Shown here: positions 1 through 64,000 of the stretch, one piece after another | Position numbering within the stretch: position 1 is the first letter of the stretch | Layout of the letters: every line of letters begins with the position of its first letter | Assembly (NCBI RefSeq): GCF_026571515.1 | Contig: NW_026866645.1 | Span: forward strand, 62,001 to 126,000 | Direction of reading: 5' to 3' | DNA: 64,000 bases | From: Ruditapes philippinarum | Lineage: Eukaryota | Notes under the pieces: generated by a model | What the model was told of the DNA's origin: nothing | What the model saw: the letters and a program-made list of their open reading frames with translations, nothing else | The model's database searches: none | Position numbers and translations under genes: made by a program

Positions 1-178
1 TAACCATCACTTGCAATGGTTTAATTACAATACATTCATTGATCACTTGACGATATATACTTTGTAAAACATTTAAAAAAATTGCATGAAAACTAGCATG
101 AATCTAGAAGCGCAATGCTTTAAAGTCCAAATCGAATATATATACGGTTGGTACTCTGCATATGTATCATTATGATAC

Positions 179-3100
179 CTTCATCAAATGTTTCCTCCGC
201 CTCCTTTAGTTTGTTTGAAATATAAACATCAAAAACATCGTGAGCGAATTCTTTTAGGGCTTTTGTGACATCTGATTTGTAAATATATTTTAGTCCTGGA
301 ATAAAATCTTCCACTGCTCCACTTCCAAGCTTATCAAAGAGAAGATCTTTCTTCTTTAGTATAAAATCCACCTCTTTATCCTCAAATGTGTACCTTTTGT
401 CAAATGATATGTACATGCCATGCATGAAATATAGTATATAAAACGGAATCATTGAAAACAATTAACATTGTATAATTGTAATTGTGAAAAGCTATTTATC
501 ACATACCCGTGCCGATTTTGCGACTCCGTAAATATGGTATTGCACGGCCGTGCATATATTTTGACGTGACGTCATTAGCGTTATACAAACATAGTGTAAA
601 GACGCGCTAAATGTCAGCGTTATACTATAGGCGCGTCAATGAAAAATGACTCTTATTTCACTTTAAACGGACTTTATTTTGGTTATGTGATAAATAGAAT
701 ATTAAATTCGTGTAAGTTCATAACTGAATTTATTGCACTCGTTGAATAAAATAATATTATGCTCGCCAGAGGCTCGCATAATATAATTTTATTCAACTCG
801 TGCAATAAATTCAGTATTGAACTTACACTCATTTAATATCCTCTATTTTTGATTGTGATTGTTGATAGACTTCGGTGGTAAATAAAAGCAAATATATGAA
901 AAGAAATTAGTTCAATTATATACAAAACCTTAAAGTAGAATGGTATATAATATATATTCTACACGTTGATTGTATCTTTTTCTCTTTCATCTCTTTCCAT
1001 TAAATTTTGATTTGTTGTCAAACTATAATCGATAAACTTTGACGCTTTAAAGACTTTAGAGGGCGCACATGTCAACGAACTAAAACCCCGCAAGGACATG
1101 TATAATGGTAAAAATGCCCTCGATTATAGATACTTTTCTTTTGCAATGGTATCGTAACTTTTACCTTTCGTTCCTGGACTCACAACCAATGGTTAATGAT
1201 AAAACTTCAACGTAGATAACGCGCCAAAAATGTAATCCTATAACAGTATCTGTATTACAAGCATATCATTATTTCCTTATAACCCAACACAAAGTTTACA
1301 GGGACAAACAAAAAAAGAGCCGTTTTCGTTGTAAATGTATCTTTTAACAAAAAAATAAAGATGTCAAACAATAAAGTAGAGTACCTACTTTCCCCCGAAA
1401 CATAATCCAGTGAGAATATTGCCCACTATAAAGTGGATATATTCTGCAGGGTCGAATTCGCCTTGTATTTTGTCTACCTCAACAAAAGCTGTCTTCATAG
1501 CTTCATGAACGCGCGTTTGTAAAGCGTAACCTTTCATGTAATGACTGTAAAGAGAGATAGAACACTTATCGAAGAACACTCAATATCGTATGTCGTAGCA
1601 CATACGTCATTGGAATCCTTACTAGACCAATTCTATTTCAAAGATATGTGTGAGTATTTTTGGAAATGTTTAAAATAAATATTGGCTTTGACTATATGCA
1701 TGTAGTGTATTTGGCTCTTAACATAAAAATGAATTACAAATAGAACTTCAAACACATGACTATAAATTGTATTGGCTATGACTATATGCATGTAGTGTAT
1801 TTGGCTCTGCAAGGCAACAACTGGTTTTAGAACCCCACTTATCATTAAAATGAATTACAAATAGAACTTCAAAAACTTGACTATAAATTTTACCGTAAAG
1901 CCTTGGTTGCAATTGTCCTATGAACTTTCCATGTTGAGCTGTAACTACTAAGAGCAATGTCCTTCCCTCCACGTGTTAAACTATCAACTTGAAAATATGA
2001 AAACACAATAAATGACGAAAATTAACGTTACACTATTAAAAGCATGCAACAATATCAATCTTGTATTTTTGGTTGTTCTTAAGGGATTCGATGTTTCTCA
2101 TTTTGTTATCATATACATATACAATAATAAATAGTTTGGATACACATAAAAGATAAATTTGTTTATCTAATAAGTAAAATAAGTAACAGTTGTATGACAA
2201 CATACATAGCTGGGTTTCTTTTTTTTATTTTGTCAATAAAAATTGACACTGACAAAATTGACATGTTCTGCAACCTTGTAGTGATTATATATTTTTGTAA
2301 TACGGGAAAACGCCATTTTTTAGGAAAAACAAAACACATGAATGTGATTTAGTTATTAGGGTATAGTTTTTTTTTCAGTCACTTGTTGCAAACAAACGTT
2401 ACAAAGTGACCAATGTCCGGTAAAAAATACCAATTACAAGATATAAATATGTATTTACCAGTCAAATGTTGACTCAAGTCGGTAAAAGGGGGAAACATTA
2501 TCGGACATACCGTGCGGCCAGAGGGATAATCGATATTGTTTATCTCCATGCTAAATAATCAAATTTACAGGGTACCATGCCATACAGATATATTTTTATT
2601 CCAAGGTGTAAAACGAAATAGTGTTGTTGCTTATACAATAAATATTCAGTTGTCACTTTGTTGTTATACTACACTTGTAAATTTTTTTATTTCTACTTAA
2701 ATCGGCGGTAAAGGACGCGCACTAAGAAACATTTAACTTATAAGTCATTGCTGCCTATGAATAGTCTCATGCATTATTGTAGATTTAGGGATTCTGTGTT
2801 CTCCATATTATTTTAACGTGTTCTTTTACGTATAGTTTCCGATTTTTATCATTTTATGGTGCTACATTACGTATAATACACGAAAAGTTTGAGACAATAT
2901 TGATTTCAAATAGAGTCGATAAGTTGCAATTGACCATTAATTTGAAGGTGTTTTTANNNNNNNNNNNNNNNNNNNNNNNNNNNNNNNNNNNNNNNNNNNN
3001 NNNNNNNNNNNNNNNNNNNNNNNNNNNNNNNNNNNNNNNNNNNNNNNNNNNNNNNNNNNNNNNNNNNNNNNNNNNNNNNNNNNNNNNNNNNNNNNNNNNN

Positions 3101-6100
3101 NNNNAACAATGCGGATAAAAATAGCGGGAAAAAAAGAATGAAGTGATGCCTTTTCCAGTTTACATTGCAATTGTTTATTAACAAAACTGTAATAAATAAT
3201 TGAAGAGAAATATCAACCGGTTTCACCCGTTAAAGGGATCTTCAAGATAATGACGTTAATAACGTCGCTTGGTAACGACGTCAAAACAGTGTAAAGGGAC
3301 GTTACTCTTATAACGTTTTAAAGGGACATAATAATAAGCTATAATATTATTGTTATATATATATATCAAAGTTTTTTTGAATTCAATTCTGGTTTAAGAA
3401 CGTTTATTAAAACAGTTTCTTTCATTCTTCTTTTGAATGTGTCTGGTTCTCGCATTTTATAGATTGGCATTATATTAAACTTTGGAGTGATGTCTTTTGC
3501 GCAAATGGCAATGTGTCGACTGACTGGTAATAATGCATTGTCTGGATTTCGTATATGTTGGTTGTGTAATGTTACTCGATTTCTTAAATTTGAAGTTTCT
3601 CCAATATAATCTTTGGAACAACCATTACATTTCAATGCATAAATCACATTTCTAATGTCACATGATCCTGAGAATTTTACTTTAAATTCGCGGCCATTCT
3701 TGAAATGGTATGTATTTCCTTCTATCATGTGTTTGCACAGGCCGCATTTTAAACTGCTGCATCTTTTTATTTTATTCTTTCTCAGTGTTGAAGAAAATCG
3801 TGCCCTGGTCAAAAGTTTTTTCAGATTAGCCGGTTGTCTTTTACTTTTAATTATATGGCTTCTGTAAATAATTCCTTTCATTATTTCATCATTTTGTAAT
3901 ATTGGTAGATTTTCTTGTATTACTGTGAAAAATTCGGTATTCTTTGGATTATGTGTTGACACGTATGGTATGACTTTCTCGTCCGTCTTTAGTTTTGTCT
4001 TCCGTAGTTCGGATTGTTCTATTGCTAAAGCTCTCTGGATGCCGTTTTCTATAAATTTCTGAGGATATTTTAAAGAAGCCAGGAATTTGTTTAATTCATT
4101 TAATCTGAGATGTAATACGTCTCTATTTGATATAATTGTACAAAGTCGTCTAGCTAGTGAGAATGGGATGTTTTGTTTTGTGTGTTTTGGATGACAAGAG
4201 TTGAATAAAAGATATTGTTTACTGTCAGTAGGTTTATAGTAGATATCTGTTTCTATTTGGTCACCTTTTAATTTAACTAAAACATCCAGAAACGGCAATT
4301 TCTCTATACTGTTTTCCATTGTGAATTTTAAATCTTTATGAAGGTTATTCAGTAGAATGTTAAAGCAATTCAATTCGTGCTTAGATTTAGGCCATAAAAT
4401 AAACACATCGTCTAGAAAGCGTTTCCAGTAATTGATGATATAAATTTTAAATTCGGTATTATAAATTTCTGCAATTTTGGGATAAAGCAGTTCCTCCTCC
4501 ACATAGCCTAATACAAGTGTTGCATACACTGGAGCAAATTTTGTGCCCATGGCAGTGCCTTTTATTTGTCTGAAAAACTTATCATTAAAAAAGAATGTAT
4601 TATTCTTTAAGATGAATTCTGTGGCTGAAATGATGAAATTCTTTGTAAATCTAGTATGTATCACGTCCAGATGATTTTCAACCCAAAATTCTATTGATTT
4701 AAGGCCTAGTTCATGCGAAATGTTTGAGTATAAAGATTCAACATCAAAACTTGTTAAGATGATATCCTTTTCCACAGTGCCTGGCAATGAGTTTAAAAAA
4801 TCTGTGCTGTCTTTTATGTTGCTTCTTACGAATTTGGTTAATGGTCGTAGAAGAATGTCTAAAAGGTTGCTTAATCTATGAGTTTTGGCAGCTAGGACCT
4901 GCCACGATAGGCCTTACTTTCAAATCAGTGACATTTGAAATATTAATTATTGTTGATGATTGTTGTATCGAACACTTCTCATTTATCTGTTTACTTTTAT
5001 GAATTTTAGGTAAAAACCATAAAAGTTTCTTTGTTTCACTTCAAAATTTGTTAGATAATCATATTCTTTGTGTGTGAAACAGGTCTGAAATCGATCAATA
5101 AGTTTTCTGTAATTTAAATTTGTCTTTATGATTAGGATCTGTGTCCAAATAGTCATAATACTGTGTATCGTTGAGTTGATATTCTATCATTTTAATGTAA
5201 TGAGAGCAGTCCCATGATAACTACTGCTCCCCCTTTATCAGCTTCTTTGATGACTATATCAGGATCATTTGCCAATTGTTCAATAGCTGTCTTCTCAGAT
5301 TTTGAAAATATTTGATTTTACTGTATTGTTTCTTGTTTGATTTTTCGATAATTACTTAAATTATCTATAAACTTTTCTAAGGATGAGTTCCTGTTCTTAG
5401 GTGGTATAAAGTTACTTTTATTTCTGACAAGTGAAGTGTCATTTTCATCATCTGTTCCGTTAAAGTATTCTGCTAATCGGAGTCTCCTATTAAATTCATT
5501 TATATCATTATTTATTTCTTCAGTGCTGCTTTTAGTTGGAGTTGGGGTAAACTTAAGTCCTTTACTTAAGATATTTATTTGTGGTTCAGAGAGTAGTTTA
5601 GTTGAGATATTTATTACCTTTATATTAATTTCTGTTGTATTTTGATCACCATTTACCGAATCTCTTGTCTGCGTTGGTCTCTGTACAAAAAAGGATTTTG
5701 TCGAAAGTTATCTATTGTACTAGTTTGAGCGCGATTTGTTTGATGTAAAGGCCTTCGATCATAATATCCTTTATTTGAGCCCTCTCTATATGGGAGTGTT
5801 TGAGGCGGTGTAACATTATTTGTGTAATATCTGCTTTGATGTATGTTTTGATCAAACCGTCTATGCTGATTGTTTGTACTCCATCTATGAAACTCATCGG
5901 GGTTTCTCCAAAAGTAATTTCTGAAATCTTTTCGTTGTCCATCTTTATTATAATTGTTGAACTGATTTTTAAAGTTTCTTTGTGGTAAATTTCTTCTGTC
6001 GCCATAATTTTCTGCTTCTAATCGTGGGTATTCCTGACGTGATGTTTGTGTTTGAGGGTAATTTACTGCCTCAGCGTATGTTAGTCTTCTATTTGTAAAA

Positions 6101-9100
6101 GTTTGTTCTTTCCCTATACGGTGTGTTGTTTTCCGTCATATTTGTTCTTTCACTGAATCTGGAATTGGTTTCTGGCGTAAAGGTATTTTCAGTATATTGT
6201 GTGTTGGTTTTGATAAAATGGATTTTTGTTATCATACTCCTTTATAAAGCTTTCAGCATACTTTTTTAGCCAAACTGCATTTTTTACTCTGCCATCGTTT
6301 GTTTGAAATTTCTTCCTCGTGATAACATTCGTCTCTCCATAATTTCTTAAGTAATATCTCCCTTTGTCCATCTGTCTTTTGGCCGAACAATGTGTCCATT
6401 TCGTCATCAATTTGTTTAACTCGTGCTGCATGAGATTGTGATCTCAATTCCAATAACTCAATTTCCGTACGGTAATTATCAAGTACTTGGCGTTCTCTTT
6501 TTCTGCGTTGGTCATCCGGTTCTCCTTGAATTTCTTTCATTTGTAATTTCTGTGGTAAAATAATTGGTGTGCTTTCTTCCATTCTTCATATGTTTTGCGC
6601 TGATTTTCATTTCTTAGGTGTTGCCAATATTCTTGTCTTCTTTTCGATAAGTTCACGTTCCATATATTGCTTAAGGATGATTTTATTTTACATGCCTCTT
6701 GTTGAAGTGTTATTTGATTTGATTCTAGTAAAATTGGCTGTTGTTGGCGTGTTACATCTACTAAGTCATTAATGGCGTTTAGTGTCATTGTCAAATTGTT
6801 AGGATCAATATTTGATACTTGTGTAACTGGTGCTTCTGTGCGAACATTTTCTGTCATATATTTCAAAACTTTTGTTAATGTTTGCGATATCTTACCTAAT
6901 GTTCTTGATATGTCTTCTATGCTTTTTGTTACATGCTGTTGGAATGGGTTGTAGTTTTCTTCATCTGTTTCAGTAATTGTGACAGTGCTTTTTGTTACAT
7001 GCTGTTGGAATGGGTTGTAGTTTTCTTCATCTGTTTCAGTAATTGTGACTGTCACAATTACTGAAACAGATGAAGAAAACTACAACCCATTCCAACAGCA
7101 TGTAACAAAAAGCATAGAAGACATATCAAGAACATTAGGTAAGATATCGCAAACATTAACAAAAGTTTTGAAATATATGACAGAAATGTTCGCACAGAGC
7201 ACAGTTACACAAGTATCAAATATTGATCCTAACAATTTGACAATGACACTAAACGCCATTAATGACTTAGTAGATGTAACACGCCAACAACAGCCAATTT
7301 TACTAGAATCAAATCAAATAACACTTCAACAAGAGGCATGTAAAATAAAATCATCCTTAAGCAATATATGGAACGTGAACTTATCGAAAAGAAGACAAGA
7401 ATATTGGCAACACCTAAGAAATGAAAATCAGCGCAAAACATATGAAGAATGGAAGAAAAGCACACCAATTATTTACCACAGAAATTACAAATGAAAGAAA
7501 TTCAAGGAGAACGGATGACCAACGCAGAAAAAGAGAACGCAAGTACTTGATAATTACCGTACGGAAATTGAGTTATTGGAATTGAGATCACAATCTCATG
7601 CAGCACGAGTTAAACAAATTGATGACGAAATGGACACATTGTTCGGGCCAAAAGACAGATGGACAAAGGGAGAATATTACTTAAGAAATTATGGAGAGAC
7701 GAATGTTATCACGAGGAAGAAATTTCAACAAATGATGGCAGAGTAAAAATGCAGTTTGGCTAAAAAGTATGCTGAAAGTTTATAAAGGAGTATGATAACA
7801 AAAATCCATTTATCAAAACCAACACACAATATACTGAAAATACCTTTACGCCAGAAACCAATTCCAGATTCAGTGAAAGAACAAATATGACGGAAAACAA
7901 CACACCGTATAGGGAAAGAACAAACTTTTACAATAGAAGACTAACATACGCTGAGGCAGTAAATTACCCTCAAACACAAACATCACGTCAGGAATTCCCA
8001 CGATTAGAAGCAGAAAATTATGGCGACAGAAGAAATTTACCACAAAGAAACTTTAAAAATCAGTTCAACAATTATAATAAAGATGGACAACGAAAAGATT
8101 TCAGAAATTACTTTTGGAGAAACCCCGATGAGTTTCATAAATGGAGTACAAACAATCAGCATAGACGGTTTGATCAAAACATACATCAAAGCAGATATTA
8201 CACAAATAATGTTACACCGCTCAAACACTCCATATAGAGAGGGCTCAAATAAAGGATATTATGATCGAAGCCTTTACATCAAACAAATCGCGCTCAACTA
8301 GTACAATAGATAACTTTCGACAAAATCCTTTTTTGTACAGAGACCAACGCAGACAAGAGATTCGGTAAAATGGTGATCAAAATACAACAGAAATTAATAT
8401 AAAGGTAATAAATATCTCAACTAAACTACTCTCTGAACCACAAATAAATATCTTAAGTAAAGGACTTAAGTTTACCCCAACTCCAACTAAAAGCAGCACT
8501 GAAGAAATAAATAATGATATAAATGAATTGAATAGGAGACTCCGATTAGCAGAATACTTTAACGGAACAGATGATGAAAATGACACTTCACTTGTCAGAA
8601 ATAAAAGTAACTTTATACCACCTAAGAACAGGAACTCATCCTTAGAAAAGTTTTATAGATAATTTAAGTAATTATCCGAAAAATCAAACAAGAAACAATA
8701 CAGTAAAATCAAATATTTCAAAATCTGAGAAGACAGCTATTGAACAATTGGCAAATGATCCTGATATAGTCATCAAAGAAGCTGATAAAGGGGGAGCAGT
8801 AGTTATCATGGACTGCTCTCATTACATTAAAATGATAGAATATCAACTCAACGATACACAGTATTATGAATATTTGGACACAGATCCTAATCATAAAGAC
8901 AAATTAAATTACAGAAAACTTATTGATCGATTTCAGACCTGTTTCACACACAAAGAATATGATTATCTAACAAATTTTGAAGTGAAACAAAGAAACTTTT
9001 ATGGTTTACCTAAAATTCATAAAAGTAAACAGATAAATGAGAAGTGTTCGATACAACAATCATCAACAATAATTAATATTTCAAATGTCACTGATTTGAA

Positions 9101-12100
9101 AGTAAGGCCTATCGTGGCAGGTCCTAGCTGCCAAACTCATAGATTAAGCAACCTTTTAGACATTCTTCTACGACCATTAACCAAATTCGTAAGAAGCAAC
9201 ATAAAAGAAAGACAGCACAGATTTTTTAAACTCATTGCCAGGCACTGTGGAAAAGGATATCATCTTAACAAGTTTTGATGTTGAATCTTTATACTCAAAC
9301 ATTTCGCATGAACTAGGCCTTAAATCAATAGAATTTTGGGTTGAAAATCATCTGGACGTGATACATACTAGATTTACAAAGAATTTCATCATTTCAGCCA
9401 CAGAATTCATCTTAAAGAATAATACATTCTTTTTTAATGATAAGTTTTTCAGACAAATAAAAGGCACTGCCATGGGCACAAAATTTGCTCCAGTGTATGC
9501 AACACTTGTATTAGGCTATGTGGAGGAGGAACTGCTTTATCCCAAATTGCAGAAATTTATAATACCGAATTTAAAATTTATATCATCAATTACTGGAAAC
9601 GCTTTCTAGACGATGTGTTTATTTATGGCCTAAATCTAAGCACGAGGCGAAATTGAATTGCTTTAACATTCTACTGAATAACCTTCATAAAGATTTAAAA
9701 TTCACAATGGAAAACAGTATAGAGAAATTGCCGTTTCTGGATGTTTTAGTTAAATTAAAAGGTGACCAATAGAAAACAGATATCTACTATAAACCTAACT
9801 GACAGTAAACAATATCTTTTATTCAACTCTTGTCATCCAAAACACACAAAACAAAACATCCCATTCTCACTAGCTAGACGACTTTGTACAATTATATCAA
9901 ATAGAGACGTATTACATCTCAGATTAAATGAATTAAACAAATTCCTGGCTTCTTTAAAATATCCTCAGAAAATTTATAGAAAACGGCATCCAGAGAGCTT
10001 TAGCATAGAACAATCCGAACTACGGAAGACAAAACTAAAGACGGACGAGAAAGTCATACCATACGTTCAAACACATAATCCAAGGAATACCGAATTTTTC
10101 ACAGTAATACAAGAAAATCTACCAATATTACAAAATGATGAAATAATGAAAGGAATTATTGACAGAAGCCAATAATTAAAAAGTAAAAAGACAACCGGCT
10201 AATCTGAAAAAAACCTTTGACCAGGGCACGATTTTCTTCAACACTGAGAAAGAATAAAATAAAAGATGCAGCAGTTTAAATGCGGCCTGTGCAAACACAT
10301 GATAGAAGGAAATACATACCATTTCAAGAATGGCCGCGAATTTAAAGTAAAATTCTCAGGATCATGCGGACATTAGAAATGTAATTTATGCATTGAAATG
10401 TAATGGTTGCTTCCAAAGATTATATTGGAGAAACTTCAAATTTAAGAAATCGAGTAACATTACACAACCAACATATACGAAATCCAGACAATGCATTATT
10501 ACCATCAGTCGCACACATTGCCATTTGCGCAAAAAGACATCACTCCAAAGTTTAATATAATGCAATCTATAAAAATGCGAGAACCAGACACATTCAAAAG
10601 AAGAATGAAAGAAACTGTTTTAATAAACGTTCTTAAACCAGAATTGAATTCAAAATAACTTTGATATATTATATATAACAATAATATTATAGCTTATTAT
10701 TATGTCCTTTAAAACGTTATAAGAGTAACGTCCTTTACACTGTTTTGACGTCGTTACAAGCGACGTTATTAGTCATTATCTTGAAGATCCTTTAACGGGT
10801 GAAACNNNNNNNNNNNNNNNNNNNNNNNNNNNNNNNNNNNNNNNNNNNNNNNNNNNNNNNNNNNNNNNNNNNNNNNNNNNNNNNNNNNNNNNNNNNNNNN
10901 NNNNNNNNNNNNNNNNNNNNNNNNNNNNNNNNNNTTAACATTCTAAGCATGGTTTTAAAGAAAACTTGACAACCCAACTTACGTGAATAGTGTGTCAACA
11001 TCACGCCCAGCAAAAATCTGTAGATTTCCTTACAAGTACCTCTAAGGCAGTTTCTATTGTATTCACAGTTATAAATTGTACAGGACCTAAAAAGTACCAT
11101 TGGGTCTTATATTCAAATGAAAACTTTAATTCTTGATGATTATGATCGACGATGATGATGTAGGTATATCATTGTATCAATAATGACTATTATGGTAATT
11201 ATTTGATAATAATATATAGCAACCATTATTAAGTAATATCTGATTTACTCTTACAAGTTTCCGTTTGTTTGGTGTAGGTCATAATTCGTCTAAACAGGAA
11301 CGTTATTTTGGCTTACCTCGAGTGTTTCGAAAATCAAAGCAATTTAATCACATCTTACGATCACGCAGCTTAAGAAATAGCCGTAGGTTTTATGCCTCAA
11401 CAGTTAAAGGCAATCTATCAGTCACAAAGGGCTTAAAATTCATTGCCCGTTTTTTTTTTTTTGGAAAATTCCCCCTTCTGTGTATGTTAGTATAATCTAT
11501 GCTTTAAAATGAGGGCTCTGCGGCCAAAATGCACTTCTTTTCAAAATAAGAATAAAATTAAATCATGCCCTTTAAATGTTTAATTTTGAAGCAGAAAACG
11601 ATCCCAGTACAATCACTGTATAAACCGTTGTTGATAACTTTTACGTTGCAAAAGTGGCAATAATGAAGGATCGTTTTAAGGCTGTTGCCAACAGCAAAGG
11701 GACCGCCATTCAAAGCCTTCTTTCGCACTAAGCTCACGAATTTAAGATTGAACGAACCCCTTTCCTAAGTTGTCTCTACCGTTTTTAGTCCACTCCTACC
11801 TTCAACAAACTAAGTTGTGCCAACCACCTTAAACGATCAGTGGATGTTTTTATTCATGGCATCTCAATGACATCATAGCAAGGGTAATTACATTAAAGAC
11901 TATTTAACCCATATTGAAATCAGGATTGTGTTTATTTTCTGCATTGTAGATCATTTATGTCTTTGAATAATATACACGACTGAGCAGAAAATTTTTATTT
12001 AACTTTTTGCTATGCACAATATGTTTGAGCGTAAAAACTTGTTTGGATAAATTTATTAACGCCCTGCGAAAGGTTTTAAATATTGATTTACTGTTTAATC

Positions 12101-13867
12101 AATTCAGCTGAATGACGAATTTAACCCTATAAATGAGTTTTGCAATGATTTTGTGCTAGGGAAGAGGATGACCTACCTCTTTGAAGATTTTAGAACATGC
12201 AGCGTGTTTTCAAAATTTCTTAAATTGAAGTTTATACCCTTAGGATATGTTGCCTGCTTTTACACTTTGTCTTTCGACGCCTTATCTGTGATATGCAGGC
12301 TTCATAACCTCTGATTCCCTTTCAAAATTCCATTTTATTTAGTTCCGCCCATTGTTTTCTCGTTTAGGGCAAATGCTTTCTATTATTTGGGGAACATACG
12401 CCGCTTTTCATGGAATGGCACGGAAGTGTCACGTTGAAGGTTCTATGAATAACCGCTTGTATGAACACATCTTACCGGATGCTTTTCTAAATTCAAAAAT
12501 TTTACCATTTCCAATGTTTAAATGTTGAATTCTGCTTTAAGCCGGTGCTAGGAGGCGTGGGTGGTAGTTTGCACAGTACCGTCCATGAACAGGCTCAATC
12601 AAACCGAGCCTTCATAATGTTCAATTATGTTGTGTTGGACTTTCTTTAGGGATTCTTATTTTCTCTATTTTTGCATCATTTTCAATTTTGTTGTGTTGGA
12701 CTTTCTTTAGGAATTCTGTTTTTCTCTATTTTAATGGCTAAATGGCTGCCCGTTCCTGACCTTACATGGCTCCAAGCTCATGGATGGTTCTGGGGTTTCA
12801 GCCGACGAGGTTATCTAACCCCAGCTTAAATTTCCCATGTGTCCTAAAATATTGGGTTTTAAATAGGTTTACGAGCTGGCCCTTTCCCTTTCGCCCAATA
12901 GAATTACCCCCTAGTAGTCTTTTTCCCCACTGTCCTTTGGGGGCGAATTATTTTCAAATTTTGAAAGAAAATGATCACCCGATTTCTTTAGCTTCAAACC
13001 CTTTTCTGTTTTTCTAAGATTTTGTACATATGTATAAAGTATTTGCTAACTGTCAAAGTACTCTATAAGGCCAAAAAAGGGTTTTGGGTTTACCCCGCTG
13101 ATGCCCCCCCCACACCAAAAACCTCATCCAACTGTAGCGGGCTGCCCCAGCAATTTTGAAGCCTAAAGGGTTTACTTCGTCTTCTTTAAATCTATTTCGG
13201 GTATTTTAAAAAGTTTTTCAGAAAACTGGAAATCACCCTTAACAAAAGTGTCAACCCCGTGTTTCAAATTTCCTAAACCCTTTAAGGTCCCTGGTCCTTT
13301 CCAAAGGGGATTTGCGATGTCGACGCGTCAAAGGGATACCTATGTAATGTATGTGATCATATAATCTGTTTTATACAAGTGATAATATAAAAATTAACTT
13401 ATGGTGCTTACACAAACATACACAATTCACATTAAATTTGGAAAAAAGCATTACCTGTGCGAATGGTTACTACAGGTCCATATTTCTTTGACCATTCAAA
13501 CACTTGTTTAGGAAATCCTTTCAGATCGATTTCTGAAAATAATAATAGAAACTTATGATCAATGCGGTATTTATTAGAACTACTCAAAAATTAAAACATT
13601 CAATCAAATTTTGAAAAAAAAAAAAATAAGTATTTCAAAATGAAAAAAAAAAAAAAACAACACTGTTTAAATATATTTTAAAATAAACATTTTGAAATAA
13701 ATAATTTTGAACAAATTACGCAGTGCATTTCCAACCAGTGGCAGTCCAGGGGGTCCCGGTGGATAACTATATTTCCATTTTTGTAACAACCAGTACACTA
13801 CAAGCCCAACAACAAGGCCGACCAGACATGTGCTTGGTATTGAACCGGAAAGAGTGATCCAAGACAT
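179..13867 (-). CDS. Cytochrome P450, clan 2 (CYP17A1-like), copy A; partial, 3' exons lie left of the window. Coding exons 13720-13867, 13455-13532, 10983-11086, 1894-1987, 1389-1544, 179-393
   Basis: GT-AG exons with compatible phases. N-terminal anchor plus PPGPPGLPLVGN hinge, WSKKYGPV, WKVHR (WxxxR C-helix), GNILTGLCFGGKY. Exon-for-exon match to the plus-strand copy. Exon 3 (104 nt vs 99) has indels in a low-quality stretch next to a gap. Confidence 0.9.
498..848. mobile_element. Non-autonomous palindromic insertion in CYP copy A intron 5
   Basis: Absent from the homologous copy B intron (about 34485). CTATTT is duplicated at the ends. IR pair TTTATCACATACC/GGTTATGTGATAAA plus a hairpin with about 70-bp arms at 693-847. 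Confidence 0.75.
1681..1890. repeat. Local ~90-bp duplication in CYP copy A intron 4
   Basis: ATTGGCT(T/A)TGACTATATGCATGTAGTGTATTTGGCTCT at about 1681 and 1771; AAAATGAATTACAAATAGAACTTCAAA at about 1726 and 1847. Copy B has a single unit. Confidence 0.75.
2957..3104. other. Assembly gap (N run)
   Basis: 148 consecutive N. Confidence 1.
3211..3249 (-). ncRNA. Minimal type-I hammerhead ribozyme motif in the Penelope 3' region
   Basis: Minus strand reads TATC-TTGAAGA-TCCC TTTAAC GGGT-GAAA-CCGG-TT-GATA: stem I TATC/GATA, core box with C3U, stem II, GAAA, palindromic ACCGGT helix III, GUU cleavage triplet. Confidence 0.7.
3366..5707 (-). CDS. Penelope-like reverse transcriptase / GIY-YIG endonuclease (ORF2). 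Last 473 codons open; several 1-bp indels upstream
   Basis: ORF 3366-4787 plus upstream conserved PLE motifs in shifted frames, repairable using the right arm. Confidence 0.9.
5653..7049 (-). CDS. Upstream ORF1 of the Penelope-like element (helical/charged region then N/R/Q/Y-rich tail), about 440+ aa by consensus of both arms; start missing
   Basis: ORF fragments 6537-7055, 6253-6582, 6189-6431 and right-arm 7045-7494, 7887-8237 join into one frame ending ...RQNPFLYRDQRRQEIR-stop. Confidence 0.7.
7051..10805 (+). mobile_element. Penelope-like retroelement, right arm (inverted copy of 3221-7049) with many 1-bp indels
   Basis: Reverse complement of the left arm. ORF pieces 8748-9278, 9235-9609 and 9762-10175 translate to the same RT. 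Confidence 0.95.
10777..10805 (+). ncRNA. Second copy of the hammerhead motif, cut by the gap
   Basis: TATC TTGAAGA TCC TTTAAC GGGT GAAAC followed by N. Confidence 0.6.
10806..10934. other. Assembly gap (N run)
   Basis: 129 consecutive N. Confidence 1.
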
Positions 13868-14315
13868 TTTCCTGTGAAATAAGACAATAATTTAAACTTG
13901 AATATTAATTTCCTCAACATATTATAATTTTGCCAGCTTTGCAAATCTATCATACTTATCAAATTTAAGTCTGCTCTCCCCGTGAAACAGTGTACAAGGT
14001 GCTCGTATCTTATCCTAAAGAAAGCTGGCTCAAATACCTATATGATAGTAAAGATTATGTTTCCTTACAAGACAAGACAAGAACCTGTCATCAGGGAATC
14101 TAGAAAGTCGCCATATGACCTACAGTATGTTAATTTGAATTAAAAAATACAATTATAAATAACAAAATAACGTTGAATCGAACCGAAGGACAATCATAAA
14201 AACAACATTAGTAGACTTGTACTAGAAACTGATTCATATTAAGTACCAACTCTCCATGTTTGTGGTTGGATGAATTATTCTGAGATTTTACTATACTTAT
14301 AAGAAAACACTTAAA

Positions 14316-15185
14316 ATATGATAAACAAGATCAACAAGGAAAGGCGAGGCGGCGTTCAATGAACGCAACCCCCACATGACCCAGCAACAAGAACCAATGG
14401 CAAGGAGCCCAGGGGGACCCCAAACAAAAACAGGACAGGGCAAAGACAGAGCACGGACAGGTTAATCATTAAATGATAATTAATTTGTAACTGATTAGGA
14501 ATTCAAAGAAAATAAAAATAGGCCCACAAAGGGAAAGGGGACAGGAGACCGGGGGAGGGGGTGGGGAGTAATCAAAGAAATAAAAACTAGAGGCAATGGG
14601 GAAGATACTTACCGTAGACGAGAAAACAACAAGGGACACAAGCAAAAGTGTCACCAAAACAGTATGAAACAACATAAGACATACATCTGAGGAACACAGT
14701 GGGGCGCCGCCTTGGACGGTCAGCAGCATAATAATGACTGCTGGGGAGTTTAAACCGGTTAATGGTGCACCAAACCTCGCTCTTAGCCCCACCATGTTCC
14801 TATAAACGAGACAGTGTAAATAAAATGAATCCCCGCCAAGTGAAATTCTAACAGTTGTCATGGTTACAAAAGGTTAAATAAGTAAAACACTAAAATGATC
14901 ATGTAGAAACATATAAAAGTAAACCCAATGACCATAACAAAAGTACTCAATGTCCTAAAGGAAGACAGCGCAACAAGAAAATCACCTACAAGGGCCCGAC
15001 GAAGCAAGGCAGAAGACGAACATTAAGACAATTCAGTCCCAAAGGGCTTTACGAACTATCCATCATAGAGTCTCCCACTTGGTCCGTCAGATGCAATCAA
15101 AAGAGGAAAGCGTAGTGTCCAACTGTAAAAGGGTTGAACACTAAACATGCAGTATGTCTTAAAATAGTAGGGTCATAACCTCTGT
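14316..15185 (-). mobile_element. 3' remnant of a Naiad-like Penelope-like element (RT C-terminus + 3' UTR) in CYP copy A intron upstream of the ATG exon
   Basis: Minus strand about 15183-15097 translates RGYDPTILRHTACLVFNPFTVGHYAFLF, which I recognise as resembling the C-terminus of permuted-domain PLE RTs. It is followed by a SECIS-like hairpin and the CTGACCGTCCAAGGCGG motif. Absent from the homologous copy B position. Family assignment from memory, not from a search. Confidence 0.65.
15011..15076 (-). ncRNA. SECIS-like element (type II), one core base mutated
   Basis: GGGAGAC-tct-ATGAT-GGATAGTTCG-T-AAA-GCCC TTT GGGAC-TGAATTGTCT-TAAT-gttc-GTCTTCT: 7-bp helix I, AUGA core, 10-bp helix II, apical AAA, mini-helix III. 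The 3' core reads TAAT instead of TGAT. Confidence 0.65.
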
Positions 15186-15860
15186 GCAAAGCAAAATTTG
15201 CCCAAAGAGAGCTGTAACTTTAAACAACGTTCCAGAGGTCTAAAGAAAGACGATTCATGTGCAATATCTAACTTTAAACTGATCTAAAGAGGAATTTAAA
15301 GTTTTACTTGATGCATTAAAAAAAAACAGGGATCCCTTGGACAGGACCAATGAAGAGCAGTAGGAGAGCTATGATTAAGAAGATGTCTATTAGACATTGG
15401 CTTATGATTTAAGTGAGGCCAAATTTCACCTTAGGGCTTTGAGTGAAAAAACGTTGAGAGAAGCTCAATAGACTTGGTCCATATTAAATGTCTAGTAAGA
15501 CAATCCTGATCAGAAATGAAATCAATGTTTTTATTAATTAAACTTTAAAAGATGATTATCAAAGGATCATTAAGTGTTGACGTTATGGGTTTTCTTCTTT
15601 TGAGTTATGTGATCACAAAAACTCCATAAGCAACATTTTTACCCTAAAAGAACAAGTATGTACGAAATGATTTCTAATATTCATCACATAATGTCACTTG
15701 GATCCAAACGATTAAACGCCGAAATACATGATGAAGGGTGATCTAAATAAACCTTTTTTGAGAAGGTTTTCTCTGCTGATTTGGAATAAGGAGAAGATTT
15801 CGTTGCAGTTTAAAGATTATTAACTTAAGTATTTTTCAGACATTTGGTTTGTCAGTACTT

Positions 15861-15995
15861 ACATAATAATATATCCAACAAATCTGATTTTGCACAATAA
15901 TAACCACTGAACAGACTAATGGAAGTCGAATTATAAAGTATAATTTAAACCAACGTACGGGTTCACTGCCTACACGTTCACTTAAGAGTTATATA
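15861..15995 (-). promoter_or_regulatory. Putative TATA box (15989-15995) and non-coding first exon with donor GTAAGT (15862-15857) of CYP copy A
   Basis: ACGATTATATAACTCT is conserved in both paralogs, with a donor site about 130 nt downstream in both. The ATG exon begins with an acceptor TTTCACAG 4 nt before the ATG. Confidence 0.5.
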
Positions 15996-16477
15996 ATCGT
16001 GTACAGATACAGTTATACGGAACACAACCGATGTCCACTCAACCGTGTACAGTTGATATAATCTGAATAATTTATGCATACACCATGCAATCATCCCAAG
16101 TGCATAAATGCAGGGATCATATACTGGAAGATTTAAATAATATTTTAAAAGTTATTTATCAAGATGTTACTTATATACTTCTTTATTCTTTTGCTTGCTA
16201 AACTATTCATGTTGAAGAGGTATATTTATGTTGGTGTTTGAAGGAGGTATTTTAATCGGGAATTGAATCCGTTTTTGTCGTACGGTTTAAATCATTTGAA
16301 ATTCATAATATTTTGAGTTTTTTATTACTGACAATATTTCTTAATGTTAAACAACACCTTTTATCAAGGAAAAGTGTCTGTGTTTAAACCATGGAAATTT
16401 TGTTACCTTTTGTTCTACATACAATAGTTTTATATAAAAAAAACTCTCGAAATGTTATTTGATTTAAGAACAAGTGA

Positions 16478-16720
16478 AGTTGAAATCGTAGAGTAAAGTT
16501 GGATTCGTGAGTTCACGACGTTGTACTTCTGAAGTTGATTGTGAATTCATAAAAATAAAATCTTGAATTCGTGAAGTTGAAATCGTGAATTGTTGAATTC
16601 GTGAAGTTTCAAACGTGAATTCACGAGGCTGAAATCTTGAATTCCGTTATGTTAAAAACGTGAATTCACGAAGTCAAAATTTGTGAATAAGTACAGATGA
16701 ACTCTGGAAATCTTGAAGTT
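16478..16720 (-). repeat. Degenerate 22-bp GAATTC-containing tandem array
   Basis: Units like GTGAAGTTGAAATCGTGAATTC; inverted-duplication partner of 23170-23697. Confidence 0.75.
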
Positions 16721-17239
16721 GTAATGTCTCTATCGTTTTTTCGTTGATCTGACTCCAGGGTCTTGTTTTACTATTACTCGAGCACGCTGTCTTACTTCTT
16801 GTAACAGTTTTAGTTTTTGCAATATTGTTAATTTATCATAAAAAAATTTCACATCCTTTAATAACTTGTAACAAAGCATGATTGAATTACCCAATGGTAA
16901 CAAAATTTTGATTATTTCCTTACAATTTTCTAATAAAAGTAAGATAAGAACGTCTATAAAAGCACATTAAAATCAATTCTGGCGTGTGGATCTAGTTTTT
17001 CATAAATGTTAAGTTAATATCACGGCTATCCCTTTAAATTTCAGATGTTATTTCTCTTTTATGTCAAAAACTCAAGTTTTTATGATATATAACAAAAGTA
17101 TGAAACGTTCCTTTAATTGCAAATCTGTTTAAATATTATTTTAATTCAAAAGATGATTTATTTAATGACTTAATTTTGATAAAATACGTTATTGATGTAC
17201 CATCAGAGTGACTCTTTGTTGTCTGTTGTATAAATAACT

Positions 17240-18290
17240 TTGGAACCATAAAAGAAAAACACCATGAATTCCAACAGATGACAATTTAGTAATAAGTCCT
17301 TTGTGTCATACCTGATCAAAAGTTTTGCTGATGTCACAAAAAAAACATTCTTGTTGTCTTGCCATTGTCTAAGGCTTCATGGAAGGAATTATTATAAATG
17401 ATCGACCAATCAGGTTGGGAAAAAAATTAGTGGGCGAAAAAAAATGATTGAAGTAAACCGCCAATTCCTTATTGTCGTATAGAATATCTGAGACATTGAG
17501 CAGAGAATGAACAGATATTTTGTGATTAAAATGGAAGATAATTGTTTGTACTGTGGACCACTTATATAGCATTTTTGATTAGGAAAACTGTCTAATTTAA
17601 AAGTTGGCGGATTTTTTACCAATCCGAAGTTCGATTTTGAAGCTTGGCCAATTTGAAAAGACTTTTACAAATTAGTCGTTAAAATTTACCTTATTGTCAC
17701 TTAAGTTAAGTAGGTCTGATGGTTATAAATTTTAGCTTCATTGTATTAAGACCCATTGTTGCAAATTCCCTGCCAATCATATTGTTCTATCTCAATGCAT
17801 CATAATCTCCTCCTTCAGACAGCCATATCTCACGGGAGTGAGCATGACATTTTGGTTTTGTAAATTTAAAAAATGCAAATGTGGGGAAAATGATAACACA
17901 TTTCTTGATCAAAGGCTGGTTCACCAACACCACTTTATACCCAACTACGTATTTTAAGAAGAATAAGATATATGATTCAAGAAGAAGTTTTAGTGAACTG
18001 AGTGGCTCATTTGGCCAGCCAAAACTGGTCATAAAGGTATAGGAGTTTACGTGGCAGGATTGCGGTTCAAGTCATGAAAGAAAGTAATGTTTTGATTCCA
18101 AGAATTACGCAAGGTCCAAAGATTGTTCGATTTTAAGGTCATAGTGGGCATTAGAGTTAGGAGGGCAATAGGAGAGTCAAATAACCTTTTGGAGGTGTGA
18201 GTCTCGAAATATTAACGTGAAGTCATTCAAGATTATTCCGAAGCTACTAAATTGTAAGATCTAAGAAGTGACGCCGGCACAGTCTTGATT
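17240..18290 (-). mobile_element. Degenerate LINE (CR1/L2-like) remnant, internally deleted inverted duplicate of 21100-22670
   Basis: Reverse complement matches 22470-22620, 21760-22050 and 21400-21560. Boundaries approximate. Confidence 0.65.
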
Positions 18291-18975
18291 CTACAAACAG
18301 AAGTCTATTCCAAAATGCGAAACTACTATTACAATTCATAAATAGTCAGAAACATAATAAACTATTTTGCAAGATGTAAAATAATAATAATTATAATTTC
18401 AATTATTCTACGGGAGACCTCTTTGCTTATGAATAATATCCATATTTCACTTTTAAATTAATAATATCATAATATTCAAGCCAACTTAAACTAAACCAAA
18501 TCAGCACGGTGTCCAGTTATGGCCATCGCGGCACACACATACTCGAAAAAACAAAAACACGAGAATACGATGGTGAAAAGTCGAAATAACGAATCCACGA
18601 TGGTGAAAATCTGAATTTCAATCATGGTTAAACACAACATTACATCCAATTTTCAAATCGGGGTGTGTTGCGGTGTCGACATTTTACCATTATTATAATT
18701 TCGCCTTTTCATCACCGTGGTCCGATTTTTCTTTATGATTATGGTATATATCGCAAAAGCATAGCTAATTCGTTAATCATTCATTGACTTACAATTGACT
18801 TGAAACAATGCTAACTGTATCTGTATGATATTTGTCCATTTTCACAAAAGAAATGCATTTTTATCATATTAAAAGTTTGGTATAATGTCGGATACATGTA
18901 AATTTTGTTAAACTACAAGCAGTTGCACAGTCCATTGTTTGTAAAAGAAGACTACACAGGAGTCGTATTGAATTA

Positions 18976-19311
18976 TTGCAGCCGAATAATTGTTTTTTGT
19001 TTTCGTTGTTTTTGTCAACTCAGAAAGCATACAGAAAATAAGGAATGTTTGTCCTTTGAAGTAAAATGTAAATAAAAATATCTTGCAATAAAGCGAGACA
19101 TTTAAAATTGGTCATGAAGTGAAAAGCTTATGTATGTATGTTAATGTTTTTTATATACTGTTTTTATTGACGACTCGCAAAATAAATCGTGTCATTCTGC
19201 AGTAAATCATGCGTCTTATTCAAAATCATATCCGATTCGGCGGCTTTGCAGCCGAATAATTGTTTATTGTTTTCGTTGTTATTGTCAAATCAGAAAGCCA
19301 TACAGAAAATA
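18976..19311 (+). repeat. ~65-bp direct repeat pair near the centre of the inverted duplication
   Basis: TTGCAGCCGAATAATTGTTT...CAGAAAATAA at about 18976-19040 and 19246-19311. Confidence 0.8.
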
Positions 19312-21099
19312 AATAGCTTTACATATTCACGTTTTCTGTAAATTTTGTTTGTTACCTTCACTAAATAAAGATTCTATCATATTTTATGTCAGTTAAGCAC
19401 TTCAATTAAGGTATTTGACATCATGATGTGCACATTAACATATTAAATCATGATAAAACGAGTACAGGACATATATGGTGATCGGTTGCTATACCCTATA
19501 TCAGTCTTGCTAGACGAATAATTTCCGTTTAAGTATTTATTTATTTATGTGATAGTCTATCCATTAGATTTCCGGGATAGACGCTGTTAAAACAAATAGA
19601 AGCTGTTTTTTTTTTCAAAATTGAGACACTCCGAATGTTTTTTAATGTAGTAGTGATTGATGAGAATCTCAGTTAGGTTCTTTAAAATTTGTTAATTATA
19701 TATCACTGTCGACATTTAGTCATTGTACATTAAACCTTGTAACGTACATATATTCTAGGTAAAAACAACGCCTCGTAAAAATGTGATGTTTGTAATTTTA
19801 TTTTCAAACTATTGAAAGAAAGTAACAAGGCCTATACAATCATTCAGTCAGTCAATAAAAACAAACAATAAAAATGCACTTGGAAAAGTAGTGTTCATTT
19901 AACGAAAAGGAACTGAAGAAAATATATTAAGACTATTTAGTGCATACACGACATTGGAAATTTACTTAAAAGCTGTAACAACAGAAACAAGCAACTGTAA
20001 TATGATTCAGCAATGTAATGTCTTTTATTATATTTCACGGTATTCTGTACGAAAGCGTTAACACTTAAGAAGAAATGATGTTTCAGATTTAAATCTGTAT
20101 CAAGTTAACTTAAAAGAACAAGGAAAACCAACAGTCATTTATTGATTGACTGTGGGTGGTTGTTTTCATTGTTTTGGGTTTTTTTTTAACCGACGCTTTT
20201 TTCAATCACTTAATTCATTACTAAAAGTGTAGAGTGTATATATAAAGAAATAAGTCTACAATTCCAAAAGCAATAACAGAAATATGACACGTGAACAAAA
20301 CACAAACTTGATAATGAGTCCTTTACATTGATAAAATTTATATATAATGTCCAATTTATATCTCGATAAATAAAAATGATTAAGAAAGACAAAATGACAC
20401 CAAAATAAATGAAGTTGAACGGTCATTTTTTGGCGATATACATTTATCAAATATTATACCAAACTTTAAATATGATACAAATGCATTTCTTTTGAAAGAG
20501 GGGTAAATGGTACAGTTAGGATTGTTTCAAATTGAATGATGTACGAATTAGCTATGTTTTGATGGGAACCTGCAATTCAAGTACTGTGCATTTACTCTAT
20601 CCGAAAAAAAAACTCAATTTATAATCGATAACTGAAATTGTTTAAAAAGAACGGCAAAATGACACCAAAATAATCGAAGTGTAAACGGTCAATTTAAATC
20701 TAAATGAAACAGCAGCATAATTATACTGAGCCTCGAACTCAAATTGTTATATATTATATTTTAAATAGTCTGAGTTGAAAACGTTTAATTGCTTTTCATA
20801 TTTCAATCAGTTTTCACAGTCAATTAAAGATAAGTTTTATGAAAAAACGGAATGAGAGAATGAACTTTCGTTTTTCCATATATATCATTTTTATATTATT
20901 CTTATTTACTTATATATTCTTCTTAACAATGTTAAAAATCTATTACCGAAAGAAGAAATTATCCCGACAGAGCTCGATTCCTTTGATATATTAGTGAAAC
21001 AGTGAAACAAATATGTTGCGTTATTTTATATGTCATAGAAATTTAAGCTTATGTTCGCAAGCGGACTTAAAATTCTTACATATTACATTTGTTTTGGGG

Positions 21100-22670
21100 A
21101 TTGAAATAATCATAAAGCGGAACCTCAAGATGCTTATTGTACTCTTATTTCGCCCTCCAAACTCTAATGCACAGTATCATTTTAGAAATGACCAATCTTT
21201 TGACCTTTCACTTAATTCTGGAAATAAAAAATTACTATTTTGGTGACTTTAGCCTCTGTTCTGCAACACCAGCATCTACGGGTAAACTCCTATGCCTTTG
21301 TAACCAGTTTAGATTTGCTCAGTGCATCAATGAGCCAACTCATTTCACTGAAACTTCTCCTTCCATCATATCTCTTATTCTTCATGAAAACATACGTTAT
21401 TCGTTACTAAGGTTTTTTGGTGAGCCAGCTTTTGATCAACAAATACGTTATCATTGTCCCACATTTGCACGTTTTTAATTTTCTTAACCAAAAAATCCGA
21501 CTCACTCCAGTCAAATATTGTTGAACGACCGAGGAGATTATGATGCATTGAGATACTAATTGGAACAATTTGACTGGCAGACCATTCGCAACAATAATAC
21601 TAACCAATTTGTCTTTCCATTTACATATACCATGTATAAATTTTCCATCCAACATATCCTTAATGAATTAATTACGATCAGACATACGGAACCAAAGTCG
21701 ATATCAGGTTAAATTAAAAGACTAATTCTTAAACATAAGCGTAATAATAAAAAGACTAAGCTTCATAATCGAACTTCGAATTGACCAAAATTCCGCCAAC
21801 TTTGAAATCAGATAGTTTCTCTAATTAAAAATGCTAAATCAGAATATACAGCTAAATCAACCCAGACTCTCATCAATTAAACATCAAATATATCAGTGAC
21901 AACGTTTTTTTCCCATTATTGTCATATATGATCTAATCTCCCCTGCTCAGTGATATTTTATACGACAATGAGGAAAAGGCGGACACCTTCAGTCATTTCT
22001 TCGCCCACCAAACATTTCTCGACGAACCTAACAGGAACCGATACCACCAGTTTATACTTTCTGCTCAGCTCTATTATCATTTCACTTTGATCCATATGAT
22101 AACGAACCATTATTATGAACACTTTACCTTGGAAAAGCCCCGATTTAATTAAAAATCGCGTCTTAAAAGAAATGTCGTCTCAATTAGCTGTTCCTTTGTC
22201 AAATTTGTTCATTCTTCTCAGTCTATCGGTACTTTTCCTACTCAACAGAAGGTTGCAAACGTATGACCAGTTCATAATAAGAATGAGACTAATTAGTAAG
22301 TATAGATATTATAGATAAGTTTCTTCTCTGCTCCATTAGCAAAGTTTTAGTAAAAGCTGTATACAAACACGTATTAAATCATATATTAAGCAGCAACATT
22401 ATTGCAGAAGACTAGTCTGGTTTCCGCTATAAATCAATCGTTAGTTATCTATAATTTGTTCTGCGAAGCAATAGGCAATGGAAAGAAAATAATTTGAATC
22501 GTATTTTGTGACATCAGCAAAACTTTTGATCGGGTATGACATAAAGGACCTATTACTAAGTTTTTTTCTGTCGGAATTTTAGGTATTTTTCATCTGTGGT
22601 CCGTCCCAAAGCTATTTATACAAAAGGCAACAAAGAACCACTGCCCAAGGATCGTCAAGTTTTCTGGCAA
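21100..22670 (+). mobile_element. Degenerate LINE (CR1/L2-like) endonuclease-RT remnant
   Basis: Fragments QCINEPTHFTETS, KSPDLIKNRVLKEMSSQLAVPLSNLF and VFCDISKTFDRV*HKG (22501 onward). Many stops and frameshifts; boundaries approximate. Confidence 0.8.
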
Positions 22671-23169
22671 ACTATCAAATTTAGGTCAGTGTTCATCTTT
22701 TGAACTAAAACTACAATTATAGAGATTTGCAAAAAAGGAACGTTTCATACTTCTTTAATGTATCATAATAGTTCGAAATTTGTTTTTTGAAATAAGACAG
22801 AAATAACATTTTAAATCTTAATAAGTCATAGCAGTTGTAATAACTCAACATATCTTTTAACATGAACTGAATCCAGGTACCAAAATTACAGAATTCATTA
22901 AGAAAAAAATTTATGTATTCATTTAAATATGGAATTCATTATATACTGTTTTATGCGTTCCCAAGAAATTATCAGCCTGCACATTTTGTTACCATTTGGA
23001 AATTTAGTCATGCTTTGTTACTAGCTTATAAGGGCGTACACTTTTTCTTTAGAATTATTATTTAACAATATTGCAAAAACAAAAAGCTGTTAGTAGAACA
23101 GTGTGCTCGAGTATTTTCAGTGTTTGATAGTTGTCAAGACCATTAGGTCATATTAACGATATTTTTTTT

Positions 23170-23697
23170 TTCTTCGTGAATTCACAATTTTAACTTCGTG
23201 ATTCACGTTTCCAGCATACGGAATTTACGAATTCACGATTTTTCGGATTCATGAATTCCTGATTTCAACTTCATGAATTCACAATATTAAGTTCATGAAT
23301 TAATTAGTTAAAATTCATAAATTCACGTTTTCAACTTAATGAATTCACGATAACAACTTCACGAATAATTTAACGTCGTGAAATCACCATTTCAACTACA
23401 CGAAATTACAATTTCAAAATCATGAATTCACGATTACAACGTAATGAATTCATGTTTTCAACTTCACGATCGTGAGTTCTTGAAGTAAATTCACAATTTC
23501 AAATTTGTAAAGTTTGAATTGTGAATGACTATAGTTGAAATAGTGAGTTAATGAAATTTGAAATGGTAAATTTATGAAAAAGTTGAAATTGAAAATTCAT
23601 TAAGTTGAAATCGTGAATTCATGAAGATGAAATAGGGAATTCAGAAAAATGAAATCGGGAATTCATGAAGTTGAATTGTCTCCACCGGTCTTTAGTA
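23170..23697. repeat. 22-bp tandem array with internal orientation switch, ending in CACCGGTCTTTAGTA terminus
   Basis: TTCAACTTCATGAATTCACGAT-type units to about 23500, then the reverse complement. Same terminus as 42859-42873 and 59894-59908. Confidence 0.8.
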
Positions 23698-24255
23698 CAT
23701 AATTCTGTCAAATTCAACATTAAAGTTCAGGGCATTGTCAATTATAAATGCCCCTGTCGAGCAATTGTTCTTCTGTGATATTTGTAGCCCAGTCAAAACA
23801 ATTTTTCGAAAGTATTTTGAATAAATCTCTTTTTTGAATGGAATGGTGACAAATACCAATTGTTCAAACACAGACAGTATTCCTTGATAAGTGGTAGTTA
23901 TTCATTTATTAAGCAATACTGTCAGCAATGAATAATATAATATTCATAAAATACTATCAATATCAGTTATGTAAATCGTAAGACAAAAACTGATTCAATA
24001 CCAAATTAAATACCTCCTCTTTACACAGGATTAAATTACTAAAGTTTATATTTAGCTCGCGAAATAATAACAAAGTACATATTTTCAAAAAAGTTGCATC
24101 CCCAAGGCTTAACTTTAATGAGGAGCTTTTATAATACTATTTAAATTTTCAAATATATGATCCCTGCATTTTTTAGACGTGGCCTATATTGCTGATATTC
24201 TTTACTTGCACGGTTGAGTAGACATCGTTTGGTTTACGTAATACTGTATCACGAT

Positions 24256-24395
24256 TATATAACTCTTTAGTGTTCTCAATGACATCCGTACGTTAGCTTA
24301 TGTTACCTTCATTATGTGAACCGTTCTGTGTTTATTATTGTGCAAATATTTGCATTTTGTAAAAACAGATTTGCTGGATATATTAACGTGTGAGT
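24256..24395 (+). promoter_or_regulatory. Putative TATA box (24256-24262) and non-coding first exon with donor GTGAGT (24390) of CYP copy B
   Basis: Inverted homolog of 15861-15995. Confidence 0.5.
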
Positions 24396-24749
24396 AGTTT
24401 TCGTTACAATGTGAAAAGGCAAATGTCTGATAGATACTTATAAACTTTGAATGATAACGTTATCTAATTCAGCTAAGCAGAACAAAACCTGCTCCAGAAA
24501 GGCTGTATTGTGACCAGGGTTTGTCCCGTCTCCCAGCGTCTATCCGTACGGACATTATGGGATCATAAATATCTGTGTTCATTTCGTACATACTTGTACT
24601 TGTAGGGAAAATATTGCTTACGGGGTCCAAATACGTTGCTTATGGGATTTAAAAGTCAAATAAAATAAAAAGAAGAAGAAAATTCATACAGTCTACATAG
24701 GAAAACGTTCGTCGGTCACACTTATATTGACAACATCTTCTAAACCACT

Positions 24750-25165
24750 CGCTTAATTATATCAAAATTATATCAAACTGAGGATATGTTGCCTGCTTTT
24801 TAAATTTGTTTTTTTGCCGTCTTGTCTGTGATATGCAGGCTTCATAACCCCAGATCCCCTTCCAAAATTCCATTTTATTTAGTTCCGCCCATTGTTTTCT
24901 CGTTAAGGGTACACACATTATTTTACTTGGTGACCATACGCCGTCTTTCATGACACTACTGTGAACACATCTGGGGATGTTTTTAAATTTAAAATGTTAC
25001 CATTTTTGTGTTTAAATGTTGAATTCTGCTATAGCCGATGCAAGGGGGCGTGGACGGTATCTTGCACTTTCCAGTACCGTCCATGAACAGTCTCAATCAA
25101 ACCGAGCCTGCAACATTTTACAATTTTGCCGTGTTGGGCTTTTCTTTAGGCATTCTGTTTTTCTC
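24750..25165 (-). repeat. Dispersed repeat family (core AAATTGCAGGCTCGGTTTGATTGAG...CACGCCCC...GCACCGGCT). Other copies at about 12240-12740(-), 27590-27765(+), 43070-43230(+), 49080-49245(+), 56420-56590(+), 57540-57600(+)
   Basis: The same motif chain recurs at least 7 times; class unknown. Confidence 0.75.
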
Positions 25166-25694
25166 TATTATTACTAAAGATCCTTTGGTAATCATCTTTT
25201 AAATAATAATATTGTTAACAAATGTAATCACTTCAAAATTGTCTTACTTTGATAATTTAACTTCTACCAAAATTTTTCAAATCAAAGCCTTCAGGTTGAA
25301 TTTGGCCCCGCCCAAGGGGTCATGTATCGTATATCCTAAGTTTGTTCAAATCATGGCCCCCTATTTTCAATTGGTCCTGTCCCGGGATTTATTAAATGCA
25401 TTTAGTACAAACTCAGAATTCCTCTATAAATCAGGTAAGGGTTAGATATTCGACATGAATCATTGTTCTTTAGACCTCTACAACGATGTTAAAAGTTACA
25501 AAACTGCCCCCTCCCTGTACAAAAGATTAAGGTTTTTTATTATAATTATAGCAAAATCTTAGATGTATTCACCTTACCTTAAAGCTTAAAGCGTTGGTAC
25601 TTGGTATGAATCATTGTCTAGTACATGTCTACTAAAGTTGTTCTAAGTATGGTCCTTCGGCCCGATTTAACGTTATTTTTCTATTTTATTTATT

Positions 25695-25875
25695 ATTGTA
25701 CTTTTTGCGTCGAATCTACACTGTAGGTCATTGGGCGGCTTTTTTATCTTCACTGATGGAGGATGATTTGAGGTGCCCGTTTTTAACTTATTTCAGGCAT
25801 ACACGGGCACTCAATAGAACCATAAATGTTCCAAAATTGAAGAAAATATGGCATCGGATTCAATATAAGACCCTT
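25695..25875 (-). mobile_element. SINE fragment (Meta/MESC-domain-like). Related pieces at about 14095-14150(+), 35235-35285(-), 46975-47110(-), 60995-61135(+)
   Basis: GGGCACCT(G/C)A..TC(T/A)TCCTCCA...AAAGTCGCCATATGACCTA motif recognised from bivalve SINEs (from memory). Confidence 0.6.
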
Positions 25876-28399
25876 CACAATTTTTTCAACAAGTAATAAA
25901 TATTTCAATATTAGATAATATAAACAAATTAAATGAAGTGGTTGTGTTTTTTCCTATACACGTTTGAAATTTACTTACAAACTCGGTAGCCGATGAAGGG
26001 CCACTATCATGTCATTTCGTCTGTATCAAATATAGTCGATGTTTTCCCTGAGATTTTACAGTTGGTGCACTCAATTTATTGCGTATTTTAAAATAGCTTA
26101 TTAATAAGTAGTTTTAGATATGTTCCACTTTACGCGTCAGATTGTTCAGAGATAAAATTAATTGTTATTATCGCACCAAAATATAGCCTATTTAAACATA
26201 TTTGGTTAAAGATTATTCATCTTATGTTAGTGTATATTTTGATTATTTAAATTTGCGGTTAAGCATATTTATAGATTTTACATATCTAGAGTTGACTTCT
26301 AAAGTATTTCTTTTTACGGTCAACCCTCGACATTTCCAAATAATGTCTCGATTACACTGCGATTTTCCGTACTTCATCATGAACTAATCAGTCTTGTCTT
26401 GTGAGGAAACATAATCTTTGCTAACTTATAGGTATTTGATTCAGCTTTCTTTAGGTTAAGATACGAGCATCTTGTACACTGTTTCACGGAGAGAACAGAC
26501 TTAATTTTGATAAGAATGATAGATTTGCAAAGCTGGCAAACTTATTATTTGTTGTGGAAATTACTATTCATATTTAAATTATTGTCTTGTTTCACAGGAA
26601 AATGTCATGGATCACTCTTTCCGGTTCAATACCAAGCACATGTCTGGTTGGCTTTGTTGTTGGACTTGTAGTTTACTGGTTGTTACAAAAATGGAAATAT
26701 AATTATCCACCGGGACCTCCTGGACTGCCACTGGTTGGGAATGCACTGCGTAATTTGTTCAAAATTATTCTGTTCAAAATGTTTAATTCAAAATATATTA
26801 AAAAAGTGTTTTTATTTTTTTATTTATTTTTTTTTCATTTTGAAAAACTTATTTTTTCAAAATTTGATTGAGATGTTTTAATTTTTGAGTAGTTTTCAAA
26901 AAATCCCACCTGGATCATGAGTTGCTACTATTTTTTTTTCAGAAATCGATCCGAAAGGATTTTCTTAACAAGTGTTTGAATGGTCAAAGAAATATGGACC
27001 TGTGGTAACCATTCGCACAGGTAAAGCGTTTTTTCCCAATTTAATGTGAATAATGTATATTTTTGTATGTTTCACTTATTCGTGTGAATTGAGTAATATT
27101 TGTTATACAGAATGAAAAATTCTAATCGCTTTTTCTAAGCACTATAAATTAATTTTTATATTATCACAAGTATAAAACAGATTATATTATCAAAAGTATA
27201 AAACAGATTCCTTTCCAATTTTTGAAAATTCTGATTCAGCAATGTTTTGAGATAGTCCCTGACATGAATACGTGTTGACTTATCCATTACAACTCGTCTA
27301 GGTAGCATGGAAAGCATGCATCCCAATATTTTCATGTTTTGATGAGGTGTACGAGGGTTTTTCAAAAAGAAAAAGCATTGAGAGTCTTGCATATTCATAT
27401 TCCATCAAATTTAGAATATTTTCATATGTATAGGAATCGTAAAATGTTTTCTACAATTTATGCATAAGTTTATTACTTTATTGTGATGAACGCGCGTTTC
27501 ATGTGATATTGAATAACCATGGTAACACGCACCCGGCGCAGCACATAAACATAGTTAGTGAAGCTAAAAAAATCTGGAAACAAAGTGACCCCTCGCAAGC
27601 ATTAATCACAACCAAATTACATAAGAATTGCAAACTCGGTTTGATTGAGTCTGTACATGAGGGTTAATGAATACTTGCAACATCCCTCACGCCCCATAGC
27701 ACCGGCTGGAGCGGTACTCAATTCTCAACACTTAATAGTGCTGGTATCAATGATCCCGAAGGACCAGAAAAAATATAATAACACTGAATAAGTTGTACTT
27801 CTGGTTTATCAATAATTTATACTCTGGTTGTCCATATATTCAATCAACACATTTTATTTATATTGAAGTGACATTATATCTAAATTTGACATCATTTGGT
27901 CACGAGATGACATAATTATTTAGTTTTGAACAGCTGTGGTCATGTCATTAAATGCAGAAATACGGCATTCAGTAACAAACAGAAATTAGTGCGATCGGTA
28001 AAAAGTGCCAACAAATTGGCAATATTCTGTCAGATACATACAAAATAATAAAATTAAGAAAGGAAAATTATCCTGCTATCAGGACACACGTTTTCAGCTG
28101 GTACACTCAATTTAAAAACGGCGAATACAAAATGTCTCACAGGAACGTGTGAGGATAAAAGGACGTTAGTGAAAAGCGCTGTAAATGGATCGACGGTAAA
28201 CGGTACGCGGACTGTCCGGCACTTTTTATGTCTGCTTCAGGTCTACTTATTCACTTCTCACTAAAGGATTGTATATAAGACGTTTCTATCAAACACCTTT
28301 TTATTGTATTTCATTAGATATACTTGGTTTTAATAAATTAATATAATAATGATTAACGATAATGATTAGTAATATTTTTTCCCCAATTTTGTTTTAATA

Positions 28400-30200
28400 A
28401 ATGATACTTTTCAATCGACAAATATTGTCATTTTACCATGTTTACTGTATATAATCATATTGTTTTAGACACGTACGATAACATACATGTGTAAACATTA
28501 TTTTATTATGTCAAACAGTATTGTTGACTTGTCGAAATATGGTATTGACATGTCTAAACACTGCCTTATTTTCTCAGATCACCGTGCTTTTTTATCCAAA
28601 CTTTATGTTAACCTGCCTTAACACCGTTTCATTATGTGAAATAATGGTGGTATCTTTACAAATTATGGTTATGAACTGTTAAAACACTATTTTAATTTGT
28701 CAAACTGCCATGCTTTTATGTCCAAATGCAGATTCAACTTGTCTTTCTTCGTCTTATTATGCCAAATAGTCATATCATCTTGTCGAAACATGGTGATGAC
28801 TTGTCTAAAATTACTATCTTTTTGTCAGTGTCATTTTATTTTATCAAGGTTCGGTGTTATTTTTACTAAACATTGTCCTTTTATGGCAAAGTATCTCTTT
28901 TCCCTTTCAAATGTGGTGTTTACTTGTTGAAACACATTATCATTATGTTATACAGTGGCGTTGACTTGCTAGTTTATGACGTTAACATGTCTAAATGCCG
29001 TCTCGTTATGTCAGATAATCGTGTTATCCTGTCCAGATGCGATGTTGTCAAAATTTATTTCTTTGATTACAGCCCCCACCCCCTTCCCCCGTTCTCCTGT
29101 GCCCTTCCCCTTTGTGGGCCGATTATTCTTTTCTTTGAATTCCTAATCAGTTACAAATTATTTATCATTTAATGATTAACCTGTCCGTGCTCTGTCTTTG
29201 CACTGTCCTGTTTTTGTTTGGGGTCCGCCTTGGCTCCTTGCCACTGGTTCATGTGGCTGGGTCATATGGGGGTTGCGTTCATTGAACGCCGCCTTTCCTT
29301 GTTGATCTTGTTTATCATATTTTAGTATCACGTGATCAGAGCCCGCGCGGAGCGATAAGTGATAACGGGACAGTTAAGCAAAATCAGACAGCGCTTTCTC
29401 AAGACAGAACTAAATTTGAAGAAATTTACACAATTATTAGACATAATAAGACTGTTTCTGTGTTTTACAAGAAAGTATCAAAGTTCGACGATAAATTACT
29501 TCTGTTTTACATTATAATAAAGAGTTTAGACAAGTCATTACCACAGTCATTTCGACAAGATACCGCAATTTTTGACTTTATAAGACTGAGTTTTAACCAG
29601 TCAAAACTGCTTTTTGACAAAATAGCATACAGTTTATCATAATAAGGCATGATTTAGCCCAGTCAACACTCCATTTCGGCAAGATAATTCAAATATTTGA
29701 CATAAAAAGACAATTCAGTAGTGTACGTTGGCAAATTAACACAGTTGTTTGACACAATAAGACAATGTTTAGGCATTTTAACACCGTAAGTTGAAAAAAT
29801 AACATGGCAATTTTATAAAATAAAGCTGTGCTTTTAATAGTCAAAATCAAATATCGACAAATGAACACTACTGTTTCAAATGATCAGACAGTCTTTTGAA
29901 AAAACAGCTCCACAATTTGACAAAATAGCGCGTCTAGTTGACATAATATGGCACATTTCAGACAAGCCAAAAATACATTTTGACATGATAACACTACTGT
30001 TTGAAATAATTAAACAATTTTAACACACGTCAACATCATATTTTAAAGAGATAAGACTACTGTTAGGTATAATAAGGCAATGTTTAGACAAGTCGACAAA
30101 TTACAGTGGCATTACAACTCTTATATTTGACATAATAAGACGCTTTCTGGGCAAGATAAAAAAAAATGTGATAGCATGAGGCAGCTATGGCGTTCCATAC
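28400..30200. mobile_element. Old foldback-type element with opposed degenerate TTGTC/GACAA repeat arms
   Basis: Left part rich in ..TTGTC.. units, right part in ..GACAA.. units, GC-rich centre about 29330-29370, end GCTATGGCGTTCCATA. Absent from copy A intron 2. Confidence 0.55.
29056..29324 (+). mobile_element. Short 3'-terminal fragment of the Naiad-like element, nested in the foldback element
   Basis: Close reverse complement of 14316-14582. Confidence 0.8.
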
Positions 30201-30208
30201 ACTTCGAT

Positions 30209-31092
30209 ATGGCGAAGGCAAACATTAGGCGGCATTTGACGGAAGCAGGAAGTATGTAGGGATGATGCAACAGGGGACCACTTTTAGCCAGGTTGGTGCG
30301 GCGCTTGGGTTACACCACATCGTCATCGCGGGAACCAGGAAGAGATACTTGCTACATGGTACACCCGCCAGGAGGCATGCTGGAGGTCGGCAAAGGGTCA
30401 TAACACAAGATCAGTATCGGTTTTTGGTCGTTCAGACACGTCGTACAAGGTTTTCGACAGCAACTTCTCTTCGAAATGACCTTGCTAATGCTGCGGGGTC
30501 CGTGTTTCCACGCAAATGATACGTAAAGGCTGCGCGTTCAAGAAGACTTTGCATAGGTATCCCCTTGACGAGACGACATCGCCAATCCCGTTTGGAATGG
30601 ACCATTGAGCATACACGGTGGACAATGCAACACTGGTGACACGTTCTGTTTACTGATGAGTCCAGATTCTGCATAGACTTCACAAATAGGCGTGCTAGAG
30701 TCCGGTTTCAGGCTGCAAATATTCCTGAGCATGACAGCTACGGAGTTGGGTCAGTTATGGTGTGAGAGGGCATCAGCTGGGATGGACGAACCAAACTGGT
30801 TGTCCTAATAGAAGCACATTGACAGGGCAGCGATACATAGACAACATCTTAGACAAACAGATAAGGTTGAATGCTGGAACAGTCGGCGATCAGTTCATTC
30901 TAATGCAAGAAAATGCTTGCTCCCATAGGGCCAGAGTGGTCGGAGACTACATAGAGAGTGGGTCTATTGGGCGCATGGACTGGCAAAATCGCTCACCTGA
31001 CTCTGACTTAAATCCAATAGAACACGTGTGGAATGAGCTGCAGGTTAACATATCAGCTCGTCAGCTGCAACCCATGAACATCCAGGAGCAAA
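30209..31092 (+). mobile_element. Tc1/mariner (DD34E) transposase pseudogene in CYP copy B intron 2
   Basis: HTH region with GRQRVIT, HVLFTDESRF, SVMV*EGIS, FILMQENACSH, WQNRSPD..LNPIEHVW; stops and frameshifts. Confidence 0.9.
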
Positions 31093-33880
31093 AATTGAGT
31101 AGTATATATAACTTTTAAATCTTCTGCTCAGTCGTGTTTACAATTCAAAGACATAAATAACGATTCACTAAATAAACACAACCCTGACTTCATTGATTTA
31201 AATATCCTTAATGTCGTTATCCCCTCCCTCGCTACGTGCATGTCATTAAGATGCACATGATTAAAGCTCCACTGCATCGTTTAAGGCGGCACAACTTAGT
31301 TTGTGTGAAGGTAGGAATGGACTAAAAGGTGGCAGAGACAACTAGAGAAGGTTCCTAAATGCTTGAGCTCTAAGTACGAGAGAAGGCTTGAATTGCGGTG
31401 CCCTTTGATGGCCACAGCGCTAACGCCCTTCATTATTGCCACTTGTTAATGAACGTGAAGGTTCTCACCTACGGTTATACAGTGACCTACGTTCAGCTAA
31501 GAATTCATTACTTTGGCTAATACCCTATGGAAGTTAAACTGAGGATCGTCTTTCTGCTGGTAATATGTCCTCTTTGAGAATTTTGCTGGATGGGCCCTCA
31601 TTAAGCATAGACTATATACATACACAGAATTGAATTCTAAAAAAAAACGGGCAATGAGTTTTAAGCCCTTTATGACTGATAGGTTGCCTTTAATTGTTGA
31701 GGCGTAAAAAGTACAGCTTCTTCTTAACCCTGCGTGATCGTAAGAAGGGATTAAATTGCTTTGATTTTCGTAACACTCGAGGTTAGCCAAAATCAACTTT
31801 CCTGTTTAGACTCCATATGACCTAAACCAAACAAACGGAAATTTGTAAGAGTACAACAAGGGTTGCTATATGTTATCATCAAATAATCACAATCATCGTC
31901 ATTATGATTACCTAGTTTACCTACATCATCATCATCGATCATAATTATCAAAGAATAAATGTTAGAATGTTTTCATTTGAATATAAGACTCCATGGTACT
32001 TTTTAGGTCCTGTACATTTTATAACTGTGAATACAATAGAAACTGCCTTAGAAGTACTTGTAAGAAAATCTACAGATTTTGCTGGGCGTATGTTGACACC
32101 ATCAGGTAAGTTATTGTCAAGTTTTTTTTTACACCATGTTAGTATGTTATCTTAAAGTTGACAATTTAATTTTAAAGTTAATACACTTGTTTTATATCTA
32201 TAAATTTATTCTGTTATTAAAGACGGTCAATTACACCTTATCGTCTCAATTTAAAATCAATATTGTCTCAAACTATACATGTTTAATACGTTATATAGCA
32301 CCATAACTTGATAAAAATTGGAAACTATACGTTTTATGACGCGGTAAAATAAGATGGAGAAAACGGACTCCCTAAATCTACAATATTGCATGCCAAATTT
32401 TATTGAGCCGTTTCAATGGGTTTTCAGTAAAATGTTTCTTAGTACGCGTCTCTTTGCGCCGGTTTTAGTAGAATTAATTTAAGATTTAAACATGTGTATA
32501 CCAACAAAGTGGCAACTGAATATTTATTGTATACGCAACAACACTATTTGGTTTTACACCTGGGAATCAAATATATACCTTTATGACATGATACCCTGTT
32601 AATTTAATTATTTAGCATTGAGATAAACAATATCGAGTATCACTCTGACAGCACGGAATGTCCAATCATTTTTCAACAGAGAAAAATTAAAAGTAAAAAA
32701 CAAAAAGTTCATTTCCCCATTTTTCGGCACGCTGCTTGCACTGAAGTCAACATTTGACTAGTGAATAAATATTTATTTCTTGTAATTTATGTTTTCCCCG
32801 GACATTGGTCACTTTGTAACTTTTGCTTGCAACAAGTGACTGGAAAGAACTATACCCTAATAACTAAATCACACTCATTTGTTTTTTTTATACGAATTGG
32901 TGTTTTCCCTTACTTCAATAATATCTGATCACTACAAGGTTGTTCTAAATGTCAATTTCGTCAATGTCAATTTTTATTGACGACATAAAGAAAAGAAACT
33001 TGGCTTTGTATGTAGTCATACAACTGTTACTTATTTTACTTATTAGTACATCAAATTCATCTTTTATGTGTATCTAATCTTTTTATTCTTATACATATAT
33101 ATGATTACAAAAAGGAGAAACACTGAATCCCTAAAGAACGCTCAAACCGACACAATTTTGCATGCATTGAATATGTGTTCTCATCATTTATAATTGTGTT
33201 TTCTTTTTCAAAGTTGATAAGCTATCAAGTGGAGGGAAGGACATTGTTTTCAGTAGTTACAGCCCAACATGGAAACTTCATAGGGCAATTGCAACAAATG
33301 CTTTACGGTAAAAATTATAGTCAAGTGTTTGAAAATTTATTTGTTATTCACTTTATTGATAAGCTGTGTTCTAGAACCAGCTGTTTGCCCAGCAGAGCCA
33401 AATACACTATATGCATAATTATAATCATAGCCAATATATATTTTAAGCATTTCATAAAATCCTCACAAGTATCTATGGACTAAGGATTCGAATGACTTAT
33501 GTACTACGAGATAAGATATAAAGTGCTCTTCTTACTCTTTACAGGCATTACATGAAAGGTAACGCTTTACAAACGCGCGTTCATGAAGCTATGAAGACAA
33601 CATTTGTTGAGGTGGACAAACTACAAGGTGAATTCGATCCTGTAGAATATATCAACTTTATAGTGGGTAATATTCTCACTGGATTTTGTTTCGGAGGAAA
33701 GTATGTACTCTACTATATTGTTTGACATCTTCTCTTATTAAAATATACATTTTGAACGATAATGACACTTGCCGAAAACATTCTGCTTCTCGTTTGTCCC
33801 CCATATACTATGACTCGCCTTTTAAAGAAACAACAGAAACTGTTATAGGAATATTGTTTTGGTGTGTAATGCACGTCGAA

Positions 33881-34140
33881 GAATGAATGAATGAATGATT
33901 TTCTTTAGACCAGGCGGATAACCTAGGAAAGTGCAAACGCTTATTTCAAGTTGGGTCATTTCTTCAGCAGACTCCAGAGACAGCTATGAGATATCAAGGA
34001 ATCCGGGAACCAGTCCTAACTCTTATTAAAAAGACCCCTTGGTTCTTTTAAATGCCCAGTGTATAGCAATGATACATGCAAGGATTACTTGGGGTTTTTT
34101 ATCAGTTTACCTCTAGGTAAGTGGGAAAAGATGCAATGTA
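33881..34140 (-). mobile_element. SINE-like insertion with (CATT)n tail, specific to CYP copy B intron 5
   Basis: Absent at the homologous copy A site (about 1200). GAATGAATGAATG tail and CACTGGGCATTTAAAGAACCAAGGGG motif on the minus strand. Confidence 0.55.
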
Positions 34141-36264
34141 ATCATTAACCTTTGGTTGTGGGTCCAGGAGCGAAAAGATAAAGTAACGATACCATTGCTA
34201 AAGAAAAGGACCTGTAGCCTAGGGCATTTTTATCATTTTCCATGTCCCTGCAGGAATTTAGTTCCCTCTAAAATCGCTAAAGAGTCAAAGAGTATCGAGT
34301 ATAGTTTGACAACAAATCAAAATTAAATGGAAAGGGAGAGAAACAGATACAATCAACGTGTTGTATATATACTATATACCATTTCATATATTATTAAATG
34401 AATGTCTTTTCATATATTTAATGATATAATAATAGAATTATTGCATTTATTTATCACTGTAGTCTATCAACAGTCACAATCAAAAATAACTTTTCACAAT
34501 TACAATTTTGCAGTGTTAATTGTTCTTCAATGTTTCTGTTTTATCTACTATATTTCATGCATGGCATGTACATATCATTTGACAAAAGGTACACATTTGA
34601 GGATAAAGAGGTGCATTATATACTAGAGAAGAGAGATCTTCTCTTTGATAAGCTTGGACTTGGAGCAGTGGAAGATTTTATTCCGGGACTTAAAATATAT
34701 TTACAAATCAGATGCAACAAAATCCCTAGAAGAATTCGTTCACGAGGTTTTTGATGTTTATATTTCAAACAAACTAAAGGAGGCGGTTGAAACATTTGAT
34801 GAAGGTATCATAATGATAAATAGCAGAGTACCAACCGTATAAATATTTGGTTTAGACTTTAAAGAAGCGCGCCTCCAGATTCATGCTTATTTGGATGCAA
34901 CTTTTCAAGATATATTACAAAGTATACTAGTATATCGTCAAGTGAACAATGGAAGTAATTAAACCATTGCAAGTGGTACCTAAAATATACGAAATCTACC
35001 AAAAAAATATCGAATATGGAAAAATCGTCCTTATTGCGTTAGTCAAGTAGTAAAAATGTTGTCATAAATACTGCAAAATCAATCATCAGATGTATACAAC
35101 TTGTTAATTATATCTTGAATTATGAATATTTTCACTTTTAAAATAACTTTGTACATTTTTCCATATGTTGATTTCTTTTACAATTTTATTTTGCTCATCT
35201 GGAGGCATGCGGCTTTAAGTCAAACTTACAATATACAATGTTTTATGGCGACGTAACATCTTTACTGAGGTCGGCAAGCTTCAAATATCTCGACCTTTTT
35301 AGTTTAACAATAGACTTCTGTTTGAGTAAAACAATTATAGCCTTCTGTAAGCTTGTATCATAATTTATCACATTCAAAGTTCCAGTCTGGATTCAAAATT
35401 GCAATAGTAAAAGGCAAGTGTTTCAACTCCCGCAGCCACAATCACTCTCACGGTGGAACATCTGCAGTTACATGTATGACTCTGTGAAATGCTTATTCTC
35501 TCATCAACATACCAAAGTAAAAAACGACCGTCTTAAAATATGACATCATACAAAAATCACAGTTATGATATACAGATTTTCCTTTCGGAAAAAATCTTGA
35601 AATATAGTTCCATTAGTATAAACCGAGATGTTCGCCAGTTTGTTGCATAATTCTTGTGTTCATTTCCAGATAAGATACGTCATTTTACCGACACACTGAT
35701 ACTCGCCCGTAAAGAGGCGCTGGCGAAGGATGGTGTCGATGCTAATTCTTTTACCGAACAGCGTCTAGCAATGACAATAGCGAACATTTTCTTTGGTAAA
35801 AAGCTTTTTTTGTTTCTGTTTTTCGTTTTTGTTGTTGTTTTTTTGCACTTTCGACTTCATCGAGTTTCCTTTAAAATCCAAATGACGAGAAGCCATTTTC
35901 TTTGTTCTTTCCAACAATAAAATGATTTTCAAATGATTTTCTAAATAAAGCTGTCCAATGTTCTAATGCTGGTCACAATTAGGGAGGGATTAAGGGGTAA
36001 TTACATGAACAATGAAAATATCCAACGCCCATTAGACTATCATTAAATGTCAAAAGTCAAATATAATAGAGCGATGGATTTAATAAGATATAAAACGAAT
36101 GGGATTACGCTTTTTACTTTCCTAAACTCTTTTCGATCAGAAAAGCAATGGCAGAGCAGATCTACATGCTCACTGCTCGAAAGGAATCTTTACGATATGA
36201 ACTTAGTTTCATATTTATTTATTAAGAAGTTTGTTTAAGATTATATCTGCGATATACCGTACCC

Positions 36265-38162
36265 TGGATATTGCTTGATATTATGAGGACTTTCATCCCA
36301 TTTCGCGACTTTGAACGGGAAACAAAGGTAAGTTCAGCCATGATATTTTGTCAATTTGAATTTGTTTGATATAAATTTTATAGAAAAACAACTACTTCGA
36401 TAGGTTCTCTAGTTACTGCAATGTTGGAAATAGCTTTAAAATGTAATTAGGGGGTAAAATTCGTCTCTTTGCTCACATTATAAATGAGCTCGGATCAGTC
36501 AAATTTGATGTTTTTGTGCATATACTTCATTTAAAAGAAAATCTTGAATCGAATCAATTGTGATAACGATGATAATGTTTATGTTGTATATGTTCAATCA
36601 ACAATTGAATCCCAGTTTACAGCGCATTTTTAGAATAAATACACATGTCAGTGTCACGAGTATTGCTTTTTAGTGTAACGAGTATTGGTAATTAATATCG
36701 AGTAAATGCGAGGAGTAATAACAGGGCATTTACCACATTCAATACTAAAAATTTCTTATTGTGTTTACTTATTGACACTATATATGTGCAGAATATGCAG
36801 AGTTCGGATGTACGTTACTGGAAACATCTGCAAATAATCCATAGACTGTGAGATTTTCATTCCTGATTATGAAAGAAGTCTGCAATGTCCTGTGTTTACA
36901 AAGTCCTCGTTGCTATCAAAGAATCAACTTTTTCAGAATTTATTAATAATTATTGCATATCTTACTATCAATAGAAACGAAATTAAATTGCATTGAAAGT
37001 GCATTGATGCTGCCTCAAGATTGTCAATATTAGCCGGTATTGGGCAAGTGTGTCAATATCTGATATCAACCCACTTCCTACTATTCCAGAAATCCATATA
37101 AAGGTAACTTTCGGTCATTTTACACCTGTATTCTAGCAACGGCAGACCGTGAAATGTGTTAGTCATTAGCCATGAGTTATGACTGCCGAGCGGGTACAAC
37201 AGTCTGAAACCGAAAAATGAATTTTGATAAGATTATGATACAGGATAGCACATGCAATAATAAGGTTATGATACAGGGCAAGTTTACCTAAAGCCGAAAC
37301 CGGAATACTTGGACGGCAGTGGCCCTCGGGCCAATATTTTACTAAATGTATCGATATCTTTCTTAAGGCGCTCTTGCCCTCTAAAAAACTCTAAATATGT
37401 TTTTTTTTTCTATTTAGAGATTTGTTTTCCTGATCACAGTTTCTTGAGACATGTATTTAAAGATTTTGATTTCAATTTTGATGGTTCTACCCTGCTTCCG
37501 ACAAAGTTCAGGCGTTATCTTATAAGCACCCACTTTAATGTCATCCTCATTAACACGCTTAAACTTTATTTCATCAGAGGTGTGATTTTCAATGAAATCT
37601 CTGTATTTGTCCGTAGAAAAAGAACAGTAATAACACTGAAACTGCATTGTTTAGTCGAAATATTTGAATAGATATCATAAACAGTACATTATCAGCAAAA
37701 TAAAATGGCCTAATCGATAAACAGACGAAAATATTTCACAAAAATATCGATTTTTCATTCTAATTTGCTCATTCTGTTTTGCAATACTCTGTACACTAAA
37801 ACCTAATACTCGGTACACTTCGGTAATTTGGACTAAGCATACTTGAATTATGAATAATAAAAATTGCTCGATTCATTCTTTTTTATCATGGTAATATAAT
37901 TATTGCTAATGGTTCTACAGTATCGAGGTCAATATTTTCTAGTGAGCAGCCGATCGTTTAGAGGTAGTTTAATCAATTTTACAAATACCTGTTTTACTTT
38001 GATGTCTTTAAGAGCTACAAGAAGTACCTCTGGATATTTAAAACCCGTTGAGATAATCAAAATAGCCATTAGTTTAGAAAATATTGTTTCTGAACTTACC
38101 TACTTTCCCCGTTCAAAGTCGCGAAATGAGATTAAAGTCCTCACAATATCGAGCAATATCTA
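36265..38162. mobile_element. Non-autonomous TIR element (~1.9 kb) in CYP copy B intron 7
   Basis: Imperfect TIRs of about 73 bp at 36265-36338 and 38090-38162; ends 23 nt before the exon 8 start. Confidence 0.8.
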
Positions 38163-38384
38163 AAATAGGTACGTTTAAATTTTAGCTGGTATAGACACAT
38201 CAAGGTATACACTACAAGGCACAATACTTTACATGGTGGCCTTTCCTGATATACAAGAAAAGGTTCAAGAAGAGATAGACAGGGTCGTTGGTGAGATGAT
38301 AATATTCCTTACATTTTCTTTAAAGATTTTTTAAACAAAATCGCATTTCCCCCGAAATGTAATATTTCTTTGAAATAATTCATT

Positions 38385-39545
38385 TATTAATATACTAATG
38401 TCCCCAAACAATAGTTTTTGTAGCGAACGTCCTTCCGTCCGTCAGTCTTTCCCCTATATTGTCATTTATGGATGGATTTGAGCACATTTGGACAATTTGT
38501 CAAGTACAACATCTAGGCCTGAAGTTTCAAGGTCAAGGTCAAACTTCAAAGGAAAGTTTAATAAATATGCATTGAAGATCGTTTGATACAAGCAAATGAT
38601 TAACAATTCTGTAAATGAAGAATGAATTTAAGAATCATTATGCATAGATGTGAACGACGTGCATAGCGCAAGCATTTGGTTTCTACCTCAAAGGTCAAGT
38701 TTGTTCACACTAAGTCTTGTAGATTGTAGATAAAAGTCATGATATGAATTTTTATAAATAATTTGATATAAATGATTAATACATGATCGTGCATATAGGC
38801 CAAAAAACTAGTTTAAATGTTAGGGTCATACTTGTATGTCACACTTGACAATTGTGAAAATTTTGTCTTTTTTGGGGCAAAGCTTTGTCATTCATGTGTG
38901 GATCTTAAAATAACTATGCATCTATGCATAAATATGTTGCATGCCATGATGATATGTAATGGGGATAAGTGGATAAGTTAGCTCAGTAGCCTTAAGGTCA
39001 AGTTTATACTTGAATGTCAAACATCATGACATGGAGGTGCATTGATAGCCATGCCCAGTCCATGACTTTTGTCATACTGTGACCAAATTTATAATACCTT
39101 GGTGTAAAGAAACAGTTTGTGATGAGTTTGTAACTAAACGATCAGGGTCACGCTAGGTATTTTATAGTTTCATAAAAAGAACACCGATGGTTATATCCAG
39201 TCATCAATTCTATCATCCATAAAGGGATTTTGAAACAACTAAACATACTTCTGTGGCACGTTAGGAAAACTTCTCACATTTAAAGACCATGTTAACAGTA
39301 TAAAACATGATGAATATACAGTGCCATAATTGTACATTGATGGTTGTGTAGTCATATTTTTGTCATTCATTTGCGGAATTTAAATAATTGGGCTAACTGA
39401 GAATATAAGAAAATATTTGTTAATGTTTTTATATTATGGAAACACTTTTTTATAGAAGCCATGCCTTTGATGCAAGTCGGGTTCATGGCAACTCTAATTT
39501 GCCCTGCATAGTGGTGCATTTATTGTCTCAACAACAATTCTTCTG
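38385..39545 (+). mobile_element. Degenerate Helentron-associated (HINE-like) element in CYP copy B intron 8
   Basis: CGTCC microsatellite near the 5' end and repeated AAGGTCAAG-containing internal units; boundaries approximate. Confidence 0.5.
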
Positions 39546-42500
39546 ATTTCTTTTCAATGAGAGTAATATAATGAAAATAGATACTATTTTGTCCAGCATT
39601 ATAATATAAACATTCACAGTGTATCGTACAGATGGTTTGTGATTTATTACTCAGTCATAAAAATTAAGTCCTTTATTTGATACTTAAAACATCATATAGA
39701 AATGATATATTTTTATTTCCTTTGGTGAAATAAAGGCAAGGACAGATTACCAGGAATTGATGACCTGCCAAATTTGAGTTACACAGAAGCTGTGCTTCAT
39801 GAAAGTATGCGTCTGTCACTAATTGTTCCTTTAGGAATACAACACATGACTCTTTGTGACACTGAAGTTGGTGAGCGGTTTTTGATAATTCTATTTTCCA
39901 GTTTCGGTTAATACAACAAAAAATATTTGATTTATTTTTAGATGTTCTTTGTGTTGCCGGTCTTAGAGTTTTATATACAGTATCTGGGCATGACGGTCTG
40001 TAGGACAGGGAAAATCATTGGAGGCCAAACTTGTTTTGCATAATATATTGTTTGTTCCTTAGTTTCGTTGAAATTTTGAACCTTCTCATCATGCAATATT
40101 TATTTAATGATTTTCTCTTGTTTGAAACGGTGTACTGTGTTTTGCAGGTGGTTACAAAATTCCTAAAGGAACAGCTGTGAACATCAACCACTGGGCCTTA
40201 CACAACGACCCAGATGAATGGGAAGAGGTCGAGCGATTTATGCCAGAAAGATACTTGGACGAAAACGGTAAACTTGGGCCTAAACCTAAGAATTGGTTGC
40301 CATTTTCGGCGGGAAAGAGAGTTTGTCTTGGGGAATTTGTAGCCAAACCGGAACTTCATTTGATCTTTGCAAGTTTGATGCAACGCTACAAGTGGAAAAT
40401 GGTATCTGGAAAGTGCCCGAATATGGAACAAATTGGATACTTAGTAAATAGATACCACCCAAACAAAGTCATTGTTGAGAAACGACTATAGACTCAATTA
40501 TAGCAGGAAAGCTTCTATATTCCTAAATGGCGGTAAAAGCTTTATAATATGACGTTTGTGCATATTGTTTGCATATTTATATCATGTATAATCATACGCA
40601 GACCATGAACATTTTCCTACGCCGGTCAAATTATTTTTATATATTCCCACTTCTTATGTATTCAGGATTGCTATTTTGGTACATTTAATATGTCTCTGTT
40701 CATATTTCGTAATCGTATGTTAATATAACCTGATTTTCATTTCACGCAACACCAAAACGAGCTGTTAAAACTCAATGATGTACAATTAAACCAACTGAAT
40801 AAATTCATTTCAAGTTACAACGGAAGAAAAAACAGGATATATTTCATTAGCAAATGGGTGTAAGTAAGGGTCATTTATAACAATGGGAATAATATGTAAA
40901 AATAATGTAACATTAATTTGTATTACAATGAATGGTATCAATATTTCTTTAATGGTCCATTTTAATCCGGGACAATTTTCTATTGTAAAAGAAAGTACAC
41001 TGAATGTTAATGATGAGCAATGGAACTCAAATAAACTCCATTAGACGAGAAAGTAAAATATATTTATTTAGCCTCTGTGACACAGAATTTATTATTTCAT
41101 TATATGTCGTGATAGCTTTATCTTTTGTAGCTTAAGTCTTCAACTTGTTTTATCTGCACAAACATGTCAGGTTTTATTGCTAAATCATTGTTTCAAACAT
41201 CATCATCATCATCATCAGTTGACGTCCTAATTAGCTGTAACAAATGAACCAATAAAAATAAAACGAGCATATTGTTTATTTCCAAGGAAAGCATAAAAAC
41301 ATGTCATTGACGACATAAAAGTAAACATATTCTGAATTTAGCAAAATACATTTTCTTTGTTTGTTTGTTGTTGTTTTTAGTTTAGTTTTTTTCTTCTTGG
41401 CAAGTCTGATCAGAGCTTTAGAATAGTTATATCTAATTAGTACCCTGATTATGCATTCAATTTTCAGATATTTATTATAATGTCGTATACGATATATTTA
41501 AATGTAACCTATTAATATAATGGATTTAAATACAAAATAAACGATACTTGTTGTGTGAGATTCTCAAAATAAAACAATACCTCTAGTCTAAGAGTGAAAA
41601 ATCAAATATGTTGTATAGTAATATAAAAACACCTGAAAAATGTTGTATAATATTATAAAAACACCTGAAAAAAGCGTATTACATGTACTTAAGTCGTTAC
41701 ATTTTAATTTGACGAAGATAGCCTAAAATATTCGTTATAATTTCTAATCAATTACTTAATATCTTATATTATTTGACCCACTGTATGAACAACATTTATT
41801 CTAGAACCTTTAGTTTATTCAGAACAATTGAAAATCAAGATCAGATATGCTTATTGTTTTTTATTGTTTGTTTGTTTTTTTTAACTTGCATATCTTATAA
41901 GTTATTTAGTACTTACTATGGAGTCGCTGGTAACTTTCTTGGCGGCCGGTTTTTTGTCCTTTTAATATTTACAATTTTAATGCCAAGTTTTATATTTGAA
42001 CGGGTGAATATATTTTTTCCTACACCCCGACCAGACTCTTAGGAGAAAATTCTGTATACTCGATTTTTAATATTCAATGAACAGAAACATCAGCTGTTTG
42101 CACAACACAAAAGGCAAAGAGGCAAAGCAAACAATTTTCCTTTCCAATCAGTTTTTATCACGCAAATATTGTGTTCATGTTCGTTGATAATGTTTTTTTT
42201 TTATCTCGTAACTCTTAAAAAGCATATTACCCAATAAAACCTCTTTACATTAATTTAACAGGAAATTATAACTATAAATTTGACACAATTGTATCTCTCA
42301 GGTTACTTAAATGGAAAAACTGATATGTGTCGCCGTGCTTTTTGCAATCTGGATTTTAATATCCTCATAAAATGTACAAGAAAATATTTTCAAATATTTA
42401 TAACTTTTAATTTGGTCGACAAATACTCAGTTTAAATATAAAGGTTATACAATTTAGAATATTTAAAATGATTCAAGTGGCTCATATTATTTTTATTTTT

Positions 42501-42784
42501 TTTTGCCTGTTTGACTTCTGATGTACAAACTCAATCAAACCCAGTCTGCAGTGTCCGTGTAATTTTGCTGTTTTTGATGCTTCAAAGGGATCATTCAGAC
42601 ATTGTGGCGAAAAAATAAAATCTCCTTTGTTTTTCATTTGTCTTGTGTGCTTATATTCTGTACCATGTTTTATAAAGACTGAACACTTTCGTCCCTACCA
42701 TGAATTAGTATTTCAATAAGTTTTTTTAAGTCTCCATTTGTATATGCATCGTTATTGTTATTTCGTTCATTAGTCATTTTTGGT

Positions 42785-42873
42785 TTTCGTGAATTGATGA
42801 AGTTGAAATTGTGCATGAATTCGTGAAGATTAGATGAATTCAAGAAGTAAAATGTCACCACCGGCCTTTCGTA
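42785..42873 (-). repeat. Short piece of the 22-bp array element with CACCGGCCTTTCGTA terminus
   Basis: Same units and terminus as 23170-23697. Confidence 0.65.
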
Positions 42874-43242
42874 CCGTACTTATATACATAAGAGTATTCA
42901 CATTTCAGACTCAAAATTTTACGAATTTGTTTTAAGAACTGAGTAAAGTGATGTTATATTTCACACAGAAACATAAAGATTTGAATTATTCTGGTTGAAA
43001 ATTTCGTTTTATTTCAGATTATTATTTTCAACTTCTGCAAATGTAAAATAATCCGAAAAAGTGTGATCCTTCGGAAGCATTAATCATAACAAAATCACAT
43101 AAAAATTGCAGGCTCGGTTTAATTGTGAGTCTGTACATGAGCGATAATGAAAAAGTGCAACATCCTTCACGCCCCCAAGCACCGGTTTGTTTCAACACTT
43201 AAAAGTGCTGGAACCAATGATCCCAAACACCGGGTACACGGG

Positions 43243-46200
43243 CAAGGGCGTAGTGCCCATTACGCACAATACGCACTTGCGTATAAAAAAAATCCGAAGG
43301 TAAAAAAAAAGAAGAAGAGAAAATCTAAGTTTTAACGATTTTATCGCTATAGATCTAAATAATTTATCCCTTTTTGTTTACAAAATATTTCGTTGCGTCT
43401 TACTGTTTAGTTTATGACGTAATTACTTGTACTATGTAATGAGTGTAAACTATGATTGCGTCACTCTCGATCGTGTGACGTTTCTAGTTATCATTGTAAT
43501 TTATGTGCAATAGGAATGTAAGTTTCTATTAAACTCGAAGCATTTACAAACCTATTGCGCAGAGATAAATGTAAATCTCAGCATTGATTAATCTACATGG
43601 AATAAGGAATCTCGTTACTTAAACTAGGCTCATAATAACTTATCGTTGGTTACACACTCGGAAAAAAAAGATTATCAAGACTTTTTTTAAAGAATTAAAT
43701 CAATCCTTTCAAGAACAATTCCTTTGGAATATCTCTAATTTAAAACAACTTAAAATCTTCAATTTTCATTAATCTAAATTTAAGTCATCAACTCGGTTAT
43801 CAAAATTCAAAGAAACATCCGCCAAATTCCAGGACAAGCGACCCTGTTTAAGGTGCTTAAACAGGACCTCATTCAAACCAATAATGAATCTGGCCAGGAA
43901 GAAACAAAGCAGAATTCACAAGACATGGCATGTGACCCTCTTGTGATCAGCAAATAAGACACCAATGTCGCGTCTCCTTCTCCCCCTTCTTCCTCTTCCC
44001 CTGTATCTTCCTCTGCTTCTTCTTCTGAACCCTCTAGAACCGTTACAAGCTCCCTTGGAGCATGATTCCTGGATATCGGAAGTCTTGATACCAAATGCCG
44101 ACTTAGAATGCCAGATTCTAAAAAATATGCTGTCCTTACCACACGGTTCGAGCCACATAGAGGTTGGGTTGCACCTCTCAGAGAACTCGGAAAAAGGGCA
44201 GCAAGTAGGCGAGTACCGGACTTTGTATTTGAGCACGAAAAGCATCCCTACTTAAGATACAGCCCTTTACTTGATGGGGTATTTTGTGCTCCATGTTTTG
44301 CCTTTAATGCAGCTGAAAATGTGCTTGTTGCTCGTCCGTTGATTGACTGGAGCAACGCAAGGAAAGTCGTTGATGGGCACACACGATCAAAAGAGCACAT
44401 AAATTCCATCACAAGAGCCGACCACTTTGTACGCATCTGCAGGAAGGAAGAGCAGAATGTGGTCGAGTTCGGATCAACGGCCTACCGGCAGAAAGTCCAA
44501 AAGAACAGGGAGGCGTTAACAGCCATCATTGAGGCCATTATTCTTTGTGGGCAACAAAATATAGCCTTACGCGGTAAAATTGAAAGCCGCAGCAACATTA
44601 GAGCTCTACTCAACTACCGTGCAAAAGCTGACGCCTCTCTGAAGGAACACATGACATCAGCACCAAAACATGCCCAGTATACGAGCCCAGAAATACAGAA
44701 CGAATTTATCTCACTCTGTGGTAAACAAATTTCTAGCTCGATTACCCAACGATGCCAAAACGCTAAGTACTTCACGGTTATGGCAGATGAGTCTGCAGAC
44801 GTGAGCGACACTGAACAATTTGCGTTCTGTGTACGCTACGTTGATCGGGAAAGTTCGGGTGACCATGTGGTCCGTGAAGAATTTTTGTCCTTTGTTGTTG
44901 CTGAAAGTACAACAGGTGAGGCCCTGACCACTCTTCTGACAGGAGAAATAAGAAAACATGACCTTGACCCAGCATTGAATGTTGGCCAAGGGTACGACGG
45001 CGCTAGGAACATGGCGGGCAGGATTCGTGGCGTGCAAGCAAGGTTTGCTGAGGCGTATCCACATGCTAAGTATGTCCACTGCCGAAACCACCGTCTGAAC
45101 CTAGCTATCTGCCATGCCTGTCACACAAAGTTGCTCAGCTGACACCTGAAATAATGGAGGACATAAGAAACGAATATGCCAATTTCATTGACATGGATGA
45201 ACTTGACACAGAACTTGAGGTGTGGAGGCATCGACTATCTCATGGCGCTATGGTCAACAATCTTGTGGAAGGCGTCGATGCTACCTACCAATTTCTGCCG
45301 AACATCCACATCATTTTCAAGATACTTTTGACAATGTCAGTGTCAACAGCAACAGCTGAAAGGTCATTTAGCAGTCTAAGGAGACTGGAAACGTACCTTC
45401 GCAGCACCATGTCAGAACAGCGACTCAGTGGTCTTGCTCTGTTGCATATCCACCGCAGTCACACCAGAGACATTGACAAGGTGCTGAGTGACTTTGATGC
45501 ATCGGGTCATAGACGAATTGCAATCGTTTTTGACAATGCCGAGAGAGACGCATCCTCTGATGACGAGTAAATCGATAAGCAAAAAAAAAAAACTAGCTTG
45601 TTACCTTTGAACAAAAAAAAACAAAAACAAAAACACAAAAAGAAAAAAAACAAACTGTCGCGGGGATATCTATGGGTAAGTCCGTTGTTACTTTCTCATC
45701 ACCGCCAGAGGAGAACTATGGAGTGGTCGAAAGAGTTTCAATGGTCATTAATTAGACCATTTACGATCTCTTTGTATCTGGTAAGTTTCCTGACTTTCTT
45801 ACGATGAAATAGAAGTGTTCTCCGAGCAAGTTGTTCTTACGAAACTGATTGATCAGAAATGATATAAACTTGTTATCTGATTAATTGCGTTTTACATTTG
45901 ATCGGGCATTCATACATAATTTAAACCAATTACATGATCTGCATCCTCAGTCGAACTTCACATGGAAAAATTGTTGTGTATGCTTATATGCACGTGTTAA
46001 ATAAGATAACTACAAGGCGAACATTGCATTTTTTCCACAAATCTATTCGAAGTTATAATGAAATAAGTTAAAAAATAAAAAGAGCTGCTGTATGTTTTTA
46101 GGCAAAAAAATGATGAAAATGCTCCATGCTTTACGTGCGAAAGGTTCTTCAAGACATGCCAGAGCCCACATTTAACATCTATTTTTTCAAAATTTTCCGG

Positions 46201-46315
46201 GGGAGGCCCCCCGGACCCCCACTAGTGGCCCCCGGACCCCCTCCCACAACCTCCCCCGCTCGGCACTTCGTGCCTCGCTTTGCGTATATTTTTCAAAATC
46301 CTAGCTACGCCCCTG
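43243..46315 (+). mobile_element. hAT DNA transposon (Tip100/ZMYM1/PRKRIR-like transposase), internally deleted
   Basis: TIR CAAGGGCGTAG / CTACGCCCCTG, flanked by CACGGG on both sides (43237-43242, 46316-46321); higher GC than the flanks. Confidence 0.9.
44072..45570 (+). pseudogene. hAT transposase, split (44108-45142 and 45154-45570)
   Basis: TTF-type zinc finger (FCAPC...H....EH), IALRG, YTSPEIQNE, MADESADVS, GQGYDGA, HCRNHRLNL, then C-terminal dimerisation domain SVSTATAERSFSSLRR...RLSGLALL. The middle region is missing and there are upstream stops. Confidence 0.9.
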
Positions 46316-46699
46316 CACGGGTGTATATACTTTATTACTGTGAGATCAATGTTAATTCGAATTGAATGATGAACAAAACGTGATACATTTTAACTTTTGC
46401 GCATATAAAATACTAGTAACATATGTAACAAAAATGACTTAAATATTGTCACCGTCCAATCAAAAGGAATGGATTTCAGAAATTTAAAATATTAGTTTTT
46501 TTTGTAATAATCTTTTCCATAGAATGCAAAACACTTATTTATAGCGGTTGCTAGATACGTGATCCCACACGATCTTATCTGAGGATCTGAGCATAGTACT
46601 ATGAAATTGCATCGTCTAATGCATTTCGTATGTAATGAAAATTGTAATGACATGATGAAATTTGATTTTTTCACCGCCTTTACTTTTTACATTCACATA

Positions 46700-46970
46700 A
46701 TATGGTGGCTGATTTGTGTCATTCGTGTTTTCACCCCGCGACCCCGCCAAGCGAAAAGTCGATAATGAACAAGTTAAAATGGCGGGGGCGGAGAGCGAAA
46801 ACACGCTAATTGGCGGGGGCGCGGGGCAAAGTTTAATAAATAAAACTTCGTTTAATAAATAAAACTTCGCCCCGCTTCCGCCAATTAGTGTTTTCGTACC
46901 GTGATCCGCCGTTTATTTCTTAAATCTCGCTTCACTATTTAGATCATTTGGCGACATAACGGCTTTACTG
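46700..46970. repeat. Small palindromic MITE-like remnant
   Basis: CGAAAACACGCTAATTGGCGG...CCGCCAATTAGTGTTTTCG arms around a tandem 20-bp duplication. Confidence 0.6.
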
Positions 46971-48155
46971 TTAAAAGACAACCTCAGGTGCCCTTTCGTG
47001 CATTCAGACACGTGAGGGCACCTAAGTAGAACCATCAAAAGACTATGTCAAGCATCAAACTCTCAGCGATGAAGGGCAAGTGGTTTGAACGACTTTAATC
47101 ACTCGGCCTCGAACAGAACAACAAAATATATATTGCTATAATAGCTATTCTAAGTCATAATTACTATTTCAACATCATTAAGAACATAATTGAATTTTAT
47201 GTGCCACACTATGTCATTATTATTATTCAAGCGAGTTTACCGTTTCCCCCCTAAAATATCTTAAGTTTATGCCCCTTCAATTAAAAGTGTACTTATCTCA
47301 CTTCGGGGTTTATCAGTATATTTGTATCTGGGTCATCAGTAAAATCTTATAAATACATCAATGATATAAGTGAGTGCAATTTTGGTATGTATGTTTTAAA
47401 ATAATGCTTACATTTTCTTTGTTTTCAATGAATTTTTAATTATCTTTAATATGAACGGTATTGTATTTAAAAACGTGAACAAACTTTTGATTTTATCAAA
47501 ATTTACAAAAGGGGACATCTTAATGCTTATGACAACAGTTTACTTTAAACATGGAAAAGTTTTATATATAATTGCCCCCCCCCCTCATTATTCTCATACT
47601 GGAACGCACGTGTATGAAAACAACGTGCACGCGTGCAGAATCTAAGAAAAATAATTTATAGCAAATGTTTTATAAAGCAGATATTTCATAACTAAGCATT
47701 TGTAATTACGTGATTACGTGATTCCTACAATCTGACATTAAATAGTTGAATATAATATGAAAATCTTTGAAAGAACCACAATGGGGTAACAAAACCTCAT
47801 ATTTCATATATCTTACTTTTTATCAACTGGGGTACTACAGTGTTACGGAAAATATGTGCAAAAGATGATAAATTGATGAATGTTATTTAGTGCAATTCTT
47901 AGTTTGTTTTTTTTCCAGTTTAAGGTCATTTTGTACAATAAATATGATTATTCTGGAAAAGTAGAAAAAAAAACTGAAGGATTTGAAATTTTGCACACGA
48001 ATTATTTGCATCGGCATTCATCAAATATTATAAAAATCTAAAAATAAATAAAAATAAATACAATAAAATCAGTCCGGTCATGTGAAAAACTCAATGTTAT
48101 GGTCCATTTAAGAACGAATTCTCCATTTGTTGATTATGTCAATTCTTAAATAATT

Positions 48156-48389
48156 GAGCCGTGTCATGACAAAACCAACATAATGGGTTTGCGACCAGCA
48201 TGGATCCAGACCAGCCTGCGCATCCACGCAGTCTGATCAGGATCCATGCTGTTCGCTATCAGTTTCTCTACTTTAATAGGGTTTGTAAGCGAACAGCATG
48301 GATCCTGATCAGACTGCGCGGATGCGCAGGCTGGTCTGGATCCATGCTGGTCGCAAACCTTTTATGTTGGTTATGTCGTGAAACGGCTC
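48156..48389. mobile_element. Sola-like palindromic MITE
   Basis: GAGCCG...CGGCTC termini, AATT duplicated on both sides, arms of about 100 bp. Confidence 0.85.
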
Positions 48390-48419
48390 AATTGTCACTT
48401 ATTTTAAATCAAAGTAAGA

Positions 48420-51400
48420 ATGGCACATGGAAATCTTAGTTGTCTCGCTGGGTTACTTATTGTGCTGTCTGCGCATGCGTATAGCGGAGACGCGCTGACT
48501 GAGATGCTGAAAGCTGGGCTGGGTAATATCGTCAAAGAAACCATCAACAGTCCTGTCACATATGAAAAAGGAACAATTCCTACATGGTTGTCAGGTAATT
48601 AAAATTCTTGAAATTAATCTTTAGTCCATTTAATTGTTGGGGGAAATATTCCTACGCTTACGTGGTCATTTTTTTTTTTTTTTACAAATTAAAAATATAA
48701 AACATTTCAATTTGCTCTTTGTTCAAAATTTCTTATAAGATCATAGAACAATGTTATTAAGTATTAAATAAACAGACAATAACGGTCATATATGTATTAT
48801 GATTGATAGAAAAATAGAGATCTAATCTGCATGTAAGCCTACTTCTTTAAAGAAGGATTGCATGTATATATGCTATCGCGTGATTTGGTGTTTTACAAAA
48901 TAACTGTAGTATTCAAATAAGTTAAGATTAATTGACATGTATATTCTTAAAAGATATTTCATTATTAAAGTTAATGATGTTTTGCATTTTGCATACTGTG
49001 AACCAAAGTGTTATCATGGTGATGTCAGTCTTGTTTGATATTGATGGGTCTTATAAAAAATCTGGAGCAAAGTTCTCCCTCGGAAGCATTAATCAAAAAC
49101 AAAACAGTCAATTACATGAAAATTGCAGATTCGGTTTGATTTAGTCGGTACATGTGGGATAATGAATAAGTGCAACATTCCTAAAGTGCCCCTAGCACCG
49201 GCTTCAGTGGTACATACTTATCCACACTTTAAAGTATTGGTCTTAGCTTGTCGGTTCTTGCAGGCATCTGAAATAGCCTCTGACATTAACACTTACTCCC
49301 TTCGACCGCCAGTGATAAGTTGTTACCAGCACTAGCCAGGTCAGCCTGCACTGATAAGTTGTTGCCAGCACTAGTTAGGTCAGCCTGCACCTCTACGCAG
49401 TGCGACTGGGTCCGACTATTGCCTGTTTGTTTTAAAATTTTGGTATTATTATTCCCTAAATAGCCTATGGAAAGTCCACCTCCCCTAGCATTGGCTCTAG
49501 TCTGTCGATTGTTAAGTGCTTCTATTCGGCAAATCGATTTGTTGATGTTATCAAAAGAGGGTCGAGTATGATATGGTGCGTATGTTATGAATAAGCAAAA
49601 ATATCAAAAATATCAACGCTTGAATCCCCCCCCCACACACACACAATGGAAGCTGGCCTATGGCATTTAAGAAATTCAGTAGGACACAGATGAATTGTTG
49701 CTTTACAAACGATATTTGATTCTAAATCTTGCATCCCTTTTTGTAACATTCGACCAAAGAATTTGAAATTCTTAATTTGAATTGCCTTGTTACTGAAACA
49801 TATAAAATTATTCAAAACAGAAATATTTGTCCATTCACGATTATTTAGGTAACTTTATTCGACACGCATGTGGAACGTTTGGTGAGACAGATCACAGAAA
49901 CAAAAATCTACCCAACTATATAGAACATTTGTTTGACTGCTTCGAGATGGGAAGCAAGTTCAAAATAAACAACGGAAGGGTGACTTTTACAAACAGGTAA
50001 GAAAACAGTGCACTAGTTGCGGTGATAGGAACACTTTAAAGATCCTGTAACACAATTTTTATGGTTTTATATCATAAATTTGATGCGGAAATTAAGATTT
50101 ATCAATATCGTAAGTTCCAAAAAGCATTATTTATTAAGATAATACCCAATTTAACATTTCAAGTAAATAAAGGGTGGTAAATAAAAATTTATTTTTTATG
50201 AAGTCTTAGTTAAACTTTTCAATGAGGAATGAATGCATATAGTTCAATGATTACATATAATGCACACAACTATTTGCAGTACATGTTTTTCCATGTTTGA
50301 AAATTGTTTTATAGGCATAATTATATACATGATATATATAATTTCAGTTAAGTATGGTAGCAACCTCAATTATAACATACAAGATCATGAATTGGTTTAT
50401 AGATATGTGAAAAGTTCATAGATTTATATGCATGTACGCCAATTTCTTTATTTCAAATACATGTATATAGTTTAAATGAACCTTTTATATAATAAATATG
50501 TGAATAGTTCATAGATATTCATATTCGCCAATTTCGTTTTTAAAATGATAAAATTGAACCTGACATTTTATATAAAGTAACAAAACTTTGTTGTACATAT
50601 ATATTGGTAACACTTTTGGTAAAGTTGTTAATCTTGCATCTATATTGAAAACTCGCATTTTATCTAGTGAAGTTTGAAATTTGTTGTCAAATCTTGCTAC
50701 AGTAGCTTTGAACTACAGTGAGCCGCTTTACTGGGGTTATATTGTATATATTTTTTTCTATTTCAGATGGTACGATACAACAGTGGAGGATATTTTCAAC
50801 ACATATCGCCGTCAAATGAATGCTTCTTCTATGTTTGTCCATTCAATATATTCACAAATGGTAAGCTGATATCTTCTTTTACATTCAGTATGAATATTGT
50901 TCCCGTAATTTATTCTAAAATGATGGATGATGTTGTCAACATGCCCATTTGTAGCTGTGAGCTGGGTAAGGGTTAAGAGTTGCATTAATGCACTGCTTAT
51001 AACAAAACAAATATATAAAAAATAATAATAATATTAACATTATTTAAGAGTACATGTATTATAGAGGAACAGTAATTTGCATGTTTACACGCTTTGACAG
51101 CACTATAAACAAGAACTGTCGGAGGACAGCATTTGCTCGACTATTCAAAAATTGTCACAAGGGTGTTTTATTATGAATAATAATGCTATTTACCTATGAA
51201 TACATAAAATTGACCGAAAAGGTACAAAGGCTTGTTATTAAGATGTTTTATCAAGTAAATCACTACTTTATTATTATGAATGCATAAAAAATGTCCCCAA
51301 AAAAAGGCATAAACACTTCAGTAGTTATGGAGATAACAGCTTACAAGCAAACCTTTACCATGAATTTCTAAGTTGAAAAAGGGGAGAAAAATCAGCCTAA

Positions 51401-54400
51401 ATGCAAGATAGAATTATGGATCTTGGTCAATGACCTTCAATGAATTATGATTCTAAATGCATATGTGAAGTCTGAAATAAATATCTTTAATAGTTATTGA
51501 GATTGAGATATGTAAAACTTGCGTGTTAACATTAACCAAGAGATTAAGTAGAAAAGGGGAGATGAATCAGCCTAAATTCGAGTAGAGTTATGGAACTAAA
51601 TTCGCTTGGTCAGTGACATACAATTATGACTCTCAAATTACGACCTTAAGTACATGTGTAAAGTTTCAAGTAAATATCTTTGAAGACCGTTAACCAAAAG
51701 TTACAAAGGGCCAAATAATTCTGCAAATATTGCAGGCAGAGTTATGCAATTTTGCAAACTAATGTACATTGTTACTAAAAAAAAGTATTGTAAATTTCAA
51801 TTGAATATCTCAAGCAATAATTGAGATATTTGACTTTACAAAAAACTTTTACCAAAATTTCTAAGTTATAAAGGGGCATAATTCTGTAAATATTATAGGC
51901 AGAGTTATCCAACTTGTCAATCTGATGTACATTGTTACTATAAATAAGTATTGTAGGTTTCAATTGAATATCTCAAGCAATAATTGAGATATTTGACTTT
52001 ACAAAAAACTTAAACCAACGCAGACGCCGACACGGACGCTGACGCCGACACCGACGCCGACGCCGGGGCGACTACAATAGCTCTCATATTCTTCGAATAG
52101 TCGAGCTAAAAATGACATATAATAGATAAAGTTGTATATATGAATTAAGTGCTCGAATTGATCAAATCATTTTATCAAGTGTATTTGTTTAATATCATCG
52201 AACGTTATTGTAACCCCACAGTTAAAGTAAGGAAGACTAACAGGGGTTTTGATGAGGTTTAAGAGTCTGCAGCTCAACAACATGATCTTTGGTTTGATAC
52301 TTTATGGGGTCATTAACTTGTTTCCATGTATTTAACGAATGCTGGTTGATGTCTGGAAGAGGAATCAATAGCGGTTAAAAACGTAGTTTTGAGTTCGATT
52401 GTGCTTACTGAATCACTCTCAAATTCGTTCCGGAAACCAACCGGTACTAAACAAGGAGTGTAAAATTTCTTTATCATGGAATAAATGGCAAGCCCCGTGG
52501 CAGGGTTTGAAGCAACGCTGTCAGGCATCCTTAGATTACTAATTTTAGGCGTTAAGCACTAAGCATTGCCACCACTCTAAAATGCCTCATCAAAGCTTCC
52601 ATCACAATCAAACTAATTTCAGAATAATAGTGTTTTGTTTTCATCTGAAGATTACTTTCTGTTAAGCAGATCGAAGATGTTTATTACTTCGTTAGAAATG
52701 TTTTATTGTTTTTATCTCAAGAATGCCAACCAGATCGACAAATGGTTCGGGAATATGTCGGCCAAGAACAAAGTTAGTAAGATACCAAATGTTAGTTGGT
52801 GGTTGGTCGGTAATCAAGCCATTGCGATGTCTGGACAACCGATCGGTAACGGTTATATAAAGTTACATTCTTTAATAGAAACGGTTCTATAATTTTATAC
52901 TCTGTAAAAAAATGGTTATATAATGCTATATTATCTAAGAAAAACGTTTATATAAGAAATAATGTTGGTCTCTGTGGTTATATCGGCAGTTTAAAAGAGG
53001 TTTTGAATATTGATGTGTAGATATTGACCATGAAGGCCTCGGTCAATATCACATAAGCCTGTAAATACTATACAAATATGGACTTTTTAGCTGTTGAATA
53101 TGATGTGATATGTACTGAAAAAATTAATATTGACCGAGGCGATAGCCGAGGTCAATATTAATTTTTCAGTACATATCACATCATATTCAACAGCTAAAAA
53201 GTACATATCTGTTTTATTATATAATTTATAAATAGCTTTTATATGGTTTATCACATCCACAGGCGCTAGTCACATAATCAAATATTTTACATAATCGGTC
53301 TATACAGTATATGTATATAAAGATATCTTTATATACATATATAGACCGATTATGTAAAATATTTGATTATGTGACTAGCGCCTGTGATCACATCTGCCAT
53401 TGCATACGAAGGAAATCATTATTTTTCAGCTTGTCTACTGTTTCCATAATTTGGTCATTTCCATTGGCATGCTAATCCCTATTGTTCTTAAAAATATAAA
53501 AAGGTAAATAAAATAGACTAATTTGACTCTTATGTACACCCCACTCAAAGTTTTTTTTTTCAGAATAATAACAAACTTGGCGTGACGTCATATCAAAGTC
53601 TCGCGTCTTTTAGGGATTTCCAGAAAATCTATTTTTAGAAGAAAAACCGGTGAATATAATCTGAAAATCTATTTTTAGGAAAAAAACAGTGAATATACTC
53701 TGATATTGACCTGTTATTTTTTACAAAAAGTTGCTTGTTAGCCAATCAGGGAAAGGCATTTCAAAGCTATTTATAGATTATATAATAATACATGATATTC
53801 AATGGCTGACAGGTCGATAACTGTATACATTTCTATAAGAAAATGCCTATAAATGTTATACTTTATACTAAAAAAACGTTTTCATAAGGTTATATTTTAT
53901 AAGAAAAACGTTTATAAAACGTTATGGTGGAACTCTATAAACTAAACAGCTATATATGTAGATCTATAATGTTATATATATTTTTTTAAAATGGCTATAT
54001 CATAGATATATTATGTGATAAATACAGGATATTTTTGGCATAATGAATGCCATATCAGGGTGCTACTTTGAACGTTTTTAATGTATTGGCTAAATTCGGG
54101 TTTTTCTTCTAGAATAACACGAAGTGCCTGCCTACTGACAAATGCACTGTGCTGTCAGATTTTGATTTTAATTGGGAAGCTACATGTACGTCACATAATA
54201 CTATATGGTGTTCTCTTCGGGGCATCGTTTTTTCGCATCGACAATCTCTGATATAGATAAAACTCAATACCCGTACGTTTATGCATAGGGACTATTGTCA
54301 TATGGCCGGTTGATATCTGCTACATGCCTTTTGCATATAAATATTTTATTTGGGTGTGTAACTTTTCAATAAACGTGCAACTTACAACACGTTACAAACA

Positions 54401-57400
54401 GATTTTTAACATTCAAACCGAAATAAGGACAGTTTGGTTTATCGTTGCATTTTGCTGTTGTTCTTTTGTATGTTGCTATTGTTGTTGACGTTTTTGTTGT
54501 TTTTCCCAAAACATTTTTTCTGAAAGGTGTTATAATTGACCCCAATGACGTCACACAAAAGGGCTACATTCAGTATGATGATAACAACCTAGGTGTTCCG
54601 GACACAACTCAGTACTTGTTTAGTAATAATCCAGCTCACGCACAAACAGAAGCAGATGGCACTCTGTGGAGTACAGTTAGTGTTGTTAAGTTCGAGACCC
54701 AATCTCACCTTAAAATCAAGTAAGGACAGTGTTAAAAAAAAATTTTGATATGACGAATAATCATTACATTTAAGAAAAAAAGTATCCCAAAAATTGATGT
54801 TATCGCTAAATAAAATCACTGTTTGCAGTTCAGATGCAAGGAATCATATCACGAGACTGTAGCCCGTGTGATATAATGCTGCGCAACTGGACGGCAAACT
54901 CGGAATATATGCGACAAACACCTTTATTTACATACATTTTCGTTCCTTGTATGTTTATGGTAAAATTCAGTTGGTTTTAGAATTTTGCGTATTGTTCGGC
55001 TGTAGAATATTAACGCTCAACTGATAATGCGACTGTACTTTATATGCAAAAGTATGCACCTATCAATGCCAAAAGCTTTAAAGTACACTATTTGTTCTGT
55101 TACTTTGCACAGAAAAAACATTTTTCTGTCTGCGAAATCTCTTATTCAAGGAAATTAGGATCGGGCTAGTTTTAGATGCTTATTTATACTTCCACGTCAT
55201 TGCTTTTTTGAATACCGCTTCATAATTCATTGAATAGACAGATTTCACCCCCAATTTCACTTAACAACGTTTCTTTATCTCATGAATAATAGAACTTTTA
55301 TTTCCATACTAGACGCGTGGTTTACAAAATAGGCCATGACCTAGGACGCCATGTTGTTGGAACATTCAACTACGAGGACTCAAATCTCACGAGATGTAAA
55401 GGCACGAGACCATATCCAGACTTTGGTGCAAGATTCGGATACCTTCATTCAATTGCTATGACAGAAAACTATATTATCCTACCAGAAACAGCACTGATGG
55501 ATGACCCTTGTGTATTTAGTAAGTGTTGATTTACTCACTGAATGTGTGTAGGCCCAATTACTTCTTTAAACATTTATTAAAGGGAGGGCGTCCGTTGCAA
55601 AAATTCCAGAGTTGTAAAGTGTTCCTTTTGAAAACTGCTTTTGAAAATGTGAACCTGTATGTATAGCAATTTTGACTGTTGGCAGAGTTTTATACTTGTC
55701 CGTACATTTCGTAACTACTCGTTCATATAGGGGCGGGGCGTCATGTGTGACTTAAGATTGTTTAATTTTGTGAATCTACTTTAGTCTTATTTAACATGTT
55801 ACTATGTAAACGCACTCTTGTAGTTCTGCAACTGGAAACAAGTTTTCTTAAACTCTATTTTCTGTATTTAAGTTTTACATTTCAGTTGTACATACTTTTG
55901 TCTTGTCTCAGGAACAGATTTATATCAAAAGTGTGCCGATTTGCTTATATATTATATGTAATGGAAGATACGAACTTGTAAATTTGTTATTTTTTCATTT
56001 CATTTTTGTTAAGATCTATGTGTAAACCTTCACTTAAAAGTTTGGATTAAGAGGCAATTTATTTCCTTTGCACGGATACAGTTAAAATTGCTATACATAC
56101 AAGTTCGCATTTTCAAAAGTAGTTTTCAATAGGAACACTTTAAATGTCTGGAATTTTGGCAACGAACGCCCTCCATAGATTTCAAGCCGGTATTAGAATT
56201 ATTATCTATTTTTCACTAAGAAAATAATCTTTACTTTTGATACGATTTTAAAGCCTTATCTGCATATCACAAATAATTTATTGCTATGAATGTCGATGAT
56301 GCATTACTAGATATGTAAATTCTGTTTTCAGCTTAATATGTCATCTCTAATAAAATCATTATATTTCCTGTTGTTTCAAGACAGTTTATTAACACAATCA
56401 ACATTAAGAAAAACAAAATATCTTAAGAACGGCCAAATTGAAAATGTTGCAGGCCCGGTTTGATTGAGCATGTGCATGGACTATATTGGTAACTGCGTGC
56501 TATCGTCCAAGACCCCAGCAGCGTTTTAATCAGAACTAAACATTAAAACATGAAAGGTGGTGAAATTTTGGAATGTGTTTCATGCGGCGATTATCAAACA
56601 ATAGTTTGTCCTTTCTGATATGCTTTCAGCAAGGTATGACAAGTACGAGCCTTTCTTACCACAAGGTTTCCAGTATGAATCGACAGGCTATTCTAGACTT
56701 CTTGTGATGAGAAAATCTGACGGCCAGTTCATAGCTAATATAACCATGCCGCCATTCTTTGCAACTCATCAGGTAATTCTACGACTATGCAACGATGAAA
56801 ATTGGTTCCCAACATTAATACGGAAACTAAACATTGTTTAAGGGGAAGGAATTCCCGACGATGACGACTCAGCTGTTAACTTAGTCTGGTTCCCTACCTA
56901 CATTTACTACGTAGTGTAAGGGGAGGGAACTCCAGACTGTCTCAATCTGCTTAATTTGTGCAATTGACGTGTCTTGATTTCATATTTTTTTACCTGTCGA
57001 TTTTCAATTCTTTTAAATTCGGATGAACATTTGTGTTGGTCAGAAAACAGTGAAGAGACTTGTCCGACTCCAAGGATATACAGGCCGGGTTTGCTTCATG
57101 TTCGTGGCAAAGGTTTATCACTTATTTAAATTGTTGAAGAGTGATAGTTTGTTTGCATTAATGCCTACACGTTTGCCTGATATTACGACATATACCGGCG
57201 CTGTACGTTTCTGATTAACTATTCAGTACATATGATTACCAATATTTCGGTACGTTGTCAGCTGATATACAAAGGTCACATTAACTCAAAGGTAAAACGT
57301 CTGCTTCTATCGATCTATACAGTTTCCTTGTTCTGCTAATAATCACTTTTTATTTATGAACCTTGTATTTAACTATTAACTAAATTGAAACTGTCCAGAT

Positions 57401-60400
57401 TAATCATAATACGAGTATAACTGATCCCTGTACCGAAAAAGTGCCTACTCTGACTGCATTACGTCTGCAGCCTTTGCTGATCCTAATGTTTTTGGCATAG
57501 GGAACATTCTAAATAAAAGGGAATATTCCAACAACAAAATTATATGAAAATTGCAGACTTTGGTCGAGTCTGTTCATGAGTTATGACGGAAATTGTAATA
57601 TCATAAATGCAAGTTCGTTCCAAAATGTCACGCTAAATTTACTGAACTTTTCAAACGGACTACTTCATTTGCTATTTTCTTACTTTCCATTATCAAGTTT
57701 AAGGATAGAAATATTAACATGCAAAAAAGTCAATTTGTGAACGATAAAAATGAAAATTTAAATTGGTCAGCGAACATTATAGAGCCTAGTCAGACTACAA
57801 CGATGTGAAAGCTGACCTGACTCTAAACTGGTGGCAAATCTTTTCACTTTCGCTTTAAGTAGGTTTAAGGGTTTCAATTAATTCTTACAGCGCCGTTATA
57901 TGTCGTAACGCCACTTAATGTCGCACTTGCCGTTTAATATCGTACCATTACCGCTAAATGTCGCAACCGCCGTTTTATGTCGCACACTCTTCTGTCGTTA
58001 AATGTCGCACGATTTTCCATTTCCGTTCGATGTCGCAAAATGTATTCATGACAAAGTATAGCTTAGCTAGTGATTTTAAATCACAATAAACATCGATTGA
58101 TTGCTTACAAATATTTAGTAACTTTGAGACATAAAGGAAAATCTCGATATATCTACCGACCCAAGATGAAAAATGTTTCTAGAAGTGGATAGCAAAATGA
58201 AAAATAAAGTATTCAAATGTGTTTTACCACAAAGAGAGCCTTTGGCATTTGTTACGCTCGTCAAATTGTAATATCAACAAAGATGACTTCAATTTCAAAC
58301 AAGTATGTTGTACTTGGCAGAAAATCCCTTCCTATCTGATACTAGTAGATAGCTACTCCTAAGATCACTTTCATAACGTTAATATTGGCATAATACAGTT
58401 GTTAAACACGGATTTAGATATTGCGACATTTGACGATAGCGTTGTAACATTTAACGGTGAAGAGAAATGGTGCGACATTTAACGTTATCATTTCGACTTT
58501 AAACTTTAAAATATTTTGAGACAATTAACGGCGGTTGTGACATTTAGCGGCAATAGCGCGACTATTGGCGGCAAGTGTGACATTTAGCGTCATTGCGATA
58601 TTTAACGTCTATTCCATTTATTGCAAACTATCTCGCATAAACTATATTCATAGAAATCTTACAGGCCCGGTCTGCCCCAGAAAATGATTTTATATATATT
58701 CCTCAAAAGCTTTTTTTTGTATACTTTTAAAGTTTCCAAAACTCATTGCCATTTTTTATCTGCTGCTTTTTGGCAGATTATATAGTTATAGTGATTTAGT
58801 ATTTTATCATCATGCAACCAATAATGTTGTTATAATTAAGAATTCAGTGTGTCCAATGTATGGACGTTTGGTACCGGGCTAATCCGGCTTGTTTGTTACC
58901 ACAGCTGAATGCCTTTGAAGATGGTAACATTATCCATATGGACATGCTGACGTATAACGATTCCTCTATCTTTGACAAACATATGTTTGTGGAAAATCTT
59001 CTCTCTGAGGTATAATATTATTATATAATCTATTTCTTATTCAGGGCTGGGAATCAAAACTTAATAATCAAAAGCAACAGAACATTGCTATACACCGCAA
59101 ATTATCTGGGTTTTTTTATCTAGCGCAAGTGATAATTCCATAAAATAGAAATATATTGCCAAAATTATCCCTGTTGAAAAGACTGCCAAAAATACAACTG
59201 CGTCGTATCATATTTTATTTTCAACTGCGTCGTATCATTTCGTAAAAATCATTATTTTCTTAGAAAATAAACATCTCTTTTTAATGAAAGTTTAGTAAAT
59301 GATGCAAAATTATGTTTTGAAGTTTATGGTGAACTCTGAAAACGAGTATATAATTGATTTGAAGGAAAAAACGATAGATAAAGCAATATGAACTGCGTCG
59401 TATCCACACATTTTAATAAAAATTCTGCCCCGCTTCGAGTTGCAAGTTCGCTATAACTTTTGTTTTACAAAATAGTTGTGCAAGCAACATATACCGAACG
59501 AAGCGGAAAATAGTGTAGCGTGTTAATACATATATCTGGTTTTCAGTCATTTCCAACAAAAAGAGTTATAAACAAAAACATACATTTTTCGTTCCAAGAT
59601 GGCGGCGTTTGTTTACATTTTGTAGGATACGACGCAGTTTTGATTCCCAGCCCTGTTATTATTTGATAACATTTTCTAAATTTTACACTTACACGGTATA
59701 TATGTTTTTTAAACTTGTTTTCATTAAAGGGAGAATAATCTTCTGCAATGTACAAAACAATTGTTATCAAAAAAAAAAAAAAAAAAAAAAAAAAAACGCG
59801 GCAAATTTTCATTACTCCAGCTGATGCTGTTCACAAGTCGCGCTTATATTAGGGTAAAAAAGGTACAAATGTATAAGAATTTAGTCGGTAGTGTACGAAA
59901 GACCGGTGAGGACATTTCAACTTCATGAATTCCCGATTACAACTTCATGAATTCTGGATTTCAACTTCACGAATTCACGATTTCAACTTCGTGAATTCAC
60001 GAAATCAACTTCACGAATTCACGATTTCAACTTCACGAATTCACGATTTCAACTTCACGAATTCACGATTTCAACTTCGTGAATTCACGAAATCAACTTT
60101 ACGAATTCACGATTTCAACTTCACGAATTCACGATTTCAACTTCACGAATTCACTATTTCACGATTTCAACTTCGTGAATTCACGAAATCAACTTCACGA
60201 ATTCACGATTTCAACTTCACGAATTCACGATTTCAACTTCATGAAGTTGAAATCGTGAATTCGTGAAGTTGAAATTGTGAATTCATGAAGTTGAAACAGT
60301 CCATATAAGGACATTAAAATTTATTGAGCTACATACATCATAGAGAGTGGTCGGTCGGCACGGATGTGTCGGCCAGTCTGGTTGTACACTGGCGGCAAAG

Positions 60401-62609
60401 ACAAATATCCCTGTCAATTTTAGCATGGTACCATTGAATATTGTGTTGTTGTTTTTTTCCTCAAGAATGTTTACACGACAAACTTATCCCGCATATCTAT
60501 AAGCATTTCCGGGAAGACAGCGCGCATGCGCAATTTACGGGGTGACGGGAAGTCACCGTCTGCGTTTGAAATGCCAACTATTAACCATGCATACAATGGG
60601 AAGAAATATGAATATGCGTACATGACAAGAAACTTTGATAGAAGGGAACAAAATGCTATTACAAAGGTAAACCAGTTCTTTAGCACTTAGACGATTGTTA
60701 AATATTAAATGATTAGGATTTAAATAGCAAAATTAAACAGGCAATCTTAATGTAACAAAGTTATTTTTTCTATTCAGATTTTTTGATTGTTCGCGTTCAA
60801 ATGTGTATTTATTCATTTATGTTTATACATTTGTACATGTATTTGTCAAATATAACCTTAGTTTGTTGGCTGAAATATTTGGAACCTAACTTATTTGTTG
60901 TGTTTGTACGAATAGCAAAGATTAAATTTGAACTTGTTTAAGATTTTATTGATTATGTTTTATTTTTATTTTACTTTCTGATTATTTCTTGTAAGGAAGA
61001 TATGCACCTAGCTTACAGAAAGTCGGTGGTTCTATGCTTGCCTAAAATTATACACGAAGGGGCACCTGAGGTCTTTCTTCTCCACTATAGCTGTAAAGTT
61101 GCCAGATGACGACCTTCTGTAGTGGAGAAGTGTAACTGTAAAAAAATATAAATAAGGTGTGCATGCATGATATAACTGCCGTCCTGATACGAACCAGAAT
61201 TATTTGTTGAACTATTCCATGTCTCATGATATCATTTATAATTATTATAATTCTAGTTGCATGTTGATACTGGCGTGGAACAAGAGTTTATTCTACCAGA
61301 AGGGATGTTTGTACAAGATCCTCACTTTGTTTCTCGACAAGGGGCAATAACTGAGGACGATGGTGTAATACTGGCCCAAGGCGTTGATGGAATCAAACAT
61401 AAAGGTAAATCTAAAAAAAGATTTTTATCCTGAATATCTTTCAATCTGACTAAAGGTCAGACCTACTTATTTCTAACACGTGAGACGTTTTAGTAGCTGG
61501 TTTAAATCAAATTGTACTTGTAGATATCTACCTACCGTGTAGCCAAAGAAAGACAAAATGAATCAGTGACAAAAAGACATTTATACATATTATAAAGCGA
61601 TCGCCTCGTTTTTAACTGTCGAAATTGAAATAAGCTAAATTCATAATAAAAGATATAAATGTACATAATTTACTTTCTTGTAAAATAATATTTGTTGTGT
61701 GTTAATTATGTTCTGTGTTGATATATATTAATTTCCATCATTTTATCTTTAAATATAGAACTCAAAGGTGCTTGCTCTGCACAGGTTGTACTGTTATACA
61801 AAAAAGAATTATATAAGTACTTATTTGACAGTATTCGATAGTATTTTGATAATAATTTTAAATCGCATGCGTATTTGCAAAGAATGTTCGGTTGTTTACG
61901 AGAGGTATTGCCGTAAAAAGGTTTAATATAATATCATTTTGGCATTTTATTATGGGAAGAATTGTTACTGTCCTTATAAAACTGGTACGGCTATACAGAG
62001 GTTCGTTCTGTAGAGGTTATACTGTATTTTTCTATACTCTAGCACATAATTATACCTGTTAATCTATAAATAGTATATTTCCGGAATGAATAACTGTCAA
62101 TTTCAATGCCGTTATTTTTACATTTTCTAATAAATGTTGGTTCACTTTAAGCATTCATGATAATTGTCGACGCTAGAACAATGATGATGATTGCCCACGT
62201 GACTGCACCGGATATAGCACTGTTCGGACAACACAGCAGGTATTATAATATATCTGTTTACTGCTCCCCCCCCCCCCCCCCCCCCCCAAAAAAAAACAAA
62301 AACAAAACAACAACAACAAACAAACAAACTCCCTCACAATTGCAGATTCCCATCCCTCCCCCAATCTATCTCACACTTGGCAGAGTACCGCCTTTAACAG
62401 TTCTATAGCATCAATTTCCGCTCACGTAAGTTTGTGTATATTAATAAAACTTCGTATGGCTATGTTATTTTAATCATCAGTTTAATTTTAACTGTTTACA
62501 AATACTTTGGGTTTTTTTGTTTTTTTTTTTTTTGTTTTTTCATTGTAGGTTCTTTCCCATGACAGTTGGAAAACCTGACACAGGAATTGATGGCACTATA
62601 GTGGGCTAG
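48420..62609 (+). CDS. Carotenoid cleavage oxygenase (RPE65/BCO family)-like protein, 561 aa, with predicted signal peptide. Exons 48420-48594, 49849-49996, 50767-50860, 52722-52845, 54527-54719, 55313-55518, 56630-56772, 58905-59009, 60466-60666, 61257-61404, 62152-62239, 62549-62609
   Basis: 12 GT-AG exons join in frame (1686 nt). Family motifs GTIPTWLSG, HLFD, PAHA (His1), YLHSIAMTENY (His2), FFATHQLNAFE (His3), EMPTIN, EDDGVIL, FGQHSRFF (His4). AATAAA at 62691 and 62716. Confidence 0.9.
51107..52112 (-). mobile_element. Helentron-associated interspersed element (HINE/DINE-like)
   Basis: Minus strand: TTTTTAGCTCGACTATTC subTIR, (GGCGTC)n microsatellite, internal ~170-bp tandem units, 3' GAATAGTCGAGC plus CTGTC..GACAG hairpin, T-rich ends. 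Confidence 0.85.
52385..52580 (-). mobile_element. tRNA-derived CORE-like SINE, degenerate
   Basis: Minus strand has a B-box-like GCTTCAAACCC followed by TTAGTACCGGTTGGTTTCCGGAACGAATTTGAG; family from memory. Confidence 0.55.
53021..53208. repeat. Tandem hairpins (53021-53050, 53076-53208) of a non-autonomous palindromic element
   Basis: Near-perfect arms of about 60 bp around CCGAGGCGATAGCCGAGG. Confidence 0.75.
53258..53386. mobile_element. 129-bp palindromic MITE with 8-bp TSD (P- or hAT-type)
   Basis: CACAGGCG...CGCCTGTG, with ATCACATC at 53250-53257 and 53387-53394. Confidence 0.9.
55583..56174. mobile_element. MITE with ~90-bp TIRs in oxygenase intron 6
   Basis: GGAGGGCGTCCGTTGC...GCAATTTT and AAAATTGC...GCAACGAACGCCCTCC. 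Confidence 0.8.
57890..58610. mobile_element. Foldback element with opposed ~22-bp repeat arms
   Basis: CCGTTAAATGTCGCA-type units at 57890-58040 and their complement at 58425-58610. Confidence 0.7.
59042..59655. mobile_element. hAT-like MITE
   Basis: TIR CAGGGCTGGGAATCAAAACT; flanks TTCTTATT/TTATTATT (8-bp TSD, 1 mismatch); internal AACTGCGTCGTATC repeats. Confidence 0.85.
59894..60297 (+). repeat. Homogeneous 22-bp tandem array (TTTCAACTTCACGAATTCACGA) with terminus TACGAAAGACCGGTG and orientation flip at 60241
   Basis: About 15 forward units followed by 2-3 reverse units. Confidence 0.95.
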
Positions 62610-62821
62610 GACACAGTTTAGATGATATTATAATAGTTGCATTATGCAGTTTGTCATGAACTTGTATGTGATAATTGAATATAACTTGAAAATAAAAAAA
62701 AACAATATGGTAATTAATAAAGCTCTTGATATCAATGATTTATATGAGTACAAACAAAACTCATTAGATCACATTATACTATTATTGCTATTCTAACGTA
62801 TCATGATAAATTTTGATAAAA

Positions 62822-62906
62822 ATTCATTCATTCATGCATCTTTTTATTCATTCATTCATTTATTCATACATTCATTCATACATTCTATCTGTTCGTCCGT
62901 CCGTCC
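62822..62906 (+). repeat. (ATTC)n / (CGTC)n microsatellite
   Basis: Visible simple repeats. Confidence 0.8.
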
Positions 62907-64000
62907 GGGGAAACATCCAGATAGAAAGTTTTGAAAGTCATACACCAAAACAACTTCGTTTTCAGCCAAATTATTTTAAATGTGTGAGTGATATAATAGT
63001 GGAATAGAATAATTGTTTACTTATTTTTCAAAAAAAAAAAAAAAAATCATGCTAGTCCTTTAAAATTTTGTGTTTGAAACAATCGTCAATTTTAAATATA
63101 GTGTTGTTTGAAGAAAGGTAGAGATAGCTTAAATATCTAACTTCAGCAAAAAAAATAAAAAAATAAAAAGTCTAAATGAGTCAGTGGGATTTGTAGTGCG
63201 GAAGGGGTAGAAAACCGTGTGTTTATTTCTTACGAACATGACTACTTGAAGTCTGGAATGACTGCTGTTGAACAACATAGGACCTGTTACTAAATATGCA
63301 TAAATACATAAAAATGTATTGTCTGCATGTTTTTTCAAAATTTGAGTATATATTTACAAAGAATGGGCTACATTATACTTATGTCCGCTTAAAGGGCAGT
63401 AACTGCAGTAACCATTTTACATGTTAAATATGTACAGATTACTTCCCTTCAATCCTCACCGGCCTAATGATTGACGTCTACGATGCATGACCTTATTTTT
63501 GGGTTTTAATCAAAAGTGTTATGTTGTTATTCATTACGACCTTTTTGTCTAAATGACTACATACGTTACGTTATAATTATCATTTATGAATGATTTCGAA
63601 ATAAATCTTAAGCCAATATAATTATTTGCCTCAATGGTCTAGATTATTGCTCGCGAGTTGGTTTACCACGGAGCACGGAGACCCGATAACCTCGTCAGTG
63701 ATATTCTAGCTGTTGATAGTTCATTACACAATAAAGTATTTTGAAAATGCGGAAAAAATGGTTTTCAATGGAATAACATTTGAACACTTCCGGAATAAGA
63801 ACGCTTCATTGTAGGCATAATAACACACATCTTGAATCAAACTGTATCGTCTTTGCTATTGTAAACCACTGATTTCTTTAAACTTGATAAAAAAGCATGC
63901 ACCCCTGCACTATTCTGAGAAAATTTGACTAACTTTAGAAAACGCATTCACTATAATGAAACATAAAGGTTGAGATATAACTTGAGCTTTATATTTTTGA

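What the first reader, a model, noticed from the sequence alone, without database searches (positions are those of the whole stretch)
48420..62609. Carotenoid-oxygenase family member that looks secreted and glycosylated
Seen: an intact 561-aa ORF starting MAHGNLSCLAGLLIVLSAHAYSG-DA (hydrophobic core, small-residue cleavage site). The mature chain has 7 N-X-S/T sequons (NAS, NMS, NVS, NLT, NIT, NDS, NLS) and exactly 4 Cys. Two Cys replace residues of conserved motifs (RNGPG becomes RHACG, FDG becomes FDC). All four Fe histidines are kept. Known: characterised animal BCO1, RPE65 and NinaB work on the cytosolic side and BCO2 is mitochondrial. Inference: a lumenal or extracellular alkene-cleaving enzyme or pigment-binding protein, for example in gut, haemolymph or shell/mantle pigmentation. 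This is the strongest candidate for undescribed host biology here.
Basis: partly seen in the sequence, partly recalled or inferred. Interest (0 to 1): 0.8.

Follow-up and report, generated by a model that had tools for sequence, protein, structure and literature searches.

The report
Clam secreted-type carotenoid oxygenase gene
This is a real, transcribed Manila clam gene for a carotenoid-oxygenase-fold protein that is built to leave the cell; secreted, sugar-coated enzymes of this kind are already known from lancelets, but this one belongs to a separate, seemingly undescribed branch and has a partly eroded iron site.

Summary
Twelve GT..AG exons (48420-62609, + strand) encode 561 aa. Every exon peptide is an exact piece of the RefSeq protein XP_060575784.1, "carotenoid isomerooxygenase-like" of Ruditapes philippinarum. 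An RNA-run contig joins exons 1 to 4.

It has 7 mature sequons, 4 mature Cys, RHACG and FDC, and four Fe histidines.

Secretion is supported by comparison, not by the sequon count, which is no more than chance. In its clade of bivalves, Capitella and plankton, 19 of 22 members have the hydrophobic N-terminus, the four Cys are invariant, and four sequon positions recur. Ten of 22 also carry a GPI-like hydrophobic C-tail.

"Undescribed biology" is overstated. Secreted, N-glycosylated, disulfide-bonded animal CCOs (BCOL; lancelet BCOLg, PDB 9plv) are in print (2017, 2020, 2026).

This clade is nevertheless not BCOL. It forms a separate clade in the tree (99/98). It has other cysteines, Glu/Glu/Glu rather than Asp/Asp/Glu in the second shell, and C-terminal extensions.

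The window copy alone has lost two of three second-shell Glu (E177G, E484D). A 94%-identical transcript variant also has H290Y, so catalysis may be impaired.

The parts
48420..48594 (+). Exon 1: ATG, leader and the start of the mature chain (residues 1-58 plus 1 base)
   Evidence: Peptide is an exact match in P0058 at residue 1. Donor is CAG|gtaatt. In-frame stop 12 nt upstream. X1 contig record 2 lies on 48415-48592 and runs on into exon 2; X3 contig lies on 48445-48592.
48420..48479 (+). Predicted signal peptide, residues 1-20 (h-region LSCLAGLLIVLSA; A18-H19-A20|Y21)
   Evidence: Kyte-Doolittle 11-residue maximum 2.80 at residue 6. Orthologs have AHA|FS and (A/T)HA|YT at the same place. In the AF2 model it is a helix at 2-18 with pLDDT about 60, outside the propeller. 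The Atlas structural match covers 23-548 only. No SignalP was available; the -3/-1 rule is recalled.
49849..49996 (+). Exon 2: RHACG (C66, codon 49869-49871) and FDC (C89, codon 49938-49940)
   Evidence: Exact match in P0058 at residue 60. Pfam RPE65 positions 27-68, 17.9 bits. X1 contig piece at 49847-49993. Both Cys present in all relatives that cover them.
50767..50860 (+). Exon 3: sequon N126 (NAS)
   Evidence: Exact match at residue 109. Joint 50859>52721 with GT..AG in X3 and X1. A sequon lies within 2 columns in 25 of 30 relatives.
52722..52845 (+). Exon 4: sequons N150 and N162; G177 (codon 52833-52835), where 29 of 29 relatives have Glu
   Evidence: Exact match at residue 140. The acceptor at 52722 is confirmed by RNA contigs. 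E177G. It aligns with the Glu of AMTET in 6vcf.
54527..54719 (+). Exon 5: first Fe-His H218 (codon 54637-54639), in PAHAQ where relatives mostly have PAHE
   Evidence: Exact match at residue 182. H218 is invariant in A1.
55313..55518 (+). Exon 6: sequon N269, C273 (55395-55397), second Fe-His H290 (55446-55448), C311 (55509-55511)
   Evidence: Exact match at residue 246. Pfam positions 178-220. C273 and C311 are invariant. H290 is Tyr in variant P0190.
56630..56772 (+). Exon 7: sequon N350, third Fe-His H360 (56767-56769)
   Evidence: Exact match at residue 315. H360 is invariant.
58905..59009 (+). Exon 8: sequon N379
   Evidence: Exact match at residue 362. Pfam positions 260-298.
60466..60666 (+). 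Exon 9: sequon N402; second-shell E431 (kept)
   Evidence: Exact match at residue 397. AFEMP aligns with RPE65 residues 414-418, QAFEF, so E431 corresponds to E417.
61257..61404 (+). Exon 10: D484 (codon 61317-61319), where 27 of 27 relatives have Glu; EDDGV motif
   Evidence: Exact match at residue 464. E484D. It aligns with the Glu of SEP or GEP in RPE65, NinaB and 6vcf.
62152..62239 (+). Exon 11: fourth Fe-His H540 (62232-62234)
   Evidence: Exact match at residue 514. H540 is invariant.
62549..62609 (+). Exon 12: RFFP plus a hydrophilic 17-residue end, then stop TAA; no hydrophobic tail
   Evidence: Exact match at residue 543. RFFP matches the C-termini of paralogs L001 and L002. C-terminal KD maximum is 0.55, against 2.1-3.3 in tail-bearing relatives.

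Best explanation
The locus is the annotated Manila clam gene for XP_060575784.1. It encodes a seven-bladed-propeller protein of the carotenoid cleavage oxygenase (RPE65) superfamily that is made for the secretory pathway.

Inferred steps:
- A leader of about 20 residues takes the chain into the ER and is cut at AHA|YS.
- Up to seven Asn are glycosylated; four positions are conserved in the clade.
- The four clade-invariant cysteines form two disulfides. The simplest pairing is C66-C89 and C273-C311.
- Because this copy lacks the hydrophobic C-terminal tail that its paralog and 10 of 22 clade members carry, it is released as a soluble extracellular protein.

It belongs to a lophotrochozoan clade (bivalves, the annelid Capitella, plankton transcripts). 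This clade is separate from the known secreted BCOL clade but probably works like it: an extracellular non-haem-iron dioxygenase acting on dietary (algal) carotenoids or apocarotenoids.

This particular copy keeps the four iron histidines. It has lost two of the three glutamates that hold them (E177G, E484D), so I expect weak, altered or absent cleavage activity. A ligand-binding role is possible.

Shown: the gene model, its splicing, fold, family, clade, and residue states. Inferred: secretion, glycosylation, disulfides, substrate, and the loss of activity.
For: Model and transcript:
- 12 of 12 exon peptides are exact in P0058.
- X1 contig of 939 nt joins 48415-48592 | 49847-49993 | 50764-50859 | 52721-52847.
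- 14 runs from 9 studies hold 0.30-0.38 of the sampled words, against an exon share of 0.40. Three of them are on record as RNA and 11 are guessed to be RNA.
- P0190, a 561-aa product on a contig of at most 1829 nt, starts with the same leader.

Family and fold:
- PF03055 scores 218.6 bits against a cut-off of 27.
- AF2 gives pLDDT 88.6 and pTM 0.88.
- Foldseek hits 6vcf with TM 0.90 by target, then NinaB, RPE65 and ACO.

Secretory signs:
- A hydrophobic N-terminus in 19 of 22 clade rows. The 3 misses start inside the domain (P0059, P0029) or carry about 70 extra N-terminal residues ahead of a hydrophobic stretch (P0026).
- RxxCG plus FDC in 19 of 19 close relatives, and in 0 of 127 other CCOs fetched.
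- C273 and C311 are invariant; C66 and C89 are present wherever covered.
- Sequon positions N126 25/30, N150 16/31, N350 16/33, N402 18/32.
- Hydrophobic C-tails in 10 of 22 clade rows against 0 of 26 BCOL rows.
- No PDPC motif.

Separate clade:
- This clade 99/98, BCOL 100/100, and the split {this clade + 2 nematode rows} | {BCOL + others} 100/100.
- PDB bit scores for P0058: 6vcf 124.8, NinaB 68.4, RPE65 65.4, BCOLg 59.0. The clam's own BCOL paralog scores 270.7 on BCOLg.

Eroded iron site:
- E177G, with 29 of 29 others Glu; E484D, with 27 of 27 others Glu.
- 8 of 86 near-invariant columns are changed, against 0-4 in 17 other bivalve rows.
- H290Y in P0190.
- The preprint states that replacing second-shell Glu in RPE65 and BCO1 severely affects activity (PMC13734108, passage seen).
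Against: - No signal-peptide, GPI or localisation predictor was available. The leader call rests on hydropathy, a recalled -3/-1 rule and conservation. The n-region (MAHGN) has no Lys or Arg.
- The sequon count alone is not above chance.
- Disulfides could not be checked, because the structure tool gives no coordinates.
- The two raw-read RNA runs show next to no depth on the exons: X21 at most 4.6 and X23 0 in exon bins. Expression is therefore low or tissue-limited, and the tissue is unknown because run names are coded.
- X1 is only guessed to be RNA.
- Acceleration of the window lineage is modest. Unique changes are 56 against 31 (p=0.01) with one outgroup, but not significant with two others.
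- BCOLg is active with Asp at two second-shell sites, so E484D alone need not hurt.
- No canonical BCO/NinaB/RPE65 rows were in the tree, so the origin of the clade is open.
- The 2017 abstract puts mollusc and nematode sequences in the BCOL assemblage, and my clade groups with nematode rows. The authors may therefore already count such proteins as BCOL.
Confidence: 0.6

Rival explanations
1. It is simply a member of the already described BCOL family, so nothing here goes beyond the 2017-2026 papers.
For: - It has a signal-peptide-like leader, no PDPCK and conserved sequons, as BCOL does.
- The 2017 abstract defines BCOL as holding lancelet, nematode and molluscan sequences. My clade groups with two nematode rows at 100/100.
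- In the quick tree this clade plus nematodes plus BCOL were one side of a branch against the 16 others, with support 62.
- Table 1 of the 2017 paper has mollusc entries of 553 and 570 aa that I could not fetch.
Against: - It is not nested in the clade that holds the Lottia 522-aa, Octopus 530-aa and Branchiostoma proteins, which is supported at 100/100.
- The wider grouping appears in only 44% of bootstrap trees.
- None of this clade was among the 120 listed hits of the clam BCOL paralog.
- Clade consensus for the second shell is Glu/Glu/Glu, against Asp/Asp/Glu in BCOLg and in L002.
- There is no Cys after residue 311, so it has no equivalent of BCOLg C422-C449.
- C-terminal extensions of 16-46 residues are present, 10 of 22 hydrophobic, against 0 of 26 hydrophobic in BCOL.
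- The Capitella members of this clade (ELT96834.1, ELU09374.1, ELU07236.1) are not the Capitella entries in Table 1.
Confidence: 0.22
2. The hydrophobic N-terminus is an uncleaved signal anchor or an ER-targeting peptide, so the protein works inside the cell on ER or endomembranes and is not secreted.
For: [quoted passage not shown]
- The n-region lacks basic residues.
- No predictor was run.
Against: - A conserved small-X-small site sits directly before a conserved Tyr in orthologs.
- There is no KDEL- or HDEL-like end; the protein ends in TIVG.
- Four invariant Cys and conserved sequons fit a lumenal or extracellular chain.
- Relatives carry GPI-like tails.
- BCOLg, with a comparable leader, is secreted from HEK cells.
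Confidence: 0.08
3. It is a decaying duplicate: a transcribed gene that has lost its enzymatic function and is drifting, with no new role.
For: - E177G and E484D are unique among 27-29 relatives, and 8 of 86 near-invariant columns are changed.
- H290Y occurs in a 94%-identical variant, with 31 differences in 561 residues.
- Depth is very low in two raw-read RNA runs.
- Two P0190-type substitutions (S22N at 48484, R122H at 50808) are seen in contigs of X1 and X3, so divergent alleles circulate.
Against: - Both versions keep an intact 561-codon frame with no gaps.
- All four Cys, all seven mature sequon positions (NLS becomes NIS) and three or four of the His are kept.
- Spliced contigs are present in runs of 9 studies.
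- dN/dS could not be computed, because the transcript DNA could not be fetched.
Confidence: 0.1

Closest known systems
BCOLg of Branchiostoma floridae (BCOL clade; PDB 9plv; PMC5643517, PMC7221588, PMC13734108)
   Same: Animal CCO-fold protein with a cleavable signal peptide, N-glycans, a disulfide, four Fe-His and no PDPCK motif. It is proposed to act extracellularly on dietary carotenoids (passages seen).
   Different: - It is a separate clade in my tree, and P0058 scores only 59 bits on it.
- BCOLg has Asp/Asp/Glu in the second shell. This clade has Glu/Glu/Glu and the window copy Gly/Glu/Asp.
- BCOLg's disulfide is C422-C449. Here the Cys are at 66, 89, 273 and 311.
- This clade has C-terminal extensions, often hydrophobic.
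- The clam has its own BCOL genes elsewhere (L001, L002).
Nitrosotalea devanaterra carotenoid cleavage dioxygenase (PDB 6vcf)
   Same: It is the best sequence match (124.8 bits) and the best structural match (TM 0.90 by target, rmsd 3.1, 22% identity). The propeller and His positions are the same.
   Different: It is an archaeal enzyme of 472 residues with no leader. It has RNGPA and FDG where the clam has RHACG and FDC, and Glu at both positions that the clam copy has lost.
Canonical animal CCOs: NinaB (8fty), RPE65 (3fsn), BCO1/BCO2
   Same: Same fold and His set. RefSeq names the clam protein after NinaB ('carotenoid isomerooxygenase-like').
   Different: They score 65-68 bits only. They have a PDPCK palmitoylation motif and intracellular location (papers), and no leader. 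Their place in the tree relative to this clade was not tested, because no such sequences could be fetched.
Own paralog XP_060584886.1/XP_060584884.1 (P0054/P0192, contig C3201) and the Mercenaria ortholog P0055
   Same: Same clade, leader, four Cys and sequon positions. Identity to P0058 is 58% for P0054 and 76% for P0055.
   Different: Both keep Glu/Glu/Glu. P0054 ends in a hydrophobic GPI-like tail (KD maximum 3.02), which the window protein lacks.

Membership tests
RPE65 / carotenoid cleavage oxygenase superfamily (PF03055) | Pfam match above the gathering score over the whole domain | tested here: met
   P0058 scores 218.6 bits against a cut-off of 27, residues 43-545 on profile positions 9-469. 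Exon by exon, 5 of 9 pieces matched, all below the cut-off.
RPE65 / carotenoid cleavage oxygenase superfamily (PF03055) | Seven-bladed beta-propeller fold | tested here: met
   AF2 gives pLDDT 88.6 and pTM 0.88. Foldseek top hits are 6vcf, 8fty, RPE65 and ACO, at E 1e-28 to 1e-36.
RPE65 / carotenoid cleavage oxygenase superfamily (PF03055) | Four iron-binding histidines | tested here: met
   H218, H290, H360 and H540 are present in the window. Variant P0190 has Y290.
RPE65 / carotenoid cleavage oxygenase superfamily (PF03055) | Three second-shell glutamates (RPE65 E148, E417, E469) | tested here: not met
   The window has G177, E431 and D484. The other clade members have Glu at 29/29 and 27/27. 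E148 and E417 numbering is from the preprint; E469 is recalled.
BCOL clade (Poliakov et al. 2017) | N-terminal signal peptide | tested here: met
   Shown by hydropathy and the AXA site only. No SignalP or TargetP was available.
BCOL clade (Poliakov et al. 2017) | Absence of the PDPC(K) motif | tested here: met
   No PDPC in P0058 or any of the 19 close relatives.
BCOL clade (Poliakov et al. 2017) | Falls inside the clade that holds lancelet BCOLs and the Table 1 mollusc entries | tested here: not met
   The BCOL rows (including Lottia 522 aa, Octopus 530 aa and Branchiostoma) form one clade at 100/100 without it. It sits across a 100/100 split, together with two nematode rows. A wider assemblage is not excluded (62 in the quick tree, 44% of bootstraps).
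BCOL clade (Poliakov et al. 2017) | Asp at two of the three second-shell positions | tested here: not met
   The clade consensus is Glu at all three and the window has Gly/Glu/Asp. BCOLg and the clam BCOL L002 have Asp where the window has E431, and Glu where it has D484.
BCOL clade (Poliakov et al. 2017) | Disulfide equivalent to BCOLg C422-C449 | tested here: not met
   P0058 has no Cys after residue 311.
BCOL clade (Poliakov et al. 2017) | Secretion and N-glycosylation shown by experiment | not testable with these tools
   Needs expression, a PNGase F test and medium fractionation.
Canonical metazoan BCO1/BCO2/NinaB/RPE65 | PDPCK motif; no secretory leader | tested here: not met
   No PDPC; a leader is present.
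Canonical metazoan BCO1/BCO2/NinaB/RPE65 | Phylogenetic placement within the clade | not tested
Only PDB bit scores of 65-68 are available.
GPI-anchored subgroup of the new clade | Hydrophobic C-terminal segment after a short hydrophilic spacer | tested here: not met
   The window's C-terminal KD maximum is 0.55. Ten of 22 clade rows reach 2.0 or more, including paralog P0054. GPI signal architecture is recalled; no predictor was run.

The most novel reading that the evidence does not exclude
The gene represents a second lineage of extracellular carotenoid-oxygenase-fold proteins, not the described BCOL. This lineage is lophotrochozoan-wide, stapled by two clade-specific disulfides, and ancestrally tethered to the cell surface by a GPI-like tail. 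The window copy would be a tail-less, released derivative whose iron site is being dismantled (E177G, E484D, and H290Y in circulating alleles). On this reading it is a pseudoenzyme turned carotenoid or apocarotenoid binder in clam body fluids or gut.
Probability: 0.15. Interest if true: 0.6.

Novelty: new variant of a known kind. Interest (0 to 1): 0.4.

Why it matters
Secreted carotenoid oxygenases have only just been established, with one lancelet structure.

If this clade is distinct, then filter-feeding molluscs and annelids carry two different families of extracellular CCOs. One would be soluble (BCOL). The other would often be surface-tethered, have a canonical Glu shell and its own disulfides. 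That widens where carotenoid and retinoid chemistry can happen in animals: gut lumen, cell surface or haemolymph.

It also gives naturally soluble, glycosylated CCOs for structural work.

The window copy, with two second-shell Glu lost and a His-to-Tyr allele, is a natural test of how much of the iron site a CCO fold can lose while staying under selection.

For clam aquaculture it is a candidate gene for tissue or shell carotenoid colour, but nothing here shows that.

Tried and rejected
Steps that led nowhere or were limited:
- The clam's near-intronless BCOL paralogs (L001, L002) as guides for exon finding gave only weak tblastn hits (best E 7.5e-4), so I used splice sites instead.
- Single exons against the PDB gave E 0.83, which is useless.
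- The representative search with exon 6 gave 42 hits. Four of them (P0012, P0019, P0033, P0039) were repeat-rich false positives.
- I tried to obtain canonical BCO/NinaB/RPE65 sequences for the tree with the third word search (P0058 residues 280-545). It returned only the clade, two nematode proteins and two unnamed ones.
- The Atlas search returns no ids.
- The AU test of 'this clade + BCOL without nematodes' did not finish and I dropped it.
- Cys-Cys distances could not be measured, because structure prediction returns no coordinates.
- Tissue of expression is unknown, because run names are coded.
- Literature searches for bivalve work on these genes, for shell, secretome or haemolymph proteomes, and for GPI-anchored CCOs listed nothing relevant (listings only). 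Accession numbers of the clade occur in no main text.
- Supplements are closed and I did not ask for them. Supplementary trees and tables of PMC5643517 and Table S2 of PMC13734108 may list members of this clade.

Considered and rejected:
- Mitochondrial presequence. The leader is hydrophobic, not amphipathic-basic.
- Contamination or HGT. The gene has 12 spliced exons, and bivalve orthologs lie on chromosome-sized contigs.
- Enrichment of sequons as evidence.

Absence of oyster, scallop or gastropod members means little, because those are word-based searches with a length window.

Full report
**What is there.** The window is AT-rich animal DNA. It lies on contig C15132 of a 1.4-Gb genome. From open frames and splice sites I rebuilt a 12-exon gene on the + strand:
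- Exon 1: 48420-48594
- Exon 2: 49849-49996
- Exon 3: 50767-50860
- Exon 4: 52722-52845
- Exon 5: 54527-54719
- Exon 6: 55313-55518
- Exon 7: 56630-56772
- Exon 8: 58905-59009
- Exon 9: 60466-60666
- Exon 10: 61257-61404
- Exon 11: 62152-62239
- Exon 12: 62549-62609

All introns are GT..AG, the phases fit, and the total is 1686 nt, which is 561 codons plus TAA.

The model was searched exon by exon. The exon-6 peptide found relatives in the representative library (42 hits). One full-length relative, P0006, then found P0058 in the word search.

P0058 is XP_060575784.1, 'carotenoid isomerooxygenase-like [Ruditapes philippinarum]'. Each of the 12 exon peptides, translated alone, is an exact substring of it, in order. 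From there on I used this database record.

**Transcription.**
- Fourteen runs from nine studies hold 0.30-0.38 of the sampled words of a stretch whose exons make up 0.40 of it. Three of them are on record as RNA and 11 are guessed to be RNA.
- Reads and contigs were laid on 48200-54199. One 939-nt contig of run X1 (guessed RNA) lies on 48415-48592, 49847-49993, 50764-50859 and 52721-52847. That is exons 1-2-3-4, with the 2-3-nt ambiguity expected at AG/GT borders.
- Run X3 (on record as RNA) shows the 50859>52721 GT..AG joint and separate pieces on exons 1 to 4.
- Against strong expression: the two raw-read RNA runs have almost no depth on the exons (X21 at most 4.6, X23 zero).
- A cluster mate, P0190, is a 561-aa product seen on contigs of at most 1829 nt, far shorter than the 14-kb locus. 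It starts with the same leader.
- An in-frame stop lies 12 nt before the ATG.

The following are all confirmed:
- five Cys, one in the leader and four in the mature chain;
- RHACG and FDC in place of the usual RNGPG-type and FDG motifs;
- four Fe histidines.

Two corrections apply:
- Seven sequons is not more than chance (shuffle mean 4.9; 20% of shuffles reach 7).
- The likely cleavage site is A18-H19-A20|Y21. The nearest orthologs have AHA|FS or (A/T)HA|YT at that place, and most of the clade has a small residue before a conserved Tyr. The -3/-1 rule is recalled, and no predictor was available.

**Family and fold.**
- PF03055 scores 218.6 bits over residues 43-545.
- AlphaFold2 with a 27-row clade alignment gives pLDDT 88.6 and pTM 0.88. 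Residues 2-18 form a lower-confidence helix outside the propeller.
- Foldseek finds the archaeal NdCCD 6vcf first (TM 0.90 by target), then NinaB, RPE65, ACO and C. elegans BCMO.
- The Atlas's own model aligns over residues 23-548 only.

**Relatives.** The clade holds the following:
- bivalves: Mercenaria (P0055, 76% identical overall, the nearest), Mytilus, Dreissena, Mactra and Mya, plus several unnamed transcript-sized contigs;
- the annelid Capitella (ELT96834.1, ELU09374.1, ELU07236.1);
- unnamed metagenome and metatranscriptome proteins, including one from a marine eukaryote catalogue.

The clam has one full paralog on C3201 (P0054/P0192; exon 6 is 60% identical) and a partial copy on C8909.

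**Features shared across the clade.**
- RxxCG plus FDC occur in 19 of 19 close relatives and in 0 of 127 other CCOs fetched.
- C273 and C311 are invariant. C66 and C89 are present wherever the row covers them.
- Sequons recur at N126 (25/30), N150 (16/31), N350 (16/33) and N402 (18/32).
- A hydrophobic N-terminus occurs in 19 of 22 rows. The three misses start inside the domain (P0059, P0029) or carry about 70 extra N-terminal residues ahead of a hydrophobic stretch (P0026).
- All rows have 16-46 residues after the last His motif. In 10 of 22 these end in a hydrophobic stretch with almost nothing behind it, which is the architecture of a GPI signal (recalled). None of 26 BCOL rows has this.
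- The window protein ends hydrophilic (…GIDGTIVG), so it would be soluble.

A leader combined with such a tail only makes sense for proteins translocated into the ER. This is the strongest comparative argument for the secretory reading.

**What is already known.**
- Poliakov et al. 2017 (PMC5643517; I read the abstract, sections 5 and 6, and passages) defined the BCOL clade. It lacks PDPCK. Table 1 gives TargetP signal-peptide predictions for Crassostrea, Aplysia, Octopus, Lottia, Capitella and lancelet entries.
- The 2020 paper (PMC7221588; passages) speaks of 'the secreted BCOL subfamily' and saw BCOLg leave HEK cells.
- The October 2026 preprint (PMC13734108; passages) gives the 2.4-Å structure of secreted BCOLg. 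It has four N-glycans, a C422-C449 disulfide and Asp at two second-shell positions. The authors propose gut-lumen cleavage of algal carotenoids.

So a 'secreted, glycosylated animal CCO' is a known kind.

**Is this gene BCOL?** The clam has BCOL genes of its own. Two near-intronless ones on C12642 (L001, L002) hit BCOLg 9plv at 1.9e-79. Their relatives include the Lottia 522-aa and Octopus 530-aa proteins and Branchiostoma BCOLs. None of the window's clade is among the 120 listed hits of L002.

P0058 scores 59 bits on BCOLg. That is less than on NdCCD (124.8), NinaB (68.4) or RPE65 (65.4).

I built a careful ML tree of 66 rows: 22 of this clade, 26 BCOL, 2 nematode and 16 other unnamed CCOs. 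I chose these from 218 fetched proteins and left out fragments and near-duplicates. The results were:
- this clade 99/98;
- BCOL 100/100;
- the split {this clade + nematodes} | {BCOL + others} 100/100.

Relations on the BCOL side are unresolved (45-53). The 16 others form one side in only 44% of bootstrap trees. The quick tree had put all three animal groups on one side at 62.

So the clade is not inside BCOL proper. Whether it belongs to a wider 'BCOL assemblage' is open. The 2017 abstract does mention nematode and mollusc sequences. No canonical BCO/NinaB/RPE65 rows could be obtained, so its relation to them was not tested. Both long branches (this clade and the nematodes) may attract each other.

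Feature by feature it differs from BCOL:
- second shell Glu/Glu/Glu against Asp/Asp/Glu;
- other cysteines;
- C-terminal extensions.

Its Capitella members are not the Capitella entries of Table 1. Its accessions occur in no main text I could search. Supplements are closed and may differ.

**The twist in this copy.** I aligned 33 clade sequences.
- The three second-shell Glu are invariant except in the window protein and its variant. At E177G, 29 of 29 others have Glu. At E484D, 27 of 27 others have Glu.
- G177 aligns with the Glu of AMTET in 6vcf. D484 aligns with the Glu of SEP or GEP in RPE65, NinaB and 6vcf. E431 aligns with RPE65 E417.
- The window protein differs at 8 of 86 near-invariant columns, against 0-4 for 17 other bivalve rows; Capitella P0026 differs at 12.
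- Its lineage has 56 unique changes against 31 for the Mercenaria ortholog with one outgroup (p=0.01). With two other outgroups the difference is not significant.
- P0190, 530/561 identical with no gaps, carries the same G177 and D484 and also Tyr at the second Fe-His (H290Y).
- Two P0190-type substitutions are seen in contigs of runs X1 and X3: S22N at 48484 and R122H at 50808. Divergent alleles of this gene therefore circulate in that organism's samples (codon mapping done by hand).

The preprint states that replacing second-shell Glu in RPE65 (E148, E417) and BCO1 severely affects activity, and that E148D and E417Q are pathogenic. I therefore expect this copy to be a weak or altered enzyme, or a binder. 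That is inference. BCOLg shows that Asp can work in another context.

**Verdict.** Secretion is well supported by comparison but untested by predictor or experiment. The claim of undescribed biology is only partly right.

The kind is known. The clade appears to be an undescribed variant of it: its own disulfides, a canonical Glu shell and frequent GPI-like tails. This copy shows a partly dismantled iron site.

The gene itself is already annotated in RefSeq. Two earlier notes on secreted terpenoid-type enzymes in the same clam are parallel leads that I did not test.

Noticed in passing
window 48152-48393: A hairpin-type repeat with 106-nt arms, 94% complementary, 30 nt apart. It ends 27 nt before the ATG. 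RNA raw-read depth there is about 8000 per strand class in X21 and about 350 in X23, with many strand-switch joints and loose ends. It is evidently a very abundant repeat family (MITE- or SINE-like) and not part of the gene's transcript.
   Followed up: partly
G000:C3201 (L004 covers 9000-18999); proteins P0054/P0192: This paralog of the window gene keeps all three second-shell Glu and ends in a hydrophobic GPI-like tail (…NNIPVITILILLMHYILQT). Ten of 22 clade members have such tails and 0 of 26 BCOL rows do. I found no paper on GPI-anchored carotenoid oxygenases (listing only).
   Followed up: partly
G000:C12642:487000-490400 and 494300-497700 (L001, L002): Two BCOL-type genes about 6 kb apart on opposite strands. 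Each has nearly its whole coding sequence in one open frame of 451-463 aa, whereas the window gene has 12 exons. L002 hits BCOLg (9plv) at 1.9e-79. C6693 holds a third copy with two stops. The whole-genome Pfam scan gave 32 matches, with clusters on C13702, C3539, C13317, C7309, C6226 and C8895.
   Followed up: partly
protein P0190 (cluster mate of P0058): A 94%-identical 561-aa variant from a transcript-sized contig has Tyr in place of the second iron histidine (H290Y), plus 30 other substitutions, 8 of them in exon 1. The gene is unusually polymorphic, or the variant comes from a close relative.
   Followed up: partly
G000:C8909:120824-120961 (L005); protein P0194: A third match to exon 1 (48% identity) lies in a 230-aa 'uncharacterized protein LOC132760015'. 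It is probably a partial duplicate of the paralog.
   Followed up: no
window 44108-45142 (+): An intronless 344-aa ORF in a GC-richer patch matches DUF4371 (72 bits). This domain is usually seen in transposase-derived proteins (recalled).
   Followed up: partly
   Followed up: no
window 59925-60266 (intron 8): A tandemly repeated unit that reads as an open frame (…NSRFQLHEFTISTSRIHDFNFT… several times). It is a minisatellite inside the intron.
   Followed up: no
proteins P0146-P0171 (hits of L002): A large set of unnamed metagenome and transcriptome CCOs at about 30% identity to clam BCOL. All begin with a leader followed by '(E/D)NVGWKKYF'. It is another secreted-looking CCO group, of unknown organisms.
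   Followed up: no
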